This document shows, in pieces, positions 1 through 64,000 of a DNA stretch of 64,000 nucleotides. Both the position numbers and the translations under genes were made by a program. The first letter of the stretch is position 1. Every line of letters starts with the position of its first letter. The notes below the pieces were generated by a model. That model was not told where the DNA came from, made no database searches, and worked only from the letters and a program-made list of their open reading frames with translations. The stretch comes from an uncultured Candidatus Saccharibacteria bacterium (GTDB lineage Bacteria > Patescibacteriota > Minisyncoccia > Phycocordibacterales > UBA6899), in NCBI GenBank assembly GCA_964386905.1, contig CAYLUP010000002.1:522-64521 (forward strand), given 5' to 3'.

Positions 1-141
1 AAATGTTGCATATTTATTGTCACGGCAGACTATGTCTTGGAAGTATTTTCACGTTGTTGAGCAGTGAGCAGTGAGGAGTGAGGCAGTTGAAGGTGGACGT
101 TTGACACATGATTAATAATGGGTATATAATCATTACGAATT

Positions 142-690
142 ATGCCGTCATCAATAGAAAATAAGAAGTGCGCACCTTTATCTTGTATTATTAAAGAGGG
201 GCACCCCACCTTGAGGAAGATTGCAGAGGAAGTTTCTCTCTCGATACTTCATACTCATGATTTTAAAAAGATATTACAGGGATTGAGTGTTGCTATGCGC
301 ACGAGAGATGATAGTGCTGCGATAGCAGCCCCGCAAATTGATGTTTCGATGCGCATTTTTGCTATATCAAGAAACATAAGAAAATTTATCCAGCAATACC
401 ATCCGGAATTAGTGTTTTGTAAAAAAGGAGATATGTATTTTATTAATCCTCAGATACTGTGGATTTCAAAAGAGAAGACATTCGCAACAGAGGCTTGCCT
501 CTCTGTAGATAATGTACAAGGAGAGGTGGGGCGCGCGACCTTTGTAAAAATTGAAGCGCATGATCAATTAGGGAGAAAAATGATTTTAAAAACTCACGGG
601 ATGCTGGCGAGAATATTCCAACACGAGATTGATCATCTAGACGGTATTCTCTTTGTCGACAAAGCTTCAAATATTAGACCAATTCAATAA
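142..690 (+). CDS. def: Peptide deformylase
   Basis: 182 aa; conserved PDF motifs EACLS (motif II-like) and QHEIDHLDG (metal-binding HExxH motif III). Confidence 0.85.
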   Translation: MPSSIENKKCAPLSCIIKEGHPTLRKIAEEVSLSILHTHDFKKILQGLSVAMRTRDDSAAIAAPQIDVSMRIFAISRNIRKFIQQYHPELVFCKKGDMYFINPQILWISKEKTFATEACLSVDNVQGEVGRATFVKIEAHDQLGRKMILKTHGMLARIFQHEIDHLDGILFVDKASNIRPIQ

Positions 691-694
691 ATAT

Positions 695-979
695 ATGCCA
701 CGACCACCACTTTGTTTCTGTGAAAATATTCACTTTAAGCCAGAAGTAACATATTTTAAACCACAAGGCGTTGCAATCTCAGGGCTAGAAATTATCAGTC
801 TGTCACTAGAAGAGGTTGAGGCATACCGTCTACGCCATCTTCAAGGGCTCGAGCAGCGAGAGGCTGCAGAGAGGATGCACGCAAGCACTAGTACATATCA
901 GCGCATCCTTAACTCTGCATACTCAAAAATTGCTGATTTCATTATTAATGGAAAGGCACTCCAAATAACAAAACATTAA
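695..979 (+). CDS. DUF134/UPF0251-family predicted DNA-binding protein (sigma-70 region-4-like)
   Basis: Internal Met followed by MPRPP...F..P N-terminus typical of DUF134; short HTH-like C-terminus; the upstream part of the ORF overlaps the def stop. Confidence 0.5.
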   Translation: MPRPPLCFCENIHFKPEVTYFKPQGVAISGLEIISLSLEEVEAYRLRHLQGLEQREAAERMHASTSTYQRILNSAYSKIADFIINGKALQITKH

Positions 980-981
980 AT

Positions 982-1722
982 ATGCACCCACTTTTAAGTA
1001 TTATACTTCTGTCGTCATCTATTACAGTATGCGTATTTGTTGGAGCGTTATTCCTATTGGCGAGCAAAGAAAAAATAGACAGAATACTCATTCTTCTTGT
1101 TTCCCTTTCTGCGGGGACACTCATTGGTGGAGCTGCATTGCACTTATTGCCAGAGGCTGCTGAAAAACTAGAGTCAGATGTTCTTTTCGAGGTGTTCCTT
1201 CTGTCTTTCACGTTATTTTTTTTCATCGAAAAGGTGTTGCATTGGAGGCATTGCCACAATCCATCTTGTTCTATCCATCCGTTTGGATATATGAACCTTA
1301 TCGGTGACAGCGTACATAATTTTATTGATGGATTACTTATTGCTGCGACGTTCGTCGCTAATCCTGGACTCGGCGTTGCAACGACAGTGGCTGTGGCGGT
1401 GCATGAAATTCCTCAGGAAATTGGTGATTTCGGTGTGTTGCTCTATGCTGGGTTTAAAAAGAAAGTTGCACTGGTGCTTAATTATGCGGTAGCACTCACA
1501 GTGGTCTTGGGAGGTGTCGTTGGGTATGTTACATTTCATTACATTGGGTGGATTATTCCGTATTTACTCCCATTTGCTGCAGGAGGATTCATCTATATTG
1601 CAGCATCAGACCTCATCCCCGAAATGAAGAAAGAAAGTAGTATAAAAAAATCAGCCTATACATTTGTAGTTTTTATTTTTGGAATTGGACTGATGTACGC
1701 GGTAAAATTTATTTCTCATTAA
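982..1722 (+). CDS. ZIP-family divalent metal (zinc) transporter
   Basis: 246 aa polytopic membrane protein; ZIP signature HNFIDGLLIAATF and HEIPQEIGDFGVLL. Confidence 0.75.
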   Translation: MHPLLSIILLSSSITVCVFVGALFLLASKEKIDRILILLVSLSAGTLIGGAALHLLPEAAEKLESDVLFEVFLLSFTLFFFIEKVLHWRHCHNPSCSIHPFGYMNLIGDSVHNFIDGLLIAATFVANPGLGVATTVAVAVHEIPQEIGDFGVLLYAGFKKKVALVLNYAVALTVVLGGVVGYVTFHYIGWIIPYLLPFAAGGFIYIAASDLIPEMKKESSIKKSAYTFVVFIFGIGLMYAVKFISH

Positions 1723-1732
1723 TTTCAAAATC

Positions 1733-2002
1733 ATGAAAGTATTAAAATTTGGCGCAATATGGTGTTCAGGTTGTGTTGTTATGAAGCCACGCTGGAAAGA
1801 AATTGAAGCAGAGTACCCGTGGCTCGAAACGAAATATTTTGAGTTTGATGAGGCCGCAGACATGGTGCAGAAATATGGCATTACTGACACGCTCCCCACC
1901 TTTGTATTCCTAGATAAAGGCGAAAAAGAAATTATGCGCCTGCAAGGAGAAGTGTCAAAGGCCGAAATAGTGACGTTGATTAATAAATATAAGGATCAGT
2001 AA
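1733..2002 (+). CDS. Small thioredoxin-fold protein (CxxC)
   Basis: 89 aa; WCSGC active-site motif near N-terminus; thioredoxin-like length and layout. Confidence 0.7.
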   Translation: MKVLKFGAIWCSGCVVMKPRWKEIEAEYPWLETKYFEFDEAADMVQKYGITDTLPTFVFLDKGEKEIMRLQGEVSKAEIVTLINKYKDQ

Positions 2003-2003
2003 T

Positions 2004-3308
2004 ATGAAGCGGGACATTCTATCTGCCCTGACTGTTATTTTTATTGGTTTGTTATTTAGCATGCCCACGGCACTTCTCGCTGCTCAGAATACAACTATTA
2101 ATCTCTTTTATGGTGATGGTTGTCCGCACTGCGCAAGAGCAAAAGTATTTCTTTCCTCTGAGACGATTACGTCAATCCCAGATGTCGTCGTGAAGGAATA
2201 TGAGGTATATGGAGACATGCAGAATGCAAAAATCCTATCAGAGATAGGGGAGTTGCTTAAGGTTCCTTCTGGGGGAGTACCCTTTTTCGTGGTAGGAAAT
2301 CGAGCTTTTGTTGGATTTTCCGAAACACTGACGCCAAAAGAACTACTTACTCAGATTGAATATTGCAAACAACACGGCTGCGAAGATGTGGTTCAAAAGC
2401 TCATAGAGAGCAAGAATTCGCACGGAAAGGTCGTGGTGCCAGCCGTTGAGGAAGTGAAAATTGAGCAGATGGAGAAAAAACACGTCGACGCGGGTAGCTT
2501 CGATGCAGCACCGTCGGTTGTAGCACCAGTGAGTTTAGGTCAAGCAGAAGAAGTGAGCACTTTACCGAGCGTTCCATTTATCGGGGACTTTGACATACGC
2601 TCCGCCTCACTCCCAATTATGGCTATCATTATCGGATTAATTGATGGATTTAATCCGTGCGCGATGTGGGTCTTGCTCTTTCTCATTTCACTCCTTATAG
2701 GGATGAATGATAAAAAACGTATGTGGATATTAGGTTCAGCATTTATAGGTGCTTCTGCTGCGGTATATTTTTTGTTTATGGTTGCATGGCTCAACGTAAT
2801 GCAGTTTTTATCTTTTGTTCCTTTTATCAAACCAGCAATTGGGACGGTAGCTGTTATTGGTGGTATGTATATGTTCACGACGCATATCCGTGCAAAGCAA
2901 AGTGGCTGTAGTATATCTGAGGGAAAGAAACATAAAGAGGTATTTCTGCGGATAAAAAATCTTGTCATGGAGCACAGATTTCCAATTGCTATCTTTGGGA
3001 TCATTATGCTCGCTTTTGCAGTGAATGTGGTTGAGCTTGTGTGCTCGGCTGGGTTGCCTGCAATGTATACGCAAGTTCTTTCAGCTAATAATATTTCTTC
3101 TTGGGAACGTTATGCTTATATTGCGCTATATGTGTTATTTTTTATGATTGATGATTTGATCATATTTGGGATAGCAATTGCAACCTTGCAAGTTACTGGA
3201 ATCACTACTAGATATACCCATGTGTCAAAGATGGTTGGTTCACTCGTCTTAATTGTGTTGGGCGCAATTCTGCTTGTAAAGCCAGGCTTGCTTATGTTTG
3301 CATCGTAG
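2004..3308 (+). CDS. Thioredoxin-fold domain fused to DsbD/CcdA-like membrane thiol-disulfide transporter domain
   Basis: N-terminal signal/TM then YGDGCPHCARAK (Trx/Grx CxxC); C-terminal polytopic domain with GLIDGFNPCAMWVLLFL resembling the DsbD/CcdA conserved Cys-containing TM motif. Confidence 0.6.
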   Translation: MKRDILSALTVIFIGLLFSMPTALLAAQNTTINLFYGDGCPHCARAKVFLSSETITSIPDVVVKEYEVYGDMQNAKILSEIGELLKVPSGGVPFFVVGNRAFVGFSETLTPKELLTQIEYCKQHGCEDVVQKLIESKNSHGKVVVPAVEEVKIEQMEKKHVDAGSFDAAPSVVAPVSLGQAEEVSTLPSVPFIGDFDIRSASLPIMAIIIGLIDGFNPCAMWVLLFLISLLIGMNDKKRMWILGSAFIGASAAVYFLFMVAWLNVMQFLSFVPFIKPAIGTVAVIGGMYMFTTHIRAKQSGCSISEGKKHKEVFLRIKNLVMEHRFPIAIFGIIMLAFAVNVVELVCSAGLPAMYTQVLSANNISSWERYAYIALYVLFFMIDDLIIFGIAIATLQVTGITTRYTHVSKMVGSLVLIVLGAILLVKPGLLMFAS

Positions 3309-3430
3309 CATGTGTGTAGAGGCTAGCTTGTTTTCGAGTGAAAGGAAGATCTACAGAGAAGAATTACCACAACTTCACGCAGAGATGAATCGTTTTGCAG
3401 CATTCCTTTCTCGGATGAAAAAGTGATTGT

Positions 3431-3459
3431 AAAACACGGAGCTATGCTCCGTGTTTTTT
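3431..3459 (+). terminator. Rho-independent terminator
   Basis: aaaacacggagctatgctccgtgtttttt: perfect GC-containing hairpin followed by a T-run. Confidence 0.6.
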
Positions 3460-3487
3460 CTTATTGCAAAATGCTCAATTACGTTTA

Positions 3488-3563
3488 GAACTGAAGGGGA
3501 ACTGAAGGGGAGAACTGAAGGGGACAGGCACATTCAAGAACTGAAGGGGACAGGCACATTCAA
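3488..3563 (+). repeat. Tandem direct repeats at the left end of the IS: two 26-bp units (gaactgaaggggacaggcacattcaa at 3512-3537 and 3538-3563) preceded by two shorter gaactgaagggg units
   Basis: Seen directly in sequence; the last unit contains the left inverted repeat of the IS. Confidence 0.8.
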
Positions 3564-4354
3564 TAGCAGATAGTTATGGTATAATTATATAGTATGCCTC
3601 GCTCTTCCCGTGTTGATGTTGGTGGCCACATCTATCATGTCATTAATCGTGCTGTTGGTCGCTTGCAAATATTTAATAGTCCAGAGGAATATCTGGACTT
3701 TTTGAATATGATCAGAGAAGTAAAAACATGGGTGGACGTTGATCTTCTTGCATATACCTGCATGCCCAATCATTGGCATATCGTCATGAGAACAAGAGAA
3801 GATGGAGATCTCTCGAAGTTCATGCATCGACTGACAAATATGCACACGCGTCACGTTCACTCAAAAACACATACTATCGGAACGGGCCCACTGTACCAGG
3901 GAAGGTACAAGTCTTTTCTTGTCTCTTCTGATGAGTATTTGTCTATCCTTCTCCGTTATGTAGAGAGAAATCCGGTCCGTGCTCGGATTGTCGACAGGGC
4001 AGAGGACTGGAGGTGGGGGAGCGCATGGGTTCGAACGAATGGAAATATTGAACAAAAGAAAATTCTATTACCACTGGAACTACTTGAGGACGAGATATAC
4101 TTCCCATCCAATATTGCTGCATATTTAGAGTGGGTCAATACGCCAGATGAAGACGAAATATTGAGACCAATACGAAATGCGGTAAAACGTGGAGTACCCT
4201 ATGGTCGCCCAGCATGGGTGAGTCAGATGGTAGCTCAGTATGGTCTGGAAAGCACTGTTCGGCTTCCAGGAGGGCAGATCGGTGTTCCAAAAACCAAGAT
4301 ATTTGATTAGAACACGAATTGCAGGGTGATGGCGGTGCCTGTCCCCCTCAGTTC
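3538..4354 (+). mobile_element. IS200/IS605-like insertion element (Y1 HUH transposase flanked by 20-bp inverted repeats)
   Basis: Left end GAACTGAAGGGGACAGGCAC (3538-3557) and right end GTGCCTGTCCCCCTCAGTTC (4334-4354) are inverse complements with one mismatch; they bracket the tnpA gene and its own -10 box (ggtataat at about 3575). Confidence 0.65.
3594..4310 (+). CDS. tnpA: IS200/IS605-family (Y1, HUH) transposase / REP-associated tyrosine transposase-like
   Basis: 238 aa; YHVINR motif; HUH motif HWHIV; catalytic Tyr context YQGRYKSF; matches Y1_Tnp/COG1943 architecture with a longer C-terminus. Confidence 0.8.
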   Translation: MPRSSRVDVGGHIYHVINRAVGRLQIFNSPEEYLDFLNMIREVKTWVDVDLLAYTCMPNHWHIVMRTREDGDLSKFMHRLTNMHTRHVHSKTHTIGTGPLYQGRYKSFLVSSDEYLSILLRYVERNPVRARIVDRAEDWRWGSAWVRTNGNIEQKKILLPLELLEDEIYFPSNIAAYLEWVNTPDEDEILRPIRNAVKRGVPYGRPAWVSQMVAQYGLESTVRLPGGQIGVPKTKIFD

Positions 4355-4504
4355 CTATTTATTTTTTGCATCCTGCTCGACAGGAGTCCTTTGTCACACT
4401 GTACAGGTATTCGGCATAGTTAAAATTTTTCCTTTGCTTGCATAATTCAATTTTTTCAGTAGTATTGCTCTTGGAATATTCTAAACAGAAGGGAGGTGAT
4501 ACAG

Positions 4505-4585
4505 ATGACGATCAAAGTGACGAAGCGTCGCAAAACGGGGCGGACCGGCAACTCGCTCGGCAAGACCCAGACCAGCAACTGCTAG
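4505..4585 (+). CDS. Small ORF, 26 aa (MTIKVTKRRKTGRTGNSLGKTQTSNC): candidate RiPP precursor / rSAM substrate peptide
   Basis: Strong SD aagggaggtga 7 nt upstream of ATG; Lys/Arg/Thr-rich with a C-terminal Cys; ends 63 nt upstream of the radical SAM/SPASM gene; not on the ORF track because it is below the size cutoff; replaces the overlapping 93-aa TTG-initiated track ORF 4438..4719. Confidence 0.4.
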   Translation: MTIKVTKRRKTGRTGNSLGKTQTSNC

Positions 4586-4648
4586 CTCACCCTGGTATGG
4601 CGGCGGAAGATCACTTCCGTCGCCTTTTCTTAAACATGAGGTGCATGT

Positions 4649-5875
4649 ATGATTTTTTCAAATCTTGTGGTAAAGGCCAAGGCAGACGATTATTTTCAGC
4701 TCATCAATATAACAAATGAGTCTGATGCTATTGTAGGAAGAGATGTGTTCGATTTGCTTGTTGCACTGTCTCAGAAAGCTACTTTGAAAGAGTGCTCTGT
4801 GCCAGAACAAAATTTGTTAGAGCTTCTCGGGGAAGAGCTTGAGATTTATATTCAAGATGGAGTTGAAGATCTCGTTATTCGGTCAGGAGCACTGACCAAC
4901 CTGGAGTTTTATATTACGAATGCCTGTAATTTGCGCTGCAAGCATTGTTATTTCTTCGCAAAAGGGAAGCACGAACGTGCACAATTTCTCGATCTCGAAG
5001 TCATGAAGCGTACGATTCTCCGTGCTGAGGAAATGGGCATGTACCGCATCAAGTTATGCGGGGGTGAACCCCTTTTCTATGACCGGATGGAGGAACTTAT
5101 CCATTTTTTGAACACAAGAAAGATTGGTGTCACTGTTATCTCTAACGGTCTTTTGCTTCATCGCTATGTGGGACTCTTCGATCCACTCAAGGTGTCATTT
5201 GTAATTAGTCTCGATGGATTCGCTCCAGCACATGATTATCTTCGAGGAGCTGGCACATTCGACCGTACGGTACAAAATATCAAAGATGCGCTTGCGCGCG
5301 GCTTCGATGTTTCGGTGAACATGGTCGTGTATGACCGCAATAAGGACGACGTTGAGGTATTTACAGACTTTGTCATTGGCATGGGCGTCCGAGTGCTTAA
5401 TGTTCAGGTTGTTCGTCCGAAAGGGATGGCCTCGGAACACCTTGAGACCGAACTCGTTGCTGATGAAGACTTCCTTCGCGACATACACCAGAATGAACTT
5501 GAAGACCAGGCTGCAAAGATTGCTTGCGGAGAACGGTTCTGCACTTCTTGTACAACCGGGCTTACTATTGACTTTGATGGAAGTGTCATCGGTTGCCCTT
5601 TCCTTGAGCAAGAAAGAATTGGGAATGTGATCCATGAGGATATTGAATCCATTTATCAGCGTAGTATTCGAGAGAATCCACTCCGATTCGTTCCTGAAAA
5701 GGCAGAGTGCCTGAGTTGCCCTTTGTTTGGTGAACTGTGCGCTGGGGGATGTCGGGCGCGTGCGCAGAAAGTGGTTGGGTCGATGTATGCATGCGATTAT
5801 TGGATTCCGTTCTTGTTGAATCATCCAAAATTTAAAGAAAGCCCTAGGCCAGCACAAGACTATCTCCTTATTTGA
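4649..5875 (+). CDS. Radical SAM enzyme with C-terminal SPASM domain and N-terminal RRE-like extension (peptide-modifying maturase candidate)
   Basis: 408 aa; CNLRCKHCYF (Cx3Cx2C) at about aa 95; GGEPL; C-terminal CTSCTTG...GCPF...CLSCPLFGELCAGGCRARA = 7-Cys SPASM pattern; about 90-aa N-terminal domain before the cluster, as in sactisynthases/PqqE-like enzymes. Confidence 0.8.
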   Translation: MIFSNLVVKAKADDYFQLINITNESDAIVGRDVFDLLVALSQKATLKECSVPEQNLLELLGEELEIYIQDGVEDLVIRSGALTNLEFYITNACNLRCKHCYFFAKGKHERAQFLDLEVMKRTILRAEEMGMYRIKLCGGEPLFYDRMEELIHFLNTRKIGVTVISNGLLLHRYVGLFDPLKVSFVISLDGFAPAHDYLRGAGTFDRTVQNIKDALARGFDVSVNMVVYDRNKDDVEVFTDFVIGMGVRVLNVQVVRPKGMASEHLETELVADEDFLRDIHQNELEDQAAKIACGERFCTSCTTGLTIDFDGSVIGCPFLEQERIGNVIHEDIESIYQRSIRENPLRFVPEKAECLSCPLFGELCAGGCRARAQKVVGSMYACDYWIPFLLNHPKFKESPRPAQDYLLI

Positions 5876-5888
5876 GTCACAGTACGAC

Positions 5889-5912
5889 CCGCCACTCCTG
5901 TGGCGGTTTTTT
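5889..5912 (+). terminator. Rho-independent terminator closing the peptide-rSAM unit
   Basis: ccgccactcctgtggcgg hairpin followed by tttttt, 14 nt after the rSAM stop. Confidence 0.65.
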
Positions 5913-5994
5913 AATGCATCTTCTTCTGGGGCGAGACAAGAAAATTAAGCCAATTATGTATGGCGTTATTATTGTATGGAAGTATAATGTTGAA

Positions 5995-6405
5995 ATGAAG
6001 ATTTTTATTATCTGCAGTAAGCGTTTTTATGATCGCATTCCAGGGGTTGCGACAGAGCTTGAAAAGAGTGGGCATATCCTTACAATGCCAAACTGTTATG
6101 ATGCTCCACAAACAGAAGATGAATATCGGAATCAGGGAAAAGAAGTCCATGCAATGTGGAAATCGGAAATGATTCGCCATAGTGTTGATGTTATCGAAAA
6201 AAATGATGCCGTACTTGTCCTCAATTTTGATAAAGGAGAGGAGAAAAACTATATTGGAGGAGCAACATTCCTGGAAATGTACGATGCGTTTCGTTTGGGA
6301 AAGAAAATCTATCTTTTGAATGATATTCCAGAAGGGATGTTGCGAGATGAAATTATTGGATTTAGTCCTATTGTTTTAGGTGGCGATTATTCTCTATTAT
6401 TATAA
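5995..6405 (+). CDS. Nucleoside 2-deoxyribosyltransferase-fold (NDT/Rossmann-like) protein
   Basis: About 136 aa from MKIFIICS; motif YIGGATFLEMYDAFRLGKKIYLLND aligns with the NDT catalytic-Glu region (EDVGLGMELGYALSQGKYVLL); the upstream in-frame extension of the track ORF (5872-5994) overlaps the terminator and is unlikely to be coding. Confidence 0.45.
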   Translation: MKIFIICSKRFYDRIPGVATELEKSGHILTMPNCYDAPQTEDEYRNQGKEVHAMWKSEMIRHSVDVIEKNDAVLVLNFDKGEEKNYIGGATFLEMYDAFRLGKKIYLLNDIPEGMLRDEIIGFSPIVLGGDYSLLL

Positions 6406-6549
6406 TTTCCTGCATTACGCATGTAGCGAAGTCGGAATTCGCAGATTCATCAAGCTATTGAGGTCTCTCTGCTGATATCCCAAGCATGAGTGTTTGGGCC
6501 ATCACAAAATGTAAAAATAGCATATACTAAAGATATCATATCATTCACT

Positions 6550-7098
6550 ATGAATACCCCAGAACAGACAAATATACCAAACGGAAATATCGACCCAATA
6601 GATCAGGCGACACACGAAGCACAGGTGGCTCTCGCGAGCGCGAATCCTGAATATGTAGAGACCATAGACCCTTTTGTAGGCGCAAAGCCAATTTCCCCTG
6701 AAGAGCGGGCGCGTATTGAGGAGAACATTGCCAAAGCAAAAAAAGATGCGGTGATTTTGGCGGAGGAGCTCCAGGGTCTTTATCGAAACCCCGACGGAAC
6801 CATTGCCCTTGCGGATCAGCCTGTCAATGCACAACCAACAGGGAATATTCAACCTTCTCGTAGTTTCAACAAACCGGGGCACGGTGCTCCTCTGCTTTCG
6901 GTTAACCCTCAATCACTTCCCATAAGAGAGGGGGACATGCAGCGAGGAAGGTTGCTGAGAATGGAGAGTGGGGCGCTCCGAGAGGTCCATTGCCAGCACG
7001 GACTGACCCTAAGCCTCAAAGTTGGTTCGGTCGTTGGTTTGGAAAGTAAAGAGCGTAACCTCTTTACTTTTTTTGAGCCGGTGCTAGTTTTTGCGTAG
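6550..7098 (+). CDS. Hypothetical protein (GC-rich island)
   Basis: 182 aa from MNTPEQ; no recognisable domain; compositionally distinct from the flanks. Confidence 0.4.
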   Translation: MNTPEQTNIPNGNIDPIDQATHEAQVALASANPEYVETIDPFVGAKPISPEERARIEENIAKAKKDAVILAEELQGLYRNPDGTIALADQPVNAQPTGNIQPSRSFNKPGHGAPLLSVNPQSLPIREGDMQRGRLLRMESGALREVHCQHGLTLSLKVGSVVGLESKERNLFTFFEPVLVFA

Positions 7099-7113
7099 AC
7101 AAAGGAGGGCAAA

Positions 7114-7683
7114 ATGCGAACGGCAACTTTATTAAGTACTGCCGGTCATATTGATATAACCACAAGCATTCGTGCAGAAATCAACTCTCAGGCTTGTGTG
7201 ATGAGGTTGTTCTCGCGAGGTGCGCAGGAGTTATCAATGCGTTACTACCCCAATCGCCCACCCCAGGTTGGCGATGGCGTTGACGGCGACGGTGGGCCTT
7301 GCCGATATCTCGCACGACTCTCTCTGGTCGAGGGTTCGCCGGGAATCTTTTACGCAGTGGAAGAGGTTTCCTCGCCCGGAGAGCTTCTCCTCTTTGTAAA
7401 CACGATCGACTCGCTTCGTGGCAGTCGTCGTGGCGTGTGCATCTTTCCGAAGGACAATCGTCCACCGTTGCCTCATTCCACAAGTAACGCAGCTGGATTC
7501 ATGGGTTGGTATGGCCTCGTGCTGTTGCGGCCAAATGAGGAGTGTTTGGTGCACACATCCGCTGGGCGGGCCACTGTCATTGCCTGTAGAGAGGGTAGCA
7601 CGCTGGAAAGTTATGATTGTCGCCCACATCAAATCAGGGCACTGCAAGACGAATTGAACGGAGCCGCTCGATTGGCACATTGA
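7114..7683 (+). CDS. Hypothetical protein (GC-rich island)
   Basis: 189 aa; strong SD aaggaggg before ATG; terminator follows; no recognisable domain. Confidence 0.5.
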   Translation: MRTATLLSTAGHIDITTSIRAEINSQACVMRLFSRGAQELSMRYYPNRPPQVGDGVDGDGGPCRYLARLSLVEGSPGIFYAVEEVSSPGELLLFVNTIDSLRGSRRGVCIFPKDNRPPLPHSTSNAAGFMGWYGLVLLRPNEECLVHTSAGRATVIACREGSTLESYDCRPHQIRALQDELNGAARLAH

Positions 7684-7703
7684 TTGTCATTTTTGTTTGC
7701 AAT

Positions 7704-7725
7704 GGCGCCTACTGGGCGCCTTTTG
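7704..7725 (+). terminator. Rho-independent terminator
   Basis: ggcgcctactgggcgcc hairpin followed by ttttg. Confidence 0.65.
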
Positions 7726-7874
7726 ATTCTTCAAAGGCTGAAATACTATTTCATCATTACTGACATCTGCAGCGTCGCGATCGAAGACATTTGTGTATTG
7801 CACAGGCATTGACAAAACAGTATGGCATGGCAATATGAACTCGAACCATTTGGTTCTTTGCCAGAGGAGGCGTT

Positions 7875-8393
7875 GTGAAGTACTGCCCTAATAGAGAGGT
7901 TATCTCACGCATCATGAGTCTTGCCGCAGTGGCTGACTCTGACCCAGACCGTGACTGGACGCGCGTCATGTTTTTGTCGTTCAAGCTCGAAGTCGTGGAG
8001 CCACGACTCCGACTCATCAAGCCCGATGAACGTGAAAAGATCACGCTCGCCCTGCTCAAGCATGGGCTTGATGTGGGGATGAACTTTGACACCGATGATG
8101 TGCGTGAGCACGCACGGAGCGAAAACCTCATCCTTCTCGGGCCTGAGGAGTTGCTCTACTACGTCGACCACCCGTCGGAGATTCCTGCAGAGTGGAATGA
8201 ATTCATCTACTTTGCCGGAGTGCGAATTTCGGCTGTGGACGGAGAAGACTGTCTCGAGCTCGTCCCGTTTTTGCGCTATGACTACCAGGATCGTCGGTGG
8301 GTCATCGGTGTACACAACCTCGCCGAAGAGCACAACGTTGCCGGCGTCACCTCGATCGTCGGACACTTCGCTTGTGCACTGCGCAAGCGTTAA
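7875..8393 (+). CDS. Hypothetical protein (GC-rich island)
   Basis: 172 aa; GTG start 5 nt after SD gaggagg; terminator cccacc...ggtggg+T5 at about 8405-8440 supports + strand over the antisense 153-aa ORF. Confidence 0.5.
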   Translation: MKYCPNREVISRIMSLAAVADSDPDRDWTRVMFLSFKLEVVEPRLRLIKPDEREKITLALLKHGLDVGMNFDTDDVREHARSENLILLGPEELLYYVDHPSEIPAEWNEFIYFAGVRISAVDGEDCLELVPFLRYDYQDRRWVIGVHNLAEEHNVAGVTSIVGHFACALRKR

Positions 8394-8598
8394 TCAATTC
8401 CAGACCCACCACGGAAAGCCTTCCGCTTGGTGGGTTTTTGTTTGCGAGCGGTCCCATACGTGTTTGTGGTAAAATAATGGGTTCAGGCCCCAATATTTCT
8501 TTTTTGCTTGGGGGGAGTTGGATTTTACTTGCGATTATGCCTGTGCTAGTATCTGTTCAGAATTGGCACGTTGCCTATTCATCAGCGAGGAGATGGTT

Positions 8599-9096
8599 AT
8601 GGCACAGGAAATCGAACGGAAGTGGAAGTTGTCTGCTTTGCCGATGCACATTCTTGGTCAGTCGCTCACACCGAATCACATACGACAAGGATATTTGGTG
8701 GTAAGTAACCAAGGTGAGGTCAGGTTTCGTCATGACAAGGATGGCTACACACTCACCTTTAAAGGCGAGGGCTCGATCTCGCGTGAAGAGGAGAATTACA
8801 CGCTCAAAGGTCCCATGGGGTTTGAGCTCTTCTTGACACGCATGGTTGGTGGAGCTATCGAGAAGAATCGATATTCATTGGCGCAAGGTGACATCACCTT
8901 TGAGATCGACGACTATCAAGGGGCGCTCACTGGTCTAGTGATTGTGGAAGTTGAATTTTCTTCCATCGAGCAAGCGAACGATTTCATTCTGCCAGAATGG
9001 CTTCGCGGGGGCACGGAGGTTACTAACGACAAGCGTTTCAAGAACAAATATCTTGCGACACACCTCGACACTGTTCGTGGAGAACTTGGGTTTTAA
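8599..9096 (+). CDS. CYTH-domain (triphosphate tunnel metalloenzyme / CyaB-ThTPase-like) protein
   Basis: MAQEIERKWKL N-terminal ExExK signature of CYTH; about 165 aa, typical size. Confidence 0.65.
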   Translation: MAQEIERKWKLSALPMHILGQSLTPNHIRQGYLVVSNQGEVRFRHDKDGYTLTFKGEGSISREEENYTLKGPMGFELFLTRMVGGAIEKNRYSLAQGDITFEIDDYQGALTGLVIVEVEFSSIEQANDFILPEWLRGGTEVTNDKRFKNKYLATHLDTVRGELGF

Positions 9097-9565
9097 TTTC
9101 AACAATACTCTGACCGCTACTTCGTGAGATGAAAGCCAACGTTCCGTCTTTCAATGGAGTGGCGGCTTTTTCATATATTCAAGTTTCCACTGTACCTCTT
9201 TTCAGAAATCTTAGAATCTATCTTTTATCAATTCAGCACATACTTGACTCCAGTTTACGGTTTTGTGGTCGTCCGCTCATGGAGGAGGGGAATTGGGTCA
9301 GGTTTTTATCATTTCTTGTACTAAAGTCTGGTGCATGGCATCAAGGCCTTGCATTAAATTCATATCGAGCGCTTTTGAGGGTGTCGTCTATGTGTAACAT
9401 TTGTGTTCCTTGCAAATCCTGGTAGATCAAAAAACATGAGAACACGAGTTGTGTGATGTAATGGGATCTGACCCCATTATTTTAGATATGTTGCGACAGT
9501 GGAGGTAGCATGTCGCCAGCCTGTACTGTAGTTGTAGGCCGAGAAATTTCTGCCGCTGGATGTTT

Positions 9566-9898
9566 CTATTTCTCTAACATATCATGCAAGAATTCAACAA
9601 CTCCTTGCCGCGCATACCATATATAGTACGGGAGAAAGTCAGGCAATTCTTCTTCTGTGCCATCATGATATCGTTGCACGCGATCGGAGTATGAAACAAT
9701 CGCATTCGGGAAAAGTTTTTCTGTATATGGCCTGAGTGCTTTCGCATCAAGATTCATGTTTTTCACTGTTTCTAGAGTAGCATATGATGCGGCTATTTCA
9801 TCGAGGTGAGGGGAGAGATACGAAAGGAGTTCTTCTGGCTCGCCGTGAAGAGCTTTTGCGACAAGAAGCAATTCTTTTTGAGTCTTTTCGTTTTGCAT
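9566..9898 (-). CDS. Hypothetical protein (possible C-terminal half of a split gene)
   Basis: 111 aa from MQNEKTQ; the upstream part of the 197-aa track ORF is K/R-rich out-of-frame readthrough over the neighbouring ORF. Confidence 0.35.
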   Translation of the reverse strand: MQNEKTQKELLLVAKALHGEPEELLSYLSPHLDEIAASYATLETVKNMNLDAKALRPYTEKLFPNAIVSYSDRVQRYHDGTEEELPDFLPYYIWYARQGVVEFLHDMLEK

Positions 9899-9947
9899 AA
9901 TTTTGAGTGGGAATAAAAGAGCGCCGTAGGGCGCCAGAAATACACGT

Positions 9948-10208
9948 TTAGCGTTTTTTTGGTGTCGGAAGATCCTTCGCCCAGTCTGGCGGAGTACTGG
10001 GAATCGGATCTTTTCCAGTGACGATTGTTTCGACCTTATGGTCCATTGCAGCAGATTTCTCAGCCGGGTTTTGCGGAATCGCGCTCCCCGTGAGAACTTC
10101 TGCATTCTGGTGGTCACTGTTCTTCTTGTTGGAAGACATTGCTTCCTCCTTTCTTTCAACTGTATTCAGACTATCACTATCGGTAATCAAGTCAAGGATT
10201 GAGTACAC
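9948..10208 (-). CDS. Hypothetical acidic protein (possible N-terminal half of a split gene)
   Basis: 86 aa, diverse composition; ends 50 nt before the 9566-9898 ORF in another frame. Confidence 0.3.
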   Translation of the reverse strand: MYSILDLITDSDSLNTVERKEEAMSSNKKNSDHQNAEVLTGSAIPQNPAEKSAAMDHKVETIVTGKDPIPSTPPDWAKDLPTPKKR

Positions 10209-10211
10209 CGG

Positions 10212-10372
10212 GAGCTGAAGGGGGCAGGCACAGTCAAAGTCCCCTTAAGTCCCTCTCAGCCCTGGAAAGCACTGTTCGGCTTCCAGGAGGGCAGATCGGT
10301 GTTCCAAAAACCAAGAAATTTGATTAGAACACGAATTGCAGGGTGATGGTGGTGCCTGTCCCCTCCAGTTTC
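10212..10372 (+). mobile_element. MITE-like internal-deletion derivative of the IS200-like element
   Basis: 10262-10345 is about 95 % identical to the last about 65 nt of tnpA plus its 3' flank (4245-4330); flanked by diverged copies of the IS inverted repeats (gagctgaagggggcaggcac at 10212; ggtgcctgtcccctccagtttc at 10351); no ORF. Confidence 0.6.
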
Positions 10373-10543
10373 GTATTTACGTTTTCGTATGCCTTTGTGT
10401 GGGGGTGGCCTAAGCCATCATACAAGAAACGCTCTCATTATTTTGCACGCGCAATGCAGCTTGATAAGGAGGGAAGAGGCACACTGGTGTCATGAATAAC
10501 ATGAGGTCTCACCTCATTTTTTTGTTCGTGGTATACTCTCTGT

Positions 10544-11434
10544 GTGAAACGAGAAACTACCGTTGTCTTGAGTGCGTTCGTTGTGATCTGCCTTTCTGTT
10601 GCAGCGTTTGCGCTCCTTAAAAGTATTCCGGCTCCTCTTCCTGAAGTACAGGTCACTCCTTCTCCCTATGATGGCGTCTATGTGATTGAAGGGGTTTCAA
10701 TTCCACTCCAGAACAAAGTCTATCATCACAGTGCAGGTACCCCAGTGGTTATTACACGATACTTTGGAAACGAGAAGGAATATGATGTCAATAAAGATGG
10801 CATATTGGATAAGATCTTTCTATTGGTTCAGGAGCGTAATGATAATAAGAGTGAATATTTTGTGACAGGGATTGTGTCTTCTGCGACCGGAACACAAACA
10901 GTCCCTGCAATACCTCTTGGTGTAAGTATTGCTCCCCAGACTATCGGTATCGAGGAGCATGGCGTCATTGCGGTAAATTATGCGGTGACAGGGGAAAGCC
11001 TTCGTGAGACTATTGGGGAAACATTGCGTTTGAAATATGATGCCCGGGAAAATATGTTTAGTCTTGTCGCACCGTACGTTGAAGAAGATACATCTACTGA
11101 GAGTATGTCACTTCAAATGAAAACGTGGGGGTGGAAGAGCACCGTTGTCGGAGGTGAGACACATATTCCGCAGAAACCTGGGGTCTTTGCGCTTACCTTT
11201 GTATCAGATCGCACTTTTAGCCTCCGCACAGATTGTAATGGTGGGGGAGGTGAATACACTGTTGAACGCCAGAAGATCACGTTTTCTCACATGATCTCAA
11301 CCCTCATGTATTGCGAAGGATCACAGGAGCAGGCTTTTCGAGATATGCTTGCGCGAGTCTCTTCGTTCTCCTTTTCTTTAAAGGGCGAGCTCGTGCTTCA
11401 CACCTCTCAACAAGAGGAGATGATTTTTCAATAA
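10544..11434 (+). CDS. Secreted/membrane-anchored META (HslJ-like, DUF306) domain protein
   Basis: N-terminal TM; C-terminal DCNGGGGEYTVERQKITFSHMISTLMYCEGSQEQAFRDMLARV...LKGELVLH matches the META/HslJ pattern; GTG start lies immediately after a tggtatact -10-like box (possibly leaderless). Confidence 0.55.
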   Translation: MKRETTVVLSAFVVICLSVAAFALLKSIPAPLPEVQVTPSPYDGVYVIEGVSIPLQNKVYHHSAGTPVVITRYFGNEKEYDVNKDGILDKIFLLVQERNDNKSEYFVTGIVSSATGTQTVPAIPLGVSIAPQTIGIEEHGVIAVNYAVTGESLRETIGETLRLKYDARENMFSLVAPYVEEDTSTESMSLQMKTWGWKSTVVGGETHIPQKPGVFALTFVSDRTFSLRTDCNGGGGEYTVERQKITFSHMISTLMYCEGSQEQAFRDMLARVSSFSFSLKGELVLHTSQQEEMIFQ

Positions 11435-11454
11435 ACGCCAGTGGGCGTTTTTTG
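11434..11454 (+). terminator. Rho-independent terminator
   Basis: aaacgccagtgggcgtttttt. Confidence 0.6.
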
Positions 11455-11553
11455 TACAGATCATTCATGTGATGGTATATGGTACTCGTGCAATCGTGAT
11501 TGCATAGACAGGTTGAATTTTTCTGCTATCTTTCTACAAGAATAGGAGAGTAT

Positions 11554-11772
11554 ATGATTTCGGCAGAGCCAACGTTAACGCTGCTCGGTACAATGACTCC
11601 GCGCGCCAGTCGAGGGTTTTTCCTTGCCGTTGTGGAAATCCGAGGTTCGTATTTTCGCATAAACGAAGAATTGTCATCCTTGTCGGATGCATGGAATTTT
11701 GGTGCCTTCGTGCGAACGCAAGGGAGATTTGCTGTGTACGATGAGTATGGCAGGAACCGTGTTCGGGCATGA
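11554..11772 (+). CDS. Small hypothetical protein
   Basis: 72 aa from MISAEPTL; followed by a hairpin terminator. Confidence 0.3.
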   Translation: MISAEPTLTLLGTMTPRASRGFFLAVVEIRGSYFRINEELSSLSDAWNFGAFVRTQGRFAVYDEYGRNRVRA

Positions 11773-11786
11773 CCAGACTACTTCAA

Positions 11787-11840
11787 CCCCACACCTGTGG
11801 GGTTTTACGTATAAAAACCCGCGCATGTGCGCGGGTTGTT
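11787..11840. terminator. Two convergent-gene terminators (ccccacacctgtgggg+T4 for the + gene; acccgcgcatgtgcgcgggt with T-run on the - strand for the decarboxylase)
   Basis: Perfect palindromes with flanking T/A runs between convergent genes. Confidence 0.65.
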
Positions 11841-11841
11841 C

Positions 11842-13092
11842 TTAAATCAGGATAAGCTGGAGTGGAGGGAATCCATTGAATCCCACCGATGAGTAGCTCA
11901 TCGTGTATGCACCCGTTCCAAAGAAGAGAACCGGGTCATCTTCTTTCAAGCCAGGGGGCACACTGTAGAGGTGCTTCTGATACAGGATGTCTGCGGAGTC
12001 GCAGGTATGTCCTGCAATAATGGCTTCCAGGAGATGTTCTGGGTCCACATCGTGTCCAGGGAAGTAGAGGGGATATTTAATCGACTCTCCTTCAGTTTCT
12101 GCGAGACCGTGGAAACGACCAGTGTTCAGGAAGAGCCACCACTCATTACCATCAATACGCTTTTGCGAAAAGAGAACAACTTTCGCTGCGACAATCCCTG
12201 CATCTGCAGTGAGAGATCGTCCTGGTTCGACGATGATGTCGAGATCTTGCATGTCTCCAAAATGTTTTTGGATATATCCCATGACAGCATTTCCGTAGTA
12301 TGCAGTCGATTGCGTTGGGCGCAGATACTGTGCAGGAAAACCGCCTCCAACATTCACACACTTCAGTTCAATGTCTTGTTTTTTGAGTGCGTCGAAGAGT
12401 GCGCGTACGAGGGTGAGCGCGATGTCCCACTGGCCAATAAAGCGCTGTTGGCTTCCGACATGGAATGATACTCCGTACGGAATGAGACCGTGATCTCGTG
12501 CAAGAACGGCAAGATGTTCCACCATGTCGAGGTGCGCACCAAACTTACGGGAAAGAGGCCAGTCGGCACCCTCTCCGTCGAGAATGATGCGAAAGTTTAC
12601 TCGAGATCCTGGTGCATGCATTGCAAGCTTGCGCACGTCGGCAATTGCATCGGTTGTAAAGAGCCGGATGTCATTTGCATATGCAAAGGCGATATCTTCT
12701 GAATGCTTGATCGTGTTTCCATAACTCATTTTTGAGCCGGGGATTCCGAGGCGAAGTGCTTGTTCGATTTCTGGACGCGAAGCAACATCGAGATTTCCGC
12801 CGCGGGAGACGACGAGGCCAAGTACCGCATCAACGGGACAGGCTTTCATTGCAAAAAAGATGCGCGCGTTCGGCATTGAGCGCTCAAGCTCAGTGTATGC
12901 CTCGTCAATTTTCGAAAGGTTCAGGACGAGATGTGCGTCCTTGAGGTCTTTAGTCATCTCCAGAATGCGCACGATATCGTGACCTTTTGCGAGTTCCGCG
13001 GCACGAGTGTAGTTTTCCACAATAACTCCTATAGTGAGAAGGAACGGTTTTTGGCTGCTGCAAACAATAACACGAAAATGTCGATTAGGCAA
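11842..13092 (-). CDS. Fold-type III PLP-dependent decarboxylase (Orn/DAP/Arg decarboxylase family)
   Basis: FFAMKACP (PLP-Lys region), CVNVGGGF, EPGRSL, GHTCDSAD motifs; the start may be the internal Met at 12957 (MTKDLK) rather than 13092. Confidence 0.75.
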   Translation of the reverse strand: MPNRHFRVIVCSSQKPFLLTIGVIVENYTRAAELAKGHDIVRILEMTKDLKDAHLVLNLSKIDEAYTELERSMPNARIFFAMKACPVDAVLGLVVSRGGNLDVASRPEIEQALRLGIPGSKMSYGNTIKHSEDIAFAYANDIRLFTTDAIADVRKLAMHAPGSRVNFRIILDGEGADWPLSRKFGAHLDMVEHLAVLARDHGLIPYGVSFHVGSQQRFIGQWDIALTLVRALFDALKKQDIELKCVNVGGGFPAQYLRPTQSTAYYGNAVMGYIQKHFGDMQDLDIIVEPGRSLTADAGIVAAKVVLFSQKRIDGNEWWLFLNTGRFHGLAETEGESIKYPLYFPGHDVDPEHLLEAIIAGHTCDSADILYQKHLYSVPPGLKEDDPVLFFGTGAYTMSYSSVGFNGFPPLQLILI

Positions 13093-13243
13093 TACTCTTC
13101 TTGCGATATGTAGTGAGAGGTGTATGCTGTTATATATGTTTCAAGACTACATACATTATTTTCGAGACAACCCGAAAGGGTATTGGTTTAAGGCAAAGTT
13201 ATACGGGTGGGGATGAACACCGGTAAAGTGGCAAGGATGTGCT

Positions 13244-13441
13244 GTGATTCTTGCATACCTTGCTATACTGTTCTTCTTATCTCAAGGCATTACTCCTGAC
13301 CAGTCATTTCAAGATCTCTTGGTCCCATTCTTTATCCCGTTTATTGCCGCAACAGGGTTGCTTATTACGGTATGTGCAATTAAAGGCGAGAAACCGCGCT
13401 GGCAATGGGGGCCACCAAGGCAAAAAGACGACAATGTATAG
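13244..13441 (+). CDS. Small hydrophobic hypothetical protein
   Basis: 65 aa, two predicted TM helices; weak. Confidence 0.2.
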   Translation: MILAYLAILFFLSQGITPDQSFQDLLVPFFIPFIAATGLLITVCAIKGEKPRWQWGPPRQKDDNV

Positions 13442-13508
13442 TCGTCTTTTTTGTCACACGATGTTTTGTGTTTTGTTATACTATATATTATTCATTCTTT
13501 ACATACAT

Positions 13509-14288
13509 ATGGTAAAAAAATTTATTCCACTTTTTCTTTTCGGTTGTCTATTTATCGCTCCGCTTTCTCTGTCGGCTGAGTCAGTAAAACAGCCAAATCT
13601 GTATCTGTATACAGAAGCACAGCTTATCGAGTTGATTGCGAAGCTCCAGAAGCAGCTTGCAGAAATTCGCGCAAATACATCGCAGTGTATCCTTGCTGAA
13701 GTTGATTTGTCTGTTGGGGACGGTGAAGACGCAAAGACGCGAGAATATGTAAAAGCAGTACAATCATTTCTAAGGGAGAAGGGATACCTGGGTGTTGAGC
13801 CGACTGGATATTTCGGAAAGCTTACACGACAGGCCGTTGTTGCATTTCAGGCGGCACAAGGACTTCCTCAGACAGGTGAAGTGTCCTCTGCAATGCGCAC
13901 AAAAGTAAAAGAATTTCAATGTATCAAAAAGTACATTAAGCAGGAAGTGAAAGACAAGAAAGAAGAGTGGAAAGAGGAGAAGAGGGAGAATCCCGTAGAA
14001 GAAAAAAGCGGAGTGAGTTCTATCTCGCTCACAGTGAGTGGAAAGAATGTGTTCTGGAGTACTGTTGGATACTCAAAGAGCGGATATAAGATTGTGTGGT
14101 CAAAAAATACTGCACCAACATACCCAACGAGAGAGGGTGATGCATATATTTATTTATCAAACCCAAGCGCAAAAGAGGCAGCAATCCATGCGTTTGCTGG
14201 TCCTGGTGTGTATTCAGTCCGTGTGTGTGAGTACCTCGGAGGAAAGTGCGGAATCTATTCTAATGAAGGTCGCGTCACGATGGATTAG
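13509..14288 (+). CDS. Secreted protein with putative peptidoglycan-binding domain (PG_binding_1-like)
   Basis: Signal peptide MVKKFIPLFLFGCLFIAPLSLSA; motif VKAVQSFLREKGYLGVEPTGYFGKLTRQAVVAFQAAQGLPQTGEV typical of PGB domains. Confidence 0.6.
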   Translation: MVKKFIPLFLFGCLFIAPLSLSAESVKQPNLYLYTEAQLIELIAKLQKQLAEIRANTSQCILAEVDLSVGDGEDAKTREYVKAVQSFLREKGYLGVEPTGYFGKLTRQAVVAFQAAQGLPQTGEVSSAMRTKVKEFQCIKKYIKQEVKDKKEEWKEEKRENPVEEKSGVSSISLTVSGKNVFWSTVGYSKSGYKIVWSKNTAPTYPTREGDAYIYLSNPSAKEAAIHAFAGPGVYSVRVCEYLGGKCGIYSNEGRVTMD

Positions 14289-14290
14289 AA

Positions 14291-14322
14291 AAACACTGCA
14301 GGTGCAGTGTTTTCTTTTACCA
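14291..14322. terminator. Bidirectional hairpin terminator
   Basis: aaacactgcaggtgcagtgtttt with tctttt, between convergent genes. Confidence 0.55.
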
Positions 14323-14709
14323 GAAAAGTTGTCTTCGCATGTTTTGAAAGAGTCGATCTTGCTCTTCCCAGTATGCACGAAGTGTCTCTTGCCGTTTTTT
14401 CCAAGCTTCTTCAGTTGCACGAACTTCCTCTTCAGTAATGGGGGTAGCCTGTGTTTCTGTTTGCCATACTCCATCCTTGAATACACTACGAATTTCGCTC
14501 CGTGTTCCATAGGGCGAAGTGACGATAGGCTGAGATGTTGAGGAGGTTGTAAACGCATGTTCTTTCAGTGTATGAAGTTGAGATTCTAGCCGATGGAGCT
14601 GATATAACGTAAATCCTTGTGCAACAAGTGAGAGTAGAGCGAGGCATGCGATGGTCAAAAGAAGTATGACCCTCTTTCGAAGAAAAAGATATTCAAAAAA
14701 TGATTTCAT
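14317..14709 (-). CDS. Membrane-anchored hypothetical protein
   Basis: 130 aa, N-terminal TM then charged coiled-coil-like region. Confidence 0.4.
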   Translation of the reverse strand: MKSFFEYLFLRKRVILLLTIACLALLSLVAQGFTLYQLHRLESQLHTLKEHAFTTSSTSQPIVTSPYGTRSEIRSVFKDGVWQTETQATPITEEEVRATEEAWKKRQETLRAYWEEQDRLFQNMRRQLFW

Positions 14710-14712
14710 ATG

Positions 14713-15150
14713 TTATTGGATAGGGATTTCTCGCCGAGTCGAGAGTCCCGTTTTTGTTTTTGGAATGCGAATAATGAGCTCGCCATTTTCATATGACGCA
14801 CGAATATTCTCACGATCTATATTATCTGGAAGAGAAAACGATCGTGAAAACGCACTATAGTTATATTCACATCGAGAGTATTTCTTTTTCTCACGGTGTA
14901 GCTCCTCTTGGGTTCGTTCTGCAGAAATTGTGAGGGTGTCATCGTGAATGTGAATTGTACATTGTTCTTTTTGTATTCCAGGTACGGCGAGCGAAACCTC
15001 ATAATACCCCTCTTCTTCTTTGATGTTGGTCGCGGGTAGGTTGTACCCGTGAAATAGATGCTTTTGGAAGTCCCCACCAAAGAATTCGTCTAATAATGAA
15101 GGAAAACGGGGGGATGAATCCTGTGTGTTATTCCATGTTATTAAACTCAT
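14713..15150 (-). CDS. Hsp20/alpha-crystallin family small heat-shock protein
   Basis: 146 aa from MSLITW; alpha-crystallin domain (GYYEVSLAVPG...LTISAER...AFSRSFSLP...ENGELIIRIPK); the N-terminal extension of the track ORF is probably not coding. Confidence 0.75.
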   Translation of the reverse strand: MSLITWNNTQDSSPRFPSLLDEFFGGDFQKHLFHGYNLPATNIKEEEGYYEVSLAVPGIQKEQCTIHIHDDTLTISAERTQEELHREKKKYSRCEYNYSAFSRSFSLPDNIDRENIRASYENGELIIRIPKTKTGLSTRREIPIQ

Positions 15151-15270
15151 ATTGTGTGTACGTAAAAACGTATAATATGCAACATCCTGTTGCGACTTTA
15201 TTGTAAAAAGAGCGGTATTGTTCGTCAAGATCCTTGCGAACAGAGGTTCTTTTGTGTAGAGTCGGTAGAG

Positions 15271-15750
15271 ATGGTTGGAGGCAGTATGCCCTTTACTCTT
15301 GCAACAGCAATTGGCATTGCCGCGATGGCACACAAAGATCGGAAAGATAAAACACAAAAGCCATATATTTTTCATCCCCTCACGGTCATGATGCACCCAT
15401 CGCTCCAATCACAAGAGGAGCATATGGCAGCAGTTCTCCATGACGTGCTGGAGGACACAAAAATTACTGTCGGTTTTTTGCGTTCATCTGGGTGTCCTGA
15501 GGTTGTTCTTCAGTGGCTTGATTTTTTGACAAAGAGAAAGGAGGAGGAGCACGACTACGAGGCATACATCGACCGTATTGCCCGTGCTCCTTCGCCAGTA
15601 ATACGAGTGAAGCTTGCTGATCTGTGTCACAATAAGGATCTTTCTCGTTTTGTTTCCCCGACCGAGAGAGATATCGTTCGGACAGAGAAATATGAGCGTG
15701 CGCACGCTCGACTCCGTCATGTTTTAGAATCGCGAGAGTTTTGCGAATAA
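15271..15750 (+). CDS. HD-domain phosphohydrolase ((p)ppGpp hydrolase-like)
   Basis: HPL...HDVLEDT HD motif; small SpoT/RelA-HD-like single-domain protein. Confidence 0.6.
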   Translation: MVGGSMPFTLATAIGIAAMAHKDRKDKTQKPYIFHPLTVMMHPSLQSQEEHMAAVLHDVLEDTKITVGFLRSSGCPEVVLQWLDFLTKRKEEEHDYEAYIDRIARAPSPVIRVKLADLCHNKDLSRFVSPTERDIVRTEKYERAHARLRHVLESREFCE

Positions 15751-15753
15751 AGT

Positions 15754-15777
15754 CAGCCAGCATTTTGCTGGCTTTTT
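15754..15777 (+). terminator. Rho-independent terminator
   Basis: agccagcattttgctggct followed by ttttg. Confidence 0.55.
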
Positions 15778-15827
15778 GTTGCTTTATTGTATCGTTCGTG
15801 TACTCTTGGAAAAGACATGGAGGTAGT

Positions 15828-16619
15828 ATGACTACACTCAGTTCTCGAACACCATACATCGGTGTTACAGATGTCCCTTCTTTTAGTCGTGCGAGTGACT
15901 TGTATCATCACTTCCTTGGCTCCTTGCGATCTGGTGTGCATAGGTCTTTTCACGTGGGAGTGATGACGAGTAGAAAAATATTGCTTGGAGAACCAACAAG
16001 GTGGGCAGCAGTATACCCACAAAAAGAGATTCTTGCAGGAATTCTTTCTCACCCACTGACGTATAATTGCGTGCATTATGCAGATTACGACGATCTGGGC
16101 GTAGATGAACATCTTGATGCGACATTAAGTTGTGTCGCAGATTATGCTGGGGCGCGGCTCGATGCAATTCAACTAGACATGATTTGGCCTAATCCTCATC
16201 TGCTTGCACGATTCAAGGGTGTGAGAGAGTGTGAGCTGATTTTGCAGATTGGAAGGAAAGCACTCGATATTGTTGGCGACAATGCAACACAACTCTGTGC
16301 GCGGTTGCGTTCATATGAAGGCATCGTAGAGCGCCTGTTGCTCGATATGAGTGGAGGGGAGGGGCGAGAAATGCAATCTGAGCGCCTTCTTCCTTACTTA
16401 CGATTAATACGGGATCAACTCCCAGATTTTTCTCTCGGAGTTGCTGGTGGGCTTGGTCCATATTCGTTGCATCTTTTGGAGCCAATTCTTCCCGAATTTC
16501 CAAATATTAGCATTGACGCACAGGGGCAATTGCGAAATTCAGGAAATGCAATGGACCCCATTGACTGGTGGCGCGCTGAAAAATATCTTACCGAAGCGCT
16601 ACGTATTTTGGATCAATAA
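15828..16619 (+). CDS. Hypothetical protein
   Basis: 263 aa from MTTLSS with SD ggaggtag; hairpin terminator (aacccgcgttgcgggtt+T) at 16623-16650. Confidence 0.45.
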   Translation: MTTLSSRTPYIGVTDVPSFSRASDLYHHFLGSLRSGVHRSFHVGVMTSRKILLGEPTRWAAVYPQKEILAGILSHPLTYNCVHYADYDDLGVDEHLDATLSCVADYAGARLDAIQLDMIWPNPHLLARFKGVRECELILQIGRKALDIVGDNATQLCARLRSYEGIVERLLLDMSGGEGREMQSERLLPYLRLIRDQLPDFSLGVAGGLGPYSLHLLEPILPEFPNISIDAQGQLRNSGNAMDPIDWWRAEKYLTEALRILDQ

Positions 16620-16770
16620 ACGAAACCCGCGTTGCGGGTTTTTGTTTTGTTGACATAATAAAATTTTAGTGTTGAAATATTTCTCTTTCATCACACTTTG
16701 GATTTCAGGCGTAATATATATCATAGAACAGGCATGATTATTGCCTCGTCTACTATAATTATCGCATATT

Positions 16771-17655
16771 ATGAAAAAGACATATTTTATTATTCCTGTG
16801 CTTTGTGCGCTTTTGCTTCAATCGACAGCTGCTTTTGCTGAAAGCCGAAAGGATGTTGGGCGACCAGAAGATAAAGTTCGTCCAGCTGTAACGCGTGAGG
16901 AAGAAAAACGACCAACCCCAATGCCTCTTGGTGATAAGGATTGGAAAAGAAACGATGCTGTAAAAGGGAAGGCATTTGTGGGAATTGTGAATACGGTGGG
17001 CACGACGAGTTTTACCATGAAGCTTACCGCACGTTATGAGGGTGCATCAACAGGAACAGTGTTTACTGTTGATACAACAAATGCGAAGTTCTTACAGTCT
17101 GGAATCGTGGAATCTGGAACTTCGACTGCAACAACAACAGGGAGCTCAACTCCAGCAACAATCTCACAGCTTGTTTCGGGTGCACGCGTGCTTGTGAATG
17201 GAACGATCGAAGGAACAACAATTACTGCAAAGAATGTGCACATTGGTATTCCCGCACGTGCAGAAAAACGCGTTGAAGATCGCAAGGAAAAACGCCCAGA
17301 AGTGCGTCCAATTGATTTAATTCAGCAGGGAGATGGGCAGCCAGTCATTGTCGGAATAGTAGGAACTACCACTGGCTCATCGACAACGTTCGTGCTTACA
17401 AACAAGAATAATGTTGCATACACAATTGATGCCGCAAATGCGAAGGTGTATCTCAAGGCCGCAACAGGTACAGTTGCTGACATAAAAACCGGAGATCGTG
17501 TTGTTGTACAGGGTACAGTGACCGGAACATCGATCGTTGCAACGACAGTGATTGATCATGGGCAAGTTGCTCTCAAGCGTATTGATGATAAGACGGGTCT
17601 TGTAAAACCAACAATCGCAGAGAAGGTGAAGGGTTTCTTCAAGAAATTCTTCTAA
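16771..17655 (+). CDS. Secreted protein with two tandem about 90-aa internal repeat domains
   Basis: Signal peptide; repeats FVGIVNTVGTTSFTMKL...ARVLVNGTIEGTTITAKNV and VIVGIVGTTTGSSTTFVLT...DRVVVQGTVTGTSIVATTV. Confidence 0.5.
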   Translation: MKKTYFIIPVLCALLLQSTAAFAESRKDVGRPEDKVRPAVTREEEKRPTPMPLGDKDWKRNDAVKGKAFVGIVNTVGTTSFTMKLTARYEGASTGTVFTVDTTNAKFLQSGIVESGTSTATTTGSSTPATISQLVSGARVLVNGTIEGTTITAKNVHIGIPARAEKRVEDRKEKRPEVRPIDLIQQGDGQPVIVGIVGTTTGSSTTFVLTNKNNVAYTIDAANAKVYLKAATGTVADIKTGDRVVVQGTVTGTSIVATTVIDHGQVALKRIDDKTGLVKPTIAEKVKGFFKKFF

Positions 17656-17662
17656 TAGAAAA

Positions 17663-17692
17663 ACACACAACAATACTGTTGTGTGTTTTTTG
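17663..17692 (+). terminator. Rho-independent terminator
   Basis: acacacaacaatactgttgtgtgt followed by tttttt. Confidence 0.6.
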
Positions 17693-17739
17693 TGTATTGT
17701 TTTCTGTTCTTTAGAGATAAAACTTGTTACAATGAAGAC

Positions 17740-19557
17740 GTGAAGTCGGTGTTCTTGAAAATACTGCCGATTCTTTTTCTCGTAGGAGCGTCCTCTGTCT
17801 TCTATGCTTTTTTCTATGCGGAAAAGGTTGGTGCACAGGTCTTTCGATTGTTTCCAGAATCGTGTGAGGGTGGATTTGATAATCCTGATCGTGCAGCAGG
17901 AGTGTACCAAGTGTCAACACTTGATCCGGATTTTATCACAACCGGAAATTCAGCGATTCTTTTTGATGGAAAATCAACACAAATGATCTGTCAGTCTTTC
18001 CGCGGAGATGTTCTGCCAAATACCCTTCCGAAGCAGATTGCAATAAAAATAGCCTGGAAGTACGGATATGACAAACAGGTTCTTCGTATGGAGGAAGAGG
18101 GTGTTGCTGTCTCTGCCAGTGGAACAACGGTATTTATCGAAGAAAGTGCACCGCTAGAGATCGCCCATGATATAGACACACCTATCGCTGATTCAACTGA
18201 ATCGGGTGTTGTGAACGCTTCTGAGGCAGTGGTTGGGGACACGGTTCGCATCCCAGAGGACCAGAATTCCACCCTTGATGATCCAGATCCTTCTTCTAGT
18301 GAAGGGGGGATACCTCCTCGTGAATCTCCAGTATTGAGTGAGGACAATGCTTCTCCTCTGCAAATAGAAGAAGCCACGCAGATAGTAGAGCCTGTTCCTG
18401 ACGTGTTGTCACCAACACAAGAACCCGCAGCTTTTGATGGCGCGATTCCACCCGCAGGAGAGTCTTCCCAAGAAGTATCTGCGCCCGCGCCAGAGCCTGC
18501 TCCGACTCCGACCCAGGAGGCCTCAAGCGTTTCTTCTCCTGACAGTGGTACAGTTTCTTTTTTAGAGTGGTTTATCGCGCGTGCATATGCAGAAGAGCTT
18601 GCTGTTGGTTCATCCCCCGAGTCTTCCTCTACTGCTCTTCTTGTGAAGACACCTCTCCCCGAAGATTCACAATCTCCTGTTGCTGATCAAGGGCAAATAG
18701 TAGACGCATCTCTTCTCACTTCTTCAACTTCTCCAGATACAGTCTTGGTGTCTTCATTGGATGAGGGTTCTTCTGCATCAGGAACCTTGTTATTCAATTC
18801 TGAGACAACGTTGATGGCATCATCAGCTTCATCTTCACTCACACAAGAGCCTGCCGTGTTCAACGAACAAGTGGTTCGGACATCTGGGCCAATAGAAGTG
18901 CTCTATTCCTTTGACGGTGACAGTTGGGAATCTGCCGGTTTTGCAGACCCGGAGAATTACCTGGAACATACATTTCCTCTCGTACTCGCGTCATCAACAA
19001 CGTGGGAAGAGCTTGCTTCTGTGCGTGTTGCAATTCGTACACATGCAGAAATAAATGATGTGCCACTTCTTATTCTTGTTGATGGCATGTGGCTTGAGGT
19101 TGCATATGAAGATACCGTTGACGATCCACACCCTATGCCGTCAGAATATCGAGGAGATGTTTTTCTTGGTTCTGTGACAAGCGACACAAAGACTGCACTT
19201 CTCGTTGAGAGACCGCTTCGCATTGGAACTACAACTGCATCTACAACAGAGTTGTGGCTCAGGGAAGGATTTGCGTCGAGTACGTCGTGGAAGTATGTTG
19301 CTGGAAGTGAACGAGTCGCCTCAACTACAAAAATATTTTTCCGAGAAGGACATATTGTCTGGATTGGCATCGATCGCGCACTCTGGGTTTTCAATCCATT
19401 AAGTGATGCTTTTGATTCGCTATCAATAGATCCGGTGGAGCCAACAGAGTATCTCTTGTCTGGACCTACTGGAGAAAAAACTGTTGTGTATGTAACGCAG
19501 CCGGATGATGTTGTTGCTTTTGTTGAATATGTGCCTGTTCCTCTCAATCTAGAATAA
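17740..19557 (+). CDS. Membrane-anchored extracellular protein with long acidic Ser/Pro/Thr-rich low-complexity region
   Basis: Probable GTG start at 17740, since the track ATG at 17683 lies inside the upstream terminator; N-terminal TM; about 250 aa of S/P/T/E/D-rich linker; globular C-terminal region. Confidence 0.45.
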   Translation: MKSVFLKILPILFLVGASSVFYAFFYAEKVGAQVFRLFPESCEGGFDNPDRAAGVYQVSTLDPDFITTGNSAILFDGKSTQMICQSFRGDVLPNTLPKQIAIKIAWKYGYDKQVLRMEEEGVAVSASGTTVFIEESAPLEIAHDIDTPIADSTESGVVNASEAVVGDTVRIPEDQNSTLDDPDPSSSEGGIPPRESPVLSEDNASPLQIEEATQIVEPVPDVLSPTQEPAAFDGAIPPAGESSQEVSAPAPEPAPTPTQEASSVSSPDSGTVSFLEWFIARAYAEELAVGSSPESSSTALLVKTPLPEDSQSPVADQGQIVDASLLTSSTSPDTVLVSSLDEGSSASGTLLFNSETTLMASSASSSLTQEPAVFNEQVVRTSGPIEVLYSFDGDSWESAGFADPENYLEHTFPLVLASSTTWEELASVRVAIRTHAEINDVPLLILVDGMWLEVAYEDTVDDPHPMPSEYRGDVFLGSVTSDTKTALLVERPLRIGTTTASTTELWLREGFASSTSWKYVAGSERVASTTKIFFREGHIVWIGIDRALWVFNPLSDAFDSLSIDPVEPTEYLLSGPTGEKTVVYVTQPDDVVAFVEYVPVPLNLE

Positions 19558-19565
19558 TAGTACTT

Positions 19566-22500
19566 ATGTTTTTCCATTCATATCACTCGAAAAGAATACG
19601 TGCAGTATGGTCAACCATGCTTCTTTTTGGATTGTGTTGTGGAATACTGTACGCTCCTCATCTGCTCACTTTTTTTGCAGGAGGTAGCGAGGTTGCGATG
19701 AAAAAGGCAGAGGCATCATACCAGTTTGCCCCAACAGGGGGAGGCATTGTGATGGGCACAGCGCCCGCTGTACGTGCTGCAACAACCGCAGCGACCGAAG
19801 GGGTGAATGTGGGAGACTGGAAGGGTGCGAAGGCCGACGACAATTTGCACTTTGGTATCACCTCAACGGCATCCGGATATAATGCGTATCTTGATATTGG
19901 AAATGTTGAGTTGCATGGAGCAAACAAGTTCATTATAGAGACAGAGTTTGATCTCGACGCGACAATTCCTCAGACCCGCGTGCAAATTTGCGACTGGGTC
20001 TCGTCAACGGGCGTGGCGAATGCTGCTGATGCACAGTGTACTGGTGGCGGTTGGAGGAATTTGAATCTGAACGACACAGCCATAAATACTGCAACGTATG
20101 GAAGATATAGTTGGCATGTGTATGATGGGTATTGGAATAGTACTGCGACAACGAAAATTGCGACACCATTGTCAAATTTCGTGAACGGCTCCCAATCAAT
20201 TCGTGTTCGGTATTTTTCTACAACAAGTAGCGCTGCCTCTATTGTACACATTGATTATTTGCGTGTGTTTGCAGTGGTAAACCCCGTATATGCTCCTGCT
20301 GGGGTGACACAGATTTCAGGGGGAACGCCTCTTGGTGATTATTCTCTTGCCGCAATGGGCGGTATGGGCCAGACGGGATCGGATAACGCGTACTTTCGGG
20401 TTCCTGGCACCGTAGGTGCTCCGTCAGACTTCTACTATACCTTTGCAAACGTGAAGTATTTTGCTGGTGCAAACACAATTCTCTTTCGTGCGGAGCATTC
20501 CTGTTCTGGAACAAATGCAGGGGTGACATATCTTCCAAAGATTTTTAATTTTAACTCTCAGGTATGGGACGATCTAACGTCTACTCCTATTGCGTGCTCG
20601 ACGACAGACGCAACCAATGCATGGGCACGAAGTAATATTTCAATGGGGGACTATGTCAGTAATGGAGAAGTACGTGTCGGGTGGTATGCAACAACAAACA
20701 GTACATTGGAAATCCGCAATGACATCGCGTACATTATGATAGGAGCGGTCACAAATGGTACCAGCGAGATCACTTTTGGAACAAATGCTGGTGGCTCTGC
20801 GGCGAGCACACAAGACCTCGATATGACAGGTATCAGTAGTACATGGGACATTCAGTCTGTTGATGAATCAAACACGTTCAGTACGCCAATATATGCCTTT
20901 GATAATGATGCTGATGCAACCGTTGAGGAAGCATCGGCTGCAAATATCGATTTCTCTCTTCGTCCTCCTACGAACGCTGCGCTTGCGGGAATTTATTTTG
21001 CGGGAAGGTACCGCTCGGGAACTGCTGGGACCGTGAATCTTGGTGTCGCTGATATGGCTTCTCGAACGAATACACAAGGTGGCTGGACGCAGGTTGGTGC
21101 AAACGGAACAACGGCATTATTGTATTCCGATAACATCAGTGTGAGAGCGGTCACTTCAGGAGGGTCTGCTGGTCTGTATCTCAACCCAGAAGATTTTATT
21201 ATGGCAGAAACAGGGCGCATGAAGATGCGTTTGCGCACATCGACATCTGGTGCGACGACAAATAATTCTATTGCGCAATGGGATTTCGCGATGCTATCGC
21301 TTTCTTGGATTGAAGACATTGAGCATCGTTCTGGTGATTCATCATATACGCCATCGGGTGGTGGAATTGTGACTGGAACAGGCCCTGCTATTCTTGCTGC
21401 CACAGCAGCAAATACCGAAGGAACGAATCTTGGGAGTTGGCGTGCAACAAAAGCGGATGATAATTTTCATTTTGGTATTACGTCGACTGCATCAGGATAT
21501 AACGCATATATCGATTTTGATGATGTCTACCTCAATGGTGCGAATATTATGCACATCCAAACGGAGTTTGACCTTGACGCGACTGCTCCGCAGACCCGCG
21601 TGCAAATTTGCGATTGGGTCTCATCAACGGGTGTGGCGAATGCCGCTGATGCACAGTGTACTGGTGGAGGCTGGAGAAACGTAAGTCCGAATGATGCGCT
21701 GATTACTACAACAACACCAACTGCGTACCATTGGCAAATCTATGATGGATACTGGAACAGCACTGTAGTTGCAAAAATTTCAACTCCGTTAACAAATTTT
21801 GTGGATGGAAATAATACGGTCCGCATTCGATACTATTCCACAACAAGTAGTGCCGGTTCGATCGTCCATATTGACCACGCTCGCATTATGCCTGTTGTGA
21901 ATCCGGTGTATTCCGCATCTGGAGCAACACAGATTACTGGGGGGACTCCTCTCGGCGATTATTCTCTCACGGCTATTGGTGGTGCAGGGCAGACGGGGTC
22001 GGATAATGCATATTTTCGTGTTCCTGGAACCGCGGGTGCTGTTTCTGATTTTTACCTTTCATTTCAAAATGTAAAAACATACCCTGGGGCAAATGCAATC
22101 CTCGTACGTGCAGAGTATTCATGCTCTACGACTGGCATTTCCCATCGGCCTAAGATATATAACTTTAACTCGTCGAGCTGGGAGGATTTGACGACTGCTT
22201 CCATTGCATGTTCGACAACAGATGCTACGAATGCCTGGGCAAAAGGGAATGTGACAATTGCAAACTATATTTCGAATGGAGAAATTCGTATTGGATGGCG
22301 AGGACTGGCAAACGGAACACAGGAAATTCGTATTGATCTTGCATACGTGATGATTGGTACGGTGAACAACGGAACATCTTCAATAACCTTTGGAACGAAC
22401 TCCGCAGGAACTGCTGCAAATACTCAAACGCTTGATATGAATGGGACTGCGAGCACATGGAATATTGCTTCGGTTGATGAGTCGAATACTCTCGGTTTTG

Positions 22501-23426
22501 CAATAAACGCAAACGATAACGACAACGATGCGACTGTTGAAGAGGCTACGGCTGCTAATATGGACTTTACGTTGCGAGTACCAGAAAATGCATTCCCTAC
22601 AGGAGTATTTTTTGCAGGACGATATATGTCGGGGGTAGCGGGGACGGTAAATCTTGGTGTTGCAGACTATCGAGGAAAAACGAGTACCCAGGGGGGCTGG
22701 GTTCAGGTTGGTGCAAATGGAACAACTGCTCTGACCTATTCTGATAATATTACAATGGTGTCGGTTGCTTCGGGTGGCGCTGCTGGCTTGTGGACGAATC
22801 CGCGAGACTTAGTGAATGATACGGCGTCTACTATGAACATGCGCTTAAGAACATCTCTCTCTGGAGCAACAACAAATAATTCTGTTGCGCAGTGGGACTT
22901 CGCAATGCTGTCTTTGCAGTGGATAGAAACGCCTCCGCCACCATCGACGTTATCCTTTAGTATTTCAGATAACACGATTGGATTCGGAACACTCACTGCC
23001 GCACAAATGCGTTTCGCTTCAGGTGGTGGAGGGGGAAGTACATTGCAAATTTCCGCACATACTATTTCTGCCGCTTCAAATGCACCTGGTGGATACGTGG
23101 TAACGATTGATGGAGAGACGTTGACGTATGGGCCATATGAAATTTCTGCAGCAGGTGCAACTCCGATTATACCAACAGCTGGAATTGAGCAATTTGGTAT
23201 CAATGCAATAAAGACGTTCACGACAGGGTCTGGGTCTCCGCTCTACCCGTACTCTGCAGGTTTTGCTTTTGATATTGGGAATTTGCCGTCCCCAATTCTT
23301 GCAAACTATACAAACGACAACATTGAGGACACGTATGATATGTATTATTTGGCGAATATCTCTGCGGATACCGAAGCGGGAGAGTACGCTGCAGTGGTGA
23401 CATACACAGCAACAGCAACATTTTAA
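19566..23426 (+). CDS. Giant surface protein (1286 aa): N-terminal TM/signal, two about 540-aa tandem repeats, C-terminal pilin-like (SCPU/Csu-like) domain
   Basis: The repeat unit recurs with 1620-nt period (19739 vs 21358); the C-terminal about 150 aa (LSFSISDNTIGFG...YLANISADTEAGEYAAVVTYTATATF) is shared with the next two genes. Confidence 0.6.
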   Translation: MFFHSYHSKRIRAVWSTMLLFGLCCGILYAPHLLTFFAGGSEVAMKKAEASYQFAPTGGGIVMGTAPAVRAATTAATEGVNVGDWKGAKADDNLHFGITSTASGYNAYLDIGNVELHGANKFIIETEFDLDATIPQTRVQICDWVSSTGVANAADAQCTGGGWRNLNLNDTAINTATYGRYSWHVYDGYWNSTATTKIATPLSNFVNGSQSIRVRYFSTTSSAASIVHIDYLRVFAVVNPVYAPAGVTQISGGTPLGDYSLAAMGGMGQTGSDNAYFRVPGTVGAPSDFYYTFANVKYFAGANTILFRAEHSCSGTNAGVTYLPKIFNFNSQVWDDLTSTPIACSTTDATNAWARSNISMGDYVSNGEVRVGWYATTNSTLEIRNDIAYIMIGAVTNGTSEITFGTNAGGSAASTQDLDMTGISSTWDIQSVDESNTFSTPIYAFDNDADATVEEASAANIDFSLRPPTNAALAGIYFAGRYRSGTAGTVNLGVADMASRTNTQGGWTQVGANGTTALLYSDNISVRAVTSGGSAGLYLNPEDFIMAETGRMKMRLRTSTSGATTNNSIAQWDFAMLSLSWIEDIEHRSGDSSYTPSGGGIVTGTGPAILAATAANTEGTNLGSWRATKADDNFHFGITSTASGYNAYIDFDDVYLNGANIMHIQTEFDLDATAPQTRVQICDWVSSTGVANAADAQCTGGGWRNVSPNDALITTTTPTAYHWQIYDGYWNSTVVAKISTPLTNFVDGNNTVRIRYYSTTSSAGSIVHIDHARIMPVVNPVYSASGATQITGGTPLGDYSLTAIGGAGQTGSDNAYFRVPGTAGAVSDFYLSFQNVKTYPGANAILVRAEYSCSTTGISHRPKIYNFNSSSWEDLTTASIACSTTDATNAWAKGNVTIANYISNGEIRIGWRGLANGTQEIRIDLAYVMIGTVNNGTSSITFGTNSAGTAANTQTLDMNGTASTWNIASVDESNTLGFAINANDNDNDATVEEATAANMDFTLRVPENAFPTGVFFAGRYMSGVAGTVNLGVADYRGKTSTQGGWVQVGANGTTALTYSDNITMVSVASGGAAGLWTNPRDLVNDTASTMNMRLRTSLSGATTNNSVAQWDFAMLSLQWIETPPPPSTLSFSISDNTIGFGTLTAAQMRFASGGGGGSTLQISAHTISAASNAPGGYVVTIDGETLTYGPYEISAAGATPIIPTAGIEQFGINAIKTFTTGSGSPLYPYSAGFAFDIGNLPSPILANYTNDNIEDTYDMYYLANISADTEAGEYAAVVTYTATATF

Positions 23427-23427
23427 T

Positions 23428-23452
23428 AACACGCCCGTTTGGGCGTGTTATG
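23428..23452 (+). terminator. Hairpin terminator
   Basis: aacacgcccgtttgggcgtgtt hairpin; downstream T-run is weak. Confidence 0.45.
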
Positions 23453-23460
23453 CTATATAT

Positions 23461-24510
23461 ATGATACACAGAATATGTTTTTGTTTCTCATTCTTCTTTT
23501 GTATGAGCATCGCATTTTTTGTTCCCGCTCAAACGCTTCTCGCTGCATCATTATTGCAGCTCTCTGACATGCTGTCTGCCCAACGCCCAAATGCTGAATC
23601 GAGTCATAGAATCCAGTTTCAAACTCCGACGGGTATTAATGCTCCTGGAGATACCATCGTCATCACCTTTCCTGCGGACTTTAATTTTACAGGCAAGGAT
23701 GCGACATTCGTAAATCTTTATCATGGTGCGACTGGCGGCGAAACAGAAGAGTATATTTCGACAACACCAACACTTGGATTTTGGGGCGCTGCTTTTTCTG
23801 GAACGCAGAATCGAGTGCTTACATTGACTCCTCCAGCTGATGGGGTGGGGCAAGCAGAGATTTTTGCGAATGAAATTGTCCGAGTAAGGTTAAATCCGAC
23901 TAACGCCCTTAATCCCTCGACTGCAGGAGACTATATCGTTGCCATCTCTGGCGGTTTTGGAGATACGGGAAGTATATTGGTCCCCATTATTAGTGATGAT
24001 CAGGTCTTCGTTTCTGCAACAGTTCCCCAAGCGCTTTCATTTTCAATTTCAGACAATAGTGTTGGTTTTGGTCCACTGTCTGCTTCTGTATCTCGTTATG
24101 CAACCGGAGATGGGACAGGGAGTGCTACTCCTGTCGTTGCGCATACAATAACCGCAAGCACCAATGCATCCGGTGGGTATAGTATTTCCCATGTGTCAGG
24201 GACGTTAACAAGCGGAGCGCATAGTATTGACGCCATTGGAGGAGTCCCATCAAGCCCAATTCCAGGATCAGAGCAGTTTGGAATTCGTGGAGACGCTGCG
24301 GGTGGAAAAGGAGTGATGTCAACACGGTATGGATCTGCTCAATATGCCCTCGATGCGAGTGGATTTCCAGATACTTTTGCTTATACTATGTTTGCAGGTC
24401 CAACTCCTGAGACAACGTATTCAATATATTATCTGGCAAATATTTCATCTGGTACCGAAGCAGGTGAATATGGTGCTCCTATAACCTATGTCGCAACTGC
24501 AATGTTTTGA
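23461..24510 (+). CDS. Secreted pilin-like protein, paralog 2 (N-terminal domain + SCPU-like C-terminal domain)
   Basis: Signal peptide; shares TPTG..A.DTI.ITFPADF.FT and ...SFSISDN..GFG...YLANIS.GTEAGEYGAPITYVATAMF with its neighbours. Confidence 0.55.
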   Translation: MIHRICFCFSFFFCMSIAFFVPAQTLLAASLLQLSDMLSAQRPNAESSHRIQFQTPTGINAPGDTIVITFPADFNFTGKDATFVNLYHGATGGETEEYISTTPTLGFWGAAFSGTQNRVLTLTPPADGVGQAEIFANEIVRVRLNPTNALNPSTAGDYIVAISGGFGDTGSILVPIISDDQVFVSATVPQALSFSISDNSVGFGPLSASVSRYATGDGTGSATPVVAHTITASTNASGGYSISHVSGTLTSGAHSIDAIGGVPSSPIPGSEQFGIRGDAAGGKGVMSTRYGSAQYALDASGFPDTFAYTMFAGPTPETTYSIYYLANISSGTEAGEYGAPITYVATAMF

Positions 24511-24592
24511 CATTATCCACATAGTGATGTGGATTTTATGTTATACTGAAATCAATAACATGTTCCATCATGTTGCGAGAAATTACTATACA

Positions 24593-25648
24593 ATGTTCTT
24601 CTTTATGATCAAAAAATATTCAGTATCTATCACGGCCCTTACACTTCTGGTGATTCTCTCTGGGTTACCGCAGTTTGTATTTGCTGCAGCACTCACAAAT
24701 CTTTCAGATACAATGTCTTCTGCAAAGATTAATACCGTATCGAGCCACGTCATTCGCTTTACAACGCCGACTGGTGCAAATGAAGCAACCGATACCATTA
24801 TCATTACTTTCCCAGCAGATTTTGATTTTACAGCAAAAGCTATTGGTTCAGTAACGTTTACACATGGCGCATCGACAGGCCTTGAAACAACTGAAACACT
24901 TGCCGCGGCTCCATCCGCTACTGCATGGGGGGCTGTCTTTTCGGGAACTGAAAATCGCATTTTAACACTCACAGCTCCAACAGATGGAACGGGAACTGCT
25001 GTTCTTGCCCCAGGAGATAAAGTTATTTTTACATACTCCAGCGCAAACTCTACAAATCCAAGTACTGCAAACTCCTACTCAGTTAGCATTGCGGGAACTT
25101 TTGGTGACACTGGTTCAATTTTGGTTAATGTTATCAATGATGACCAAGTTCTTGTTTCTGCAACTGTTCCACAATCACTGACCTTTAGTATCTCAGATAA
25201 CACAATTGGTTTTGGTTCATTAACTTCAGCATCGGCACGCTTCGCGACAGGTGATGCAAACGGGAGCGGAACAGAGACGGAAGCACATAATATTATTGTC
25301 GGAACGAATGCAGCAAATGGATACACGGTAAATCTTGCCGGTTCTACATTGACTTATGGTGGAAATACAATTACTGCGATTGGGGCAACAAACAGTGCAT
25401 CAACTCCAGGAAGCGAACAGTTTGGTTTGCGTATGAGTGCGTCTGGTGGGACTGGGGCAGTATCCGCACCATACGCAGCAGACGGATTCGCCTTTGACTC
25501 AGCGGCATTTCCTGATCAGATTGCATCTGCCGCGGGAGCATCTGCAAACACGACATACTCGGCACGCTATCTTGCAAACATCAGCCCATCGACTGAGGCT
25601 GGAGCGTATACTGCAACATTGACATATACTGCAACTGCAAACTTTTAA
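24593..25648 (+). CDS. Secreted pilin-like protein, paralog 3
   Basis: Start at internal Met (MFFFMIKKYS) giving a signal peptide; about 45 % identical to paralog 2 throughout; ends ...TYTATANF. Confidence 0.55.
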   Translation: MFFFMIKKYSVSITALTLLVILSGLPQFVFAAALTNLSDTMSSAKINTVSSHVIRFTTPTGANEATDTIIITFPADFDFTAKAIGSVTFTHGASTGLETTETLAAAPSATAWGAVFSGTENRILTLTAPTDGTGTAVLAPGDKVIFTYSSANSTNPSTANSYSVSIAGTFGDTGSILVNVINDDQVLVSATVPQSLTFSISDNTIGFGSLTSASARFATGDANGSGTETEAHNIIVGTNAANGYTVNLAGSTLTYGGNTITAIGATNSASTPGSEQFGLRMSASGGTGAVSAPYAADGFAFDSAAFPDQIASAAGASANTTYSARYLANISPSTEAGAYTATLTYTATANF

Positions 25649-25670
25649 AACCGGCTATGGCCGGTTTTTG
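25647..25670 (+). terminator. Rho-independent terminator
   Basis: aaaaccggctatggccggttttt. Confidence 0.6.
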
Positions 25671-25712
25671 CTATTGACTATTTATATAAGTAAGAGAAAA
25701 TAGAGATATCAT

Positions 25713-26696
25713 ATGAAGCACATATTTGCTCTTACCCTCATTATTACTCCACTCTTTTTTTGTGTGCCTAGCGCGGATGCGTTAACTGTTTCGCCTGCAA
25801 AACAAGAAGTTCGTGCGAATCCTGGACAGGTATTGAAAGGTGAAATCGAATTGTTTAATGAACAGAATGAGACGAAAACCTTTTATACCTCATTTGAGAA
25901 TTTTGAGTCACGAGGTGATTCAGGTGCACCATACTTTATTGGTGCACAGGGTGGCCTGGCAACATGGATGAAATCTGAGGAATCTGTCACAATCGCTCCT
26001 GGTGACCGCATGAAGGTGCCATACACGATTACGATTCCTCAATCCGCAAAACCGGGTGGGTATTTTGCTGCACAGTTTTTCGGGACTGAAAAACCAAAAA
26101 CAGGTGATGGAAACCTTGCCATTGGAGGAAAGATTGGCGTCCTCTTTTTGCTTCGTGTTAATGGTGACGTTGAGGAGGCGGCGGGCGTAACTGGCTTTAC
26201 TACTGAGCAGAATCAACGTTTCTTTGTCTCTACTCCAATCCGATTTGAATATTTTGTGAATAACACAGGTGGTGATCGCGTTGTTCCAAAAGGAACTGTT
26301 GTCATTCGAAATTCTTTTCGAATGACAACAGAGAAGATATCTGCAAATGACAAAGAGGGGAGTGTCTTACCAAATGGCTCAAGAACATTTCCGGTATGGT
26401 GGGGTGACCCAGCAGCTTCTCTCAATAATGTATGTGATTCCAAAGATGATACATGCGTTCAAGGTGGTGGATTTTTTAGCCGTGTTGCATATGAGTGGAA
26501 GAATTTTCACTTCGGATGGTACTCTGCAACACTTGATGTTGCTTGGGGGGAAAAAGGTTCAACGATGAATGATACAATCCATTTCTTTGTACTTCCATGG
26601 CATCTTCTCCTCGCTCTTGCTGTTATCGCACTCGTGCTTTGGGGCCTTTTGAAAAAATATAATGCGTATATTATCGCACGTGCTGCAAAACGATAA
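25713..26696 (+). CDS. Secreted beta-rich protein with C-terminal TM anchor (chaperone/DUF916-like cell-surface protein, unknown function)
   Basis: Signal peptide; LTVSPAKQEVRANPGQVLKGEIELFNEQNETKTF strand pattern; C-terminal hydrophobic helix followed by KKYNAYIIARAAKR; translationally coupled (TAATG) to the dockerin gene. Confidence 0.4.
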   Translation: MKHIFALTLIITPLFFCVPSADALTVSPAKQEVRANPGQVLKGEIELFNEQNETKTFYTSFENFESRGDSGAPYFIGAQGGLATWMKSEESVTIAPGDRMKVPYTITIPQSAKPGGYFAAQFFGTEKPKTGDGNLAIGGKIGVLFLLRVNGDVEEAAGVTGFTTEQNQRFFVSTPIRFEYFVNNTGGDRVVPKGTVVIRNSFRMTTEKISANDKEGSVLPNGSRTFPVWWGDPAASLNNVCDSKDDTCVQGGGFFSRVAYEWKNFHFGWYSATLDVAWGEKGSTMNDTIHFFVLPWHLLLALAVIALVLWGLLKKYNAYIIARAAKR

Positions 26697-27739
26697 TGTT
26701 CCTTCTTTATCGAAAATTTTCTTTTCGTGTCGCACTCGCCTTTGCGTTTTGTGTACCTCTCGCCGCACTTGCTGCCATTACCGTAGAAATTACGGCTACT
26801 GTCCCTGGGTGCGGCGATAGTGTTATTGGCGTTGGTGAGCAGTGCGACACAACAAATCTTGGGGGTGCGACATGCTCTACGCTTGGGTATGCCTCTGGCG
26901 TTTTGTCATGTTCCAGTGTGTGTACGTATGTTACAAGTGCATGCAGTGTGACGCCGGTAACGCCTCCGAGTGGTGGTGGTGGCGGCGGCGGATATTATGC
27001 TGTTCCAGCAACAAATATCGTCTTTTCCGGGAAAGCATATCCACGAAGTACGGTGACCATATTAAAAGATGCTCAAGTTGTTGCAACGACCATTGCCGAT
27101 GCACAGGCTGAATTCCAAACAACGATATCGGGTATTTCATCGGGAAATTATAATTTTAGTGTCTACTCAGAGGATGATCGCGGTGTGCGCTCCTCGCTTT
27201 TGTCTTTTCCTATAAGTGTGAGTTCTGGGGTGACAACAAAAATTGGAAATATCTTTATTGCGCCAACACTTTCGGCAGATAAAACTGAAGTTCGAAAGGG
27301 TGACGATATTGTATTGTTTGGAAGAACAACCCCAAATGCAGAGGTGTCTATCTCAGTTCATTCTTCAGTTGAGATGTTTTTCAAGCGACTCGCTGATGCA
27401 AGTGGTGCCTACCTTTTTCGTATTAATACACTCCCACTAGAGTATGGGGCACATGCAGCAAAAACAAAATCAGCGCGCGATGAGGAGCTGAGTTCCTTCT
27501 CGCAATCAGTTGGTTTTACTGTTGGAATAAAAAATATTGCATCTCTGTCGCAACCTGGCGTGCATCAGCAATGGTCAAAAGGTGATGTCAATAAGGATGG
27601 CCGTGTGAATCTTGTGGATCTTTCTATTGTGGCGTATTGGTATAAAAATGCGTCTTACCCAAAGCATCTTGATTTAAATGGAGATGGCCATGTGAATCTG
27701 GTCGACTTAAGTATCCTTATGTATTTTTGGACTGGCTAA
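26696..27739 (+). CDS. Secreted Cys-rich protein with Gly7 linker, two Ig-like beta domains and a C-terminal type-I dockerin
   Basis: C-terminus GDVNKDGRVNLVDLSIVAYWY...DLNGDGHVNLVDLSILMYFW = two canonical Ca-binding dockerin repeats; N-terminal about 50-aa domain with 8 Cys. Confidence 0.8.
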   Translation: MFLLYRKFSFRVALAFAFCVPLAALAAITVEITATVPGCGDSVIGVGEQCDTTNLGGATCSTLGYASGVLSCSSVCTYVTSACSVTPVTPPSGGGGGGGYYAVPATNIVFSGKAYPRSTVTILKDAQVVATTIADAQAEFQTTISGISSGNYNFSVYSEDDRGVRSSLLSFPISVSSGVTTKIGNIFIAPTLSADKTEVRKGDDIVLFGRTTPNAEVSISVHSSVEMFFKRLADASGAYLFRINTLPLEYGAHAAKTKSARDEELSSFSQSVGFTVGIKNIASLSQPGVHQQWSKGDVNKDGRVNLVDLSIVAYWYKNASYPKHLDLNGDGHVNLVDLSILMYFWTG

Positions 27740-27740
27740 T

Positions 27741-28589
27741 ATGCGTACATATTTCATTGTTATTTTTATGGCACTCTTTGCTCCCGCAAGCGTGTTCGCC
27801 TACGAGTTTCGTGCAGAGGTGCGCGAAACACAGATTGGGCCAGGGTCTACGGTTATTGTTGATCTGAAACTTGCAGCGCGGACACTAGTAAATGCGTGTG
27901 AAGGATATCTTCAGTATGACAGTTCCGCATTTGATATCGTTCGTATTTCTTCTGGAAATTCTGTTGTTAATTTTTGGATCGAGGAGCCAAAAGTCACTGA
28001 GTACGGGATTCGATTTTCAGGAGCAACTCCTGGTGCATTCTCTGGGCAAGATAATCACGTGTTGAGTGTGGCATTTCGTGCGAAGCGAGAAGGCATTTTT
28101 GATTTTGTTCCCCATTCTTCTGTCGTATATTTGTCTGACGGGCATGGTACATCACTTGTGCCTCGAGCTCACGCAGCAGCTGTCTCCGTTGATGGTTTTG
28201 CTCGTAGTGAGCATGTCGTGGATGGAGACACTGAGCTTCCTGAGGATTTTACCCCATTTATTGTTGAGCATCCTGATATGTTTTCTGGAGAGAAAACTCT
28301 TATCTTTGCGACGCAAGATAAAGGATCGGGAATCTCACATTATACTGTCAAAGAGGGATTGCTCGGGTGGTATCGCACAGCATCTTCTCCCTATCTCTTG
28401 AAACATGATGCATTGCATCGTACAATATATATACGAGCCTATGACCATGCGGGGAATATCCGCACAGTCATCATTCCCGCTACTGTACCGCGTTCAGCAT
28501 TCTCTTGGTGGATGGTTGGTGGACTCACCGTTCTTACCTGTTTCGCACTTTTGACAATAGTATGGAAAAAATATTTCATCAGACGATAA
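27741..28589 (+). CDS. Membrane-anchored cohesin-domain protein 1
   Basis: Signal peptide; cohesin-like LKLAARTLVNACEGYLQYDSSAFDIVRISSGNSVVNF...HVLSVAFRAKREGIFDF; C-terminal TM plus KKYFIRR stop-transfer. Confidence 0.7.
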   Translation: MRTYFIVIFMALFAPASVFAYEFRAEVRETQIGPGSTVIVDLKLAARTLVNACEGYLQYDSSAFDIVRISSGNSVVNFWIEEPKVTEYGIRFSGATPGAFSGQDNHVLSVAFRAKREGIFDFVPHSSVVYLSDGHGTSLVPRAHAAAVSVDGFARSEHVVDGDTELPEDFTPFIVEHPDMFSGEKTLIFATQDKGSGISHYTVKEGLLGWYRTASSPYLLKHDALHRTIYIRAYDHAGNIRTVIIPATVPRSAFSWWMVGGLTVLTCFALLTIVWKKYFIRR

Positions 28590-30280
28590 TTGCTTTTTGC
28601 TTTCTTGCATTCCCATGCATATCTTTTGCTGCAACCCTGTCGCTTGCACCGTCAGTATTTTCGCCACAGGTTGGGAGTACTTTTGTCGTTAATGTGAATG
28701 TGTCGACTCCTGATAAGGTGATGAATGCCGCTTCAGGAGTTCTTTCGTACGACCCTGCGCTTCTTGAAATTATCTCTGTGTCCAAGACAGGGTCTATCGT
28801 GTCCTTGTGGGCAGAGGAGCCACTATTTGACAATACTAGCGGCCGCATGAGTTTTGAGGGTATTTTATATGCGCCAGGGTATTCTGGCCCGTCTGGCAAA
28901 ATTTGCGCAATTACATTTAAGGCAAAAGCCGTTGGCAGTACAGTACTTCGCTTCACAAATGGCTCGGTGTTGGCAAGTGATGGATATGGGGAGAATATTC
29001 TTTCTTCCATGAGCCCGCTCTCTCTTGCTGTTGGACAGCCCACCAAGAAGCAAGTTCCTATCTCGCTTGCTGGCGAGGTAGAGAAAGAGCCTGTTCGAAT
29101 ATTTGGGCGTGCAGTTGCAATTACATCAAGTTCACACCCAGATGCGAACGCGTGGTATGCAAATAATTCTCCCGTGTTTTCTTGGGTTCTCCCCGAGGGT
29201 GCACTCGAAGTTAAGACATTAATTAGTCGTCTCAGCTCACGAAATCCAACTGTCCCGTACATTCCACCAATTGCTGAGAAAAAGGCGGAAAAAGTGATTG
29301 ATGGGACACATTATTTTAGTCTTCAGGTTCGGACGAGGGATGGTTGGTCTCCAACATCACGATATCAGGTGAACATTGATACTGTCCCGCCAAATAAATT
29401 TACTGTCGCTATTGTAAACGAAGACCGAGATAAAAAAACTCCCCCACATATTGCATTCGAAACACAAGATGCACTTTCTGGTGTCAGTCATTATGAAGTG
29501 CGTGTTGATGATGGCGAGGTTATGCGGACATCTTCTCATGACATGAAAGATCCGTTTGCGATTCCCGCACTTCCTCCTGGTGGTCATATTGTTACTGTTT
29601 CCGCCTTTGACCACGCAGGGAATATGACGCAAGCAGCACTAGATTTTACGGTAGATGCCATTCCTTCTCCTAAAATCATTGCGCTTCCACAGGTTGTCTA
29701 TGGGGGAGAGCGGTCAGAGATTCGAGGAATCTCATCCCCGTTTGATACTGTTTTCGTGAGATATTCTGATGGTAATACCTTTATACATGAAGAATCAGTA
29801 ACGACGGGGGAGGCTGGGGCATTCGTGATACCAGTAACCTCAAAAATTCCACGTGGTTCATATATAGTTTCTGCGTATGCTGTTGATCGGTCTTTGTCGC
29901 GAAGTTACGAAACAACACCAGCTATCCTCTCTCTCCGGCCGTTTTATGTAAAGGCGTCATTTCTTGCATTTGCGCTTTTTGGCGTTTTGTTCCTTGTTGC
30001 TATTGGGGCAACTATCGCTATGTGGTTATATGCGCGTCGACACGGAGAACGTGTTGCACGTGTTGCTCTTATGCGCATTCGATATGCTGAACAGGAGACA
30101 GAAAAGGCCTTTGATATTTTAAGAGAGGAAATTATTGAACGTGTTGCGCTGCTTAAGGCAAAGAAGCCAAAAAGGAAATATACTGCAGAAGAAGTACACT
30201 TCCTTGAGACACTTGAGAGCTATCTTGGAGAGGCGAAGGATGTCATCGTTTCAGATGTTCGAAAAGTTATTGAAAAATAA
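28562..30280 (+). CDS. Membrane-anchored cohesin-domain protein 2 (cohesin + Ig-like domains + TM + cytoplasmic coiled tail)
   Basis: N-terminal cohesin: VVNVNVSTPDKVMNAASGVLSYDPALLEIISVSKTGSIVSLW...KICAITFKAKAVGSTVLRF (compare CipA cohesins); TM at about aa 480; 28-nt overlap with the upstream gene. Confidence 0.75.
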   Translation: MEKIFHQTIIAFCFLAFPCISFAATLSLAPSVFSPQVGSTFVVNVNVSTPDKVMNAASGVLSYDPALLEIISVSKTGSIVSLWAEEPLFDNTSGRMSFEGILYAPGYSGPSGKICAITFKAKAVGSTVLRFTNGSVLASDGYGENILSSMSPLSLAVGQPTKKQVPISLAGEVEKEPVRIFGRAVAITSSSHPDANAWYANNSPVFSWVLPEGALEVKTLISRLSSRNPTVPYIPPIAEKKAEKVIDGTHYFSLQVRTRDGWSPTSRYQVNIDTVPPNKFTVAIVNEDRDKKTPPHIAFETQDALSGVSHYEVRVDDGEVMRTSSHDMKDPFAIPALPPGGHIVTVSAFDHAGNMTQAALDFTVDAIPSPKIIALPQVVYGGERSEIRGISSPFDTVFVRYSDGNTFIHEESVTTGEAGAFVIPVTSKIPRGSYIVSAYAVDRSLSRSYETTPAILSLRPFYVKASFLAFALFGVLFLVAIGATIAMWLYARRHGERVARVALMRIRYAEQETEKAFDILREEIIERVALLKAKKPKRKYTAEEVHFLETLESYLGEAKDVIVSDVRKVIEK

Positions 30281-30310
30281 AACACGACAACGTCGTGTGT
30301 TATTTTTGGA
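30281..30310. terminator. Bidirectional terminator
   Basis: acacgacaacgtcgtgt followed by tattttt; convergent genes. Confidence 0.55.
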
Positions 30311-31175
30311 AAATATCCCACAACTCGTTAGAAGAATAAAAGAGAGCCCCAAGTTCTCCGTACGTGTATACGTGACCACCTGTTTCAATTTGAGCACCGC
30401 CAATGACAGGTGATTCTTTGGGGGATGATTTCTCAAAACCCAGATTAAAGAGTGTTGTGAGAACGCCGGCATTGCCTGAGATGTCATATCCGGCCTTTTT
30501 CCATTGTGCAGTAATCTCTTGGATAAATATTGCAGTGTAGAGATAGGAAAAATAATGATCTTTCGCATCTGTAAGGCGTTGATAGAGTTGTTCTCCCGAG
30601 CGTGTCTGCGTGGGGTAGGCGATAAGTGGCGAAATGTGATTTCCTGGATATAAGGGAGAGGAAGAATCTAATGCATACCTTTCTATTGCTTCAGCAGTTT
30701 CTTGTTTAATCCCAGTTACGCCAAGTGAAAATTGCGAGAGAGAGCCGAGAATTTTTAATGGTTCAAAATATCTTTTAAACACCTCTCTTTCTGCTGTGAA
30801 GAAGCGAATTTGTTCGGGGACAACTATGCTTGCAATAATGCGTGGGGATGCACCAGTCTCCTTCGCAACACGATTGATAATGTGAGCGTCCTTTCGAAGT
30901 CCTTCACGAACAACGGCCCACTCTGCTGTTTCATTCCAAGAGCACACAGACTCCTCTTCGGAGATGCAGGTTCCTGAATGTATTGAGTCATCTGGGGTGT
31001 GTTGTGTTTGTGTCGTAGGCGCTGTGCTCTGGAAAAATTTGTTTCGTTCTGAAATAGATCCGCGAACATTGAAGAGTCCAAAATGCATTGCGACAAATAC
31101 AAAAGTAAAGAGAAGCCCAATTCCAGCGAATATGAGCGTGAGGATAATCACCGTTGTACGAAGATGTCGATGCAT
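30300..31175 (-). CDS. Membrane-anchored hypothetical protein
   Basis: About 291 aa from MHRHLRTT; one N-terminal TM then a soluble domain; unknown family. Confidence 0.4.
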   Translation of the reverse strand: MHRHLRTTVIILTLIFAGIGLLFTFVFVAMHFGLFNVRGSISERNKFFQSTAPTTQTQHTPDDSIHSGTCISEEESVCSWNETAEWAVVREGLRKDAHIINRVAKETGASPRIIASIVVPEQIRFFTAEREVFKRYFEPLKILGSLSQFSLGVTGIKQETAEAIERYALDSSSPLYPGNHISPLIAYPTQTRSGEQLYQRLTDAKDHYFSYLYTAIFIQEITAQWKKAGYDISGNAGVLTTLFNLGFEKSSPKESPVIGGAQIETGGHVYTYGELGALFYSSNELWDIFQK

Positions 31176-31232
31176 TGCTGCACGATTATGACGTATTTTA
31201 ACTCTTTTCGCAATGGCGTATACTATGGATAT

Positions 31233-31760
31233 ATGCGACGAGTCATTGTCCACGATAAGATGCAGGATGGGTATGTATATGTGTGTACAGAGCCTGTAGG
31301 GAAAAACTTTCATCCTGATTTCCGCCCAGATCTCAATCCGCAAGAACTTCTTTCTCTCGGTGTTTTTGGTGGACGCTATCTCCGTGATTGTCGACAGGAG
31401 TTTCCTTCATCGTGGTTTTCTCATGGACGTTTCCATGAAGAGGGTATCCCAGGGCATTCTCCTGCGTTGAATTGTTTTGGTGTTGATGCAAGCCAACCTC
31501 TTTCCGTATGGAGAGACAAGGGGTGGATCAACCATGCGCACGACCCTCGAGGGTGGTTTCAGTGGTATTGCCGTTATTATATGGGGCGGAGACTGGAAGA
31601 TGAGGATAATCGACAAATACAGCGCTGGAAAGCGATGAGAAGACACCTGGCACAGCTGACGAAACATTGCTCTGGAAAAGGGGATGGATGTAGGAAAAAA
31701 CAGCGCCAAGCACTCCTCCATTGGGCGTATGATACGAGAGATGCACATACTCGGCACTAG
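31233..31760 (+). CDS. Basic Trp-rich hypothetical protein
   Basis: About 175 aa (MRRVIVHDK...); GWFQWYCRYYMGRR; no recognised family; the start is uncertain (31188 possible). Confidence 0.35.
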   Translation: MRRVIVHDKMQDGYVYVCTEPVGKNFHPDFRPDLNPQELLSLGVFGGRYLRDCRQEFPSSWFSHGRFHEEGIPGHSPALNCFGVDASQPLSVWRDKGWINHAHDPRGWFQWYCRYYMGRRLEDEDNRQIQRWKAMRRHLAQLTKHCSGKGDGCRKKQRQALLHWAYDTRDAHTRH

Positions 31761-31806
31761 GTGTTGTCTCTCCTGGTGCACGTGCGATGTGTGTTATAAT
31801 GTATAT

Positions 31807-32202
31807 ATGAAAGGATATGTAGCAAATATTGAAGAGCTTTCGCTCGAGAATACCAATTTTAGAAAGGTTTTGTATACGACAAAAAATTCCCAGCTCGTAC
31901 TTATGTCTTTGCTCCCGGGTGAGGATATTGGTATGGAAATACATACGGAAAATGATCAATTTTTTCGTATTGATCAAGGAGAAGGAAAGGTTATTATTGA
32001 TGGCAACGAATATGCCGTTTCAGATGGATTTGCAATTGTTATTCCGAAAGGTGCTGAGCACAACGTGTTGAACACTGGGGGCGAAGAAATGAAGATCTAT
32101 ACGCTCTATATGCCGCCACACCACAAGGATGGTACCCTCCACGAGACAAAACAGATTGCCGAAGAGAATGAAGTGGAGTTTGATGGAGAAACGACAGAAT
32201 AA
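31807..32202 (+). CDS. Cupin-domain protein
   Basis: 131 aa; cupin_2-like beta-barrel motifs (G..I..ENDQFFRIDQGEGKVIIDGNEY...IPKGAEHNVLNTG). Confidence 0.55.
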   Translation: MKGYVANIEELSLENTNFRKVLYTTKNSQLVLMSLLPGEDIGMEIHTENDQFFRIDQGEGKVIIDGNEYAVSDGFAIVIPKGAEHNVLNTGGEEMKIYTLYMPPHHKDGTLHETKQIAEENEVEFDGETTE

Positions 32203-32211
32203 AAAACACAC

Positions 32212-34245
32212 CTATGGTGTGTTTTTTTGAAAGACAATCCGAACATGAAGGCCACCATGCGTACTCTTGTGATATGTAATGTTTCCTTGGTGTGTTCGGA
32301 TAACGTGGTGTGCAATCGCGAGCCCAACTCCCTTAGTGTTGTGTTGTTTATGAACATCAAGTAGTGGCGTTCCGAGGAGTGGAAAATATACTTCTGGTAC
32401 ACCGATACCATTATCCTCGATATCAAGAATTATCCGTTCTTTCTGCTCTGTTACACAAAACCATGTTGTGAGTGTCGCCCCTTCTTTTGGATGCTCAGCA
32501 GCGTTTTTGAAAATTTCGAGCAACGCACGTTTTAGGAGGAGCGGATTTCCTTCGATAGGCATATCGCCCATGTCGTGTTTGGTGTTTATCTGTTGTGTAC
32601 ACGAGGCGACAACGTCCTTGAGAAGTGTGCGGAGAGAATGTACTTCTCCTGCTGAAATGATTGTGCTTTGTACGCGAACGAGATCAATAAGGCCCTGGAT
32701 GGTAATTTGTGATTGCTCAAGTACGGCATGCTGTGCGTCGTGTGCATTTTTTCTCCTCGTAAGTGAGATGAGATATTCTCGAAATCGTGCAATATATAGT
32801 GATGTCTGTGTTTTTCTCTCATCTTTTTCTTCTCGCTGCATTTGCTGAATGCGAGAAAGGGTGGAAGAAAGCTTCGATTTTTCTTGTTGTAGTTGCTCAA
32901 TACATCCAACACGTAAGAGTAGTGGAGAAATAGTGTGTGCCAGATCTGTTAGAAACCGGATGTCATTTTGAGTACACGTTCGAGACTTATTTTTGAGCTT
33001 TCCAGTGAGTACACCGATCATATGATTCTTGCATATGATAGGGATAAGAATGTCTGTATCGATTGTATTCATTGCTTGTTGCGCACATGTTTTATGCTCA
33101 TATTCTGTTTCAGGGATACCATAGAGGACTGTCTCTTGTGTGTATGCTGGTGGATTCGTTGAAGATTTCATCCGAGCGACAGAAAGTTCTGCGATTGCGT
33201 TGCCAACGTTTGTCGGGCAACGCGCAGCAGTGAAGAGACGAACATGCGCTAAGCCAATGTAATCATGAGCAATACGAATAATCATGTGTTCAATGTCAAT
33301 ATACGATGAAGCAAGCATGAGCTGTTGAAGAATTTCATTCGGGAGTGGTTGATCGGTATGCGGGGAAGTTGTGCGCGTTCTTATTGTGTGAATGACGCGA
33401 ATAGCTTTGTTCCCAAGATAAACCGACAATACATAAATGCACCCTGCAATTATTATTGCGCTGAGCATATCATCCGTACGTTTATAGAAGAACGCGAGCC
33501 CAACAATGCAGAGAGGAATGCTTGTTATCCATGGAATAGCATGAAGTAGGAGGGAGAGGAGGATGTGTCGAATACTAATGTAATATTCTTGGAGAACAAG
33601 AAAAACAATACTTCCGGCAAGAGATGTCGAAAAAAGTGGTCCCGCGCTATTTAGCTTTGGAAAATCAAAAAAATTTGGGAGAATAACATTCGTGATAATA
33701 CTTGCAACGATTGTACACGTCATGACCGAGAGAAACCAAAAGAATTTTTGTCGAAGAAGCGGATTGAAAGAGCGCTTGAAGCGGTGAAGAAGAATGAGCG
33801 TAGGGAGAATCCCGCCCAATGAAATCAATATACTAAAAATGACATGCTGAACATCGCGTTCAATAGAGAGATGTCCTGTGGCGTGGATGTGAAGATTACG
33901 AACAAGAAGGTGTGGTGTGCTTGCAAGAAGTATTGCAAGGAGTGTTGGAATGAAAAAGATTACGTGTTTATGTGTAAGCGTATTGCTTGGGAACATTAAT
34001 GCAAACGCTGTAAGCCCCATCAGGCCAATTGGCGCACTCATAAAGGCACCTTGGGCAAAGGTCCAGTGACCAGTAAGGAGGGTGAGGAGAAGCATGCAAG
34101 ACCATCCGAAGACACCGGTGAGGAAAATAAGCAACGCATACTCGTATGGTCGAGAGAGGCCTCGGCGGATGAGTATAATCCCTGCCCAAATCATGGAAAG
34201 TGCAGAGAGTGTAAGTAAGGTATATTCAATCAGTAACACCGACAT
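32212..34245 (-). CDS. Sensor histidine kinase with polytopic N-terminal membrane domain
   Basis: 677 aa; about 8 TM helices N-terminal; C-terminal HATPase_c (N-box NAAEHP, DNGIGVP, GVGLAIAHHV); no adjacent response regulator. Confidence 0.7.
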   Translation of the reverse strand: MSVLLIEYTLLTLSALSMIWAGIILIRRGLSRPYEYALLIFLTGVFGWSCMLLLTLLTGHWTFAQGAFMSAPIGLMGLTAFALMFPSNTLTHKHVIFFIPTLLAILLASTPHLLVRNLHIHATGHLSIERDVQHVIFSILISLGGILPTLILLHRFKRSFNPLLRQKFFWFLSVMTCTIVASIITNVILPNFFDFPKLNSAGPLFSTSLAGSIVFLVLQEYYISIRHILLSLLLHAIPWITSIPLCIVGLAFFYKRTDDMLSAIIIAGCIYVLSVYLGNKAIRVIHTIRTRTTSPHTDQPLPNEILQQLMLASSYIDIEHMIIRIAHDYIGLAHVRLFTAARCPTNVGNAIAELSVARMKSSTNPPAYTQETVLYGIPETEYEHKTCAQQAMNTIDTDILIPIICKNHMIGVLTGKLKNKSRTCTQNDIRFLTDLAHTISPLLLRVGCIEQLQQEKSKLSSTLSRIQQMQREEKDERKTQTSLYIARFREYLISLTRRKNAHDAQHAVLEQSQITIQGLIDLVRVQSTIISAGEVHSLRTLLKDVVASCTQQINTKHDMGDMPIEGNPLLLKRALLEIFKNAAEHPKEGATLTTWFCVTEQKERIILDIEDNGIGVPEVYFPLLGTPLLDVHKQHNTKGVGLAIAHHVIRTHQGNITYHKSTHGGLHVRIVFQKNTP

Positions 34246-34294
34246 AGGTATACTTCACTATACCACATTCAAAAGAAAAAGCCCCCAAGGGGCC

Positions 34295-34939
34295 TTAGGA
34301 AACATGTTGCATGTGAAGAACGCTCTCAGTAAGTGAGATGTGAAGCGTAGGAAGAGTTGTTGTATCAAACTGAGAGAATGCATGTGGAATCGCTTCGGTT
34401 TCTGTTGTATATGTTGCCCTTCCTGCGCGGAGATATCTCTCGAGTTTTTCTTGGAATACAGGATCTATGTTTTTTGGAATTGCCGTTCCAAGATTTGAGA
34501 ACTCAATACCGAAGATCTTTGAAAATCGCGAAAGGAGCTTGTCTCCAACAAAGACGATATGGGATATGCCTTGTTGGTATGCTGCGAGCCCGGCTGAAAG
34601 GATTGTTGTTGCGGCAAGAAGTTGAATTTGTTTTTTCTCAACGCGTTCAACGTCAACAGCAAGTGCACCTATTTCCGCAAAAGCCGAGCGAGGGGCACGT
34701 GCGTTGATGTGGTACAAAATGGGTCTGTCAAAAAAACGTTCAAAAAAAAGAGGGGAGTGTGTTTCGGCCATGAAAACACCCGTAGTTGCAATCGGAACAT
34801 TGTCTTCACAAATACATGAAAATATATCCGCATGCGCTGGGTTTTCAACACCGAGTCTGTGTGTATATTGTGTGTCGACGAATGCTCGTGCGAGTTGGTA
34901 ATAGTGCTCGCCAGGTTTTGTGATATGCAGGTAGCGCAT
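34295..34939 (-). CDS. Hypothetical protein, possibly GNAT-fold acyltransferase (FeeM / thermostable-hemolysin-like)
   Basis: 214 aa; weak resemblance only. Confidence 0.25.
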   Translation of the reverse strand: MRYLHITKPGEHYYQLARAFVDTQYTHRLGVENPAHADIFSCICEDNVPIATTGVFMAETHSPLFFERFFDRPILYHINARAPRSAFAEIGALAVDVERVEKKQIQLLAATTILSAGLAAYQQGISHIVFVGDKLLSRFSKIFGIEFSNLGTAIPKNIDPVFQEKLERYLRAGRATYTTETEAIPHAFSQFDTTTLPTLHISLTESVLHMQHVS

Positions 34940-35379
34940 AGGCCCTCCTTGGGCTGAAAGAACACTGTATGTAGTGTAACTTACTTTTTGTATAGTTGTG
35001 TCATCGCACCTGTGGATGCTACTATTTTATTATTACATCGCAAGTGTTTGTATGCACAGAATGTATTGATGCAACATCTCTCGTTTATCTTGTGGGGTTG
35101 TAGAGAAGAATCATTACGAAACGATTTTTACACAAACATGACGAGTCTTGATGTACTGCCGTTATGTGGGGCGTGTGTTGTTGTATTCATCTTGTATTTG
35201 TTTTGTGGAGATGAAATACATTGAAACACAAGTGTTGCATCGTTTTGGCTAAGAGATTCGCCGTCCTGTGTAATTATTTCACATGAGAGGAGTTGGGGCG
35301 CGTTCTCCTGAAGAGAATGTTTATAGTTTGTTAAACTGCTTTCTTGAAAGAGTGTTGTGGGTACTCTATTAATAATTTT

Positions 35380-36108
35380 ATGAAAACAACATACCTCATT
35401 GTTCGTGATGCGGTGCATGCATTAGGCTCTCCTGGTGATGCAAAAAAATTACAGCGTTTTTTTAAAACAGCACCTGGGGAATATGGAGAAGGAGATATTT
35501 TTATTGGAGTTCGTATGCCCGTATTGCGACGACTGCTTCAAAGTTTTCGCCCACTGCCTCGCACGGTTATTCAAAAACTCCTTCGATCTCCTGTGCATGA
35601 AGAGCGTATGTTGGGTTGTCTTGCATGTGTTGATGCGTATCGTCATGCGTGTAATGAGAAAGAAAAAAATGGCTGTATTGCTACATATATCGCATCCTTC
35701 CCTCATATCAATAATTGGGATCTTGTGGATGTGTCTGCGCCGTATATCCTTGGTGTTGCTGCGATAGATTCTCCTGTTCTTCGTGCGAGATTGAAGGCAT
35801 ACGCGCATTCAGCAACATTATGGGAGAAACGCATTGCGATAGTTTCGTCGTTGGGTTGTATCCGTGCGGGTGATGACTCGTTGACGTATGAGATCGCGGA
35901 AATACTTCTTTTCGATCCACATGATCTTATTCAGAAAGCTGTCGGGTGGATGTTGCGAGAAGCAGGGAAGCGTGTGAGTGTTCATCGCGAAAAAACATTT
36001 CTTCAACAACACGCATCCGTAATGCCAAGAACAATGTTGCGATATGCTATTGAACATTTTTCTGAGACAGAAAGAAAAAAATATTTATATATGAAAAAGA
36101 AAAAATAA
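35380..36108 (+). CDS. DNA alkylation repair protein (AlkD/AlkC-like HEAT-repeat glycosylase)
   Basis: About 242 aa; matches the DNA_alkylation family pattern (FFKT.PGEYGEGD.F.GVRMP.LR, WDLVD, KAVGWMLRE). Confidence 0.65.
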   Translation: MKTTYLIVRDAVHALGSPGDAKKLQRFFKTAPGEYGEGDIFIGVRMPVLRRLLQSFRPLPRTVIQKLLRSPVHEERMLGCLACVDAYRHACNEKEKNGCIATYIASFPHINNWDLVDVSAPYILGVAAIDSPVLRARLKAYAHSATLWEKRIAIVSSLGCIRAGDDSLTYEIAEILLFDPHDLIQKAVGWMLREAGKRVSVHREKTFLQQHASVMPRTMLRYAIEHFSETERKKYLYMKKKK

Positions 36109-36257
36109 TTTTTTGACTTATCCACATTTATTTTTCATGTGATATTGTATGCATCATCGAAGTGCGAGATAATAAAGATAGGAGTGGTGCATACATCACT
36201 CTGCTCGTCCGCTTTTGGTCGAAGCAGACTCTTTATCCATCAGCACATAAAAATATT

Positions 36258-36395
36258 ATGGCAGCAAAGAAGGTTGCAGCTAAGAAAGTTGCAAAGAAGC
36301 CAGTTGCAAAGAAGACTGTAAAGAAGGTTGTAAAGAAGGCAGTCAAGAAGGTTGCAAAGAAGGCAGTAAAGAAGGTGGCAGCAAAGAAGAAGTAA
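36258..36395 (+). CDS. Histone H1-like lysine/alanine-rich DNA-binding protein
   Basis: 45 aa MAAKKVAAKKVAKKPVAKKTVKKVVKKAVKKVAKKAVKKVAAKKK; strong terminator aaaagcccctcaggggctttttt follows at 36414-36439. Confidence 0.55.
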   Translation: MAAKKVAAKKVAKKPVAKKTVKKVVKKAVKKVAKKAVKKVAAKKK

Positions 36396-36595
36396 TTCTC
36401 TTGTCCCACACACAAAAAAGCCCCTCAGGGGCTTTTTTGTATCTGCTTAAAAGCTAGTTTTAGTTTTATTCCACTGTCTTTTTCTTATGCCCCTTATCCT
36501 ATACCCTTTAACCCTCTTCCTCCTATCCACCACCCATGAACCACCGCATTCGCCCCATTCGCCTTTTTCGCGTTTTTTGTTATAGTTAACGTACT

Positions 36596-39106
36596 ATGGA
36601 TTTTATTAAGAATCTTTTTGCAGATACTGCTACCAAAGACCGTCGAAAACTTGAGCCGATCGTTGCAAAGATTAATGGCTTGGAAGATGACATAAAAAAA
36701 CTCACCCCAGGAGAGCTGAGGGAAAAAACTGTTGAGTTCAAAAAGCGTTTAGAAGAAGGGGAGACTGTTGATGGCTTGCTCCCCGAGGCTTTTGCGTGTG
36801 TCCGAGAGGCGTCGATTCGCACGCTCGGTTTGCGTCAATTTGATGTTCAGTTGCTCGGAGGGATTATCCTTCACCAAGGAGGCATACCCGAAATGCGCAC
36901 AGGAGAAGGAAAGACATTGGTCGCTGTCGCTCCAGTCTACTTGAATGCTCTTTCTGGAAAGGGCGTACATGTTGTTACTGTAAATGATTATCTTGCACGC
37001 CGCGATGCAGTGTGGATGGGTCAGGTGTATGATGCACTAGGTCTTTCTGTCGCAGTCATCAATCATGATACCTCGTATGTTTATGATCCAAGCCACAAGG
37101 AGGAGGATCAGGAGCGAGACGAAGTGGGTTCATTTCGCGTTGTGTATGAATTTCTTCGTCCTTGTACGCGAAAGGATGCATATGCGGCAGATATAACGTA
37201 TGGGACAAATAGTGAATTTGGTTTTGATTATCTTCGAGACAATATTAGCTATGATGTCAGAGAGCTGCGCCAGCGCGGGCACCATTTTGCTATTGTCGAT
37301 GAGGTTGACTCTATCTTGATTGACGAGGCAAGAACACCACTGATTATTTCTGCTCAAGCAGAAGAATCAGACGCGTTTTATGCACAATTTGCAGAGATTG
37401 CATCTCATTTACGTGAAGAAGATCATTACACTGTTGACGAAAAGCACAAGGCTATTCAGCTCACCGAAGCAGGTATGTCGAAGGCTGAAGAATTGCTTGG
37501 CGTGGAAAATATTTATACGGAAAAGGGAGTGAAGTATGTTCATCATCTTGAAACTGCTGTCCGTGCGAAAGCGTTATTTTTACATGACAGAGAATATGTT
37601 GTTCAGCATGGAGAAGTGGTTATAGTTGATGAATTTACGGGTCGCTTGCAGCCAGGACGACGTTGGTCTGAGGGGCTTCACCAGGCGATTGAGGCAAAAG
37701 AGCGCGTGCCAGTACAGCGAGAGAGTCGCACAATGGCATCGATCACGTACCAAAACTACTTTAAGCTGTACGACAAATTGTCGGGCATGACGGGTACTGC
37801 GGCAACAAGCAGTGAGGAGTTTTTGAAGATCTATGGGCTCAATGTTATTCCAGTTCCGCCGAATAAGCCATCGGGCCGCATCGACTTGGACGACCTTATT
37901 TTCCAAACAGAGAAGGGGAAGTTTATGGCAATCGCAAAGCGGGTCAAGGAACTTCATGAAAAAGGACAGCCTGTGCTGATCGGTACTGTTTCCGTTGAAA
38001 ACAATGAGCGCCTTTCTCAGTTTCTTGAAAAAGAAGGTATTCCGCACACCGTGCTGAATGCAAAGAATCATGAACGAGAAGGTGAAATCGTTGCACAAGC
38101 AGGGAAAAAGGGTGCTGTCACAATTGCTACCAACATGGCAGGTCGCGGTGTCGACATTAAGCTTGGTGGAAATCCGTACACAAAGGAGGAATATGAAGAA
38201 GTCCTTGCACTTGGCGGACTGGCAGTAATTGGTACTGAGCGTCATGACGCGCGACGCATTGACAATCAGCTTCGTGGGCGTTCCGGACGTCAAGGTGATG
38301 CTGGTTTGACTCAGTTTTATGTCTCAATGGAAGATTCGCTGATGCGTATTTTTGCGACAGACACTGTGAAGTCGATGCTCGGTCGGTTTGGTGTTCCTGA
38401 AGATGAACCGATCGCAATGGGAATGATCACTAGAGCATTAGAGAATGCACAGAACAAGATTGAAGGATTTAACTTTGATGCTCGCAAGCATGTGTTTCAA
38501 TATGACAACGTCGTGAATGTGCAGCGACAGGCAATGTATGCACGTAGACATAAGTTGCTCACCGGAGAACTTCTTGATGTTGAACAGTACTTCATTCAAT
38601 TGTGTGAGGAGGGCGGAGAACAAGGAAAACTTGCACTTGAAGCCGCGAAGCGACACATCGATGCTGTGGGTGGCGAGAAATTCTATACAATGATTCGTCG
38701 TTTGTGCTTGCAAGTGAATGACATGCACTGGGTAGATCATCTTGAAATGATGGATTACTCTCGTTCCTCGGTAAATCTTCGTGCATATGGACAGCGAGAT
38801 CCGCTGGTGGAGTATAAGCGTGAGGCGCTTCGCATGTATCGAGATATGGAGGCTTCGATCGCAACACAGATCCTCGATGTTGTTCCGCGTTTTGTTATTG
38901 AAGAAGATGATGAGGCAAAAAAACGACGACTTGCTGAAGAAGAGAAGGCGCGAGAATCTATCGTTCGCCAAATGTCTCAGGCGAGTGCTCCAGTTTCTGG
39001 AGAGGCTGGTCCTTCTCATGTTGTCAAAGTTGAGAAAATTGGACGCAATGATCCTTGCCATTGTGGGAGTGGAAAGAAATATAAGCACTGTCACGGAAAG
39101 GAATAG
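36596..39106 (+). CDS. secA: Preprotein translocase ATPase SecA
   Basis: 836 aa; DEAD-like motor and PPXD; C-terminal zinc-binding CHCGSGKKYKHCHG. Confidence 0.95.
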   Translation: MDFIKNLFADTATKDRRKLEPIVAKINGLEDDIKKLTPGELREKTVEFKKRLEEGETVDGLLPEAFACVREASIRTLGLRQFDVQLLGGIILHQGGIPEMRTGEGKTLVAVAPVYLNALSGKGVHVVTVNDYLARRDAVWMGQVYDALGLSVAVINHDTSYVYDPSHKEEDQERDEVGSFRVVYEFLRPCTRKDAYAADITYGTNSEFGFDYLRDNISYDVRELRQRGHHFAIVDEVDSILIDEARTPLIISAQAEESDAFYAQFAEIASHLREEDHYTVDEKHKAIQLTEAGMSKAEELLGVENIYTEKGVKYVHHLETAVRAKALFLHDREYVVQHGEVVIVDEFTGRLQPGRRWSEGLHQAIEAKERVPVQRESRTMASITYQNYFKLYDKLSGMTGTAATSSEEFLKIYGLNVIPVPPNKPSGRIDLDDLIFQTEKGKFMAIAKRVKELHEKGQPVLIGTVSVENNERLSQFLEKEGIPHTVLNAKNHEREGEIVAQAGKKGAVTIATNMAGRGVDIKLGGNPYTKEEYEEVLALGGLAVIGTERHDARRIDNQLRGRSGRQGDAGLTQFYVSMEDSLMRIFATDTVKSMLGRFGVPEDEPIAMGMITRALENAQNKIEGFNFDARKHVFQYDNVVNVQRQAMYARRHKLLTGELLDVEQYFIQLCEEGGEQGKLALEAAKRHIDAVGGEKFYTMIRRLCLQVNDMHWVDHLEMMDYSRSSVNLRAYGQRDPLVEYKREALRMYRDMEASIATQILDVVPRFVIEEDDEAKKRRLAEEEKARESIVRQMSQASAPVSGEAGPSHVVKVEKIGRNDPCHCGSGKKYKHCHGKE

Positions 39107-39255
39107 AGAGGGTGGGTGTTAGTGGTGAGAAGAAGTAAAACGGCCACTCGGCCGTTTTTGCGTACCTGTTCTAGATGCAAAGTGTATCGAATAATCAGCA
39201 CTGAAAGTCTCGCCGCAAACATTCCTTTAACTGGTAATCTCTCGTATGTTACAAT

Positions 39256-40302
39256 ATGTCTATGGCTACTAAACCAAATACAACAGAACTTATATTCTTT
39301 TGGGTTTTATTCGGTATCGCCGGTGTCTTGGCGTATTTCATTTTTGCTCCGTATTTGACGACGCTATTTCTTGGCCTTGTTCTTGCAATTGTTCTCTATA
39401 CCCCGTATCAATGGATGCTTCGAAAAATGAAGGGAAGAGAGACTCTTGCTGCATCACTTATGACCACGTTAACACTCTTTTTGATACTGATTCCACTTTT
39501 TTTCATCGGCACGCTCCTGGCTGGGGAGGTGGTGGATGCGTATAACCTATTTTCTCAGAGCGGAAATGGCGTTTTGGAGCGCGCAACATCTGCAGCGAAT
39601 TCAGCAATACAGTCGTTGGTTCCTGGCAGTACTTTTCAAATTAATCTTAGTGCATTCGCAGGGCATGTTTTGCAATATATCAGCTCAAATCTGAACGCAC
39701 TCTTTATGGGTGTTGCAGGTGCAATTTTTGATGTTGTGCTTATGCTTGCTGCACTGTTTTTCTTTTTACGTGATGGACAGAAACTGAAGAAGTTTGCGGA
39801 AGATTGGTCTCCGCTTCCTCTTGCATATGATGAAAATATTTTGTCTCGTCTCTCGCAATCTGTTTCTGCAGTAGTAAAGGGAACACTCGTCGTTGCTGTT
39901 GTGCAGGGAGTTGCAACAGGGATTGGTTTAGCTATATTCGGTGTCCCTGGAGCATTGTTGTGGGGCCTTGTTGCTGTTGTCGTCGCTATGATTCCGGCCG
40001 TGGGAACTGCGCTGGTGTTTGTTCCTGCTGCTTTATATCTTATCTTTTCTGGTGCATTTTTCCCAGCAATAGGGCTCGTGCTTTGGGGTGCGCTACTTGT
40101 GGGGAACCTTGATGGGATTCTGCGTCCTATTTTAATGAGGAAGGGCTTGAACCTGCACCCACTCATCACATTCCTCTCCGTGCTCGGCGGACTTGCCTTT
40201 TTTGGCCCAATCGGTTTTGTTGCTGGTCCTATCGCAATTTCTCTGTTCTTTGTCTTGCTTGATGTTTATCCAAAACTCATTCGCGGAGAACCTGCTCATT
40301 AA
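39256..40302 (+). CDS. AI-2E family transporter (UPF0118 / PerM-like)
   Basis: 348 aa; 8 TM; conserved C-terminal G..LVGNLDGILRPILM...G..AFFGPIGFVAGP. Confidence 0.75.
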   Translation: MSMATKPNTTELIFFWVLFGIAGVLAYFIFAPYLTTLFLGLVLAIVLYTPYQWMLRKMKGRETLAASLMTTLTLFLILIPLFFIGTLLAGEVVDAYNLFSQSGNGVLERATSAANSAIQSLVPGSTFQINLSAFAGHVLQYISSNLNALFMGVAGAIFDVVLMLAALFFFLRDGQKLKKFAEDWSPLPLAYDENILSRLSQSVSAVVKGTLVVAVVQGVATGIGLAIFGVPGALLWGLVAVVVAMIPAVGTALVFVPAALYLIFSGAFFPAIGLVLWGALLVGNLDGILRPILMRKGLNLHPLITFLSVLGGLAFFGPIGFVAGPIAISLFFVLLDVYPKLIRGEPAH

Positions 40303-40555
40303 TTTGTGTATAACCTGTGCATAACCTCAAATATTTCGACTTGCACACTACGCCTGTGAGGATATAATAGTTTCAGTAGGATAAAACCTACCCGGAACTC
40401 GTACATGGGAGAGAAAAAACTCAACCATTTCTCGGATGAACGAGCATATCGAGAACAAAAACCCACGGTGGCCACTGTGGGTTTTTAGTATCTCAAGTCT
40501 TGATTTTTGTGAACTTTCTGATATACTTACCCCATTACTCATTAAGCTTAAGATT

Positions 40556-41173
40556 ATGATAACGATCGAAGCAGTCCAGCGCGACGCGAAAGTAAATCCA
40601 AAGCAACTCCGAAGTGAAGGACGTATTCCCGCGGTGTTCTATGGAAAGGGCGTGGAGGCAACCTCTATCTCAATTAGCAATGCGCAATTTATTAAGGCAT
40701 ACCGTGAGGCAGGAGAGTCAACTATTGTTACTCTCTCAGTCGGAGGCAAGAAACACTCTGTATTGATTCATGATGTTTCTCGTCATGCAGTGACAGGAAA
40801 CATTCTCCATGTTGATTTTCTCGTTGTCCCTATGGATAAGGAAATCGAGGTTTCCGTTCCGCTTTCCTTTGAAGGGGAGGCTGGAGCAGCAAAGCTTGGT
40901 GCAAACATCATTAAGGTTATGCATGAAGTCACTGTTTCTGCATTGCCAACAAATCTCCCACATTCAATTTCTGTCGACCTTTCGAAGCTTGGGGATATTG
41001 ATGCGCACATCACAATTGGTGATTTGGTCCTTCCAAAGAACGTCAAAATTGTTGAAGGTGCAGAAGAGGTTGTTGCCATTGCAGCGCCTGCTCAAGAAGA
41101 AACAGAAGCTCCTGCTGTTGATATGGCAGCTATTGAAGTTGAACAAAAAGGGAAGAAGGAGGATGCAGCATAA
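40556..41173 (+). CDS. rplY: 50S ribosomal protein L25 (Ctc/general stress form)
   Basis: MITIEAVQRDAKVNPKQLRSEGRIPAVFYGKG N-terminus; long Ctc-type C-terminal domain; terminator aaaacgggaattcccgtttttt follows. Confidence 0.85.
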   Translation: MITIEAVQRDAKVNPKQLRSEGRIPAVFYGKGVEATSISISNAQFIKAYREAGESTIVTLSVGGKKHSVLIHDVSRHAVTGNILHVDFLVVPMDKEIEVSVPLSFEGEAGAAKLGANIIKVMHEVTVSALPTNLPHSISVDLSKLGDIDAHITIGDLVLPKNVKIVEGAEEVVAIAAPAQEETEAPAVDMAAIEVEQKGKKEDAA

Positions 41174-41251
41174 AAACGGGAATTCCCGTTTTTTGTTTGC
41201 CTCAGTTTGCGTTGTGTTGCGTGCTTGAACGAACGGTCACGTTTTCGTGGT

Positions 41252-42640
41252 AAAATGGTTATATCTATGATGGACAGAACGCATCCGTTTCGTATTTTTT
41301 TTACTGTTTTTCTTCCGGTATTGATAATTACCAGCGCTTTGTTGATTATCCCGCAGTACTCTTTTGCGGTGTCTTGTACTGCCGATGTAGGAAACGATCG
41401 CACGCTTTTGGAACAGCAAATGAAAGCATGTGATGAAGAAGTTGTGGAACTGAATAAGACAATTGATGGTCTTCTGAAGCGTGGAAAAACTTATAATAAT
41501 GAAATTGAGCTTCTCCGTGCACGTATTCAAAAAGCGCAATCGAACATAAGGGCGAAAAATGTACAAATTTCTCGATTGTCAGAAGATATTTCAAAGAAGA
41601 CAAGCGAGGTCAATCGATTGTCAAATAAGCTTGATCGTGAACGGCAGTCGCTCGCACAACTCGTTCGAAGGACGGCAGAATATGATCAAGTCTCTCTTGT
41701 TGAAGCCTTGCTTTCTGGAGACAACATCTCCGGATTTTTCCAGGACGTTGATGAGTTTGTGTCTCTCCAAGAAGCGTTAAGTCATTCAGCACAAACATTA
41801 AAGCAACTCCGAAAAGAGACAGAAGATGTCCGAACAAGTCTTGAGGAGAAAAAAGATAAAGAGCTTGATGTGAAGATTGAGCTCGAGAGGGCGCGTACGG
41901 AGCATGAGCAAAATCAAAAAGAACAACAAAAACTATTGGCCCTGACGAAAAATAAAGAAAAGGAATTTCAGAATGTGCTTGCAGATAGAAAGAAACGCAT
42001 TGCAGCGATTCGTGAAGCCTTGTTTAAACTTCAGGACGACACGCAGATTTCTTTTGGACAGGCATACGATTATGCGTTAGAAGCAGAAAAAGATCTTGGA
42101 ATTCGGCCCGCATTTCTTCTCGCAATTTTTTCACAAGAATCAAATTTTGGAAAATTCGTAGGAGGCTGCGTTGTTACAGATGAGCTTGGAAATGGTAAAC
42201 GTATTAAATCTGGAGAAAAGCTGACTCGCGTGATGGCTGCTCCACGAGATACAGTGCCATTTAAGAAAATCGCGGATGCATTAGGAAAAGATATGTACAG
42301 CACACCAGTCTCATGCCCTCTTTCATATGGATATGGAGGCGCTATGGGTGCTGCACAATTCATTCCATCAACCTGGATTAACTTTGTTCCTCGGGTACAA
42401 AAACTTGTTGGATCATACCCAAATCCATGGAACCCACGTCACGCTTTCATTACTTCAGCCATGTATCTTACTGATCTTGGCGCCGGAAAGCGTACTCCAA
42501 GTGCAGAGCGTACTGCTGCTTGTAAGTATTATTCTGGTGCAGCGTGTGGCGTGCGAACTGGTTCCGCGGCGTACGGTGATTCTGTGCTAAGGAAAGCGGA
42601 GACGATTCAGAAGACGATGATCGATCCGATGAATCAATAA
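41252..42640 (+). CDS. Membrane-anchored coiled-coil protein with C-terminal lytic transglycosylase (SLT-like) domain
   Basis: TM, about 250-aa coiled coil, then AIFSQESNFG (catalytic Glu-Ser) and AMGAAQFIPSTW motifs. Confidence 0.65.
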   Translation, partial: KMVISMMDRTHPFRIFFTVFLPVLIITSALLIIPQYSFAVSCTADVGNDRTLLEQQMKACDEEVVELNKTIDGLLKRGKTYNNEIELLRARIQKAQSNIRAKNVQISRLSEDISKKTSEVNRLSNKLDRERQSLAQLVRRTAEYDQVSLVEALLSGDNISGFFQDVDEFVSLQEALSHSAQTLKQLRKETEDVRTSLEEKKDKELDVKIELERARTEHEQNQKEQQKLLALTKNKEKEFQNVLADRKKRIAAIREALFKLQDDTQISFGQAYDYALEAEKDLGIRPAFLLAIFSQESNFGKFVGGCVVTDELGNGKRIKSGEKLTRVMAAPRDTVPFKKIADALGKDMYSTPVSCPLSYGYGGAMGAAQFIPSTWINFVPRVQKLVGSYPNPWNPRHAFITSAMYLTDLGAGKRTPSAERTAACKYYSGAACGVRTGSAAYGDSVLRKAETIQKTMIDPMNQ

Positions 42641-42699
42641 AAGCAGCGAAAGCTGTTTTTGTTTTGGTGTATAGGGGAAGGTCTAAAGGGTATGAGGAA

Positions 42700-42960
42700 A
42701 AGGAGAAGTGAGCAGTGATAAGTGATGAGTGAATAGGAAGTCATGAGTCATGAGAAGAAAGTGCCCAGTATACAGAATAAAGTATTGTCATTGCGACAAC
42801 CTCGAGTCTTCGAGAGTTGGTGGCAATCCAGGACCGCATTTTCTATCCACTTACCACTATCCACGACATTCGTCCTGGATCGCCACACATTTGCGCAAAG
42901 CCGAAATCGTTTGCAATGACAATACGAAATACAATCCTGGATCACTCCTGAATCATAGTC
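42700..42960. repeat. Intergenic repeat cluster: (GTCATGA)n heptads at 42741-42757, a 59-bp element GTATTGTCATTGCGAC...GGTGGCAATCCAGGACC at 42782-42840, and an inverted partial copy at 42868-42925 forming a long imperfect palindrome
   Basis: Direct inspection: arms GTATTGTCATTGC / GCAATGACAATAC are perfect 13-mers; the element recurs at 58157-58215. Confidence 0.7.
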
Positions 42961-43198
42961 AAAAATAATAATTTTCTCCTTATTCAGGACAGGCTACTAG
43001 TCATCATAAAGCCATGACTTCCGGAATGACATACATATACAACGAGTATAAAGCCGATATTATTTGCAATAATAGTGCACGTTATGCTTCTTGTGGGTGG
43101 AACTCGCAACTTTATAAATCTTTAATCTGAAAGCACAAATCTTTCATTTTTCACGTTTCTCTATTCTCTATTCTCTATTTTTCAGGTATCATTACCAT

Positions 43199-44284
43199 AT
43201 GAACATTGGTGAAGGGAAGAAGGTATTTGTAGGCATGTCTGGAGGCGTAGACTCCTCTGTTGCTGCCCTCTTACTCAAACGTGCCGGGTATGATGTGACC
43301 GGTGTGTTTATTAAGGTATGGGATGCCCCTTGGCTTCCTTGTGACTGGAGAGAGGAGAGGAGAAGTGCCATGCGTGCTGCTGCAAAGATAGGAATTCCTT
43401 TCCGTACACTCGATCTTGAAAAAGAGTACAAGGAAGGCGTGGTTGATTATATGATTTCTGAATATGTTGCAGGGCGTATTCCAAACCCAGATGTCTTTTG
43501 TAATAAGAGAGTAAAGTTTGGAGGTTTTTTCGAGTATGCCATGAAGAGTGGAGCAGATTTTGTTGCCACTGGACATTATGCTCGTGTGGTTGAAAAAGAC
43601 GGAGAACGCCGGCTTGCGACTGCGAAAGACATACAAAAAGAACAAAGTTATTTTCTTTTTAATATTTCGAAAGAGGCACTCCAGAAGACAATGTTTCCAA
43701 TTGGAGATATGAAGAAATCTGAAGTACGTACAACTGCTGAAGATGCGGAACTGGTGAATGCAGACAAAAAGGATAGCCAGGGCATTTGTTTCCTGGGGCC
43801 AGTTTCAATTCAAGAGTTTCTTTCACATTATGTACAGACGGAGCCAGGTCACGTGCTCAATGAAAATGGAGAACATATTGGTGAGCATGATGGGGCACTT
43901 TTTTACACTATTGGACAGCGTCATGGCTTTCGTATCTTTGGAGAAAGTGATCGGGCTCTACCGCAATACGTTGTCTCGAAGAACATGCAAGATAATACTA
44001 TTACCGTAGGGCCACGAAGAGATGGGCTCACAAGTGCTGTTGCGCAAGGGTGTGTATTAAAAGATTGTAATTTTCTCGCGCCGGGAGATGCGTGGCACGA
44101 TGGAGAGTTGGTTATTCGTTACCATGGAGAACGAATACCTTTGGCGTCGACAACAATACTTGATAGTAAGAGTGTGCGTTGTGTTTTTCTTCACCCAGTG
44201 ACGGATATTGCTCTTGGCCAGGCGGGAGTGTATTATGTTGGTGAAGAGTGTTGTGGGGGTGGAATAATTTCAGAAGTCTTGTGA
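43199..44284 (+). CDS. mnmA: tRNA-specific 2-thiouridylase MnmA
   Basis: PP-loop VGMSGGVDSSV; conserved Cys; 361 aa. Confidence 0.9.
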   Translation: MNIGEGKKVFVGMSGGVDSSVAALLLKRAGYDVTGVFIKVWDAPWLPCDWREERRSAMRAAAKIGIPFRTLDLEKEYKEGVVDYMISEYVAGRIPNPDVFCNKRVKFGGFFEYAMKSGADFVATGHYARVVEKDGERRLATAKDIQKEQSYFLFNISKEALQKTMFPIGDMKKSEVRTTAEDAELVNADKKDSQGICFLGPVSIQEFLSHYVQTEPGHVLNENGEHIGEHDGALFYTIGQRHGFRIFGESDRALPQYVVSKNMQDNTITVGPRRDGLTSAVAQGCVLKDCNFLAPGDAWHDGELVIRYHGERIPLASTTILDSKSVRCVFLHPVTDIALGQAGVYYVGEECCGGGIISEVL

Positions 44285-44285
44285 T

Positions 44286-44846
44286 ATGCAAAAAGAGGAC
44301 ATAAAAAATATTTTCTTTGGGGTAATTGCTTCGCTTTGTATTGGTGGTGGGGCATATGTGATGATTGCGGGTTCAGCATTGGGAAAAGAAGGAGATGTGC
44401 GTGCACAGATGGAGGCGGTTGAGGCAATTGCGACAGATGATATTTCATTAGAGGCTCGTCCAATGCCCGCCCAAAAACAAAAATTACTACAACACACACA
44501 AACAATGAATACATTTAATCAAGATGGTGTCACTATCGAAATCGTTCAAGAAGGACAAGGAGAATCTGTAAAGAATGGCCAGGTTGCAGTTGTCCATTAT
44601 ACTGGTATGTTCCTCGACGGGAAGGTGTTTGATTCAAGCATTCCCCGTGGGCAAACCTTTCCGGTGCAGCTCGGAGCTGGCATGGTTATAGAGGGATGGG
44701 AAAAAGGACTCCTTGGTATGAAGGTTGGCGAAAAACGTCGCTTAACAATACCCCCTGAGCTCGGTTATGGTGCGCGTGGAGCAGGTGGTGTTATCCCGCC
44801 AAATGCAACGCTTTTGTTTGACGTTGAGTTGATTGAAATCCAGTAA
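44286..44846 (+). CDS. Membrane-anchored FKBP-type peptidyl-prolyl cis-trans isomerase
   Basis: N-terminal TM; C-terminal FKBP domain VHYTGMFLDGKVFDSS...GMVIEGWEKGLLGMKVGEKRRLTIPPELGYG...LLFDVELIEI. Confidence 0.85.
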   Translation: MQKEDIKNIFFGVIASLCIGGGAYVMIAGSALGKEGDVRAQMEAVEAIATDDISLEARPMPAQKQKLLQHTQTMNTFNQDGVTIEIVQEGQGESVKNGQVAVVHYTGMFLDGKVFDSSIPRGQTFPVQLGAGMVIEGWEKGLLGMKVGEKRRLTIPPELGYGARGAGGVIPPNATLLFDVELIEIQ

Positions 44847-44971
44847 ATAGAAAATGAGCAGTACGCTCATTTTTTTGTTATACTATGAAAGTTGTCATGG
44901 TAGGTTTGCTGCGAGGTCTTTGGGTGCGCAAGCAAACGATATTTACATTTTACTACTTTACACACTATTTC

Positions 44972-45826
44972 ATGCGACCGATATATATCATCAAACAAGG
45001 AGGTTATAAGGAATTGTGGGATCCACAAAAAGTTGAACGATCATTGCGTGCAGCACGTGCTGATGAGGCAGTGATTGGAGAAGTTATGAAGCGTCTTGAT
45101 GCTGAAGTGAAGGATGACATGTCTACAAAAGATATTTATCGCCTCGCATTTGGGATTCTCCGAAAAATACATCGTCCGACTGCGGCACAATATAGTTTAA
45201 AGAATGCAATCATGGAGCTTGGCCCGTCAGGGTTTCCATTTGAGAAATTCTTTGCTGAAATTTTGAAGGGAGAAGGTTTTCACACGCAAGTCGGAGTGAT
45301 CGTAAAGGGTGCATGTGTTGATCATGAGGTGGATGTTATTGCAGAGCGTGATGGGGAGCGATACCTTGTTGAGGCAAAATATCACAACTCCTCAAGTGTC
45401 AAAACAGATGTGAAGGTCGCACTGTATGTTCATGCGCGTTTTCTCGATATTGAAAAGCAACTTGAGAAATCAGCTGCTGGGGTTGGGTATTATAATCAAC
45501 CGTGGATTATCACTAATACAAGTTTTACGACTCAGGCTATTCAGTATGGTTCATGTGCCGGTTTGCGTATGACGGGCTGGAATTATCCAAAGGGGAATAC
45601 ACTCCAAGATATGATCCAACACACACAGACTCATCCGATTACGAGTTTGACAACTCTCACGCGTGGGCAAAAGAATGCGATTATCACAAAGGGCTACGTG
45701 CTTTGTCGAGACATTCTTGAACAGCCAAAAATCCTTGAAGATATTGGTGTTGTGAAAGGCAGGTTGAATGCAACAATAGAGGAGGCGACGCATTTATGCC
45801 ATCCTGATGTTCAAGCTCAAAAATAG
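44972..45826 (+). CDS. ATP-cone domain fused to Mrr-like restriction-endonuclease (PD-(D/E)xK) domain protein
   Basis: N-terminal IIKQGGYKELWDPQKVERSL...RLDAEV (ATP-cone pattern); central Mrr_cat-like EGFHTQVGVIVKGACVDHEVDVIAERDGERYLVEAKYH. Confidence 0.55.
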   Translation: MRPIYIIKQGGYKELWDPQKVERSLRAARADEAVIGEVMKRLDAEVKDDMSTKDIYRLAFGILRKIHRPTAAQYSLKNAIMELGPSGFPFEKFFAEILKGEGFHTQVGVIVKGACVDHEVDVIAERDGERYLVEAKYHNSSSVKTDVKVALYVHARFLDIEKQLEKSAAGVGYYNQPWIITNTSFTTQAIQYGSCAGLRMTGWNYPKGNTLQDMIQHTQTHPITSLTTLTRGQKNAIITKGYVLCRDILEQPKILEDIGVVKGRLNATIEEATHLCHPDVQAQK

Positions 45827-45887
45827 GCGATGTCTGTTTTTGTTATCCCCAGAAATACATTCTTGTATTCAGGTATAATACAGGTAT

Positions 45888-46370
45888 ATGGAATACATAA
45901 CGGAATGGGAGTTCATCATCCGCCTTTCTGCGGCGGTATTGTTTGGTCTTGTTGTTGGAGCAGAACGATCTCGCGTTGGGAAACGCGCGGGAATGCGTAC
46001 ATACGCACTCGTTGCTCTTGGGGCGGCGCTGTTTGTTATTATCGCACAAGCAATAGTACAGAACACGGTAGGGCTTTTTGACTTTGACCCATTACGTATC
46101 GCCTCGCAGGTGGTTGTTGGTATCGGTTTTCTTGGAGCGGGGGTTATCTTTGTAGAGAAAAAAGTCCTCACTGGACTTACAACTGCCGCAGGAATGTGGG
46201 TGGTGGCGGGGATTGGGGCAGCATCGGGGTATGGACTGTATCTTATTGCAGCATACGTCACACTTTTGTCATTATTTGTCTTTGAAGCATTGTGGTATAT
46301 TGAAAGCAGATTTGTTCGTAAGGCCGAAGATCTCGGTCACCCCGAACACCATGAGGAGGGTTCACTATGA
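45888..46370 (+). CDS. MgtC/SapB family membrane protein
   Basis: IIRLSAAVLFGLVVGAERSRVGKRAGMRTYALVALGAALF signature. Confidence 0.8.
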   Translation: MEYITEWEFIIRLSAAVLFGLVVGAERSRVGKRAGMRTYALVALGAALFVIIAQAIVQNTVGLFDFDPLRIASQVVVGIGFLGAGVIFVEKKVLTGLTTAAGMWVVAGIGAASGYGLYLIAAYVTLLSLFVFEALWYIESRFVRKAEDLGHPEHHEEGSL

Positions 46371-47218
46371 GTAGTGTTATCACGAAGGCGGTCATTGCTG
46401 CTGCGGGAAGTGGTACGCGTTTTTTGCCGACCACGACTGTTGTCCCCAAGGAACTTATTCCCATGCTCGATAGGCCAGCAATCCAGTGGGTTGTTGACGA
46501 ACTCGTTGCGTCTGGGGTTACTGACATTCTTTTTGTGATCGCACCAGGGAAGGAAAGTATTCAGCAATATTTTTCTCCACATGATGATATCGAACGCCAT
46601 CTTCTTGCTGTGAGGAAGGAGGAGCTTTACCGTGAAGTTGCACATGTTTCTCGCGCAGCGCATATTGAGTTCGTGTACCAAACTGGACCGTATGGCAATG
46701 GCACACCGCTTCTCTGCGCGAAAGCATTCGTTGGGGAAGACCCATTTATTTATGTTTGGCCCGATGACCTCGTCTTGTCGGACACGCCATTTACCCAGAC
46801 ACTGATAGAGCGGTATGCGCGTACACATGGAATGGTTATTGGAGTTGACGAGGTTCCGTGGGAAGACGTGTGTAAGTACGGCGTTGTGGACAAGGAGAAA
46901 GGGACAGGGGTTATCCGTGGGGTCATTGAAAAACCCCGCATGGAAGATGCTCCGTCAAATCTTGTCCAATTTGGGCGCATGGTGTTGACTCGCGACATTT
47001 TTCCCGCGCTCGAAGATACGCCACTTGGCAGAGGAAATGAATTGTGGTTTGCAGATGGGCTCATGCGCTACATTACTTCAGGTGGTGTTGCATATGCTGA
47101 GCCTATCCCAGACGGGAAATGGTACACGACGGGGGACCCTGTAAACATGTTTCAGACAACCTTGGCATATGCAGCACAGGACCCGAAGTACAAACATCTT
47201 CTGACATCACCATTATGA
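46367..47218 (+). CDS. galU: UTP--glucose-1-phosphate uridylyltransferase
   Basis: KAVIAAAGSGTRFLPTTTVVPKELIPMLDRPAIQWVVDE N-terminal nucleotidyltransferase motif. Confidence 0.85.
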   Translation: MSSVITKAVIAAAGSGTRFLPTTTVVPKELIPMLDRPAIQWVVDELVASGVTDILFVIAPGKESIQQYFSPHDDIERHLLAVRKEELYREVAHVSRAAHIEFVYQTGPYGNGTPLLCAKAFVGEDPFIYVWPDDLVLSDTPFTQTLIERYARTHGMVIGVDEVPWEDVCKYGVVDKEKGTGVIRGVIEKPRMEDAPSNLVQFGRMVLTRDIFPALEDTPLGRGNELWFADGLMRYITSGGVAYAEPIPDGKWYTTGDPVNMFQTTLAYAAQDPKYKHLLTSPL

Positions 47219-47284
47219 TACAAAGCCGCGAAAGCGGCTTTTTTATGGGGATAAAAATAGATACTTACTGGCATTGATGATATA

Positions 47285-48001
47285 ATGCAACTGAAGAATA
47301 TGACAACCATTCTCTTGAAACTCTCAGGTGAGGCACTCTCTGGTGATACACAGCAGGGATTGTATTCGGAGTTTGTCTTGCAATCAATTACAGCGACGCT
47401 CTCGCGTATTGTTGCTGCATCGCATCGAGTCATGATTGTTATCGGAGGAGGAAATATTGTTCGCGGCAATACTCTCGCGCGTAATCTTTCAGTTTCGAGG
47501 CCGACGGCTGATTATATTGGAATGCTTGCGACAATTCAGAATGCCTTAGTGCTAAAGGAATATTTTCAGGCGCACGGGCTTGATGCACGTGTTGCATCGG
47601 CAATTGCAATGCCGCAAGTGTGTGAACCCTATGTTCCAATGCAAGTGAAGCAGCATATTGAAAATGGCCGCGTGGTGATTTTTGCCGCGGGGCTTGGTGT
47701 TCCATATTTTACTACAGACACCACAGCGGTTCAGCGCGCACTCGAACTTTCTGCTGATGAGGTTATTTTTGTAAAGAATGGTGTTGATGCACTCTATGAT
47801 GCGGATCCAAAAGTGGTTCCGACAGCATCTCGCATTCGAAGTATCACCGCATCACGTGTTATTGAAAAAGAGCTTCGTGCGCTTGATCTTTCTGCTGTTG
47901 CTCTTGCGCGTGAGCACAAGCTTCCTCTCCGCATCATTGGTATGGGAAACATGGGACAGATGCTGAATCCTGAACTCGGAACAACAATTTCTCCAGAATA
48001 G
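47285..48001 (+). CDS. pyrH: UMP kinase
   Basis: LKLSGEAL, IVIGGGNIVRG, FAAGLGVPYFTTDTTA motifs. Confidence 0.9.
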   Translation: MQLKNMTTILLKLSGEALSGDTQQGLYSEFVLQSITATLSRIVAASHRVMIVIGGGNIVRGNTLARNLSVSRPTADYIGMLATIQNALVLKEYFQAHGLDARVASAIAMPQVCEPYVPMQVKQHIENGRVVIFAAGLGVPYFTTDTTAVQRALELSADEVIFVKNGVDALYDADPKVVPTASRIRSITASRVIEKELRALDLSAVALAREHKLPLRIIGMGNMGQMLNPELGTTISPE

Positions 48002-48002
48002 T

Positions 48003-48632
48003 ATGCAAGATGACACGCTCCAGAACCAGTGTGCGCCATCCTCTGATGAGTGCTCAGGTGATTTGCATCAAGGCATGTGTTGCCTTGACGCTTTTTCTTT
48101 GTCTGCTCACATACGCAATGGCGCGGTTGGGGTTCTTGCGACAGACACATTGTATGGGCTTGTCGGCACAGCGCTTTTTCCGGATGTTGTGAATCGGATA
48201 TATCAGTTGAAACGCCGTAATGTTCACAAACCACTCATTATTCTCGTTTCAGACGTCGAACAAATGAAGTACTTTGGCGTAGAGTTGTCAAAGGATATCC
48301 TTCGCGCTGTACGGACGTATTGGCCTGGTAGGTATTCCATTGTGTTCAAGACATCACAACCAGATCGTTTTGATTATCTCACCCGAGGGACGGGAACATT
48401 GTGTTTTCGTATGCCTGATCGAGCGGATCTTTTTGAGCTCATTGATCTCGCTGGCCCTATTGTGGCCCCCTCGGCAAACCCAGAAGGTCAGCCGCCAGCA
48501 AAAACGATTGCGGAAGCAAGGATTTACTTTGGTGAGCAAGTCGATTTTTATTGTGATGCAGGCCTTATTGATCGTGAACCAAGTATTGTTGTTGAATACA
48601 ATAATGGGGAAATGAAAGTACTCAGAGATTAG
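48003..48632 (+). CDS. tsaC: L-threonylcarbamoyladenylate synthase (Sua5/YrdC/TsaC family)
   Basis: YrdC-fold motifs (VGVLATDTLYGLVGTA; PSANPEGQPP); single-domain about 209 aa. Confidence 0.8.
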   Translation: MQDDTLQNQCAPSSDECSGDLHQGMCCLDAFSLSAHIRNGAVGVLATDTLYGLVGTALFPDVVNRIYQLKRRNVHKPLIILVSDVEQMKYFGVELSKDILRAVRTYWPGRYSIVFKTSQPDRFDYLTRGTGTLCFRMPDRADLFELIDLAGPIVAPSANPEGQPPAKTIAEARIYFGEQVDFYCDAGLIDREPSIVVEYNNGEMKVLRD

Positions 48633-48750
48633 CGATGAGACAGAAATAGCAAAAACGAGGTTGCTGTGTTTTGAGAAAGTGATAATTTCCACGTAATATG
48701 CAATATACATCTTCCTTTGCATTTTCCTATTCCGCCATTATAATCAAGAA

Positions 48751-50550
48751 ATGATAGATTCAATGACGATGCGGTCACGTTTTTTGGAGTTTTTTAAACA
48801 ACGTGGACACGCAATTTTGCCTTCTGCATCACTGATCCCAGAGAATGACCCATCTGTGCTATTTAACACTGCAGGCATGCAGCCGTTGGTACCATATCTG
48901 TTGGGACAACCGCATCCACAAGGAACACGTCTCGCAAATAGTCAGAAGTGTGTTCGCACTGTCGATATCGACGAGATCGGAGACAATACTCATGCAACTT
49001 TTTTTGAGATGCTTGGGAACTGGTCGCTCGGAGACTACTTTAAACAAGAAGCTATTTCTTGGAGTTTTGATTTCCTCACCAACATAGAATATGGACTTGC
49101 GCTTGATCCAAAAAAGCTCTATGTGACTGTTTTTGGCGGGAATGATGACGCGCCACAGGATGATGAGGCATATGCAATTTGGGCAAAACATTTTTCCTCT
49201 GTAGGCATCAATCCGGAAGGGCACATTTTCTATATGAAGACACTTCCAAATGGAAAAGAGCCGAACTGGTGGAGTCCTGGAGATAACGGCCCGTGCGGTC
49301 CAGATTCAGAAATGTTTTACAATGTTTCTGGTAAGGACTTGGGGAATCTCACCCATGCAGAATTTGTTGCTGCAGATGATCGGCAAGATATCGTTGAAAT
49401 TTGGAATGATGTGTTCATGGAGTATGAAAAGAAGGACGGAAAAGTTGTCGGGAAGCTCGCAAAACAAAATGTTGATACGGGTTCAGGGTTAGAGCGTGTT
49501 TTGATGGTGATGCAGGGGAAGAACAATATCTTCGATACAGACATTTTTGCACCTATCATGACATATACACGGACGATTACGACTGGTGAACGAAGTGCAC
49601 GGATTATTGCCGACCATATGCGTACTGCAATTTTCTTGATTAGTGATGGTGTTCGTCCAAGTAATTCTGATCAAGGCTATATTCTCCGCCGCTTGATTCG
49701 TCGTGCGGTATTACGTACAACGTCGAAAACACTTTCCCGTGACGCCGTTGTAGATATTGTGCGTATTATTTCCGAAAAGTACATTGGAGTGTATGACAGT
49801 ATTTGTGAGCAGCAAAGGGAAATTGTGGATGTTATTGACGGCGAGTCAAAGAAGTTTGAGCGTTCTATCGAACAAGGCTTGAAGCAATTTGAACGTATCG
49901 CAAAACACGGATTAACGATCTCCGGTGATCAGGCATTCGATCTCTATCAATCCTATGGTTTTCCATTTGAGGTGACCAGGGAGGTCGCTCATGACAGAGG
50001 CATGACTATAGATGAGGAAGGATACCGCATTAAACTTGCAGAACATCAGGCAAAATCACGTGCTGGTGCAGAGCAGAAGTTTAAGGGTGGTCTTGCGGAT
50101 CATAGCGATAAGGTGGTGAAGTATCACACGGCAACGCACTTGTTGCACCGTGCGCTCCATATCGTACTCAACGAGGATGCAACGCAGAAGGGGTCAAATA
50201 TTACCGAAGAGCGTTTGCGTTTTGACTTTGCCTATCCTACAAAGATGACTCCAGAAGAAATCAAGAGAGTAGAAGATATCATCAACGAGGTTATCGCAAA
50301 GGATCTTCCTGTGTTCTATGAAGATGTGCCAAAGGAAGAAGCAGAGCGCCGTGGCGCACGTGGACTCTTTGGAGATAAATATGGAGACATCGTCCGTATT
50401 TATGAAATTGGAAAAGGTGATGAGCGTTTCTCGATTGAATTCTGTGGTGGACCGCACGTCGAGCGCACTGGTGTGCTGGGTCATTTTCGTATTACGAAAG
50501 AGGAAGCATCATCTCAGGGGGTACGAAGGATCAAGGCAGTGCTAGAGTAG
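48751..50550 (+). CDS. alaS: Alanine--tRNA ligase, short form (599 aa; lacks C-Ala domain)
   Basis: Class-II AlaRS N-terminus (FLEFFKQRGH, FNTAGMQP, WGGP-like), editing-domain HTATHLLHRAL (HxxxH) and C-terminal CGGPHV...VRRIKAV. Confidence 0.85.
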   Translation: MIDSMTMRSRFLEFFKQRGHAILPSASLIPENDPSVLFNTAGMQPLVPYLLGQPHPQGTRLANSQKCVRTVDIDEIGDNTHATFFEMLGNWSLGDYFKQEAISWSFDFLTNIEYGLALDPKKLYVTVFGGNDDAPQDDEAYAIWAKHFSSVGINPEGHIFYMKTLPNGKEPNWWSPGDNGPCGPDSEMFYNVSGKDLGNLTHAEFVAADDRQDIVEIWNDVFMEYEKKDGKVVGKLAKQNVDTGSGLERVLMVMQGKNNIFDTDIFAPIMTYTRTITTGERSARIIADHMRTAIFLISDGVRPSNSDQGYILRRLIRRAVLRTTSKTLSRDAVVDIVRIISEKYIGVYDSICEQQREIVDVIDGESKKFERSIEQGLKQFERIAKHGLTISGDQAFDLYQSYGFPFEVTREVAHDRGMTIDEEGYRIKLAEHQAKSRAGAEQKFKGGLADHSDKVVKYHTATHLLHRALHIVLNEDATQKGSNITEERLRFDFAYPTKMTPEEIKRVEDIINEVIAKDLPVFYEDVPKEEAERRGARGLFGDKYGDIVRIYEIGKGDERFSIEFCGGPHVERTGVLGHFRITKEEASSQGVRRIKAVLE

Positions 50551-50552
50551 TC

Positions 50553-50610
50553 ATGAGTCATGAGTTATGAGTCATGAGAAAAAACACCATCATGTGATGG
50601 TGTTTTTTAT
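50553..50610 (+). repeat. (GTCATGA)n heptad repeats followed by terminator hairpin acaccatcatgtgatggtgt+T6
   Basis: gtcatgagtcatgagttatgagtcatgag, then a perfect 20-nt palindrome and T-run. Confidence 0.7.
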
Positions 50611-50646
50611 TGCCAGTGTTGGTCTGGTATGTACAATATAAGTGAT

Positions 50647-50997
50647 ATGGTTACAAAGAAATCTCTGGAAAAGTATGGTTTTACTCCATTTTCGCTCCAT
50701 GTTGTGTATTGCGCTCTCTCTATACCCAAAGGACGAGTAACGACGTATGGAAGGATTGCAAAGGCAGCGGGAGGTGGTTCGATGAGTGCACAAAGCGTTT
50801 CAGGGATTTTGTGGCGAGCATCCCAGAAGGGAGTAAAAGATATTCCTTGGCATAGAATTGTTTATGCTGATGGCAGAATCTGGCTTGATGAAGTGTCAAA
50901 AAAGGAGCGTTTAGCATTGCATCGTAAAGAGGGGATAATTATTGACACAAAAGGGAAGGTTGTTGATTTTGAAAAGAAGCTATTTGAGTATACTTAA
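50647..50997 (+). CDS. Alkyltransferase-like (Atl) protein, MGMT DNA-binding domain with PWHR in place of the PCHR active site
   Basis: TYGRIAKAAG...PWHRIV: helix-turn-helix MGMT fold, but the catalytic Cys is replaced by Trp, as in Atl proteins. Confidence 0.65.
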   Translation: MVTKKSLEKYGFTPFSLHVVYCALSIPKGRVTTYGRIAKAAGGGSMSAQSVSGILWRASQKGVKDIPWHRIVYADGRIWLDEVSKKERLALHRKEGIIIDTKGKVVDFEKKLFEYT

Positions 50998-51063
50998 TCG
51001 CATTCATAGTGTTTCACTTTCCTCCTTGCCTAATTTGATGGATTGTGTTACATTGTCCACACT

Positions 51064-51297
51064 ATGAAGACGGATATCCACCCTAAATTTAATGAGCAGG
51101 TAAAGGCAGCTTGTGCATGTGGTGCAGAGGTTGTTGTTGGTTCAACTCTCAAAGAAATCAACGTTGAAATCTGTTCACACTGCCACCCCCTCTTTACTGG
51201 TACTGAGAAGGTTATGGACACAGCAGGCCGCATGGAGAAGTTCAAGGCTCGTGTAGCTGCGGGAACAGCGAAGAAGGCTACAGTCAAGAAGAAGTAA
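51064..51297 (+). CDS. rpmE: 50S ribosomal protein L31
   Basis: MKTDIHPKFNEQVKAACACGAEV...CSHCHP...; Zn-ribbon Cys pattern. Confidence 0.9.
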   Translation: MKTDIHPKFNEQVKAACACGAEVVVGSTLKEINVEICSHCHPLFTGTEKVMDTAGRMEKFKARVAAGTAKKATVKKK

Positions 51298-51300
51298 GAA

Positions 51301-51410
51301 AACAGTCATGAGTCATGAGTCATGAGTCAGTAGTGTCGCAAAGCGGCTCTGATGATTCATGCTTGGCTTATGGCTTTTTCATTTCTCATGTCTACATACT
51401 CATGACTGAT
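51301..51410. repeat. (GTCATGA)n repeats in inverted arrangement (gtcatgagtcatgagtcatgagtcag ... ctcatgactgatgac) between rpmE and prfA
   Basis: Direct inspection; inverted heptad blocks about 50 nt apart can form a long hairpin. Confidence 0.65.
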
Positions 51411-52404
51411 GACTACTATTATGGAATACGATACAGCACAATTTAAAGAGGATTATCGCACCAAGTATTTAGCAGAAGACTTGGAGCGCATGCAACGCGA
51501 ACGCGCAGAGCTCGACGTGCTTCTTTCTGATCAAGAAATGGCAGATCTTGCAAGAGAGGACGCTACGACACTTGATGCCGCAATGAAGGAATTGTACGAG
51601 CGGCTATTGGCAATTCAAAAGGCCGCAGAAGAGGAAGAGGAGATCCCTCGAGAGCTCGTCCTTGAGGTTCGCGCAGGTGTTGGTGGTGAAGAGGCTGCAA
51701 TTTTTGCGGAAGACCTTGCACGCATGTATCAAATGTATGCAAAAGAAAAAGGTTGGAGATTTGATGTTATTGATGAAAGCCGTGCTGAAATGGGCGGGTA
51801 TAAAGAAGCATCGTTCGAAATCACAGGGAATGAATGTTATGAATTACTCCGGTATGAGACTGGTGTGCATCGTGTTCAGCGCGTTCCTGCAACTGAAAAG
51901 TCCGGACGCATCCATACCTCTACCGCCGCTGTTCTCGTGCTTCCGATTCGAAAGAAGTCCAAAGTGCAGATTAATCAATCAGACGTTGAGATGCAGTTTA
52001 CCCGTGCTGGTGGGGCTGGAGGTCAGAATGTGAATAAGGTGGAGACAGCTGTGCACTTATTTCATAAACCATCCGGAATTCATGTCCACTGCGCTGTTGA
52101 GCGTTCTCAGTTGAAGAATCGTGAAAAAGCATTTACTATTCTTGCTGCAAAGCTCGAGCAGCTTGAGGATGAAAAGAATGCTGCAAAAAATGCAGAACTT
52201 CGTTCCGCTGTAGGCTCTGGAGATAGGTCTGAGAAGATTCGTACGTATAATGTCCTTCAAGATCGTGTGACTGATCACCGAATAAAGGAATCGTGGCATG
52301 GCATAGAGTCCATCCTTGCAGGTGGTGTTGGCAAGATTGTTGAGACTGTGCGTGAGCGTGCACTTGCGGGGACGATGGGTGACGGTTCTGATGATGACGA
52401 ATAA
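51409..52404 (+). CDS. prfA: Peptide chain release factor 1
   Basis: GGQ motif ([11 protein letters not shown]), PAT tripeptide anticodon motif (RF1-type), 331 aa; terminator agccgctcgagggagcggctttt follows. Confidence 0.9.
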
Positions 52405-52961
52405 GAAAAAGCCGCTCGAGGGAGCGGCTTTTGGATATCAACGAAGCGTCTGTGCGAGCTTCGGGAGATGGACGAGATGGAAAAGGACCTCCTCAGCGAT
52501 GGTCGGATCAATGATCTCGATGTGCCACTTCTCTACATGCCTAAGCATGCCGATGCGGGCAGTATACGAGTCGTTGCGTGTCTGGATGCAGATCTCGCTG
52601 TGTACGAGATGCGCTTCGCGGGCCTCCTCAAATCCGTCTTTGGGTTTTGGGCAGGCGGTGCCTCCGATGATGAGCCATCCTCCACTTGCAACCATGGTTC
52701 GAAAGGTATCGACATGGAGCCTCCGTGGGAAGTGTGACGAGCGTTGTGGGGTGGGCATGATGCTCCTGTGCTGTGGGTTGTTGGAAAGAACGTCAGTTAT
52801 TTATACAATACGATAATTTATCAGTCAAGTATTTTTTGTGTTGCGGTTGCAGGCAGGAGCTTCTTTGGCGCATTATTGGTTTCATAATTGAATACTCTTG
52901 CTTTTTTGTCCTTCTATGGTAATATTCGCCTATTATTCACAATTAACATAGAGGAAAGAAT

Positions 52962-53660
52962 ATGACAGAAAATACCGTAATCGATGCTTTGTTTAATGCC
53001 GGTGCGCACATTGGATTTGGGCGCGCTCGCCGCCATGCCTCTGTGCGCTCACAATTGTTTGGCGCAAAGAATGGCGTAGATATCATCGATCTTACTAAGA
53101 CCGTAAAGCAGCTTGATGCAGCATGTACTGCAGCTCGCGAGCTTGGAAAGCAGGGAAAGACCGTGCTTTTCGTTGGCGCAAAGAAGGAAATCGCAGATCT
53201 CGTTCTTGAGGCAGCAACTGCAGTCAACATGCCATATGTGGCAAGCCGTTGGCTCGGAGGAACACTCACCAACTTTGTTGAAATCAAGAAGCGTATCGCA
53301 CGCTTGAAGTCACTCACTGAGCAATTTGCGAAAGGTGATCTCGTGACAAAGTATACGAAGAAGGAGCGCTTGATGCTCGAGCGCGAATTGAATCGCTTGA
53401 AGGCTGATTTTGGTGGTATTGCTTCATTGGAGCAAATCCCCGCAGCATTGATTGTTGTCGATTCACGTGCAGAAAACATCGCAGTCACAGAAGCTGCAAA
53501 GGTGCGCATTCCAGTTATCGCATTGTGCAATACAGATAATGACCTCACAAAGGTTACCCATCCTATCCTTGCAAATGACGGTGCTCGCGATAGCGTAAAA
53601 TACTTCCTTGATACTGTTTCTTCAGCATTCAAGGCAGGAACCGCTCAGGCAGTAAAGTAA
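52962..53660 (+). CDS. rpsB: 30S ribosomal protein S2
   Basis: FNAGAHIGFGRARRHASVRSQLFGAKNGVDIIDL; 232 aa. Confidence 0.9.
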   Translation: MTENTVIDALFNAGAHIGFGRARRHASVRSQLFGAKNGVDIIDLTKTVKQLDAACTAARELGKQGKTVLFVGAKKEIADLVLEAATAVNMPYVASRWLGGTLTNFVEIKKRIARLKSLTEQFAKGDLVTKYTKKERLMLERELNRLKADFGGIASLEQIPAALIVVDSRAENIAVTEAAKVRIPVIALCNTDNDLTKVTHPILANDGARDSVKYFLDTVSSAFKAGTAQAVK

Positions 53661-53806
53661 TACAGAATTAAGTATACGGAATGACGAATTAAGCAAGAAT
53701 ACTTAATTCAGTATTCTGTATACTTAGTTCTTTTGCTATAATGCGTATTGTCCTATTATGACGACGAGCTCCCGAATACTCTGGTGCTCATAACTAATCA
53801 AACACT

Positions 53807-54406
53807 ATGGAAATCAACATGGATATGGTCAAGCAGCTTCGCGATGAAACGAATGTTGCAATTATGCAGTGTAAGAAGGCACTTGAGGATGCAGGTGGAG
53901 ATATGGAGAAGGCTCGCATGGCGCTTCGCAAGAAGTCAGCTGAAATCGCAACAAAGAAGGGAGATCGATCTCTCGGCTCAGGCGTTGTTGCTGCATATAT
54001 TCATGGTAATGCAACAGTAGGGGCACTTGTTGAACTCAACTGTGAGACAGACTTTGTTGCAAAAAACGAGGACTTTAAGAAGCTGGCATATGATATCGCA
54101 ATGCATGTTGCTGCAGCTGCTCCAAAATATCGCATTGAAGACGATATCACGGAAGAGGATCGTGCGAAGGCAGCAGCGTTCTTCGTCGAAGAGGTTGAGA
54201 AGCAGCTTGCTGGAAAGCCTGAAGAAATCAAGCAGAAGGCTCTCGAAGGGAAGTTGAATACGTTCTTTGCGGAACAGGTTCTTTTACGTCAACCATATGT
54301 AAAGAATCCAGATATGACTATTGCGCAATTGATTGATGGCGCGGTTCAGAAGTTCGGGGAGCGCACGGAACTTACTCGTTTTTCTCGATTTATTGTTGGG
54401 AAGTAA
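53807..54406 (+). CDS. tsf: Elongation factor Ts (short form)
   Basis: MVKQLRDETNVAIMQCKKALEDAGGDMEKA UBA-like N-terminus; LNCETDFVAKNEDF; 199 aa. Confidence 0.85.
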   Translation: MEINMDMVKQLRDETNVAIMQCKKALEDAGGDMEKARMALRKKSAEIATKKGDRSLGSGVVAAYIHGNATVGALVELNCETDFVAKNEDFKKLAYDIAMHVAAAAPKYRIEDDITEEDRAKAAAFFVEEVEKQLAGKPEEIKQKALEGKLNTFFAEQVLLRQPYVKNPDMTIAQLIDGAVQKFGERTELTRFSRFIVGK

Positions 54407-54470
54407 AGAAATGCCTGCGGGCATTTTTTGCTGCAAAAATTGTGGAATATGGTATAATATATAGACCGTT

Positions 54471-54923
54471 ATGACTTTTCTTGTCACTCTTTGGATTGCA
54501 TCAGTTATCGGCTTACTCGTGATGTTTGTGGGCGCTTTGGCGGGAGTCACCTCTCGACACGCAGGAAAACATCTCTCTCGAGGTGTCCCCGTTGGTTGGT
54601 GGGATCTTCTCGTGTTGACATATCAAGACACCATTTCCGCTGCTGTTGACTTGTGGCATGCATTTTTGCCATATATCCACAATGGAATTACAGCGATTCT
54701 TGCACGCCTTCTTGCATCAAGAGATCGTGTCTATGCAAAGCTTTTTGGTTATCCTGCTGTTCCACAGGGAGGAGTAGTCTCATTCTTTTTGAAGCGGATT
54801 GTTGCACATAAGGAAGAGTTCCGTCAGAAAATGGAAGAGAGGCAAGCACTCTATGATGAAATTCCAGAAGAACAGGAAAAAGAAAAGTATCAATTTTCAG
54901 ACTTAAAACCAGAAAAGGAATAG
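54471..54923 (+). CDS. Small membrane hypothetical protein
   Basis: 150 aa, N-terminal TM, charged C-terminus. Confidence 0.4.
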   Translation: MTFLVTLWIASVIGLLVMFVGALAGVTSRHAGKHLSRGVPVGWWDLLVLTYQDTISAAVDLWHAFLPYIHNGITAILARLLASRDRVYAKLFGYPAVPQGGVVSFFLKRIVAHKEEFRQKMEERQALYDEIPEEQEKEKYQFSDLKPEKE

Positions 54924-55059
54924 GATATGGTAGAGGGGGGGGATGGGGTAAGGGATTTTGTCACAAAAAATATCTCCACACCCTGTTCCCCATAGTCCTA
55001 ATCTCGTCTTTCATTCATCCTCTAGCCAAAAATTTATTTTTGTGTATAATACCCACATT

Positions 55060-55132
55060 GCCACCTTAGCTCAGTTGGTAGAGCAACGCTTTTGTAAAGC
55101 GAAGGTCGTCAGTTCAAGTCTGACAGGTGGCT
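55060..55132 (+). tRNA. tRNA-Thr (anticodon UGU); no encoded CCA
   Basis: Cloverleaf: acceptor GCCACCT/AGGTGGC, D-arm GCTC-AGTTGGTA-GAGC, anticodon stem ACGCT/AGCGA with loop TTTGTAA, T-arm GTCAG-TTCAAGT-CTGAC, discriminator T; upstream -10 tataat; downstream hairpin acgccttggcgt+T5. Confidence 0.85.
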
Positions 55133-55224
55133 CTACGAAAAATACGCCTTGGCGTGTTTTTGTTTACAACTCGCATGCGACAAAGAGTGTTCACGGGACT
55201 CCCTTCTTTCGCTTTCTTTCATCT

Positions 55225-56016
55225 ATGATATTATCGTCATATATGTATTCACGAGAGCAAATTGGGCTCGATGCAACACTTCCAGGAAAAGGGAACGAGC
55301 GCGGTTCTATGCATCCAGTATCCATTATGATGCGCGATATCACTGAGATTTTTGGGACAATGGGATTTAGTATCGCTGATGGTCCAGAAATAGAAACAGA
55401 GTATTACAATTTTGATACCTTAAATATTCCAAAAGATCACCCCGCACGAGATATGTGGGATACGTTTTGGTTGAAGGATAAACAGGGGGTAGAGAAACTC
55501 TTGCTGCGTACACACACATCCCCAGTGCAGATTCGGCACATGGAGAAAAAAGGTGCGCCGATTCGTATTATTGCACCAGGAAAAGTCTTTCGTTACGAAG
55601 CAACAGATGCGACTCACGAAGCGCAATTCCATCAATTCGAGGGATTGATGATTGGCAAGAAAGTCTCTCTCGCAGACTTGAAGGGTGTCCTTGAACTCTT
55701 TTTTGCACGCCTCTTCGGACGTCCTATGCAAGTGCGTTTTCGCCCATCATATTTTCCATTTACCGAGCCATCCGTTGAGATTGATATTGGGTACACGAAT
55801 GCGAAAGGAAAAGTTGAGAAATGGATCGAGGTTATGGGTGCAGGTATGGTGCATCCGAATGTCCTTCGTGCTGGAGGTATTGACCCAGAGCAATATCAGG
55901 GCTTTGCTTTTGGTGGAGGAGTCGATCGCTTTGTGATGTTGAAGTGGGGCATCCCTGATGTGCGCATGTTGTACTCTGGGGACCTGAGGCTTATTGATCA
56001 GTTTGATACTATCTAG
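55225..56016 (+). CDS. pheS: Phenylalanine--tRNA ligase alpha subunit (short form)
   Basis: Class II motifs: HPARDMWDTFW, FRPSYFPFTEPS, GAGMVHPNVL...GFAFGGGVDRFVM; the track ORF upstream part reads through the tRNA gene, so the start is placed after it. Confidence 0.85.
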   Translation: MILSSYMYSREQIGLDATLPGKGNERGSMHPVSIMMRDITEIFGTMGFSIADGPEIETEYYNFDTLNIPKDHPARDMWDTFWLKDKQGVEKLLLRTHTSPVQIRHMEKKGAPIRIIAPGKVFRYEATDATHEAQFHQFEGLMIGKKVSLADLKGVLELFFARLFGRPMQVRFRPSYFPFTEPSVEIDIGYTNAKGKVEKWIEVMGAGMVHPNVLRAGGIDPEQYQGFAFGGGVDRFVMLKWGIPDVRMLYSGDLRLIDQFDTI

Positions 56017-56018
56017 TT

Positions 56019-57980
56019 ATGCTTATCTCTAAAAATTTACTTCAAACCTATTTCGACAAACCACTCCCATCTGCGGATGTGATTGCAGCAAAGCTGACTG
56101 CGCACAGTTTCGAAATTGAAGGTATTGAAAAAAAGAAAAAAGACACCTTGATTGATGTGAAGGTGTTGCCAAATAGAGCACACGACTGTCTTTCTCATCG
56201 AGGGATTGCGCGTGAGCTCGCAGCTGTGTTAAGTATTTCTCTCAAAAAGGAGAAACAACAAAAACTTCCAAAGGGAAGTAAGAAATCACCTTTGATTGAT
56301 GTCGATATCAAAGATAAGCGTTGCGTTCGTTACGCATCTTTGGTGTTATCTCAAGTTTCGGTGAATGAGTCTCCAAAGTGGCTTAAGGAGGCAATGGAGA
56401 CACTTGGTGCTCGATCGATCAATAATATTGTCGACGCAACAAACTATGTCCTCTATATGCTCGGCCAGCCACTACATGCATTCGATTACGACAAGCTCGT
56501 TGGAGCAAAAATTGTTGTTCGTGGGGCAAAAGAAGGTGAATCTATGACGACGTTGGATGGCAAGGTGATCGCGCTTGAAAAAGAGACTTTGGTTATTGCT
56601 GATAAAGAAGGCGTATTGGCGATTGCTGGCGTGAAGGGCGGGACAAAGGCAGAACTCACAAAAGAAACAAAAACGATTGCCATTGAAGCGGCCAGTTTTG
56701 ATGGTGCAACGGTGCGAAAGGCTGCTCAGAAGTACAATTTGCGCACGGATGCTGCAAAGCGTTTCGAGCAAGGTCTCACACCTCATCTTGTTGATGAGGC
56801 GCTTGCTGTTGTTGCTCAGCTTATTATCGATATTGCTGGCGGAAAGCAAGTTGTTGTCGGATTTCCTCAAATCAAGGGGAGAGACCTTCCTCCGCAGCGT
56901 TTTGTGTCGATCACACTGAAACAAGTGAATCGTATTATTGGTGCACCATATACCGCAAAGGAGATTGCGCAGATTTGGAAACGCTTAGGTTTTGCGGTGG
57001 CAACAACGACAAAAGCTGATGATGTACTTTGGAACGTTGCAGTTCCTCATGACCGTTTGGATATTACCCTGAAGGAGGATTTGGCTGAAGAAGTATCTCG
57101 TCTTGTTGGTCTTGAAGGATTACAGGGGACACTCCCAGAAGAACCACTTGCTGTTGCCGAGAGAAACATATTTTGGGAATTGCGCGACAGGGCACGTGAA
57201 GTATTGTTGGGTGCTGGGTTTTCGGAAGTGTATACGTATGCATTTAATGCCTATGGTGAAATTGAACTTCAGAATCCGCTTGCTTCAGATAGAAAGACTC
57301 TCCGAAACAATCTTTCACACGGTCTTCGTGCGGCAGTAACGGAGAATTTGAAGCATCGAGAAGAAGTTCGCATCTTTGAATTTGGTTCCATTTTTGGAAA
57401 AACAAAAGGGAAGGTGGTCGAAACACGCTCTCTTGGTGTGGAGATGGGTTTCCAGAAAAGAAAGCAGGCCCAAGTGAAAGAGGATTATGTGTGGCTGAAG
57501 GGCGTCCTGAACGCACTTGGAAAGGCCTGTGGCCTCCCTCCGTTTAACTATGTTGAAGGGGGCGGAGAAATAGCTGCTCAAGTTTACGTAAAAGACGTAC
57601 TTGTTGGTATGTTGAAGGTGCAAGGTTTTGAAATTGATTTTGATCTTCTTGTCTTAGCTGCGACACGAGAGAAGCAGCGAATGTATGCTGTTCCAAGTAA
57701 GTATCCGAAAGTAGTTCGTGATGTTGCATTGTGGGTACCAATGGAGGTCCGTGTTGGCGGCATCGAGGCACTAATCAAGAAGGTGATGGGTGATCTTGTC
57801 GTTGACCTGAAACTTTTTGATGTCTTTGAAAAGCCAGAAGAGCACAAGAAGAGTTTTGCTTTTCGTATGACACTGCAAAGCAATGATCATACGCTTTCAG
57901 ACGAAGAAGCAAATGAGGTTGCACACAGAGTTGTTACAGCACTGAAAGAGGCTGACGAGCGGTTTGATGTCAGAAGCTAG
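56019..57980 (+). CDS. pheT: Phenylalanine--tRNA ligase beta subunit (short form)
   Basis: 653 aa; B3/4 and B5 domains and C-terminal FDX-like domain; immediately follows pheS. Confidence 0.85.
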   Translation: MLISKNLLQTYFDKPLPSADVIAAKLTAHSFEIEGIEKKKKDTLIDVKVLPNRAHDCLSHRGIARELAAVLSISLKKEKQQKLPKGSKKSPLIDVDIKDKRCVRYASLVLSQVSVNESPKWLKEAMETLGARSINNIVDATNYVLYMLGQPLHAFDYDKLVGAKIVVRGAKEGESMTTLDGKVIALEKETLVIADKEGVLAIAGVKGGTKAELTKETKTIAIEAASFDGATVRKAAQKYNLRTDAAKRFEQGLTPHLVDEALAVVAQLIIDIAGGKQVVVGFPQIKGRDLPPQRFVSITLKQVNRIIGAPYTAKEIAQIWKRLGFAVATTTKADDVLWNVAVPHDRLDITLKEDLAEEVSRLVGLEGLQGTLPEEPLAVAERNIFWELRDRAREVLLGAGFSEVYTYAFNAYGEIELQNPLASDRKTLRNNLSHGLRAAVTENLKHREEVRIFEFGSIFGKTKGKVVETRSLGVEMGFQKRKQAQVKEDYVWLKGVLNALGKACGLPPFNYVEGGGEIAAQVYVKDVLVGMLKVQGFEIDFDLLVLAATREKQRMYAVPSKYPKVVRDVALWVPMEVRVGGIEALIKKVMGDLVVDLKLFDVFEKPEEHKKSFAFRMTLQSNDHTLSDEEANEVAHRVVTALKEADERFDVRS

Positions 57981-58017
57981 GAAACAGAGAGTCATGAGTT
58001 GTTGGAAAGAAATAACT

Positions 58018-58373
58018 CATGATTTATGATTTAGGATTTATGAATTATGAATTGTCATTGCGACGGCCCCGATTTAGGGTATGGGGTAAGGGGTATAGGG
58101 TATGGGAAGAACAAGAAAGAAGATAGGAGAATTACGTATTCAGAATTAAGAATTACGTATTGTCATTGCGACGGCCCCGAGTCTTCGAGGGACGGTGGCA
58201 ATCCAGGACTGCATTATTCTTTTAATCTTACATCAACAATTGAACATGTTTTCTCAAACAACCAACACAAAATGTGTTGGTTGTTTTCATATATACCTCA
58301 GTATGATTACACCCACTCTTCCGGTGTTGGTTTCGGGATTATATTCATAAATCATAAATCCTTAATCCTAGAT
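58018..58373. mobile_element. MITE-like element with imperfect about 25-bp terminal inverted repeats enclosing copies of the TGTCATTGCGAC...GGCAATCCAGGAC element and a G-rich (GGGTAT/GGGTAA) tract
   Basis: Left tcatgatttatgatttaggatttatgaa versus right ttcataaatcataaatccttaatcctag (inverse complements); internal copies at 58050-58085 (partial) and 58157-58215 match 42782-42840; the track ORF 58047-58376 repeats CHCDGP because of these copies. Confidence 0.5.
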
Positions 58374-58535
58374 TAATTTTGGAAATTCATGGCTATACAC
58401 GGCCATAATTTCGACATTTTTATCCCCACGTCAAGTTTGTAGATGGGTCGTAAAAATGGTAAAATAAGATATATTTATAGGCATTTTTGGCTGTCTTTTC
58501 ATGGGCAATTCTCATGACGAACAACTGACGATTAA

Positions 58536-60611
<2,076 letters not shown>

Positions 60612-60926
60612 AACAGGGAAGTCCCTGTTTTTTTGTTTTATGCAGTAGATTCATATATTTGTCAATTTTTTTAAAAATGGAAATGAATGAGAAAAAGTCC
60701 ATATTTGAAGCCATTGTATGTGTGTTTTTTGATTGCAAGTATTTTCATTGAGTATACTGTGGATAACTCCGTGTATTTCTGTGCTTCATATGTGGATAAA
60801 AATCAAAATATGGCTCTGTTTAAAGGTAAAATATAGTAAAGCGTTGGAGGAATGGTTTTCCACAGAATTGTGGAAAACTTTCAATGCAAAGTCATTTTTT
60901 GTGGCTGCAAATGATGACTGAGTGAA

Positions 60927-62903
60927 ATGGAAAAACACCCACACAATGCAATTGTCACGTTATCCAAAAGTGGCGTTCGTCCGCCTCCTGTAAGGATAAT
61001 TTCACAAAGTACCACCCTACGACGAAGTAGGGATTTTTCCGTATCCCCAACCAAATTAACCACTTCTCATGCTGTCCGACACGATGTGCGAGGGGATGAC
61101 AGAGATGTGCATTTGACGCATTCGAGTTTTTCTGTTACGCGCGCGCATGCGTACGCGCGCGCACGAAAAGATGAAGGGGGATTGAAGCGCGTCCTTGATG
61201 CTGTCCTCTCTGGTGGTGATGCGAAGGTTGCGTCGATTGCTCCAGCTCCGTTTTTGGTGCGTTTCATTGCTGTTTTGCTTCTTCCACTCATGCTTGTTAT
61301 GCCTCTTGCGCCCGCATATGCAAACGATGCTCCACTTGCAGATCGTATTGCTGCAGATGTTTCGGCACTTGTTGAATCAGCTGCACTTGCTTCAAACGAA
61401 TCCATTTCTCCTGACGAGAGTGCTCTTCCAGAAGATGTTGCTTCATCTTCCGATACACCGAGCGTGGCAGAAAATCTTTCACCAGAATCTGATACTGAAG
61501 TTTCTGCTGATGGGGAGGTGGACATGAGCGTTGCTCAGCCTGAAGTTGCTGGTGTTACCACTGAGCCATCGAGCGACCTTGCGCAAGAAATATCTCCTTC
61601 TCAAGACCTTGCATCAAATGAAGAAGTGCAGAACATTACCCCATCTGACACGAGCAGTTCTTCCGATACTCCTGTTGTACAGGACGATATACCTAGTCAA
61701 GATACATCTCCTGCGGTCGCGGATGGCGGTACTCAGGAGCCGCCCACTCAGGAAGTTGAAAATTCTGACACTACTACACCGAGCACTGACCTTCCTGTGC
61801 TTGCCGATGCTGAGAGTGTGGCAAATCCTGATGAGGTAATATCTGCAGATCCACAACCTATCACCGAAGAAGCACAGCTTGATGAGGTTGTGGAAGAGGT
61901 TCCTGTACTTGATGTTCCATCTCCTGAAACTGCTGTAAATCTTGATGAGCTTCGGGCACAAATCCGTGAAGAGCTTCGAGGAGAGGTGAAGCTTTCACTT
62001 CGACACGAAGTAGAACAGGAAGTATTCCGAGGGTGTAAAAATCTTGATGGTACTGGGTACTACTGTATCCCTGATGCAAAATCTTTTGGAGCACCAATCA
62101 TCGAAAATGAAAGAAATATCACTGTCGTTGTCCAGCAAGATGTGGGAGGGGGTGATAAAGAAATTTTCCTCGTTCGTAATGATTCAACAATGCAACTTAC
62201 ACACAACACTGATGACGATGCATTTCCTGTCCTCGACCCAGCAGGAGATACACTTGTGTGGCAGACACTCGTTGATGGTCGTTGGCAGATTGCCTATGCA
62301 CACCTCGACGATGTTGGTGTTCCAAAAGTTCGTATCCTCACAAACGGAGAAAACAATTTTAATCCAAAGGTGTATCGCGGGCGGATTGTTTGGCAGGCAT
62401 GGTTTGAAGGAAATTGGGAAATCGTTATTGCGACGCCTGCACATGACGTCATTACCGAAGACGCACTCACGAAAGAACATCGTATTTTGGGTATGAATGG
62501 CGAGTACGAAGTGCGTCGCATTACTGCAAATAATGCTCCTGATATGTTCCCATCGCTGTCGGATAACACACTATCGTGGCAGGCGCTTGACGATGGAGTG
62601 TGGCAAGTCTTCGCACACGATCTCGCGTCAGGAGAGACACGGCGTGTTTCGAAGAAGGGGGTAAAGAGTGAGTCGCCTGTACTCGCACTCGTCTGGAACG
62701 AGGAAACGGAACACGGTGCAATGCGCCTTGTTGGTCAAGATGTCCAAGGGTCAACGATGTTTGACTTCACGCAACTCGCAAAGCGCTTGGTGGATCAAGC
62801 AAGGGAGGTGCCAAATGCGCCGGTATCAAACACGGACATCGTAGTCACTGAACCGTCAGTGGTTCGAACGGAAGAAGAAGTAGCATCTTCTGCCGAAATA
62901 TAG
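60927..62903 (+). CDS. Secreted/membrane-anchored protein with acidic low-complexity linker and C-terminal TolB-like beta-propeller repeats
   Basis: Hydrophobic segment FLVRFIAVLLLPLMLVMPLAPAYA; about 230-aa D/E/S/P-rich region; C-terminal repeats (DGRWQIAYAHLDD; EGNWEIVIATPA; DGVWQVFAHDL); the true start is uncertain and may be downstream of 60927. Confidence 0.45.
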   Translation: MEKHPHNAIVTLSKSGVRPPPVRIISQSTTLRRSRDFSVSPTKLTTSHAVRHDVRGDDRDVHLTHSSFSVTRAHAYARARKDEGGLKRVLDAVLSGGDAKVASIAPAPFLVRFIAVLLLPLMLVMPLAPAYANDAPLADRIAADVSALVESAALASNESISPDESALPEDVASSSDTPSVAENLSPESDTEVSADGEVDMSVAQPEVAGVTTEPSSDLAQEISPSQDLASNEEVQNITPSDTSSSSDTPVVQDDIPSQDTSPAVADGGTQEPPTQEVENSDTTTPSTDLPVLADAESVANPDEVISADPQPITEEAQLDEVVEEVPVLDVPSPETAVNLDELRAQIREELRGEVKLSLRHEVEQEVFRGCKNLDGTGYYCIPDAKSFGAPIIENERNITVVVQQDVGGGDKEIFLVRNDSTMQLTHNTDDDAFPVLDPAGDTLVWQTLVDGRWQIAYAHLDDVGVPKVRILTNGENNFNPKVYRGRIVWQAWFEGNWEIVIATPAHDVITEDALTKEHRILGMNGEYEVRRITANNAPDMFPSLSDNTLSWQALDDGVWQVFAHDLASGETRRVSKKGVKSESPVLALVWNEETEHGAMRLVGQDVQGSTMFDFTQLAKRLVDQAREVPNAPVSNTDIVVTEPSVVRTEEEVASSAEI

Positions 62904-62909
62904 TTTTTT

Positions 62910-64000
62910 ATGAAAAATACTGCACACAATACGGCTGGGGCGATGTGTATCACCACAATTTTGCTTGTGGCGGTATTTTTCTTGAGCATCCCAGGGTTTG
63001 TCGTCATGGTGCAAAAGGCTCTCGGATTCGTTCCTGTTGCGCATGCGGCTGCGCAGTATGGGAAGGAGTTAAAGACTGCGGAATTTATTCTTGGAGGAGG
63101 AAGTGATAATACTCTTCGCGGAGACAATGTCCTCGCATATGCAGGTGCTACTTCGTGGTCAACGACAAAACCTTCTCTCGCTTCAGGGGCGACCCTCCTT
63201 ACACTCCTTGGTACAGGAATCAATGTCATTGATGCACAGATGGAAGTTTCATACGGTCTCGTGACGGCAAGCATACATGTGCTGGAGAATGATGTGTATC
63301 TTGATGTGGAAGGCGCTTCTAGTGAAGGGGTAAACACATTAGCATCAGAAATAAATTCTTCAGGAAACACAACCGCAACTGGCGTCGTGTTTGCTGGTTC
63401 GGGCACGACAGGATACGTGCAGACCGTCCATGATGTTACAACATTTTTTGAAACACAGACGGACACAGAATTTAATGCTGGTATTGCTGTTATTGCTGGG
63501 GTGCAAATCGATTTATCTGCTGCGGGGAATCGTTCTCTCACGACGGTAAAAATTAGTCTCACCTATGAAGTTGATGCATATGATGGTATTGATACAAATT
63601 ATGAATTAGTAAAGACAATTCGACTTCCACTTGATTCAACAAATGCTTCTGATACGGGATCTCGTGTGGCAACATGTCCTGCATCAACCACGTGTTCATT
63701 TTCTTTTGATCGATCAAGTCTTCCAGACCTCACTGTAAACGCGAACATTTTGAGTTCGTATGTCGAAGTGTATGCCCGGCAATCAGGTGCCATAAATACA
63801 ACCTTTTCTGCGAGTCTGAATAGTGGAGCTGGATCCCCGAGTTTCGCATCCAACGAGACTATTTCTGATGATACGACAATGCGTGTCTTGTGGGCTTTGC
63901 CTGTAGCAGATTATCAGTTAGGAAATTCACAGCAAACCCTTGCATTCACAAATGCAGCGGGAAGCCAAACAATACAATCTCTTGGTGGGGAAATTGCAAT
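62910..64000 (+). CDS. Partial CDS (runs past window end): membrane-anchored Thr/Ser/Gly-rich surface protein
   Basis: ATG at about 62910, N-terminal TM (AMCITTILLVAVFFLSIPGFVVMV), open to 64000 with no stop, so absent from the track; antisense track ORFs 62795-63562 and 63599-63853 are considered spurious. Confidence 0.45.
   Translation, partial: MKNTAHNTAGAMCITTILLVAVFFLSIPGFVVMVQKALGFVPVAHAAAQYGKELKTAEFILGGGSDNTLRGDNVLAYAGATSWSTTKPSLASGATLLTLLGTGINVIDAQMEVSYGLVTASIHVLENDVYLDVEGASSEGVNTLASEINSSGNTTATGVVFAGSGTTGYVQTVHDVTTFFETQTDTEFNAGIAVIAGVQIDLSAAGNRSLTTVKISLTYEVDAYDGIDTNYELVKTIRLPLDSTNASDTGSRVATCPASTTCSFSFDRSSLPDLTVNANILSSYVEVYARQSGAINTTFSASLNSGAGSPSFASNETISDDTTMRVLWALPVADYQLGNSQQTLAFTNAAGSQTIQSLGGEIA

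Follow-up and report, generated by a model that had tools for sequence, protein, structure and literature searches.

The dockerin gene at 26696..27739 and the two cohesin genes that follow it (27741..28589 and 28562..30280) form the triad with which a pilus operon of a newly discovered type, found in the ultra-small Patescibacteria, invariably ends. The chance is about even that they constitute the membrane-attachment module of a Pam-type (i.e., donor-strand-exchange) pilus in this Paceibacteria/Parcubacteria bacterium. Pam pili are donor-strand-exchange pili of the CPR, described from Ca. Mycosynbacter amalyticus (Troman et al., 2026 preprint, bioRxiv 10.64898/2026.03.03.709456). The original prediction had viewed the three genes as an isolated minimal scaffold; they were found instead to close, invariably, a larger pilus operon at its 3' end and, the dockerin protein being a member of a very large conserved family, the triad is no peculiarity of one genome. 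The window referred to below is the whole 64-kb stretch of DNA that was analysed; all genes and protein features given with coordinates lie on the forward (+) strand.

From its 5' end, the operon would run from a tip adhesin with an acceptor domain only, through two pilins, a β-sandwich transmembrane (TM) protein and the dockerin adaptor, to cohesin 1 and cohesin 2. Its junctions were translationally coupled, the start codon of the dockerin gene sharing 1 nt with the stop of the upstream gene (25713..26696), and a hairpin search placed a bidirectional terminator-like hairpin after cohesin 2 (30282..30298), at the operon end. Three upstream ORFs passed the NCBIfam 'Pam pilus pilin' model (NF058581, CPR_Pam_pilin_C; cutoff 55 bits). 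The first (19566..23426) encoded a candidate pilus tip adhesin of 1286 aa, comprising two ~530-aa repeats that were 68% identical to each other, a PPPP linker and a C-terminal Pam acceptor domain (aa 1163–1286, 58.3 bits); the segment preceding this C-terminal domain (CTD) was WIETPPPP, which is not strand-like, so that the protein appeared to be without a donor strand. The other two were Pam-type pilins, each with a putative donor/linker strand ahead of its C-terminal acceptor domain. Pilin 1 (23461..24510, 349 aa, 64.9 bits) carried an N-terminal domain and the strand DDQVFVSATVP; pilin 2 (24605..25648, ~347 aa from M40 of the ORF 24488–25648, 84.7 bits) carried DDQVLVSATVP and was 50% identical to pilin 1. 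A terminator-like hairpin was also observed at 24515–24534, just past pilin 1. Contiguous with the tip adhesin gene, 17683..19557 encoded a secreted, Ser/Pro-rich protein of 624 aa that is possibly associated with the operon, its membership being uncertain; it had no family matches in Pfam or NCBIfam, and a homologue was found upstream of the pilins in one related locus (L010).

This arrangement was conserved among relatives. The dockerin protein is a conserved 1:1 orthologue of ~345 aa across Parcubacteria/Paceibacteria. A cohesin ORF lay directly 3' of the dockerin gene in 77 of 77 related loci, both cohesin types were present in 47 of 47, and pilin-like and chaperone-like genes occurred upstream of the triad across 87 loci. 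Each locus encoded two classes of CTD protein, pilins with a β-strand before the CTD and big proteins without one; this dichotomy was seen as a sequence pattern in 28 type A and 24 type B loci, the pilin-like proteins of type B producing no match to the NCBIfam Pam model.

The 347-aa product of 26696..27739 is a genuine, non-cellulosomal dockerin protein, secreted by means of a signal peptide, non-enzymatic and without an acceptor domain. Its C-terminus had been predicted to be a type I dockerin with two repeats, and Pfam Dockerin_1 (PF00404) matched there at 44.7 bits (cutoff 22.9). The domain (aa 295–347; 27578..27736) consisted of two near-identical repeats of ~22 residues (DVNKDGRVNLVDL, aa 297; DLNGDGHVNLVDL, aa 326), each with a Ca2+-binding loop (DxNxDGxxxxxD) and then a helix; the loop residues D297, N299, D301, D308, N328, D330 and D337 were invariant in 41 orthologues. 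A Gly7 hinge, also predicted, was found at aa 93–99 (26972..26992), and the poly-Gly run was kept across the family. Next came two Ig-like domains (aa ~103–280; 27002..27535), including a Pfam Big_6 match at aa 103–168 (33 bits, cutoff 27.6); the core conserved across the family was this Ig-Ig stalk (at profile positions 80–342).

Each of the two downstream proteins had one cohesin and a TM helix of its own. Cohesin 2 (28562..30280) comprised 572 aa from M20 (nt 28562), the likely true start of a longer ORF (28505–30280). It matched Pfam Cohesin at 36.4 bits (cutoff 24.1; domain at nt ~28661–28984), contained both of the peptides quoted originally, VLSYDPALLEIISVSK and ICAITFKAKAVGSTVLRF, and continued with Ig-like domains, one of them Big_13 (32.1 bits), a TM helix at nt ~29957–30028 (about aa 485–508 of the long ORF) and a charged, helical cytoplasmic tail of ~80 aa that was conserved (median 77 aa in 45 orthologues). 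Cohesin 1 (27741..28589), of 282 aa, comprised a signal peptide, a cohesin at aa ~21–150, an Ig/FN3-like domain and a TM helix (aa 253–276), ending in KKYFIRR with a tail of ~5 aa. These termini agreed with the prediction of TM helices followed by basic residues and, in the second protein, a tail.

The cohesin of the first protein was less readily recognised. Pfam Cohesin (PF00963) scored 19.5 bits, below the cutoff of 24.1, and matched at E < 0.01 in just 10 of 55 orthologues. Over the cohesin part, cohesin 1 and cohesin 2 shared 32% identity (BLASTP, E = 8e-12), identifying them as paralogues, and the sequence matches of the cohesin 1 family profile in the PDB, while weak (E = 0.005), were cohesins only. 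The cohesin fold is a nine-stranded β-sandwich. With the AF2 model of cohesin 1 (pLDDT 91.6), every one of the best 44 Foldseek matches in the PDB was a cohesin, the target TM-score reaching 0.79 (e.g., 2w1n, E = 7.6e-10; 2vo8, TM 0.77; 2xdh, TM 0.79). Because of this paralogy, the weak profile matches and the modelled fold, 27741–28589 is identified as a cohesin. A cohesin HMM score below threshold had been named at the outset as grounds for rejecting the prediction; one was indeed returned for this protein, but was overruled by fold and paralogy. The claim that both downstream proteins carry cohesins was therefore borne out by Pfam for cohesin 2, and for cohesin 1 by fold and paralogy but not by Pfam.

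The proposed link between these proteins and the filament lies at the mature N-terminus of the dockerin protein. Directly past the signal peptide was a lone β-strand (AITVEITATVP, aa 27–37; 26774..26806), conserved in 41 orthologues, of which ITVEITATVP resembled the pilin donor strand DQVLVSATVP. Strands matched better within a locus than between loci, both over all loci (17.79, against a permuted 14.34 ± 0.58; p = 2e-5) and in type A (19.24, against 16.13 ± 0.75; p = 1e-4), in a test that is confounded by shared ancestry and in which T/V/A-rich β-strands score well mutually by composition, the permuted mean being already 14–16. Type B loci alone were not significant (p = 0.19). As controls, the segments before the CTD of tip proteins scored 5.07, while N-termini scored 10.0 for the chaperone-like protein, 7.9 for cohesin 1 and 12.2 for cohesin 2, compared with 17.9 for the dockerin protein. 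From its sequence, the dockerin N-terminal strand is proposed to mimic a pilin donor strand.

Under the mechanism that is proposed, all operon proteins would be exported by Sec, and pilins would polymerise as the strand before each CTD entered the open CTD of the preceding subunit. Because it has the donor-like strand and no acceptor domain, the dockerin protein could only cap the proximal end, and would thereby terminate growth. With the Gly hinge and the two Ig-like domains of its stalk, it would reach across the envelope, and its Ca2+-type dockerin would plug into one or both of the membrane-anchored proteins at their cohesin. In chaperone-usher pili, the terminal subunit PapH ends donor-strand polymerisation, and in cellulosomes, anchoring scaffoldins of the SdbA and OlpB type are envelope cohesin proteins that hold a dockerin-bearing assembly on the cell. 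By analogy, the operon may combine a terminal subunit with envelope cohesins anchoring a dockerin-bearing assembly; the differences are that neither an outer membrane nor an usher is present here, that a TM helix takes the place of SLH domains or sortase, and that the cargo would be a filament rather than enzymes.

In the published Pam operon, which was described for Saccharimonadia and Microgenomatia, the last gene encodes the anchor PamR, a single chain in which an N-terminal strand is followed by two FnIII domains and, at the C-terminus, a TM helix; cohesin, dockerin and Parcubacteria are not mentioned in that paper (bioRxiv 10.64898/2026.03.03.709456). The present operon resembled it in its pilins, with a Pam C-terminal acceptor domain (passing NF058581) and a preceding strand that would be the donor; in its acceptor-only tip protein; in its TM-anchored β-sandwich accessory protein; and in having Sec-secreted proteins with neither usher nor sortase. 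It differed in having one chaperone-like protein where Pam has the TM-anchored, PapD/FimC-like chaperones PamC/PamD, and in its tip, a 1286-aa duplicated adhesin. The main difference concerned the anchor: no operon protein here joined a free N-terminal strand to a TM helix, and the dockerin protein had a PamR-like strand and two Ig domains, with the dockerin replacing the TM helix. The anchor function was apparently split between a dockerin adaptor and two TM cohesin proteins, such that dockerin and cohesins would together do the work of a PamR-like terminator/anchor, with a cohesin-dockerin joint between its two polypeptides. The earlier suggestion that the triad might dock pilin-like proteins pointed in the right direction. 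The observations comprise the domain identities, the conserved operon and the similarity of strands within a locus; insertion of the strand, pairing of cohesin with dockerin and the anchoring role are inferred. Sortase-dependent Gram-positive pili were dissimilar: the LPXTG signal, sought as LPx[TSA]G, was absent from all eight operon proteins.

The dockerin protein might alternatively serve stand-alone surface display, its Cys-rich head binding a host ligand, the cohesins merely anchoring it, and the pilus genes adjoining because both serve adhesion. The head is a module of six Cys (aa 39–83; 26810..26944), rather than the eight first reported: C39, C50, C60, C72, C76 and C83, all invariant in 41 orthologues, were the Cys of the mature protein, a seventh (C19) sitting inside the signal peptide. 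No Pfam model matched this module, even in proteins with tandem arrays of it; the module was repeated in tandem both in giant proteins and in proteins of Myxococcota. Display would accord with the dockerin and cohesin domain identities and with a head region that varied across the family (Cys module, FN3 or other inserts), as expected of host-specific ligand binders; in a cultivated saccharibacterium, moreover, a dockerin protein is essential, and host-glycan targeting was speculated there (PMC10633639). However, many family members replaced the Cys module or had no folded head, as in 7 of 11 sampled short variants, and those without the module retained the lone N-terminal strand (on an N/G/P-rich tether in headless members), the Gly hinge, the Ig-Ig stalk and the dockerin. 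Because the module is dispensable, presenting it as a ligand domain, as first supposed, is not supported as the purpose of the system. Together with the specific similarity of the strand to same-locus pilin donor strands, and the invariant linkage of the triad to pilin and chaperone-like genes across the 87 loci, this makes surface display an unlikely explanation relative to pilus attachment.

A second alternative, equally unlikely, concerns the protein encoded immediately upstream (25713..26696). This TM-anchored protein of 327 aa, whose orthologues sat just 5' of the dockerin gene in most loci, was modelled by AF2 (pLDDT 89.2) as two β-sandwich domains and a TM helix (aa 296–326). Foldseek matched the model to RbmA (E = 1.6e-11), E. 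faecium WxLIP (9i1y/9i25, E = 4e-10) and the CsuC chaperone (E = 1.6e-7) in the PDB; there was a weak Pfam match to WxLIP_PGBD and none in NCBIfam. It is a candidate for either a PamC/D-like chaperone or a PamR/WxLIP-like anchor. PamR was described as RbmA-like with a TM helix (bioRxiv 10.64898/2026.03.03.709456), and RbmA being the analogue used in naming it, the 327-aa protein could itself be the anchor and the dockerin protein have another role. The dockerin-cohesin complex might then be an envelope-spanning, usher-like assembly platform, or a transient cap, with subunits held or primed by it as they polymerise, possibly regulated through the tail of cohesin 2, the conservation of which would suit such a role. 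The fold matches to RbmA and WxLIP are consistent with this, as is the AlphaFold2 prediction (PMC10599100) in which WxL domains receive a hairpin strand from WxLIP. Against it, strands of the modelled 327-aa protein began at aa 24, directly past the signal peptide, with no extra N-terminal strand ahead of the first domain; a chaperone is required for donor-strand exchange, and the operon encoded no other chaperone-like protein; and the dockerin protein, with a single donor-like strand and no acceptor groove, is more in keeping with a terminal subunit than with a catalyst.

The WxL clusters of Firmicutes (PMC10599100; PDB 9i1y/9i25) bear a wider resemblance to the operon, since they encode a small one-domain protein, a large protein with the same C-terminal domain, and a two-Ig TM protein predicted to insert a strand, to which the 327-aa protein corresponds by its structural and weak Pfam matches. 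However, the pilins had no Pfam WxL match at E ≤ 1, and WxL clusters are without cohesin-dockerin genes and are not known as filament formers. A common origin of Pam pili and these clusters is a possibility.

The best-known cohesins and dockerins are those of cellulosomes, and the part of the genome inspected was 64 kb, but a conventional cellulosome-like system, with cohesin scaffolds recruiting dockerin-bearing enzymes encoded elsewhere, is highly improbable given one cohesin per membrane-anchored protein, a dockerin protein that is a non-enzymatic 1:1 orthologue, and no extra dockerin within ±10 kb at the 87 related loci. The search for further dockerin ORFs, recommended originally for the genome, covered the window and found 26696–27739 and no second dockerin in any of six frames (dockerin HMM and regex); a Pfam scan found no GH, CBM or PL among ~47 ORFs of the window, in agreement with the prediction of no glycoside hydrolases nearby and of an apparently non-cellulolytic bacterium with a small genome, the lineage belonging to Patescibacteria. 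A cellulosome has several dockerin-bearing CAZymes and a scaffoldin with multiple cohesins and a CBM; a mini-cellulosome was likewise rejected, there being one dockerin in the window and in the flanks of the 87 loci, no CAZymes in the window, single-cohesin proteins and a pilus operon. Closer comparisons are non-cellulosomal pairs (Peer et al. 2009, PMC3035643), with the cohesin-FN3 of C. perfringens GH84C (2w1n) and the A. fulgidus cohesin (2xdh). These too are single modules outside cellulose degradation, and non-cellulosomal cohesins were the best fold matches of cohesin 1, including the cohesin plus FN3 arrangement. They differ in being parts of toxin or glycosidase complexes, or orphan modules; here, there is an invariant three-gene cassette within a pilus operon, with bitopic membrane cohesins and a dockerin on a non-enzymatic stalk bearing a donor-like strand.

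Attachment of the pilus would account for the triad in a way that may extend to Paceibacteria/Parcubacteria, the largest CPR class. It is tentatively suggested, at slightly less than an even chance, that a cohesin-dockerin joint holds their pili on the cell, in which a terminator subunit donates its N-terminal strand to the last pilin and its dockerin plugs into two membrane cohesins, one of them with a conserved cytoplasmic tail. If true, bacteria without an outer membrane would have a new principle for anchoring pili, and a non-cellulosomal cohesin-dockerin pair that is conserved throughout a bacterial class would for the first time be assigned a physiological role.

The gene at 26696–27739 lies in a region (23.4–30.3 kb) where the ORFs are densely packed and all on the + strand, and it encodes a 347-aa protein that starts with a signal peptide. 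At the predicted mature N-terminus there is a short β-strand, AITVEITATVP, followed by a 45-residue module with six cysteines (C39, 50, 60, 72, 76 and 83; 26810–26944, + strand), a run of seven glycines (aa 93–99), a Big_6 Ig domain (Pfam, 33 bits, cutoff 27.6), a second β-rich region and, at the C-terminus, a Dockerin_1 domain (Pfam, 44.7 bits, cutoff 22.9) with the repeats DVNKDGRVNLVDL and DLNGDGHVNLVDL. The two repeats are nearly identical, VNLVDLSI being common to both; this repetition fits either a dual binding mode or the engagement of two cohesins. The two-repeat dockerin and the Gly7 hinge of the original prediction were confirmed, while the eight cysteines it had counted became six in the mature module, a seventh in the protein (C19) being inside the signal peptide.

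A protein database search returned hundreds of full-length homologues of the dockerin protein (~345 aa, 50–60% identity), the named ones from Kaiser-, Nomura-, Taylor- and Wolfebacteria, 'Parcubacteria' and Minisyncoccia; taxon names for related loci are those of protein-match annotations only. A profile of the protein matched 2,134 clusters at E ≤ 1e-30 among 1.84 billion cluster representatives. The six cysteines, the poly-Gly hinge and the calcium-loop residues of the dockerin were invariant in 41 aligned orthologues.

The more distal of the two cohesin genes, cohesin 2 (ORF 28505–30280, + strand; start probably at M20, nt 28562), encodes a Pfam Cohesin domain (36.4 bits, cutoff 24.1), a Big_13 domain, a TM helix and a charged tail of ~80 residues. 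Cohesin 1 (27741–28589) scored 19.5 bits, under the same cutoff, and is identified as a cohesin despite this score on the strength of paralogy, its family profile and its predicted structure. It was 32% identical to cohesin 2 in the cohesin part (E = 8e-12) and 33% in the next, Ig-like part (E = 3e-7), making the two paralogues; a profile of 55 orthologues matched only cohesins among PDB sequences, if weakly (E = 0.005–0.05); and the top 44 Foldseek PDB matches of an AlphaFold2 model (71 homologues, pLDDT 91.6) were all cohesins, the best being 2w1n (E = 7.6e-10), 2vo8 (TM 0.77) and 2xdh (TM 0.79). All three of these nearest folds are non-cellulosomal cohesins, 2w1n being the cohesin+FN3 protein of C. 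perfringens and 2xdh that of A. fulgidus. Of the two cohesins originally predicted, one therefore stood by HMM and the other failed by HMM and was recovered by paralogy and fold, so that, given the domain, paralogy and fold results, the initial observation stands with two corrections (six cysteines; one sub-threshold cohesin).

The two cohesin proteins differed past the TM helix: orthologues of cohesin 1 had ~5 residues there, and those of cohesin 2 a helical, highly charged tail that is conserved and has a median length of 77 residues. In the window this cytoplasmic tail occupies 30029–30277 and, with its orthologues, reads …REAExxLHKAFDLLKEDIxxQIKMLEKTKxKRQLTEEEEKI…; it may link the complex at the surface with some component inside the cell. 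At five related loci (L025, L028, L033, L069 and L085), the cohesin 1 orthologue was ~150 aa longer (442–470 aa). Long database entries of the same type (P0146, P0161 and P0219) carried either PF05635/PF22296, a four-helix bundle named '23S rRNA-intervening-sequence protein', or GxxExxY/PDDEXK_3, and the additional length may represent a small gene inserted or fused in the cohesin gene.

The feature is not peculiar to one genome, as was seen from a comparison of 87 related loci, in which ORFs were classified using HMMs seeded from the window. A cohesin-family ORF directly followed the dockerin gene at all 77 loci where the downstream flank was 600 nt or longer, and both a short (~300 aa) and a long (~580 aa) cohesin protein were present at all 47 loci where it reached 3 kb or more; with the 2,134 clusters, this makes the triad a conserved cassette. 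In the window, the dockerin start overlaps the upstream stop by 1 nt, 1 nt separates the dockerin stop from the cohesin 1 start, the cohesin genes overlap by 28 nt, and a bidirectional, terminator-like hairpin (30282–30298) begins two bases past the cohesin 2 stop.

The genes upstream are of pilus type. Three ORFs on the + strand passed the cutoff (55 bits) of NCBIfam model NF058581 (June 2026), 'Pam pilus system pilin subunit': a candidate tip adhesin of 1286 aa (19566–23426, 58.3 bits), pilin 1 (23461–24510, 64.9 bits) and the pilin 2 ORF (24488–25648, 84.7 bits). Both pilins (~347 aa) carry DDQV[FL]VSATVP directly ahead of the C-terminal acceptor domain (CTD; Q[AS]L[ST]FSISDN...), where the 1286-aa protein has WIETPPPP. 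The N-terminal part of the latter consists of two ~530-aa repeats, 68% identical, through internal tandem duplication; it had no homologue at the 87 related loci, and no family matched outside the C-terminal Pam domain. Its sequence suggests a fast-evolving, lineage-specific adhesin, and it resembles a tip adhesin because an acceptor domain without a pre-CTD strand is combined with a large, duplicated N-terminal part. The same division was seen at every locus with enough flank, pilins having the pre-CTD strand and big proteins lacking it, both in type A loci, which are window-like, and in type B loci, where a ~175-aa protein of strand plus acceptor domain accompanies a 600–1400-aa protein with the same C-terminal domain; the small type B proteins fell below the NCBIfam Pam models and were assigned by organisation and by the CTD common to small and big proteins. 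Sortase-type pili were rejected, there being no LPXTG motif in the operon proteins. At four loci of a third flavour (L015, L016, L067 and L081), the dockerin protein begins with SNFRIEIL or TTNITIEIL, a chaperone-like ORF of 384 aa with a LysM-like end lies farther upstream, and the big upstream protein ends ...DYSINMTLTVTAL, similar to the dockerin strand.

A preprint of 2026 described Pam pili for Ca. Mycosynbacter amalyticus; the pilin has two domains, the linker strand between which is donated to the neighbouring pilin, whose Ig-like domain at the C-terminus is open, and PamT, with an acceptor domain only, is placed at the tip (10.64898/2026.03.03.709456). PamC and PamD, each with a TM helix, are chaperones resembling PapD. 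PamR resembles RbmA but has an additional strand at the N-terminus, together with a TM helix, and was proposed both to terminate and to anchor the filament; the system was found mainly in Saccharimonadia and Microgenomatia, and the preprint mentions neither cohesin, dockerin nor Parcubacteria (10.64898/2026.03.03.709456).

The strand immediately after the signal peptide of the dockerin protein alternates as a β-strand should, was conserved in the 41 orthologues (consensus xTVxITAxVPGCGD) and resembles the donor strand of the pilin in the same genome. In the window, ITVEITATVP corresponds to DQVLVSATVP of the pilin; the equivalent pairs are DQVIITGTVP and DQVAVSGTVS at L045, GTVDISGTVP and DSVAVSGTVV at L011, TLTVTIQS and AVTLTVTVA at L021, and ATVIATVKV and ATVAATVTV at L032. 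This was evaluated by permutation in a fixed register, using 9-mers for which shifts of 0–5 residues were permitted alike in true and shuffled pairs. For 25 non-redundant type A loci, the observed score was 19.24, against 16.13 ± 0.75 for shuffled pairings of loci (p = 1e-4), and two type A sub-clades were significant separately (p = 0.02 and p = 0.004). All 43 loci together gave 17.79 against 14.34 ± 0.58 (p = 2e-5), and type B loci alone were not significant (p = 0.19). As a control, pre-CTD segments of the tip proteins scored 5.07 against the dockerin strand. The best 9-mer within the first 60 residues scored 17.9 for the dockerin protein, 12.2 for cohesin 2, 10.0 for the chaperone-like protein and 7.9 for cohesin 1. 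A looser test, in which the best match to the dockerin strand could come from any part of the upstream ORFs, produced no meaningful difference (20.2 vs 18.7). Since kinship among loci inflates such tests, the same-locus matching is supportive rather than conclusive.

With a donor-like strand but no acceptor domain, the dockerin protein can take only the proximal position in a polymer held together by donated strands. With its strand inserted into the last pilin, it would be the natural terminator of the pilus; the stalk would cross the envelope, and the dockerin would bind a cohesin on either or both of the TM proteins, so providing the anchor. The 'strand, two Ig, TM helix' arrangement of PamR would then be split into 'strand, two Ig, dockerin' and 'cohesin, Ig, TM helix'. 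The results show the domain identities, the conservation of the operon, the likeness of the strands with their same-locus match and a dispensable head; insertion of the strand, pairing of dockerin with cohesin and the anchoring role are inferred from them. This mechanism, taken as a whole, is judged equally liable to be right or wrong.

One alternative, considered improbable, is that the dockerin protein displays its head as a ligand independently of the pilus. The six-Cys module (CGDxxxxxGEQCDxxNLGGxxCxxLGxxxGxLxCxxxCxxxTSxC) matched no model in Pfam or NCBIfam; identity with the Myxococcus Cys-repeat was proposed and dropped after the NCBIfam search gave no match. It does occur in tandem arrays in surface proteins of Myxococcota and Deltaproteobacteria, at 46–57% identity (L006, 9839–11578; L007, 9947–12217), and in up to ~70 copies in giant proteins of as many as 6,626 aa in the 1.84-billion-protein library. 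A contig search with the dockerin protein alone found three loci, two of which (Myxococcota or Deltaproteobacteria) shared only the Cys module. Against the display of a ligand head, in architectural variants from the 1.84-billion-protein library profile positions 80–342 (hinge, Ig–Ig stalk and dockerin) were constant, and the head varied, the Cys module being supplemented or replaced by FN3 or other domains, or wholly absent. In 7 of 11 short variants sampled, the mature protein was a lone strand (e.g., GVSVTAQVQIEEV, NISVEILGP, EVSITAQVQG or TSVTIIANP) joined by an N/G/P-rich linker to the stalk and dockerin. The head is dispensable. A strand alone on a flexible tether cannot fold by itself; a donor strand has just this appearance, and the variants independently support the main reading, in which the N-terminus of the dockerin protein is a donor strand.

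A second alternative, also unlikely, has the cassette as an assembly platform and the 327-aa protein encoded immediately upstream (25713–26696) as the true anchor. The AlphaFold2 model of the latter (pLDDT 89.2) has two β-sandwich domains and a C-terminal TM helix, and its top PDB match was RbmA of V. cholerae (E = 1.6e-11); E. faecium WxLIP structures, including WxL-bound WxLIP (9i1y and 9i25; E ~4e-10), gave the highest TM-scores, and the CsuC chaperone of archaic chaperone-usher pili also matched (E = 1.6e-7). By its model, it may be the counterpart of PamC/D or of PamR; a chaperone-like role is favoured because there is no extra strand before its first domain and it is the sole such protein in the operon. 

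The likeness to WxLIP extends to gene organisation: WxL clusters of Firmicutes comprise a small WxL protein, a large protein with a C-terminal WxL domain and WxLIP, mirrored here by a small pilin that is CTD-only or CTD-terminated, a large protein with the same CTD and a two-Ig protein with a TM helix. The C-terminal pilin motif EAGAYTATLTYTATANF looks like a WxL motif in which Y stands for W. Pam pili and WxL clusters may share an origin, a point not raised in the Pam preprint text consulted (10.64898/2026.03.03.709456).

The window itself (GC ~45%) looks like a chromosome segment of a small-genome patescibacterium, with housekeeping genes (SecA, GyrB, AlaRS, PheST, RF, L25 and MnmA) around the operon. 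The + strand carries almost all genes, nearly every 2-kb bin has a positive GC skew and cumulative skew climbs near-monotonically; the uniform skew and strand bias place the window within one replichore, on the leading strand. A cellulosome-like system is scarcely credible and was rejected, since HMM and regex searches in six frames found one dockerin in the 64 kb and none extra in the flanks of related loci, and no GH domain, as originally noted for the neighbourhood, and no CBM or PL domain occurred in ~47 window ORFs scanned, the sole glycan-active candidates being an SLT_2 lytic transglycosylase (41207–42640) and a weak DUF1402-like match (30300–31343, minus strand). Elsewhere, an IS200-like Y1 transposase (3594–4310) adjoins a radical SAM/SPASM enzyme (4649–5875) followed by several small, unannotated ORFs (5872–8393), which might form a peptide-maturation cluster. 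Among the few minus-strand blocks, 32212–34939 lies ~2 kb downstream of the pilus operon, past three short ORFs, and contains a 677-aa multi-TM histidine kinase (HATPase_c only) adjoining a 'thermostable hemolysin'-family protein (PF12261). A tRNA-Thr(TGT) gene (55060–55133) falls in the 5' part of the called PheS ORF (54958–56016), whose Pfam match begins at aa 104; pheS therefore really starts beyond the tRNA, on its downstream side.

As a non-cellulosomal cohesin-dockerin pair, this real and highly conserved feature is ordinary, such modules being already known (Peer et al. 2009, as cited in PMC10066038). What was unexpected is to meet it as the invariant last part of a Pam-type pilus operon, its dockerin protein bearing a donor-strand mimic. 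No paper linking dockerin or cohesin to donor-strand pili, Pam pili or Paceibacteria was found, an absence that is not proof, as most subscription-journal papers lay outside the search. In Southlakia epibionticum, a dockerin-domain protein was found essential by Tn-seq, with host glycans put forward, as speculation, as its target (PMC10633639).

Much of bacterial diversity belongs to Patescibacteria/CPR, which apparently live attached to host cells. The first description of the Pam pilus, in 2026, concerned Saccharimonadia; the present locus indicates that Paceibacteria, a much larger group, have a variant whose base would be tied to the membrane by a cohesin-dockerin pair. Few protein-protein bonds are mechanically stronger than those between cohesin and dockerin, and this strength would suit a load-bearing adhesion filament. 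If true, the strand peptide with the pilin CTD, and the dockerin with the cohesins, would be small, soluble, recombinant probes of attachment in unculturable organisms. Non-cellulosomal cohesin-dockerin modules would gain a concrete, testable function, which may also explain the essential dockerin protein of the cultivated saccharibacterium.

Follow-up and report, generated by a model that had tools for sequence, protein, structure and literature searches.

Repeats in the intergenic spacers of the window

The window, by which we mean the entire 64-kb stretch analysed, carries repeats between an SLT-domain gene and mnmA, at the end of alaS, between rpmE and a release-factor ORF, and in the spacer from pheT to gyrB (Table 1). 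These repeats, interpreted as selfish or neutral, are of two ordinary kinds: arrays of 7-nucleotide units, typified by (GTCATGA)n, and a structured unit of 49 to 50 nucleotides, which is the core of what the initial annotation had described as a 59-bp element. Recurrent intergenic repeats at these sites are real and far above chance as judged by shuffled sequence. The initial annotation had grouped heptads and 59-bp element in one family; they are two repeat classes that co-localise in a few long spacers.

Hairpins resembling intrinsic terminators are clear at 42639-42665, at 50579-50611 (-16.4 kcal/mol, z -5.8) and at 58256-58286, and possible at the heptad hairpins 51304-51378 and 57989-58025, and a terminator consensus scanner called none of them; like a sigma-70 consensus scan, it was uninformative. 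The first of these precedes both the REP dimer and the heptads in its spacer. Both REP sites of the window sit between co-directional genes, and the REP units themselves lack a U-run.

Table 1. Repeats, hairpins and the transposase gene of the window
Feature	Position	Strand	Context and evidence
RAYT-like Y1 transposase gene	3594-4310		REP_Tyr_transpos 72.7 bits (cut-off 80)
Terminator-like hairpin with T-run	42639-42665	+	Directly past the stop of the SLT-domain gene; -13 kcal/mol, z -5.7
Degenerate heptad run GAGAAGT/GAGCAGT/GATAAGT/GATGAGT..., ending in AGTCATG x2.3	42695-42754	+	TRF rows 42706-42732 and 42739-42754
Head-head REP dimer, tags outside, 144-bp imperfect palindrome	42782-42925	.	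Arm matching and folding
REP unit A, inner hairpin CAACCTCGA-GTCT-TCGAGAGTTG, tail CCAGGAC	42786-42834	+	Pattern and covariance model (56 bits, E 1e-13)
Dimer spacer, 37 bp, built of heptads (CTATCCA x3.1 at 42843-42864)	42835-42871	.	TRF
REP unit C, inverted partner of A (heterodimer)	42872-42921	-	Covariance model, 50.3 bits, E 5e-12
Possible degenerate or split REP: tail-like ATCCAGGAT (42934-42942), head-like TGTCATTCC (43023-43031)	42928-43037	-	Weak: 10 bits, E 1.2
Heptad array TTCTCTA x3.3	43157-43179	+	20 nt upstream of the mnmA start codon; TRF
(AGTCATG)x4.3	50549-50578	+	Overlaps the alaS stop codon (TAG); then terminator-like hairpin 50579-50611
rpmE-side heptad region, (AGTCATG)x3.7	51304-51414	+	Seven nt past the rpmE stop (TAA)
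Hairpin AGTCATGAGTTGTT / AATAACTCATGATT	57989-58025	+	Ten nt past the pheT stop (TAG); -17.9 kcal/mol, z -5.9
Heptad array ATGATTT x4.6	58019-58050	+	TRF; reverse complement at 58343-58373
Truncated REP, 5' 20-23 nt (TGTCATTGCGACGGCCCCGA), continuing into heptads	58053-58075	+	Match to unit start
Heptad arrays TAGGGTA x4.1 (58075-58103) and AGAATTA x4.0 (58128-58155)	58075-58155	+	TRF
Singleton REP unit B; shares 88% identity with A across the 59-bp span	58161-58209	+	Covariance model, 59.9 bits, E 8e-15
Terminator-like hairpin downstream of REP unit B	58256-58286	+	-18.3 kcal/mol, z -6.1
Heptads TCATAAA/ATCATAA	58343-58373	+	Inverted partner of 58022-58052, 87% complementary

A structured unit with a TGTC tag

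The 49- to 50-nucleotide unit opens with a TGTC tag, continues through an ATTGC/GCAAT stem, a GA/GYG internal loop and a variable inner hairpin, and closes with a CCA(GGAC) tail. The window, 64 kb of a 199.8-kb contig, holds three full copies (one inverted pair with its tags outside and one singleton), one truncated copy and perhaps one degenerate copy, and GGCRATCCAGGAC is found three times in it without mismatch. The spans 42782-42840 and 58157-58215, credited beforehand with about 85% identity, match at 52 of 59 positions (88%), and all seven differences lie within the inner hairpin. The partial copy reported at 58050-58085 exists as well, with 58053-58075 matching the start of the unit before heptads take over. 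Unit A, with its ATTGC/GCAAT stem and GA/GTG internal loop, folds as predicted both as RNA and as DNA. Unit C has the same tag and tail, but its stem reads GCGAT, creating a T.G pair, and its interior differs and pairs poorly; alone, it folds poorly.

Units A and C make up the imperfect palindrome that had been put at about 145 bp with perfect 13-bp arms. It measures 144 bp, and the outer arms are as described (42782-42794 and 42913-42925), with a further 15-bp inner pair (42820-42834 and 42872-42886); the inverted partner, previously called partial, is a full third unit with a different interior. The predicted folding energy of the whole dimer is -51 to -60 kcal/mol (z about -6.5). Inverted ends, perfect 13-bp arms and a MITE-like size would suit a conventional MITE, that is, a deletion derivative of a DDE-transposase insertion sequence of which the other copies are solo ends, and a true deletion derivative, of a different element, is indeed present in the window (10211-10361). 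Such an origin is nonetheless exceedingly improbable: no direct target-site duplication lies beside 42782 or 42925, each arm folds as a unit of its own, one that is also found singly, as unit B, the part conserved across phyla is the unit with its covarying hairpin and not the dimer, and no transposase gene recurs by the copies in 21 genome loci or between the copies on viral contigs. Of the "REP/MITE family" proposed for the 59-bp element, what stands is a REP of the CGTC/TGTC superfamily, present as one head-head dimer and one singleton.

The unit is not confined to these sites but recurs in many genomes with a conserved, covarying fold, which runs against the outcome named in the initial annotation as its refutation. 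An exact-pattern scan recovered it from 21 loci in Gamma-, Alpha- and Betaproteobacteria, Patescibacteria, Saccharibacteria and Absconditabacteria, and viral contigs, which in these cases are GC-rich, contributed 43 loci with 73 copies. Compensatory changes affect all six pairs of the inner helix, and 91.5% of inner-helix cells are paired, compared to 24-60% when the partners are slid. The covariation score (0.248) exceeds that of shuffles (0.081) and was reached by none of the 500. The aligned copies contain 17 G.T pairs and three A.C pairs, suggesting that one particular strand folds.

At stem columns 11-12/96-97, 52-53 of the 53 aligned copies have A-U and U-A, and CCA comes after the stem in 51-53 of them, all window copies included. 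Part of the constancy of tag and tail in the seed sequences stems from the search pattern itself. Copies found by the model alone still show (C/T)GTCATTGCGAG...GCAATCCAG, with a less constant GAC extension. Both CGTC and TGTC tags occur among related copies, and the tags-outside dimer is the arrangement in most other loci too. When the 42 model hits are placed on a crude ORF map, 27 fall in intergenic DNA, and the remainder are mostly in short dubious ORFs or likely chance matches.

The distribution of the unit is uneven: the REP model detects three copies in the 64-kb window and none in 590 kb of other Parcubacteria loci. The window-specific variant (TAT plus unit) had no match in the metagenome scan, and searches of full-text literature with literal unit sequences and spurious-ORF peptides returned only unrelated primers. 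At the Rfam gathering threshold, only a tRNA passes in the whole window; at E <= 10, the region 42600-43200 gave nothing relevant, the best match being a spurious miRNA hairpin (24 bits against a threshold of 88). Rfam lends no support to the small structured RNA proposed in the initial annotation. The motifs that define attC sites, dif/Xer sites, CRISPR repeats or the ends of group II introns appear to be absent from the sequence, and these candidates were dropped.

Heptanucleotide arrays

With up to one mismatch allowed, GTCATGAGTCATGA occurs seven times in the 64-kb window, compared to 0.10 expected, and none of 100 shuffles reached this number. Its sites (42740-42753, 50550-50577 and 51305-51325, with an inverted degenerate copy at 51400-51413) agree with those initially annotated except at 57990, where there are only about 1.5 units (AGTCATGAGTT), forming one arm of a hairpin whose other arm is AACTCATGATT. 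The arrays had been placed always just after a stop codon, which holds at 50549, 51304 and 57990 (overlapping the stop, and 7 and 10 nt past it, respectively) but fails for the array at 42740, which is 100 nt from the stop, with a terminator-like hairpin in between. TRF resolves AGTCATG into 2.3 units at 42739, 4.3 at 50549 and 3.7 at 51304, and CTCATGA into 4.3 at 51385.

Period-7 arrays are in excess generally. TRF returned 16 period-7 rows for the window, 12 of them intergenic, whereas 30 dinucleotide shuffles averaged 1.0 (maximum 5). Units other than GTCATGA are AAGTGAT, CTATCCA, TTCTCTA, ATGATTT, TAGGGTA, AGAATTA, TCATAAA and TGAGCAG. In 84 related loci, too, TRF reports period 7 more often than any other, and heptads occur without REPs throughout related genomes (590 kb of loci). 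These arrays are period-7 simple-sequence repeats, common across related Patescibacteria; in the literature searched, we found no earlier report of heptanucleotide repeats from this group.

Heptads are frequently in inverted pairs (11 inverted and 4 direct pairs of arrays in the window), such that some also serve as hairpin arms, including arms of predicted terminator-like hairpins. After rpmE, the array, a degenerate complementary arm and CTTTTTC form a long hairpin (51304-51378; -45 kcal/mol, z -4.8), and the inverted degenerate array at 51385-51414 extends to the start of the release-factor ORF. The hairpin at 57989-58025 has about 1.5 GTCATGA units in each arm. Farther on, the REP-containing spacer after pheT is bracketed by inverted heptad arms (58019-58050 and 58343-58373). 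Inverted heptad arms were looked for around the 42782-42925 dimer, and none were found.

The association of heptads with REPs extends to a Saccharibacteria metagenome-assembled genome, where AAAGGGC...GCCCTTT brackets two REPs, and this co-location could mean a real link rather than coincidence. Heptads and TGTC REPs would then be one composite element or products of one mechanism, with inverted heptads as arms or insertion products. The shared layout of heptads, REP(s) and reverse-complement heptads at 58019-58373 and in that genome suits such a link, as do a dimer spacer (42835-42871) made of heptads, a truncated REP (58053-58075) that breaks straight into heptads and the folding of the whole 57986-58385 region (z -7.8). 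We nonetheless consider a composite very unlikely, because heptads are abundant in related loci with zero REP matches, REPs in Proteobacteria and in most other loci lack heptads, heptad sequences vary by site and the SLT-mnmA site has no inverted heptad arms; the co-location may merely reflect both settling in rare long spacers.

Spacers in relatives

Comparison of orthologous spacers, with synteny drawn from protein look-ups, shows different contents at the same positions. The pheT-gyrB spacer of a relative whose GyrB is 96% identical contains other heptads and another TGTC-tagged palindrome, whereas that of an 86% relative is occupied by a small ORF on the minus strand. The rpmE-prf spacer of a relative has (GGGAATA)n and (CTTCTCA)n in place of (GTCATGA)n, orthologous spacers in the related loci L022, L024 and L108 bear other heptads, and the SLT-mnmA spacer of a relative contains a lipase gene (GDSL). 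The repeat-bearing spacers of the window retain no similarity to these relatives' genes (the GDSL lipase and ORFs of 106 and 244 amino acids), and their origin by decay of such genes was rejected. A metagenome scan with MnmA as query found only relatives of at most 53% identity and so yielded no empty site for comparison at the SLT-mnmA spacer.

The variability of these spacers bears on whether REP units and heptad hairpins serve the upstream genes primarily as RNA elements acting in cis (3'-UTR stabilisers against exonucleases, terminators or processing stems), kept by selection and not by mobility. Units A and B both follow co-directional genes and lie on the coding strand, and unit B would be transcribed, given its position between the pheT stop and a terminator-like hairpin. 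The excess of G.T over A.C suits RNA as much as single-stranded DNA, the heptad hairpins at 51304-51378 and 57989-58025 finish in U-rich runs, and PMC3733652 argues for transcription of many REPs. A termination or stability element, as initially suggested, is plausible only for some of the heptad hairpins and unlikely for the REP dimer (42786-42921), which sits downstream of a strong terminator-like hairpin. Orthologous spacers of close relatives are without the element, or have other repeats or genes, indicating that it is dispensable for these housekeeping genes. Moreover, its core is common to several phyla and to phage contigs, for which gene-specific regulation does not account, and it has no Rfam match. 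On balance, a cis-regulatory role as the general explanation is unlikely.

We instead consider it likely that two independent repeat classes, a TGTC REP and slippage-type heptads, have accumulated in a few long spacers of a Patescibacteria chromosome resembling Candidatus Lloydbacteria.

Possible origin and spread of the two classes

Replication slippage probably made and reshaped the heptads, both (GTCATGA)n and some eight further units. These arrays change fast and take up the DNA that separates stop codons, terminators and start codons.

For the REP, the predicted fold consists of a GTC/GAC closing helix, the 5-bp ATTGC/GCAAT helix, a conserved internal loop rich in purines (GA facing G-Y-G or GAA) and a variable, covarying apical hairpin on one strand, carrying a putatively unpaired TGTC tag and CCA tail. 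Between co-directional genes it is present, like other REPs, both in inverted head-head pairs (REPIN-like) and singly. We infer that the unit may spread and persist as a non-autonomous element, its single-stranded hairpin being recognised by a trans-acting protein, most plausibly a nuclease of the HUH/Y1 type, and that it may pass from one lineage to another with phages.

The only Y1 transposase gene in the window, the RAYT-like gene, is flanked by GAACTGAAGGGGACAGGCAC inverted repeats of 20-26 nt that are unrelated to the TGTC REPs, and gives no sign of a cognate enzyme-REP pairing. Among all loci collected, the RAYT-like protein (tblastn) and its flanking repeat were found only in the window, and no gene family recurs beside the REP copies in the 21 genome loci. 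On viral contigs, the ORFs that lie between REPs resemble genes for phage structural proteins and not transposases, and searches for a transposition event, an empty site or a target-site signature of the unit found none.

A broader process has also been considered, in which inverted heptad arrays, alone or around TGTC REPs, are the footprint of an undescribed single-stranded-DNA hairpin insertion or expansion process in Patescibacteria that reshapes spacers and also makes in-frame insertions in the surface loops of essential genes, mnmA among them. REP-positive and REP-negative siblings would then expose the missing CGTC-REP protein, possibly the RAYT-like enzyme at 3594-4310. We regard this as quite improbable.

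On the reading of two independent classes, the window offers a well-structured CGTC-type REP in a roughly 1-Mb-class Patescibacteria genome. Since close relatives lack the REP at the same loci, comparing the gene contents of REP-positive and REP-negative genomes could shortlist the responsible protein. Besides the present genome, the lineages of loci L004, L006, L017 and L021 and Saccharibacteria CAZKPX01 are REP-positive, and GCA_021851895.1 and GCA_027330905.1 are REP-negative siblings. The conserved part is a three-helix fold, with tag, ATTGC/GCAAT and GA/GYG loop around a freely varying hairpin, and provides a concrete substrate for binding or cleavage assays; its presence in Proteobacteria, Patescibacteria and viral contigs hints at horizontal carriage. 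The repeats also yield spurious ORF calls (e.g., 58047-58376 and 42750-42968) and hypervariable spacers, and masking them is advisable when annotating candidate-phyla genomes.

Comparison with known repeat systems

The GTAG-type REPs are reportedly mobilised by REP-associated tyrosine transposases (REPIN-RAYT; work of Bertels and Rainey in 2011 and of Nunvar in 2010). The window resembles this system in its two inverted hairpin units with a short spacer, their intergenic location, their presumed action as single-stranded DNA and the RAYT-like gene in the same 64 kb. It differs in that the head is TGTC/CGTC and not GTAG, and in that the RAYT-like gene of the window is not flanked by TGTC REPs.

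Heptanucleotide repeats are over-represented in bacteria, and slippage has been proposed as their source, according to PMC4679880 and PMC4692102. These papers describe heptanucleotide long simple-sequence repeats (LSSRs) including the cyanobacterial STRR, GGGAATC in Xanthomonas and TAACTGA in Beggiatoaceae (PMC4679880 citing Mrazek 2007). The window arrays resemble the LSSR/STRR repeats in comprising two to five 7-nt units, in their mainly intergenic position near start and stop codons, in their period-7 excess over chance, in their rapid change of unit and length between close relatives and in their occasional inverted arrangement. Unlike those repeats, they have units such as GTCATGA, GAGAAGT and ATGATTT, with many heptads per genome and no single dominant unit.

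We assign the 49- to 50-nucleotide unit to the CGTC/TGTC-tagged REPs, a superfamily previously described in other phyla. According to Di Nocera, De Gregorio & Rocco 2013 (PMC3733652), this superfamily comprises families CGTC-1 to CGTC-4, including dRS3 of Neisseria and RPE-4/RPE-6 of Rickettsia, with tens to thousands of units per genome. Its members are defined there by an unpaired CGTC tag (variants TGTC and CCTC), a stem of 8-9 bp whose first two positions are A-T complementary, a loop of 4-5 nt, an unpaired 3-nt tail (consensus CCA) and a size of 20-40 bp. They are mostly head-head dimers with tags outside and spacers of 20-100 bp, located in intergenic regions between unidirectional or convergent genes, mostly downstream of ORFs and close to the 3' end of the upstream one; the same paper reports no dedicated transposase and an obscure mode of spread.

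The window unit ATTGCGAG...GCAATCCA was compared with CGTC-1 to CGTC-4 by this textual description. It agrees in the TGTC tag that opens all three full units and the truncated one, in the ATTGC...GCAAT (or GCGAT) stem beginning A-T/T-A, in the CCA tail, in the head-head dimer (plus strand and minus strand, 37-bp spacer) with an additional singleton, and in its intergenic position past an upstream ORF, among unidirectional genes and with no adjoining transposase gene. It departs from the published stem, loop and size, having 49-50 nt and a 5-bp helix, 2x3 internal loop and variable hairpin of 6-10 bp, and its tail is extended to CCAGGAC, able to pair with the GTC of the tag. Patescibacteria are also outside the five phyla listed in PMC3733652.

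A short family member from one of the scanned loci (L013) matches 26 plasmid records, among them at least 40 places in a single Novosphingobium resinovorum replicon (pSA1) and also pNL2 of N. aromaticivorans, a species named as CGTC-positive in PMC3733652. The Novosphingobium sites read CGTCATTGCGAGCG(A/T)(A/C)GCGAAGCAATCCAG, followed by a spacer and an inverted copy, and share with the window units the core ATTGCGAG...GCAATCCAG. Because their plan is interrupted in the same way, with GCGAAGC as a minimal apex, the size mismatch with the CGTC definition is one of length and description. The finding thus mostly extends known repeat classes to a new lineage, with a REP that, as far as we could find, had not been reported previously from this phylum.

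Setting of the repeats

The window is gene-dense, with a G+C content of about 44%, nearly all genes on the plus strand, and a positive GC skew. Its GyrB is 72 to 76% identical to proteins named for Candidatus Lloydbacteria and about 70% identical to those named for Paceibacterota, which places the host, as judged from sequence, among the Patescibacteria as a Parcubacteria-type bacterium. Housekeeping genes border the repeat-bearing spacers (see table), and the repeats described in the initial annotation were all found at, or a few bases from, the positions it gave. Two plus-strand ORFs run through REP/heptad spacers, 58047-58376 (109 codons; no Pfam match) and 42750-42968 (72 codons); both are probably repeat artefacts that a gene caller might annotate, and short ORFs likewise overlie REPs in comparison loci L009 and L006.

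Positions of REP units, repeat-bearing spacers, and heptad arrays (window coordinates unless a comparison locus, L, is named)
Feature	Locus	First element	Second element
REP dimer	window	42786-42834 (+)	42872-42921 (-)
REP singleton	window	58161-58209 (+)	
Repeat spacer 1	window	SLT-domain gene, 41207-42640	mnmA, 43199-44284
Repeat spacer 2	window	alaS, 48751-50550	small methyltransferase-like gene
Repeat spacer 3	window	rpmE, 51043-51297	release-factor gene, from 51409
Repeat spacer 4	window	pheT, 56019-57980	gyrB, 58548-60611
Inverted heptad pair	window	58019-58050	58343-58373
Inverted heptad pair	window	51304-51329	51385-51414
Inverted heptad pair around two REPs	L018	AAAGGGC arm	GCCCTTT arm
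mnmA heptad array	L041	4369-4393	
mnmA heptad array	L047	4387-4418	
mnmA heptad array	L082	4372-4390	
mnmA heptad array	L053	4374-4389	
mnmA heptad array	L101	4415-4438	
mnmA heptad array	L065	4398-4429	
mnmA heptad array	L092	4425-4444	
mnmA heptad array	L046	~4370-4440	

Three other features of the window lie outside these spacers. A tRNA-Thr gene (anticodon TGT; 55060-55133, plus strand) sits within the mechanically listed pheS ORF (54958-56016), whose true start must be downstream of the tRNA because the Pfam match starts only at residue 104. The region 19566-25648 holds a 1,286-aa ORF with internal direct repeats of ~1.6 kb (70 to 75% identity) and, after it, two paralogous ORFs with a 75-nt motif in common; the first two ORFs tested in this region had no Pfam match, and the group may be a large family of repetitive surface proteins. 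A 12/24-nt periodic repeat at 36249-36395 gives a short ORF a lysine/alanine-rich tract (AKKVAAKK-like) resembling a basic tail of histone-like or ribosomal type; this ORF is upstream of an 836-aa gene (36596-39106), likely secA by synteny with comparison locus L108.

Structure of the REP unit

The element annotated as 59 bp is a REP unit of 49 to 50 nt. Its copies at two sites, initially put at about 85% identity, are 88% identical, with all differences falling within the inner hairpin, and what had been read as an inverted partial copy within the palindrome at 42782-42925 proves to be a third full-length unit, on the minus strand. Common to the three copies is TGTCATTGC ... GGCRATCCAGGAC, flanking a variable interior. 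In a scan of one genome per species, this exact pattern was matched at 21 loci in Gamma-, Alpha-, and Betaproteobacteria, several Patescibacteria, a Saccharibacteria MAG, and an Absconditabacteria MAG. About four of these look like chance matches, lying within long ORFs and lacking a hairpin, and their number is near the prior estimate. At the others, the interior hairpin differs in each lineage, and an inverted copy very often comes next after the unit.

Across 18 units, RNAalifold recovered three helices (GUC/GAC, AUUGC/GCAAU, and an inner helix), with compensatory changes at all six inner-helix pairs. A covariance model made from these units returned 53 matches in the window and loci, many of them not picked by the exact pattern; those found by the model alone read (C/T)GTCATTGCGAG-hairpin-CG(Y/A)(G/A)GCAATCCAG. 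In the 53-match alignment, 91.5% of cells pair, compared with 24 to 60% when partners are slid, and the covariation score is 0.248 versus 0.081 in shuffles (reached by 0 of 500). The structural comparison across copies proposed in the initial annotation thus yielded a covarying inner helix. With 17 G.T pairs against 3 A.C pairs, folding is assigned to one defined strand. The hairpin is strand-specific and covarying, its tag, stem base, and internal loop are invariant, and the units are intergenic, organised as a dimer and a singleton. No Rfam family matches the unit in the window. The apex CGAGTCTTCGAG recurs at a Moraniibacteriota locus (L017) and is nearly the same in a Patescibacteria locus (L006), suggesting, at the level of sequence, a candidate-phyla subfamily. 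The defined fold of the core offers a lead for further work.

Distribution and turnover of the REP

The distribution of the REP is patchy and fast-changing. In the 64-kb window, the covariance model finds three units and one doubtful split copy (42928-43037) even with filters off; across 84 other Parcubacteria-like loci totalling 590 kb, it finds none. The relative whose GyrB is 96% identical has, in its pheT-gyrB spacer, heptads other than the window's and a TGTC-tagged palindrome of another kind (TGTCATCCCGGA...TCCGGGATCC, TGTCATCCCGGAATTTGTCCGCTTTGGGGCAAATATCCGGGATCCGAGAG; L022, ~768-818), to which the model gave no match. A head-like TGTCATTCCGG at 43021-43031 (minus strand) of the window is similar to this palindrome. 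In an 86%-GyrB relative, the pheT-gyrB spacer holds a minus-strand 106-aa ORF, the SLT-mnmA spacer has a GDSL-lipase gene, and the alaS-rpmE interval has a 244-aa ORF; no remnants of the three were detectable in the window. Sibling genomes with and without the REP are a second lead.

Within IMG/VR, 43 loci (contig G+C of 51 to 74%) carry 73 copies, mostly dimers, between phage-like structural genes, with up to five dimers per 13 kb. Because the family occurs on these 43 loci, phages or prophages are a possible vehicle; the contigs are predicted to be viral, and an origin from prophages or from the host is also possible.

Heptad repeats

The initial annotation joined the heptads and the 59-bp element in one family, but the heptads are a separate class. 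Among 41 TRF arrays in the window, 16 have period 7, as opposed to a mean of 1.0 (maximum, 5) in 30 dinucleotide shuffles. The annotated motif GTCATGAGTCATGA does occur in excess (7 occurrences with at most one mismatch versus 0.10 expected), and GTCATGA is one among roughly nine different heptads in the window spacers. Its repeats hold at the annotated sites except 57990, where there are only about 1.5 units. In related loci, too, more TRF rows have period 7 than any other (74, versus 22 with period 6 and 35 with period 8), and this period is frequent in the Saccharibacteria MAG.

Heptad arrays adjoin gene boundaries in the window and its relatives. (AGTCATG)n lies over the alaS stop and also begins 7 nt past the rpmE stop, and TTCTCTA x3.3 ends 20 nt upstream of the mnmA start. 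Among the relatives, the pheS stop is where (AGTGAGA)n begins, (CTTCTTA)n runs up to the start of pheT, and (CTTCTCA)5 adjoins the release-factor start. The annotated placement, always just after a stop, fails for the 42740 array, which lies 100 nt beyond the stop codon with a terminator-like hairpin in between. Heptad units differ in orthologous spacers; therefore, the position is reused and the sequence is not.

Array pairs within 1 kb are inverted in 11 cases versus direct in 4, and several inverted pairs form strong predicted hairpins, some followed by U-runs. One inverted pair, in L018, encloses two REPs. Incidental or secondary use of heptads as hairpin arms is possible; a real mechanistic link between the two repeat classes is improbable. 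Over-representation of heptanucleotide repeats in bacteria has been reported, with polymerase slippage proposed, and slippage-driven simple-sequence repeats are taken as the best account of the heptads.

Heptads also occur within genes of relatives. At least eight Parcubacteria-like metagenomic loci have in-frame arrays in the mnmA coding sequence, always in one variable loop, flanked by the motifs ATGHYAR and KDQSYFLW, and with a different heptad in each locus; the L046 array is an inverted pair (GGGTTTA.../...CCCAAAC). No array is present in the window mnmA. In the 86%-GyrB relative (L024; L025 is the same), a 23S_rRNA_IVP-family gene (PF05635, 103 aa) between pheS and pheT is bracketed exactly by (AGTGAGA)x4.3 (7013-7042), starting at the pheS stop, and (CTTCTTA)x4.4 (7451-7481), its approximate reverse complement, ending at the pheT start. 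The arrangement resembles a cassette whose arms are heptads; no such gene lies between pheS and pheT in the window. Heptad behaviour in relatives, in both the mnmA loop and the cassette, is a further lead.

A RAYT-like protein in the window and comparison with CGTC-tagged REPs

A trans-acting protein may recognise the single-stranded form of the REP, which, by analogy with GTAG REPs and RAYTs, would spread by copy-out or copy-in. No gene recurs next to REP copies in the 21 genome loci or the viral contigs. The window does encode a 238-aa RAYT/TIRYT-like Y1/HUH protein (3594-4310, plus strand) with the motifs NHWH and YQGRYKS, which matches Pfam Y1_Tnp (E = 5e-16) and the NCBIfam REP-associated tyrosine transposase model REP_Tyr_transpos (72.7 bits, below the cut-off of 80). 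Its gene is flanked by inverted GAACTGAAGGGGACAGGCAC repeats (3488-4354), tandemly reiterated upstream; these include GGGGACAG, fitting the GGGGWSAS motif that Di Nocera et al. 2013 (PMC3733652) report for TIRYT genes. Six kilobases away, a deletion derivative of ~150 bp (10211-10361; 96% identical) consists of the repeat, the last ~70 nt of the gene, and the repeat. That paper also states that Y1 genes of CGTC-positive species lack flanking CGTC units, and the flanks of the window gene are likewise not CGTC units.

Literature searches found no published reports of either repeat kind from Patescibacteria, although both are known kinds. As described by Di Nocera et al. 2013 (PMC3733652), CGTC-tagged REPs are predominantly head-head dimers with tags outside and spacers of 20 to 100 bp, transposase genes are not associated with them, and stems are 8 to 9 bp with loops of 4 to 5 nt. 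The window dimer (42786-42921) also has its tags outside, with a 37-bp spacer, and the window units share every listed defining feature except the stem and loop sizes, from which these 49- to 50-nt units depart. In a direct comparison with PLSDB, a 33-nt member of the family (locus L013) matched 26 records, including at least 40 places in one Novosphingobium resinovorum replicon and pNL2 of N. aromaticivorans, a species named in the CGTC REP paper (PMC3733652); other matches were to Methylobacterium, Methylosinus, Psychrobacter, Halomonas, and Nostocales plasmids. At the Novosphingobium sites, CGTCATTGCGAGCGAAGCGAAGCAATCCAG is followed by a spacer of 10 to 20 nt and then by the inverted copy. 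These short copies follow the plan of the window units (ATTGC, GA, apex GC-GAA-GC, GAA, GCAAT), differing only in their minimal apex. Among the candidates first proposed, the REP/MITE family applies to the 59-bp element, as a REP. The feature is real, and the description that suits it best is a member of the CGTC/TGTC-tagged REP family accompanied by clade-typical heptad repeats. Because their architecture matches that of CGTC REPs except in stem and loop sizes, the window units are filed as a long-apex member of the CGTC REP superfamily.
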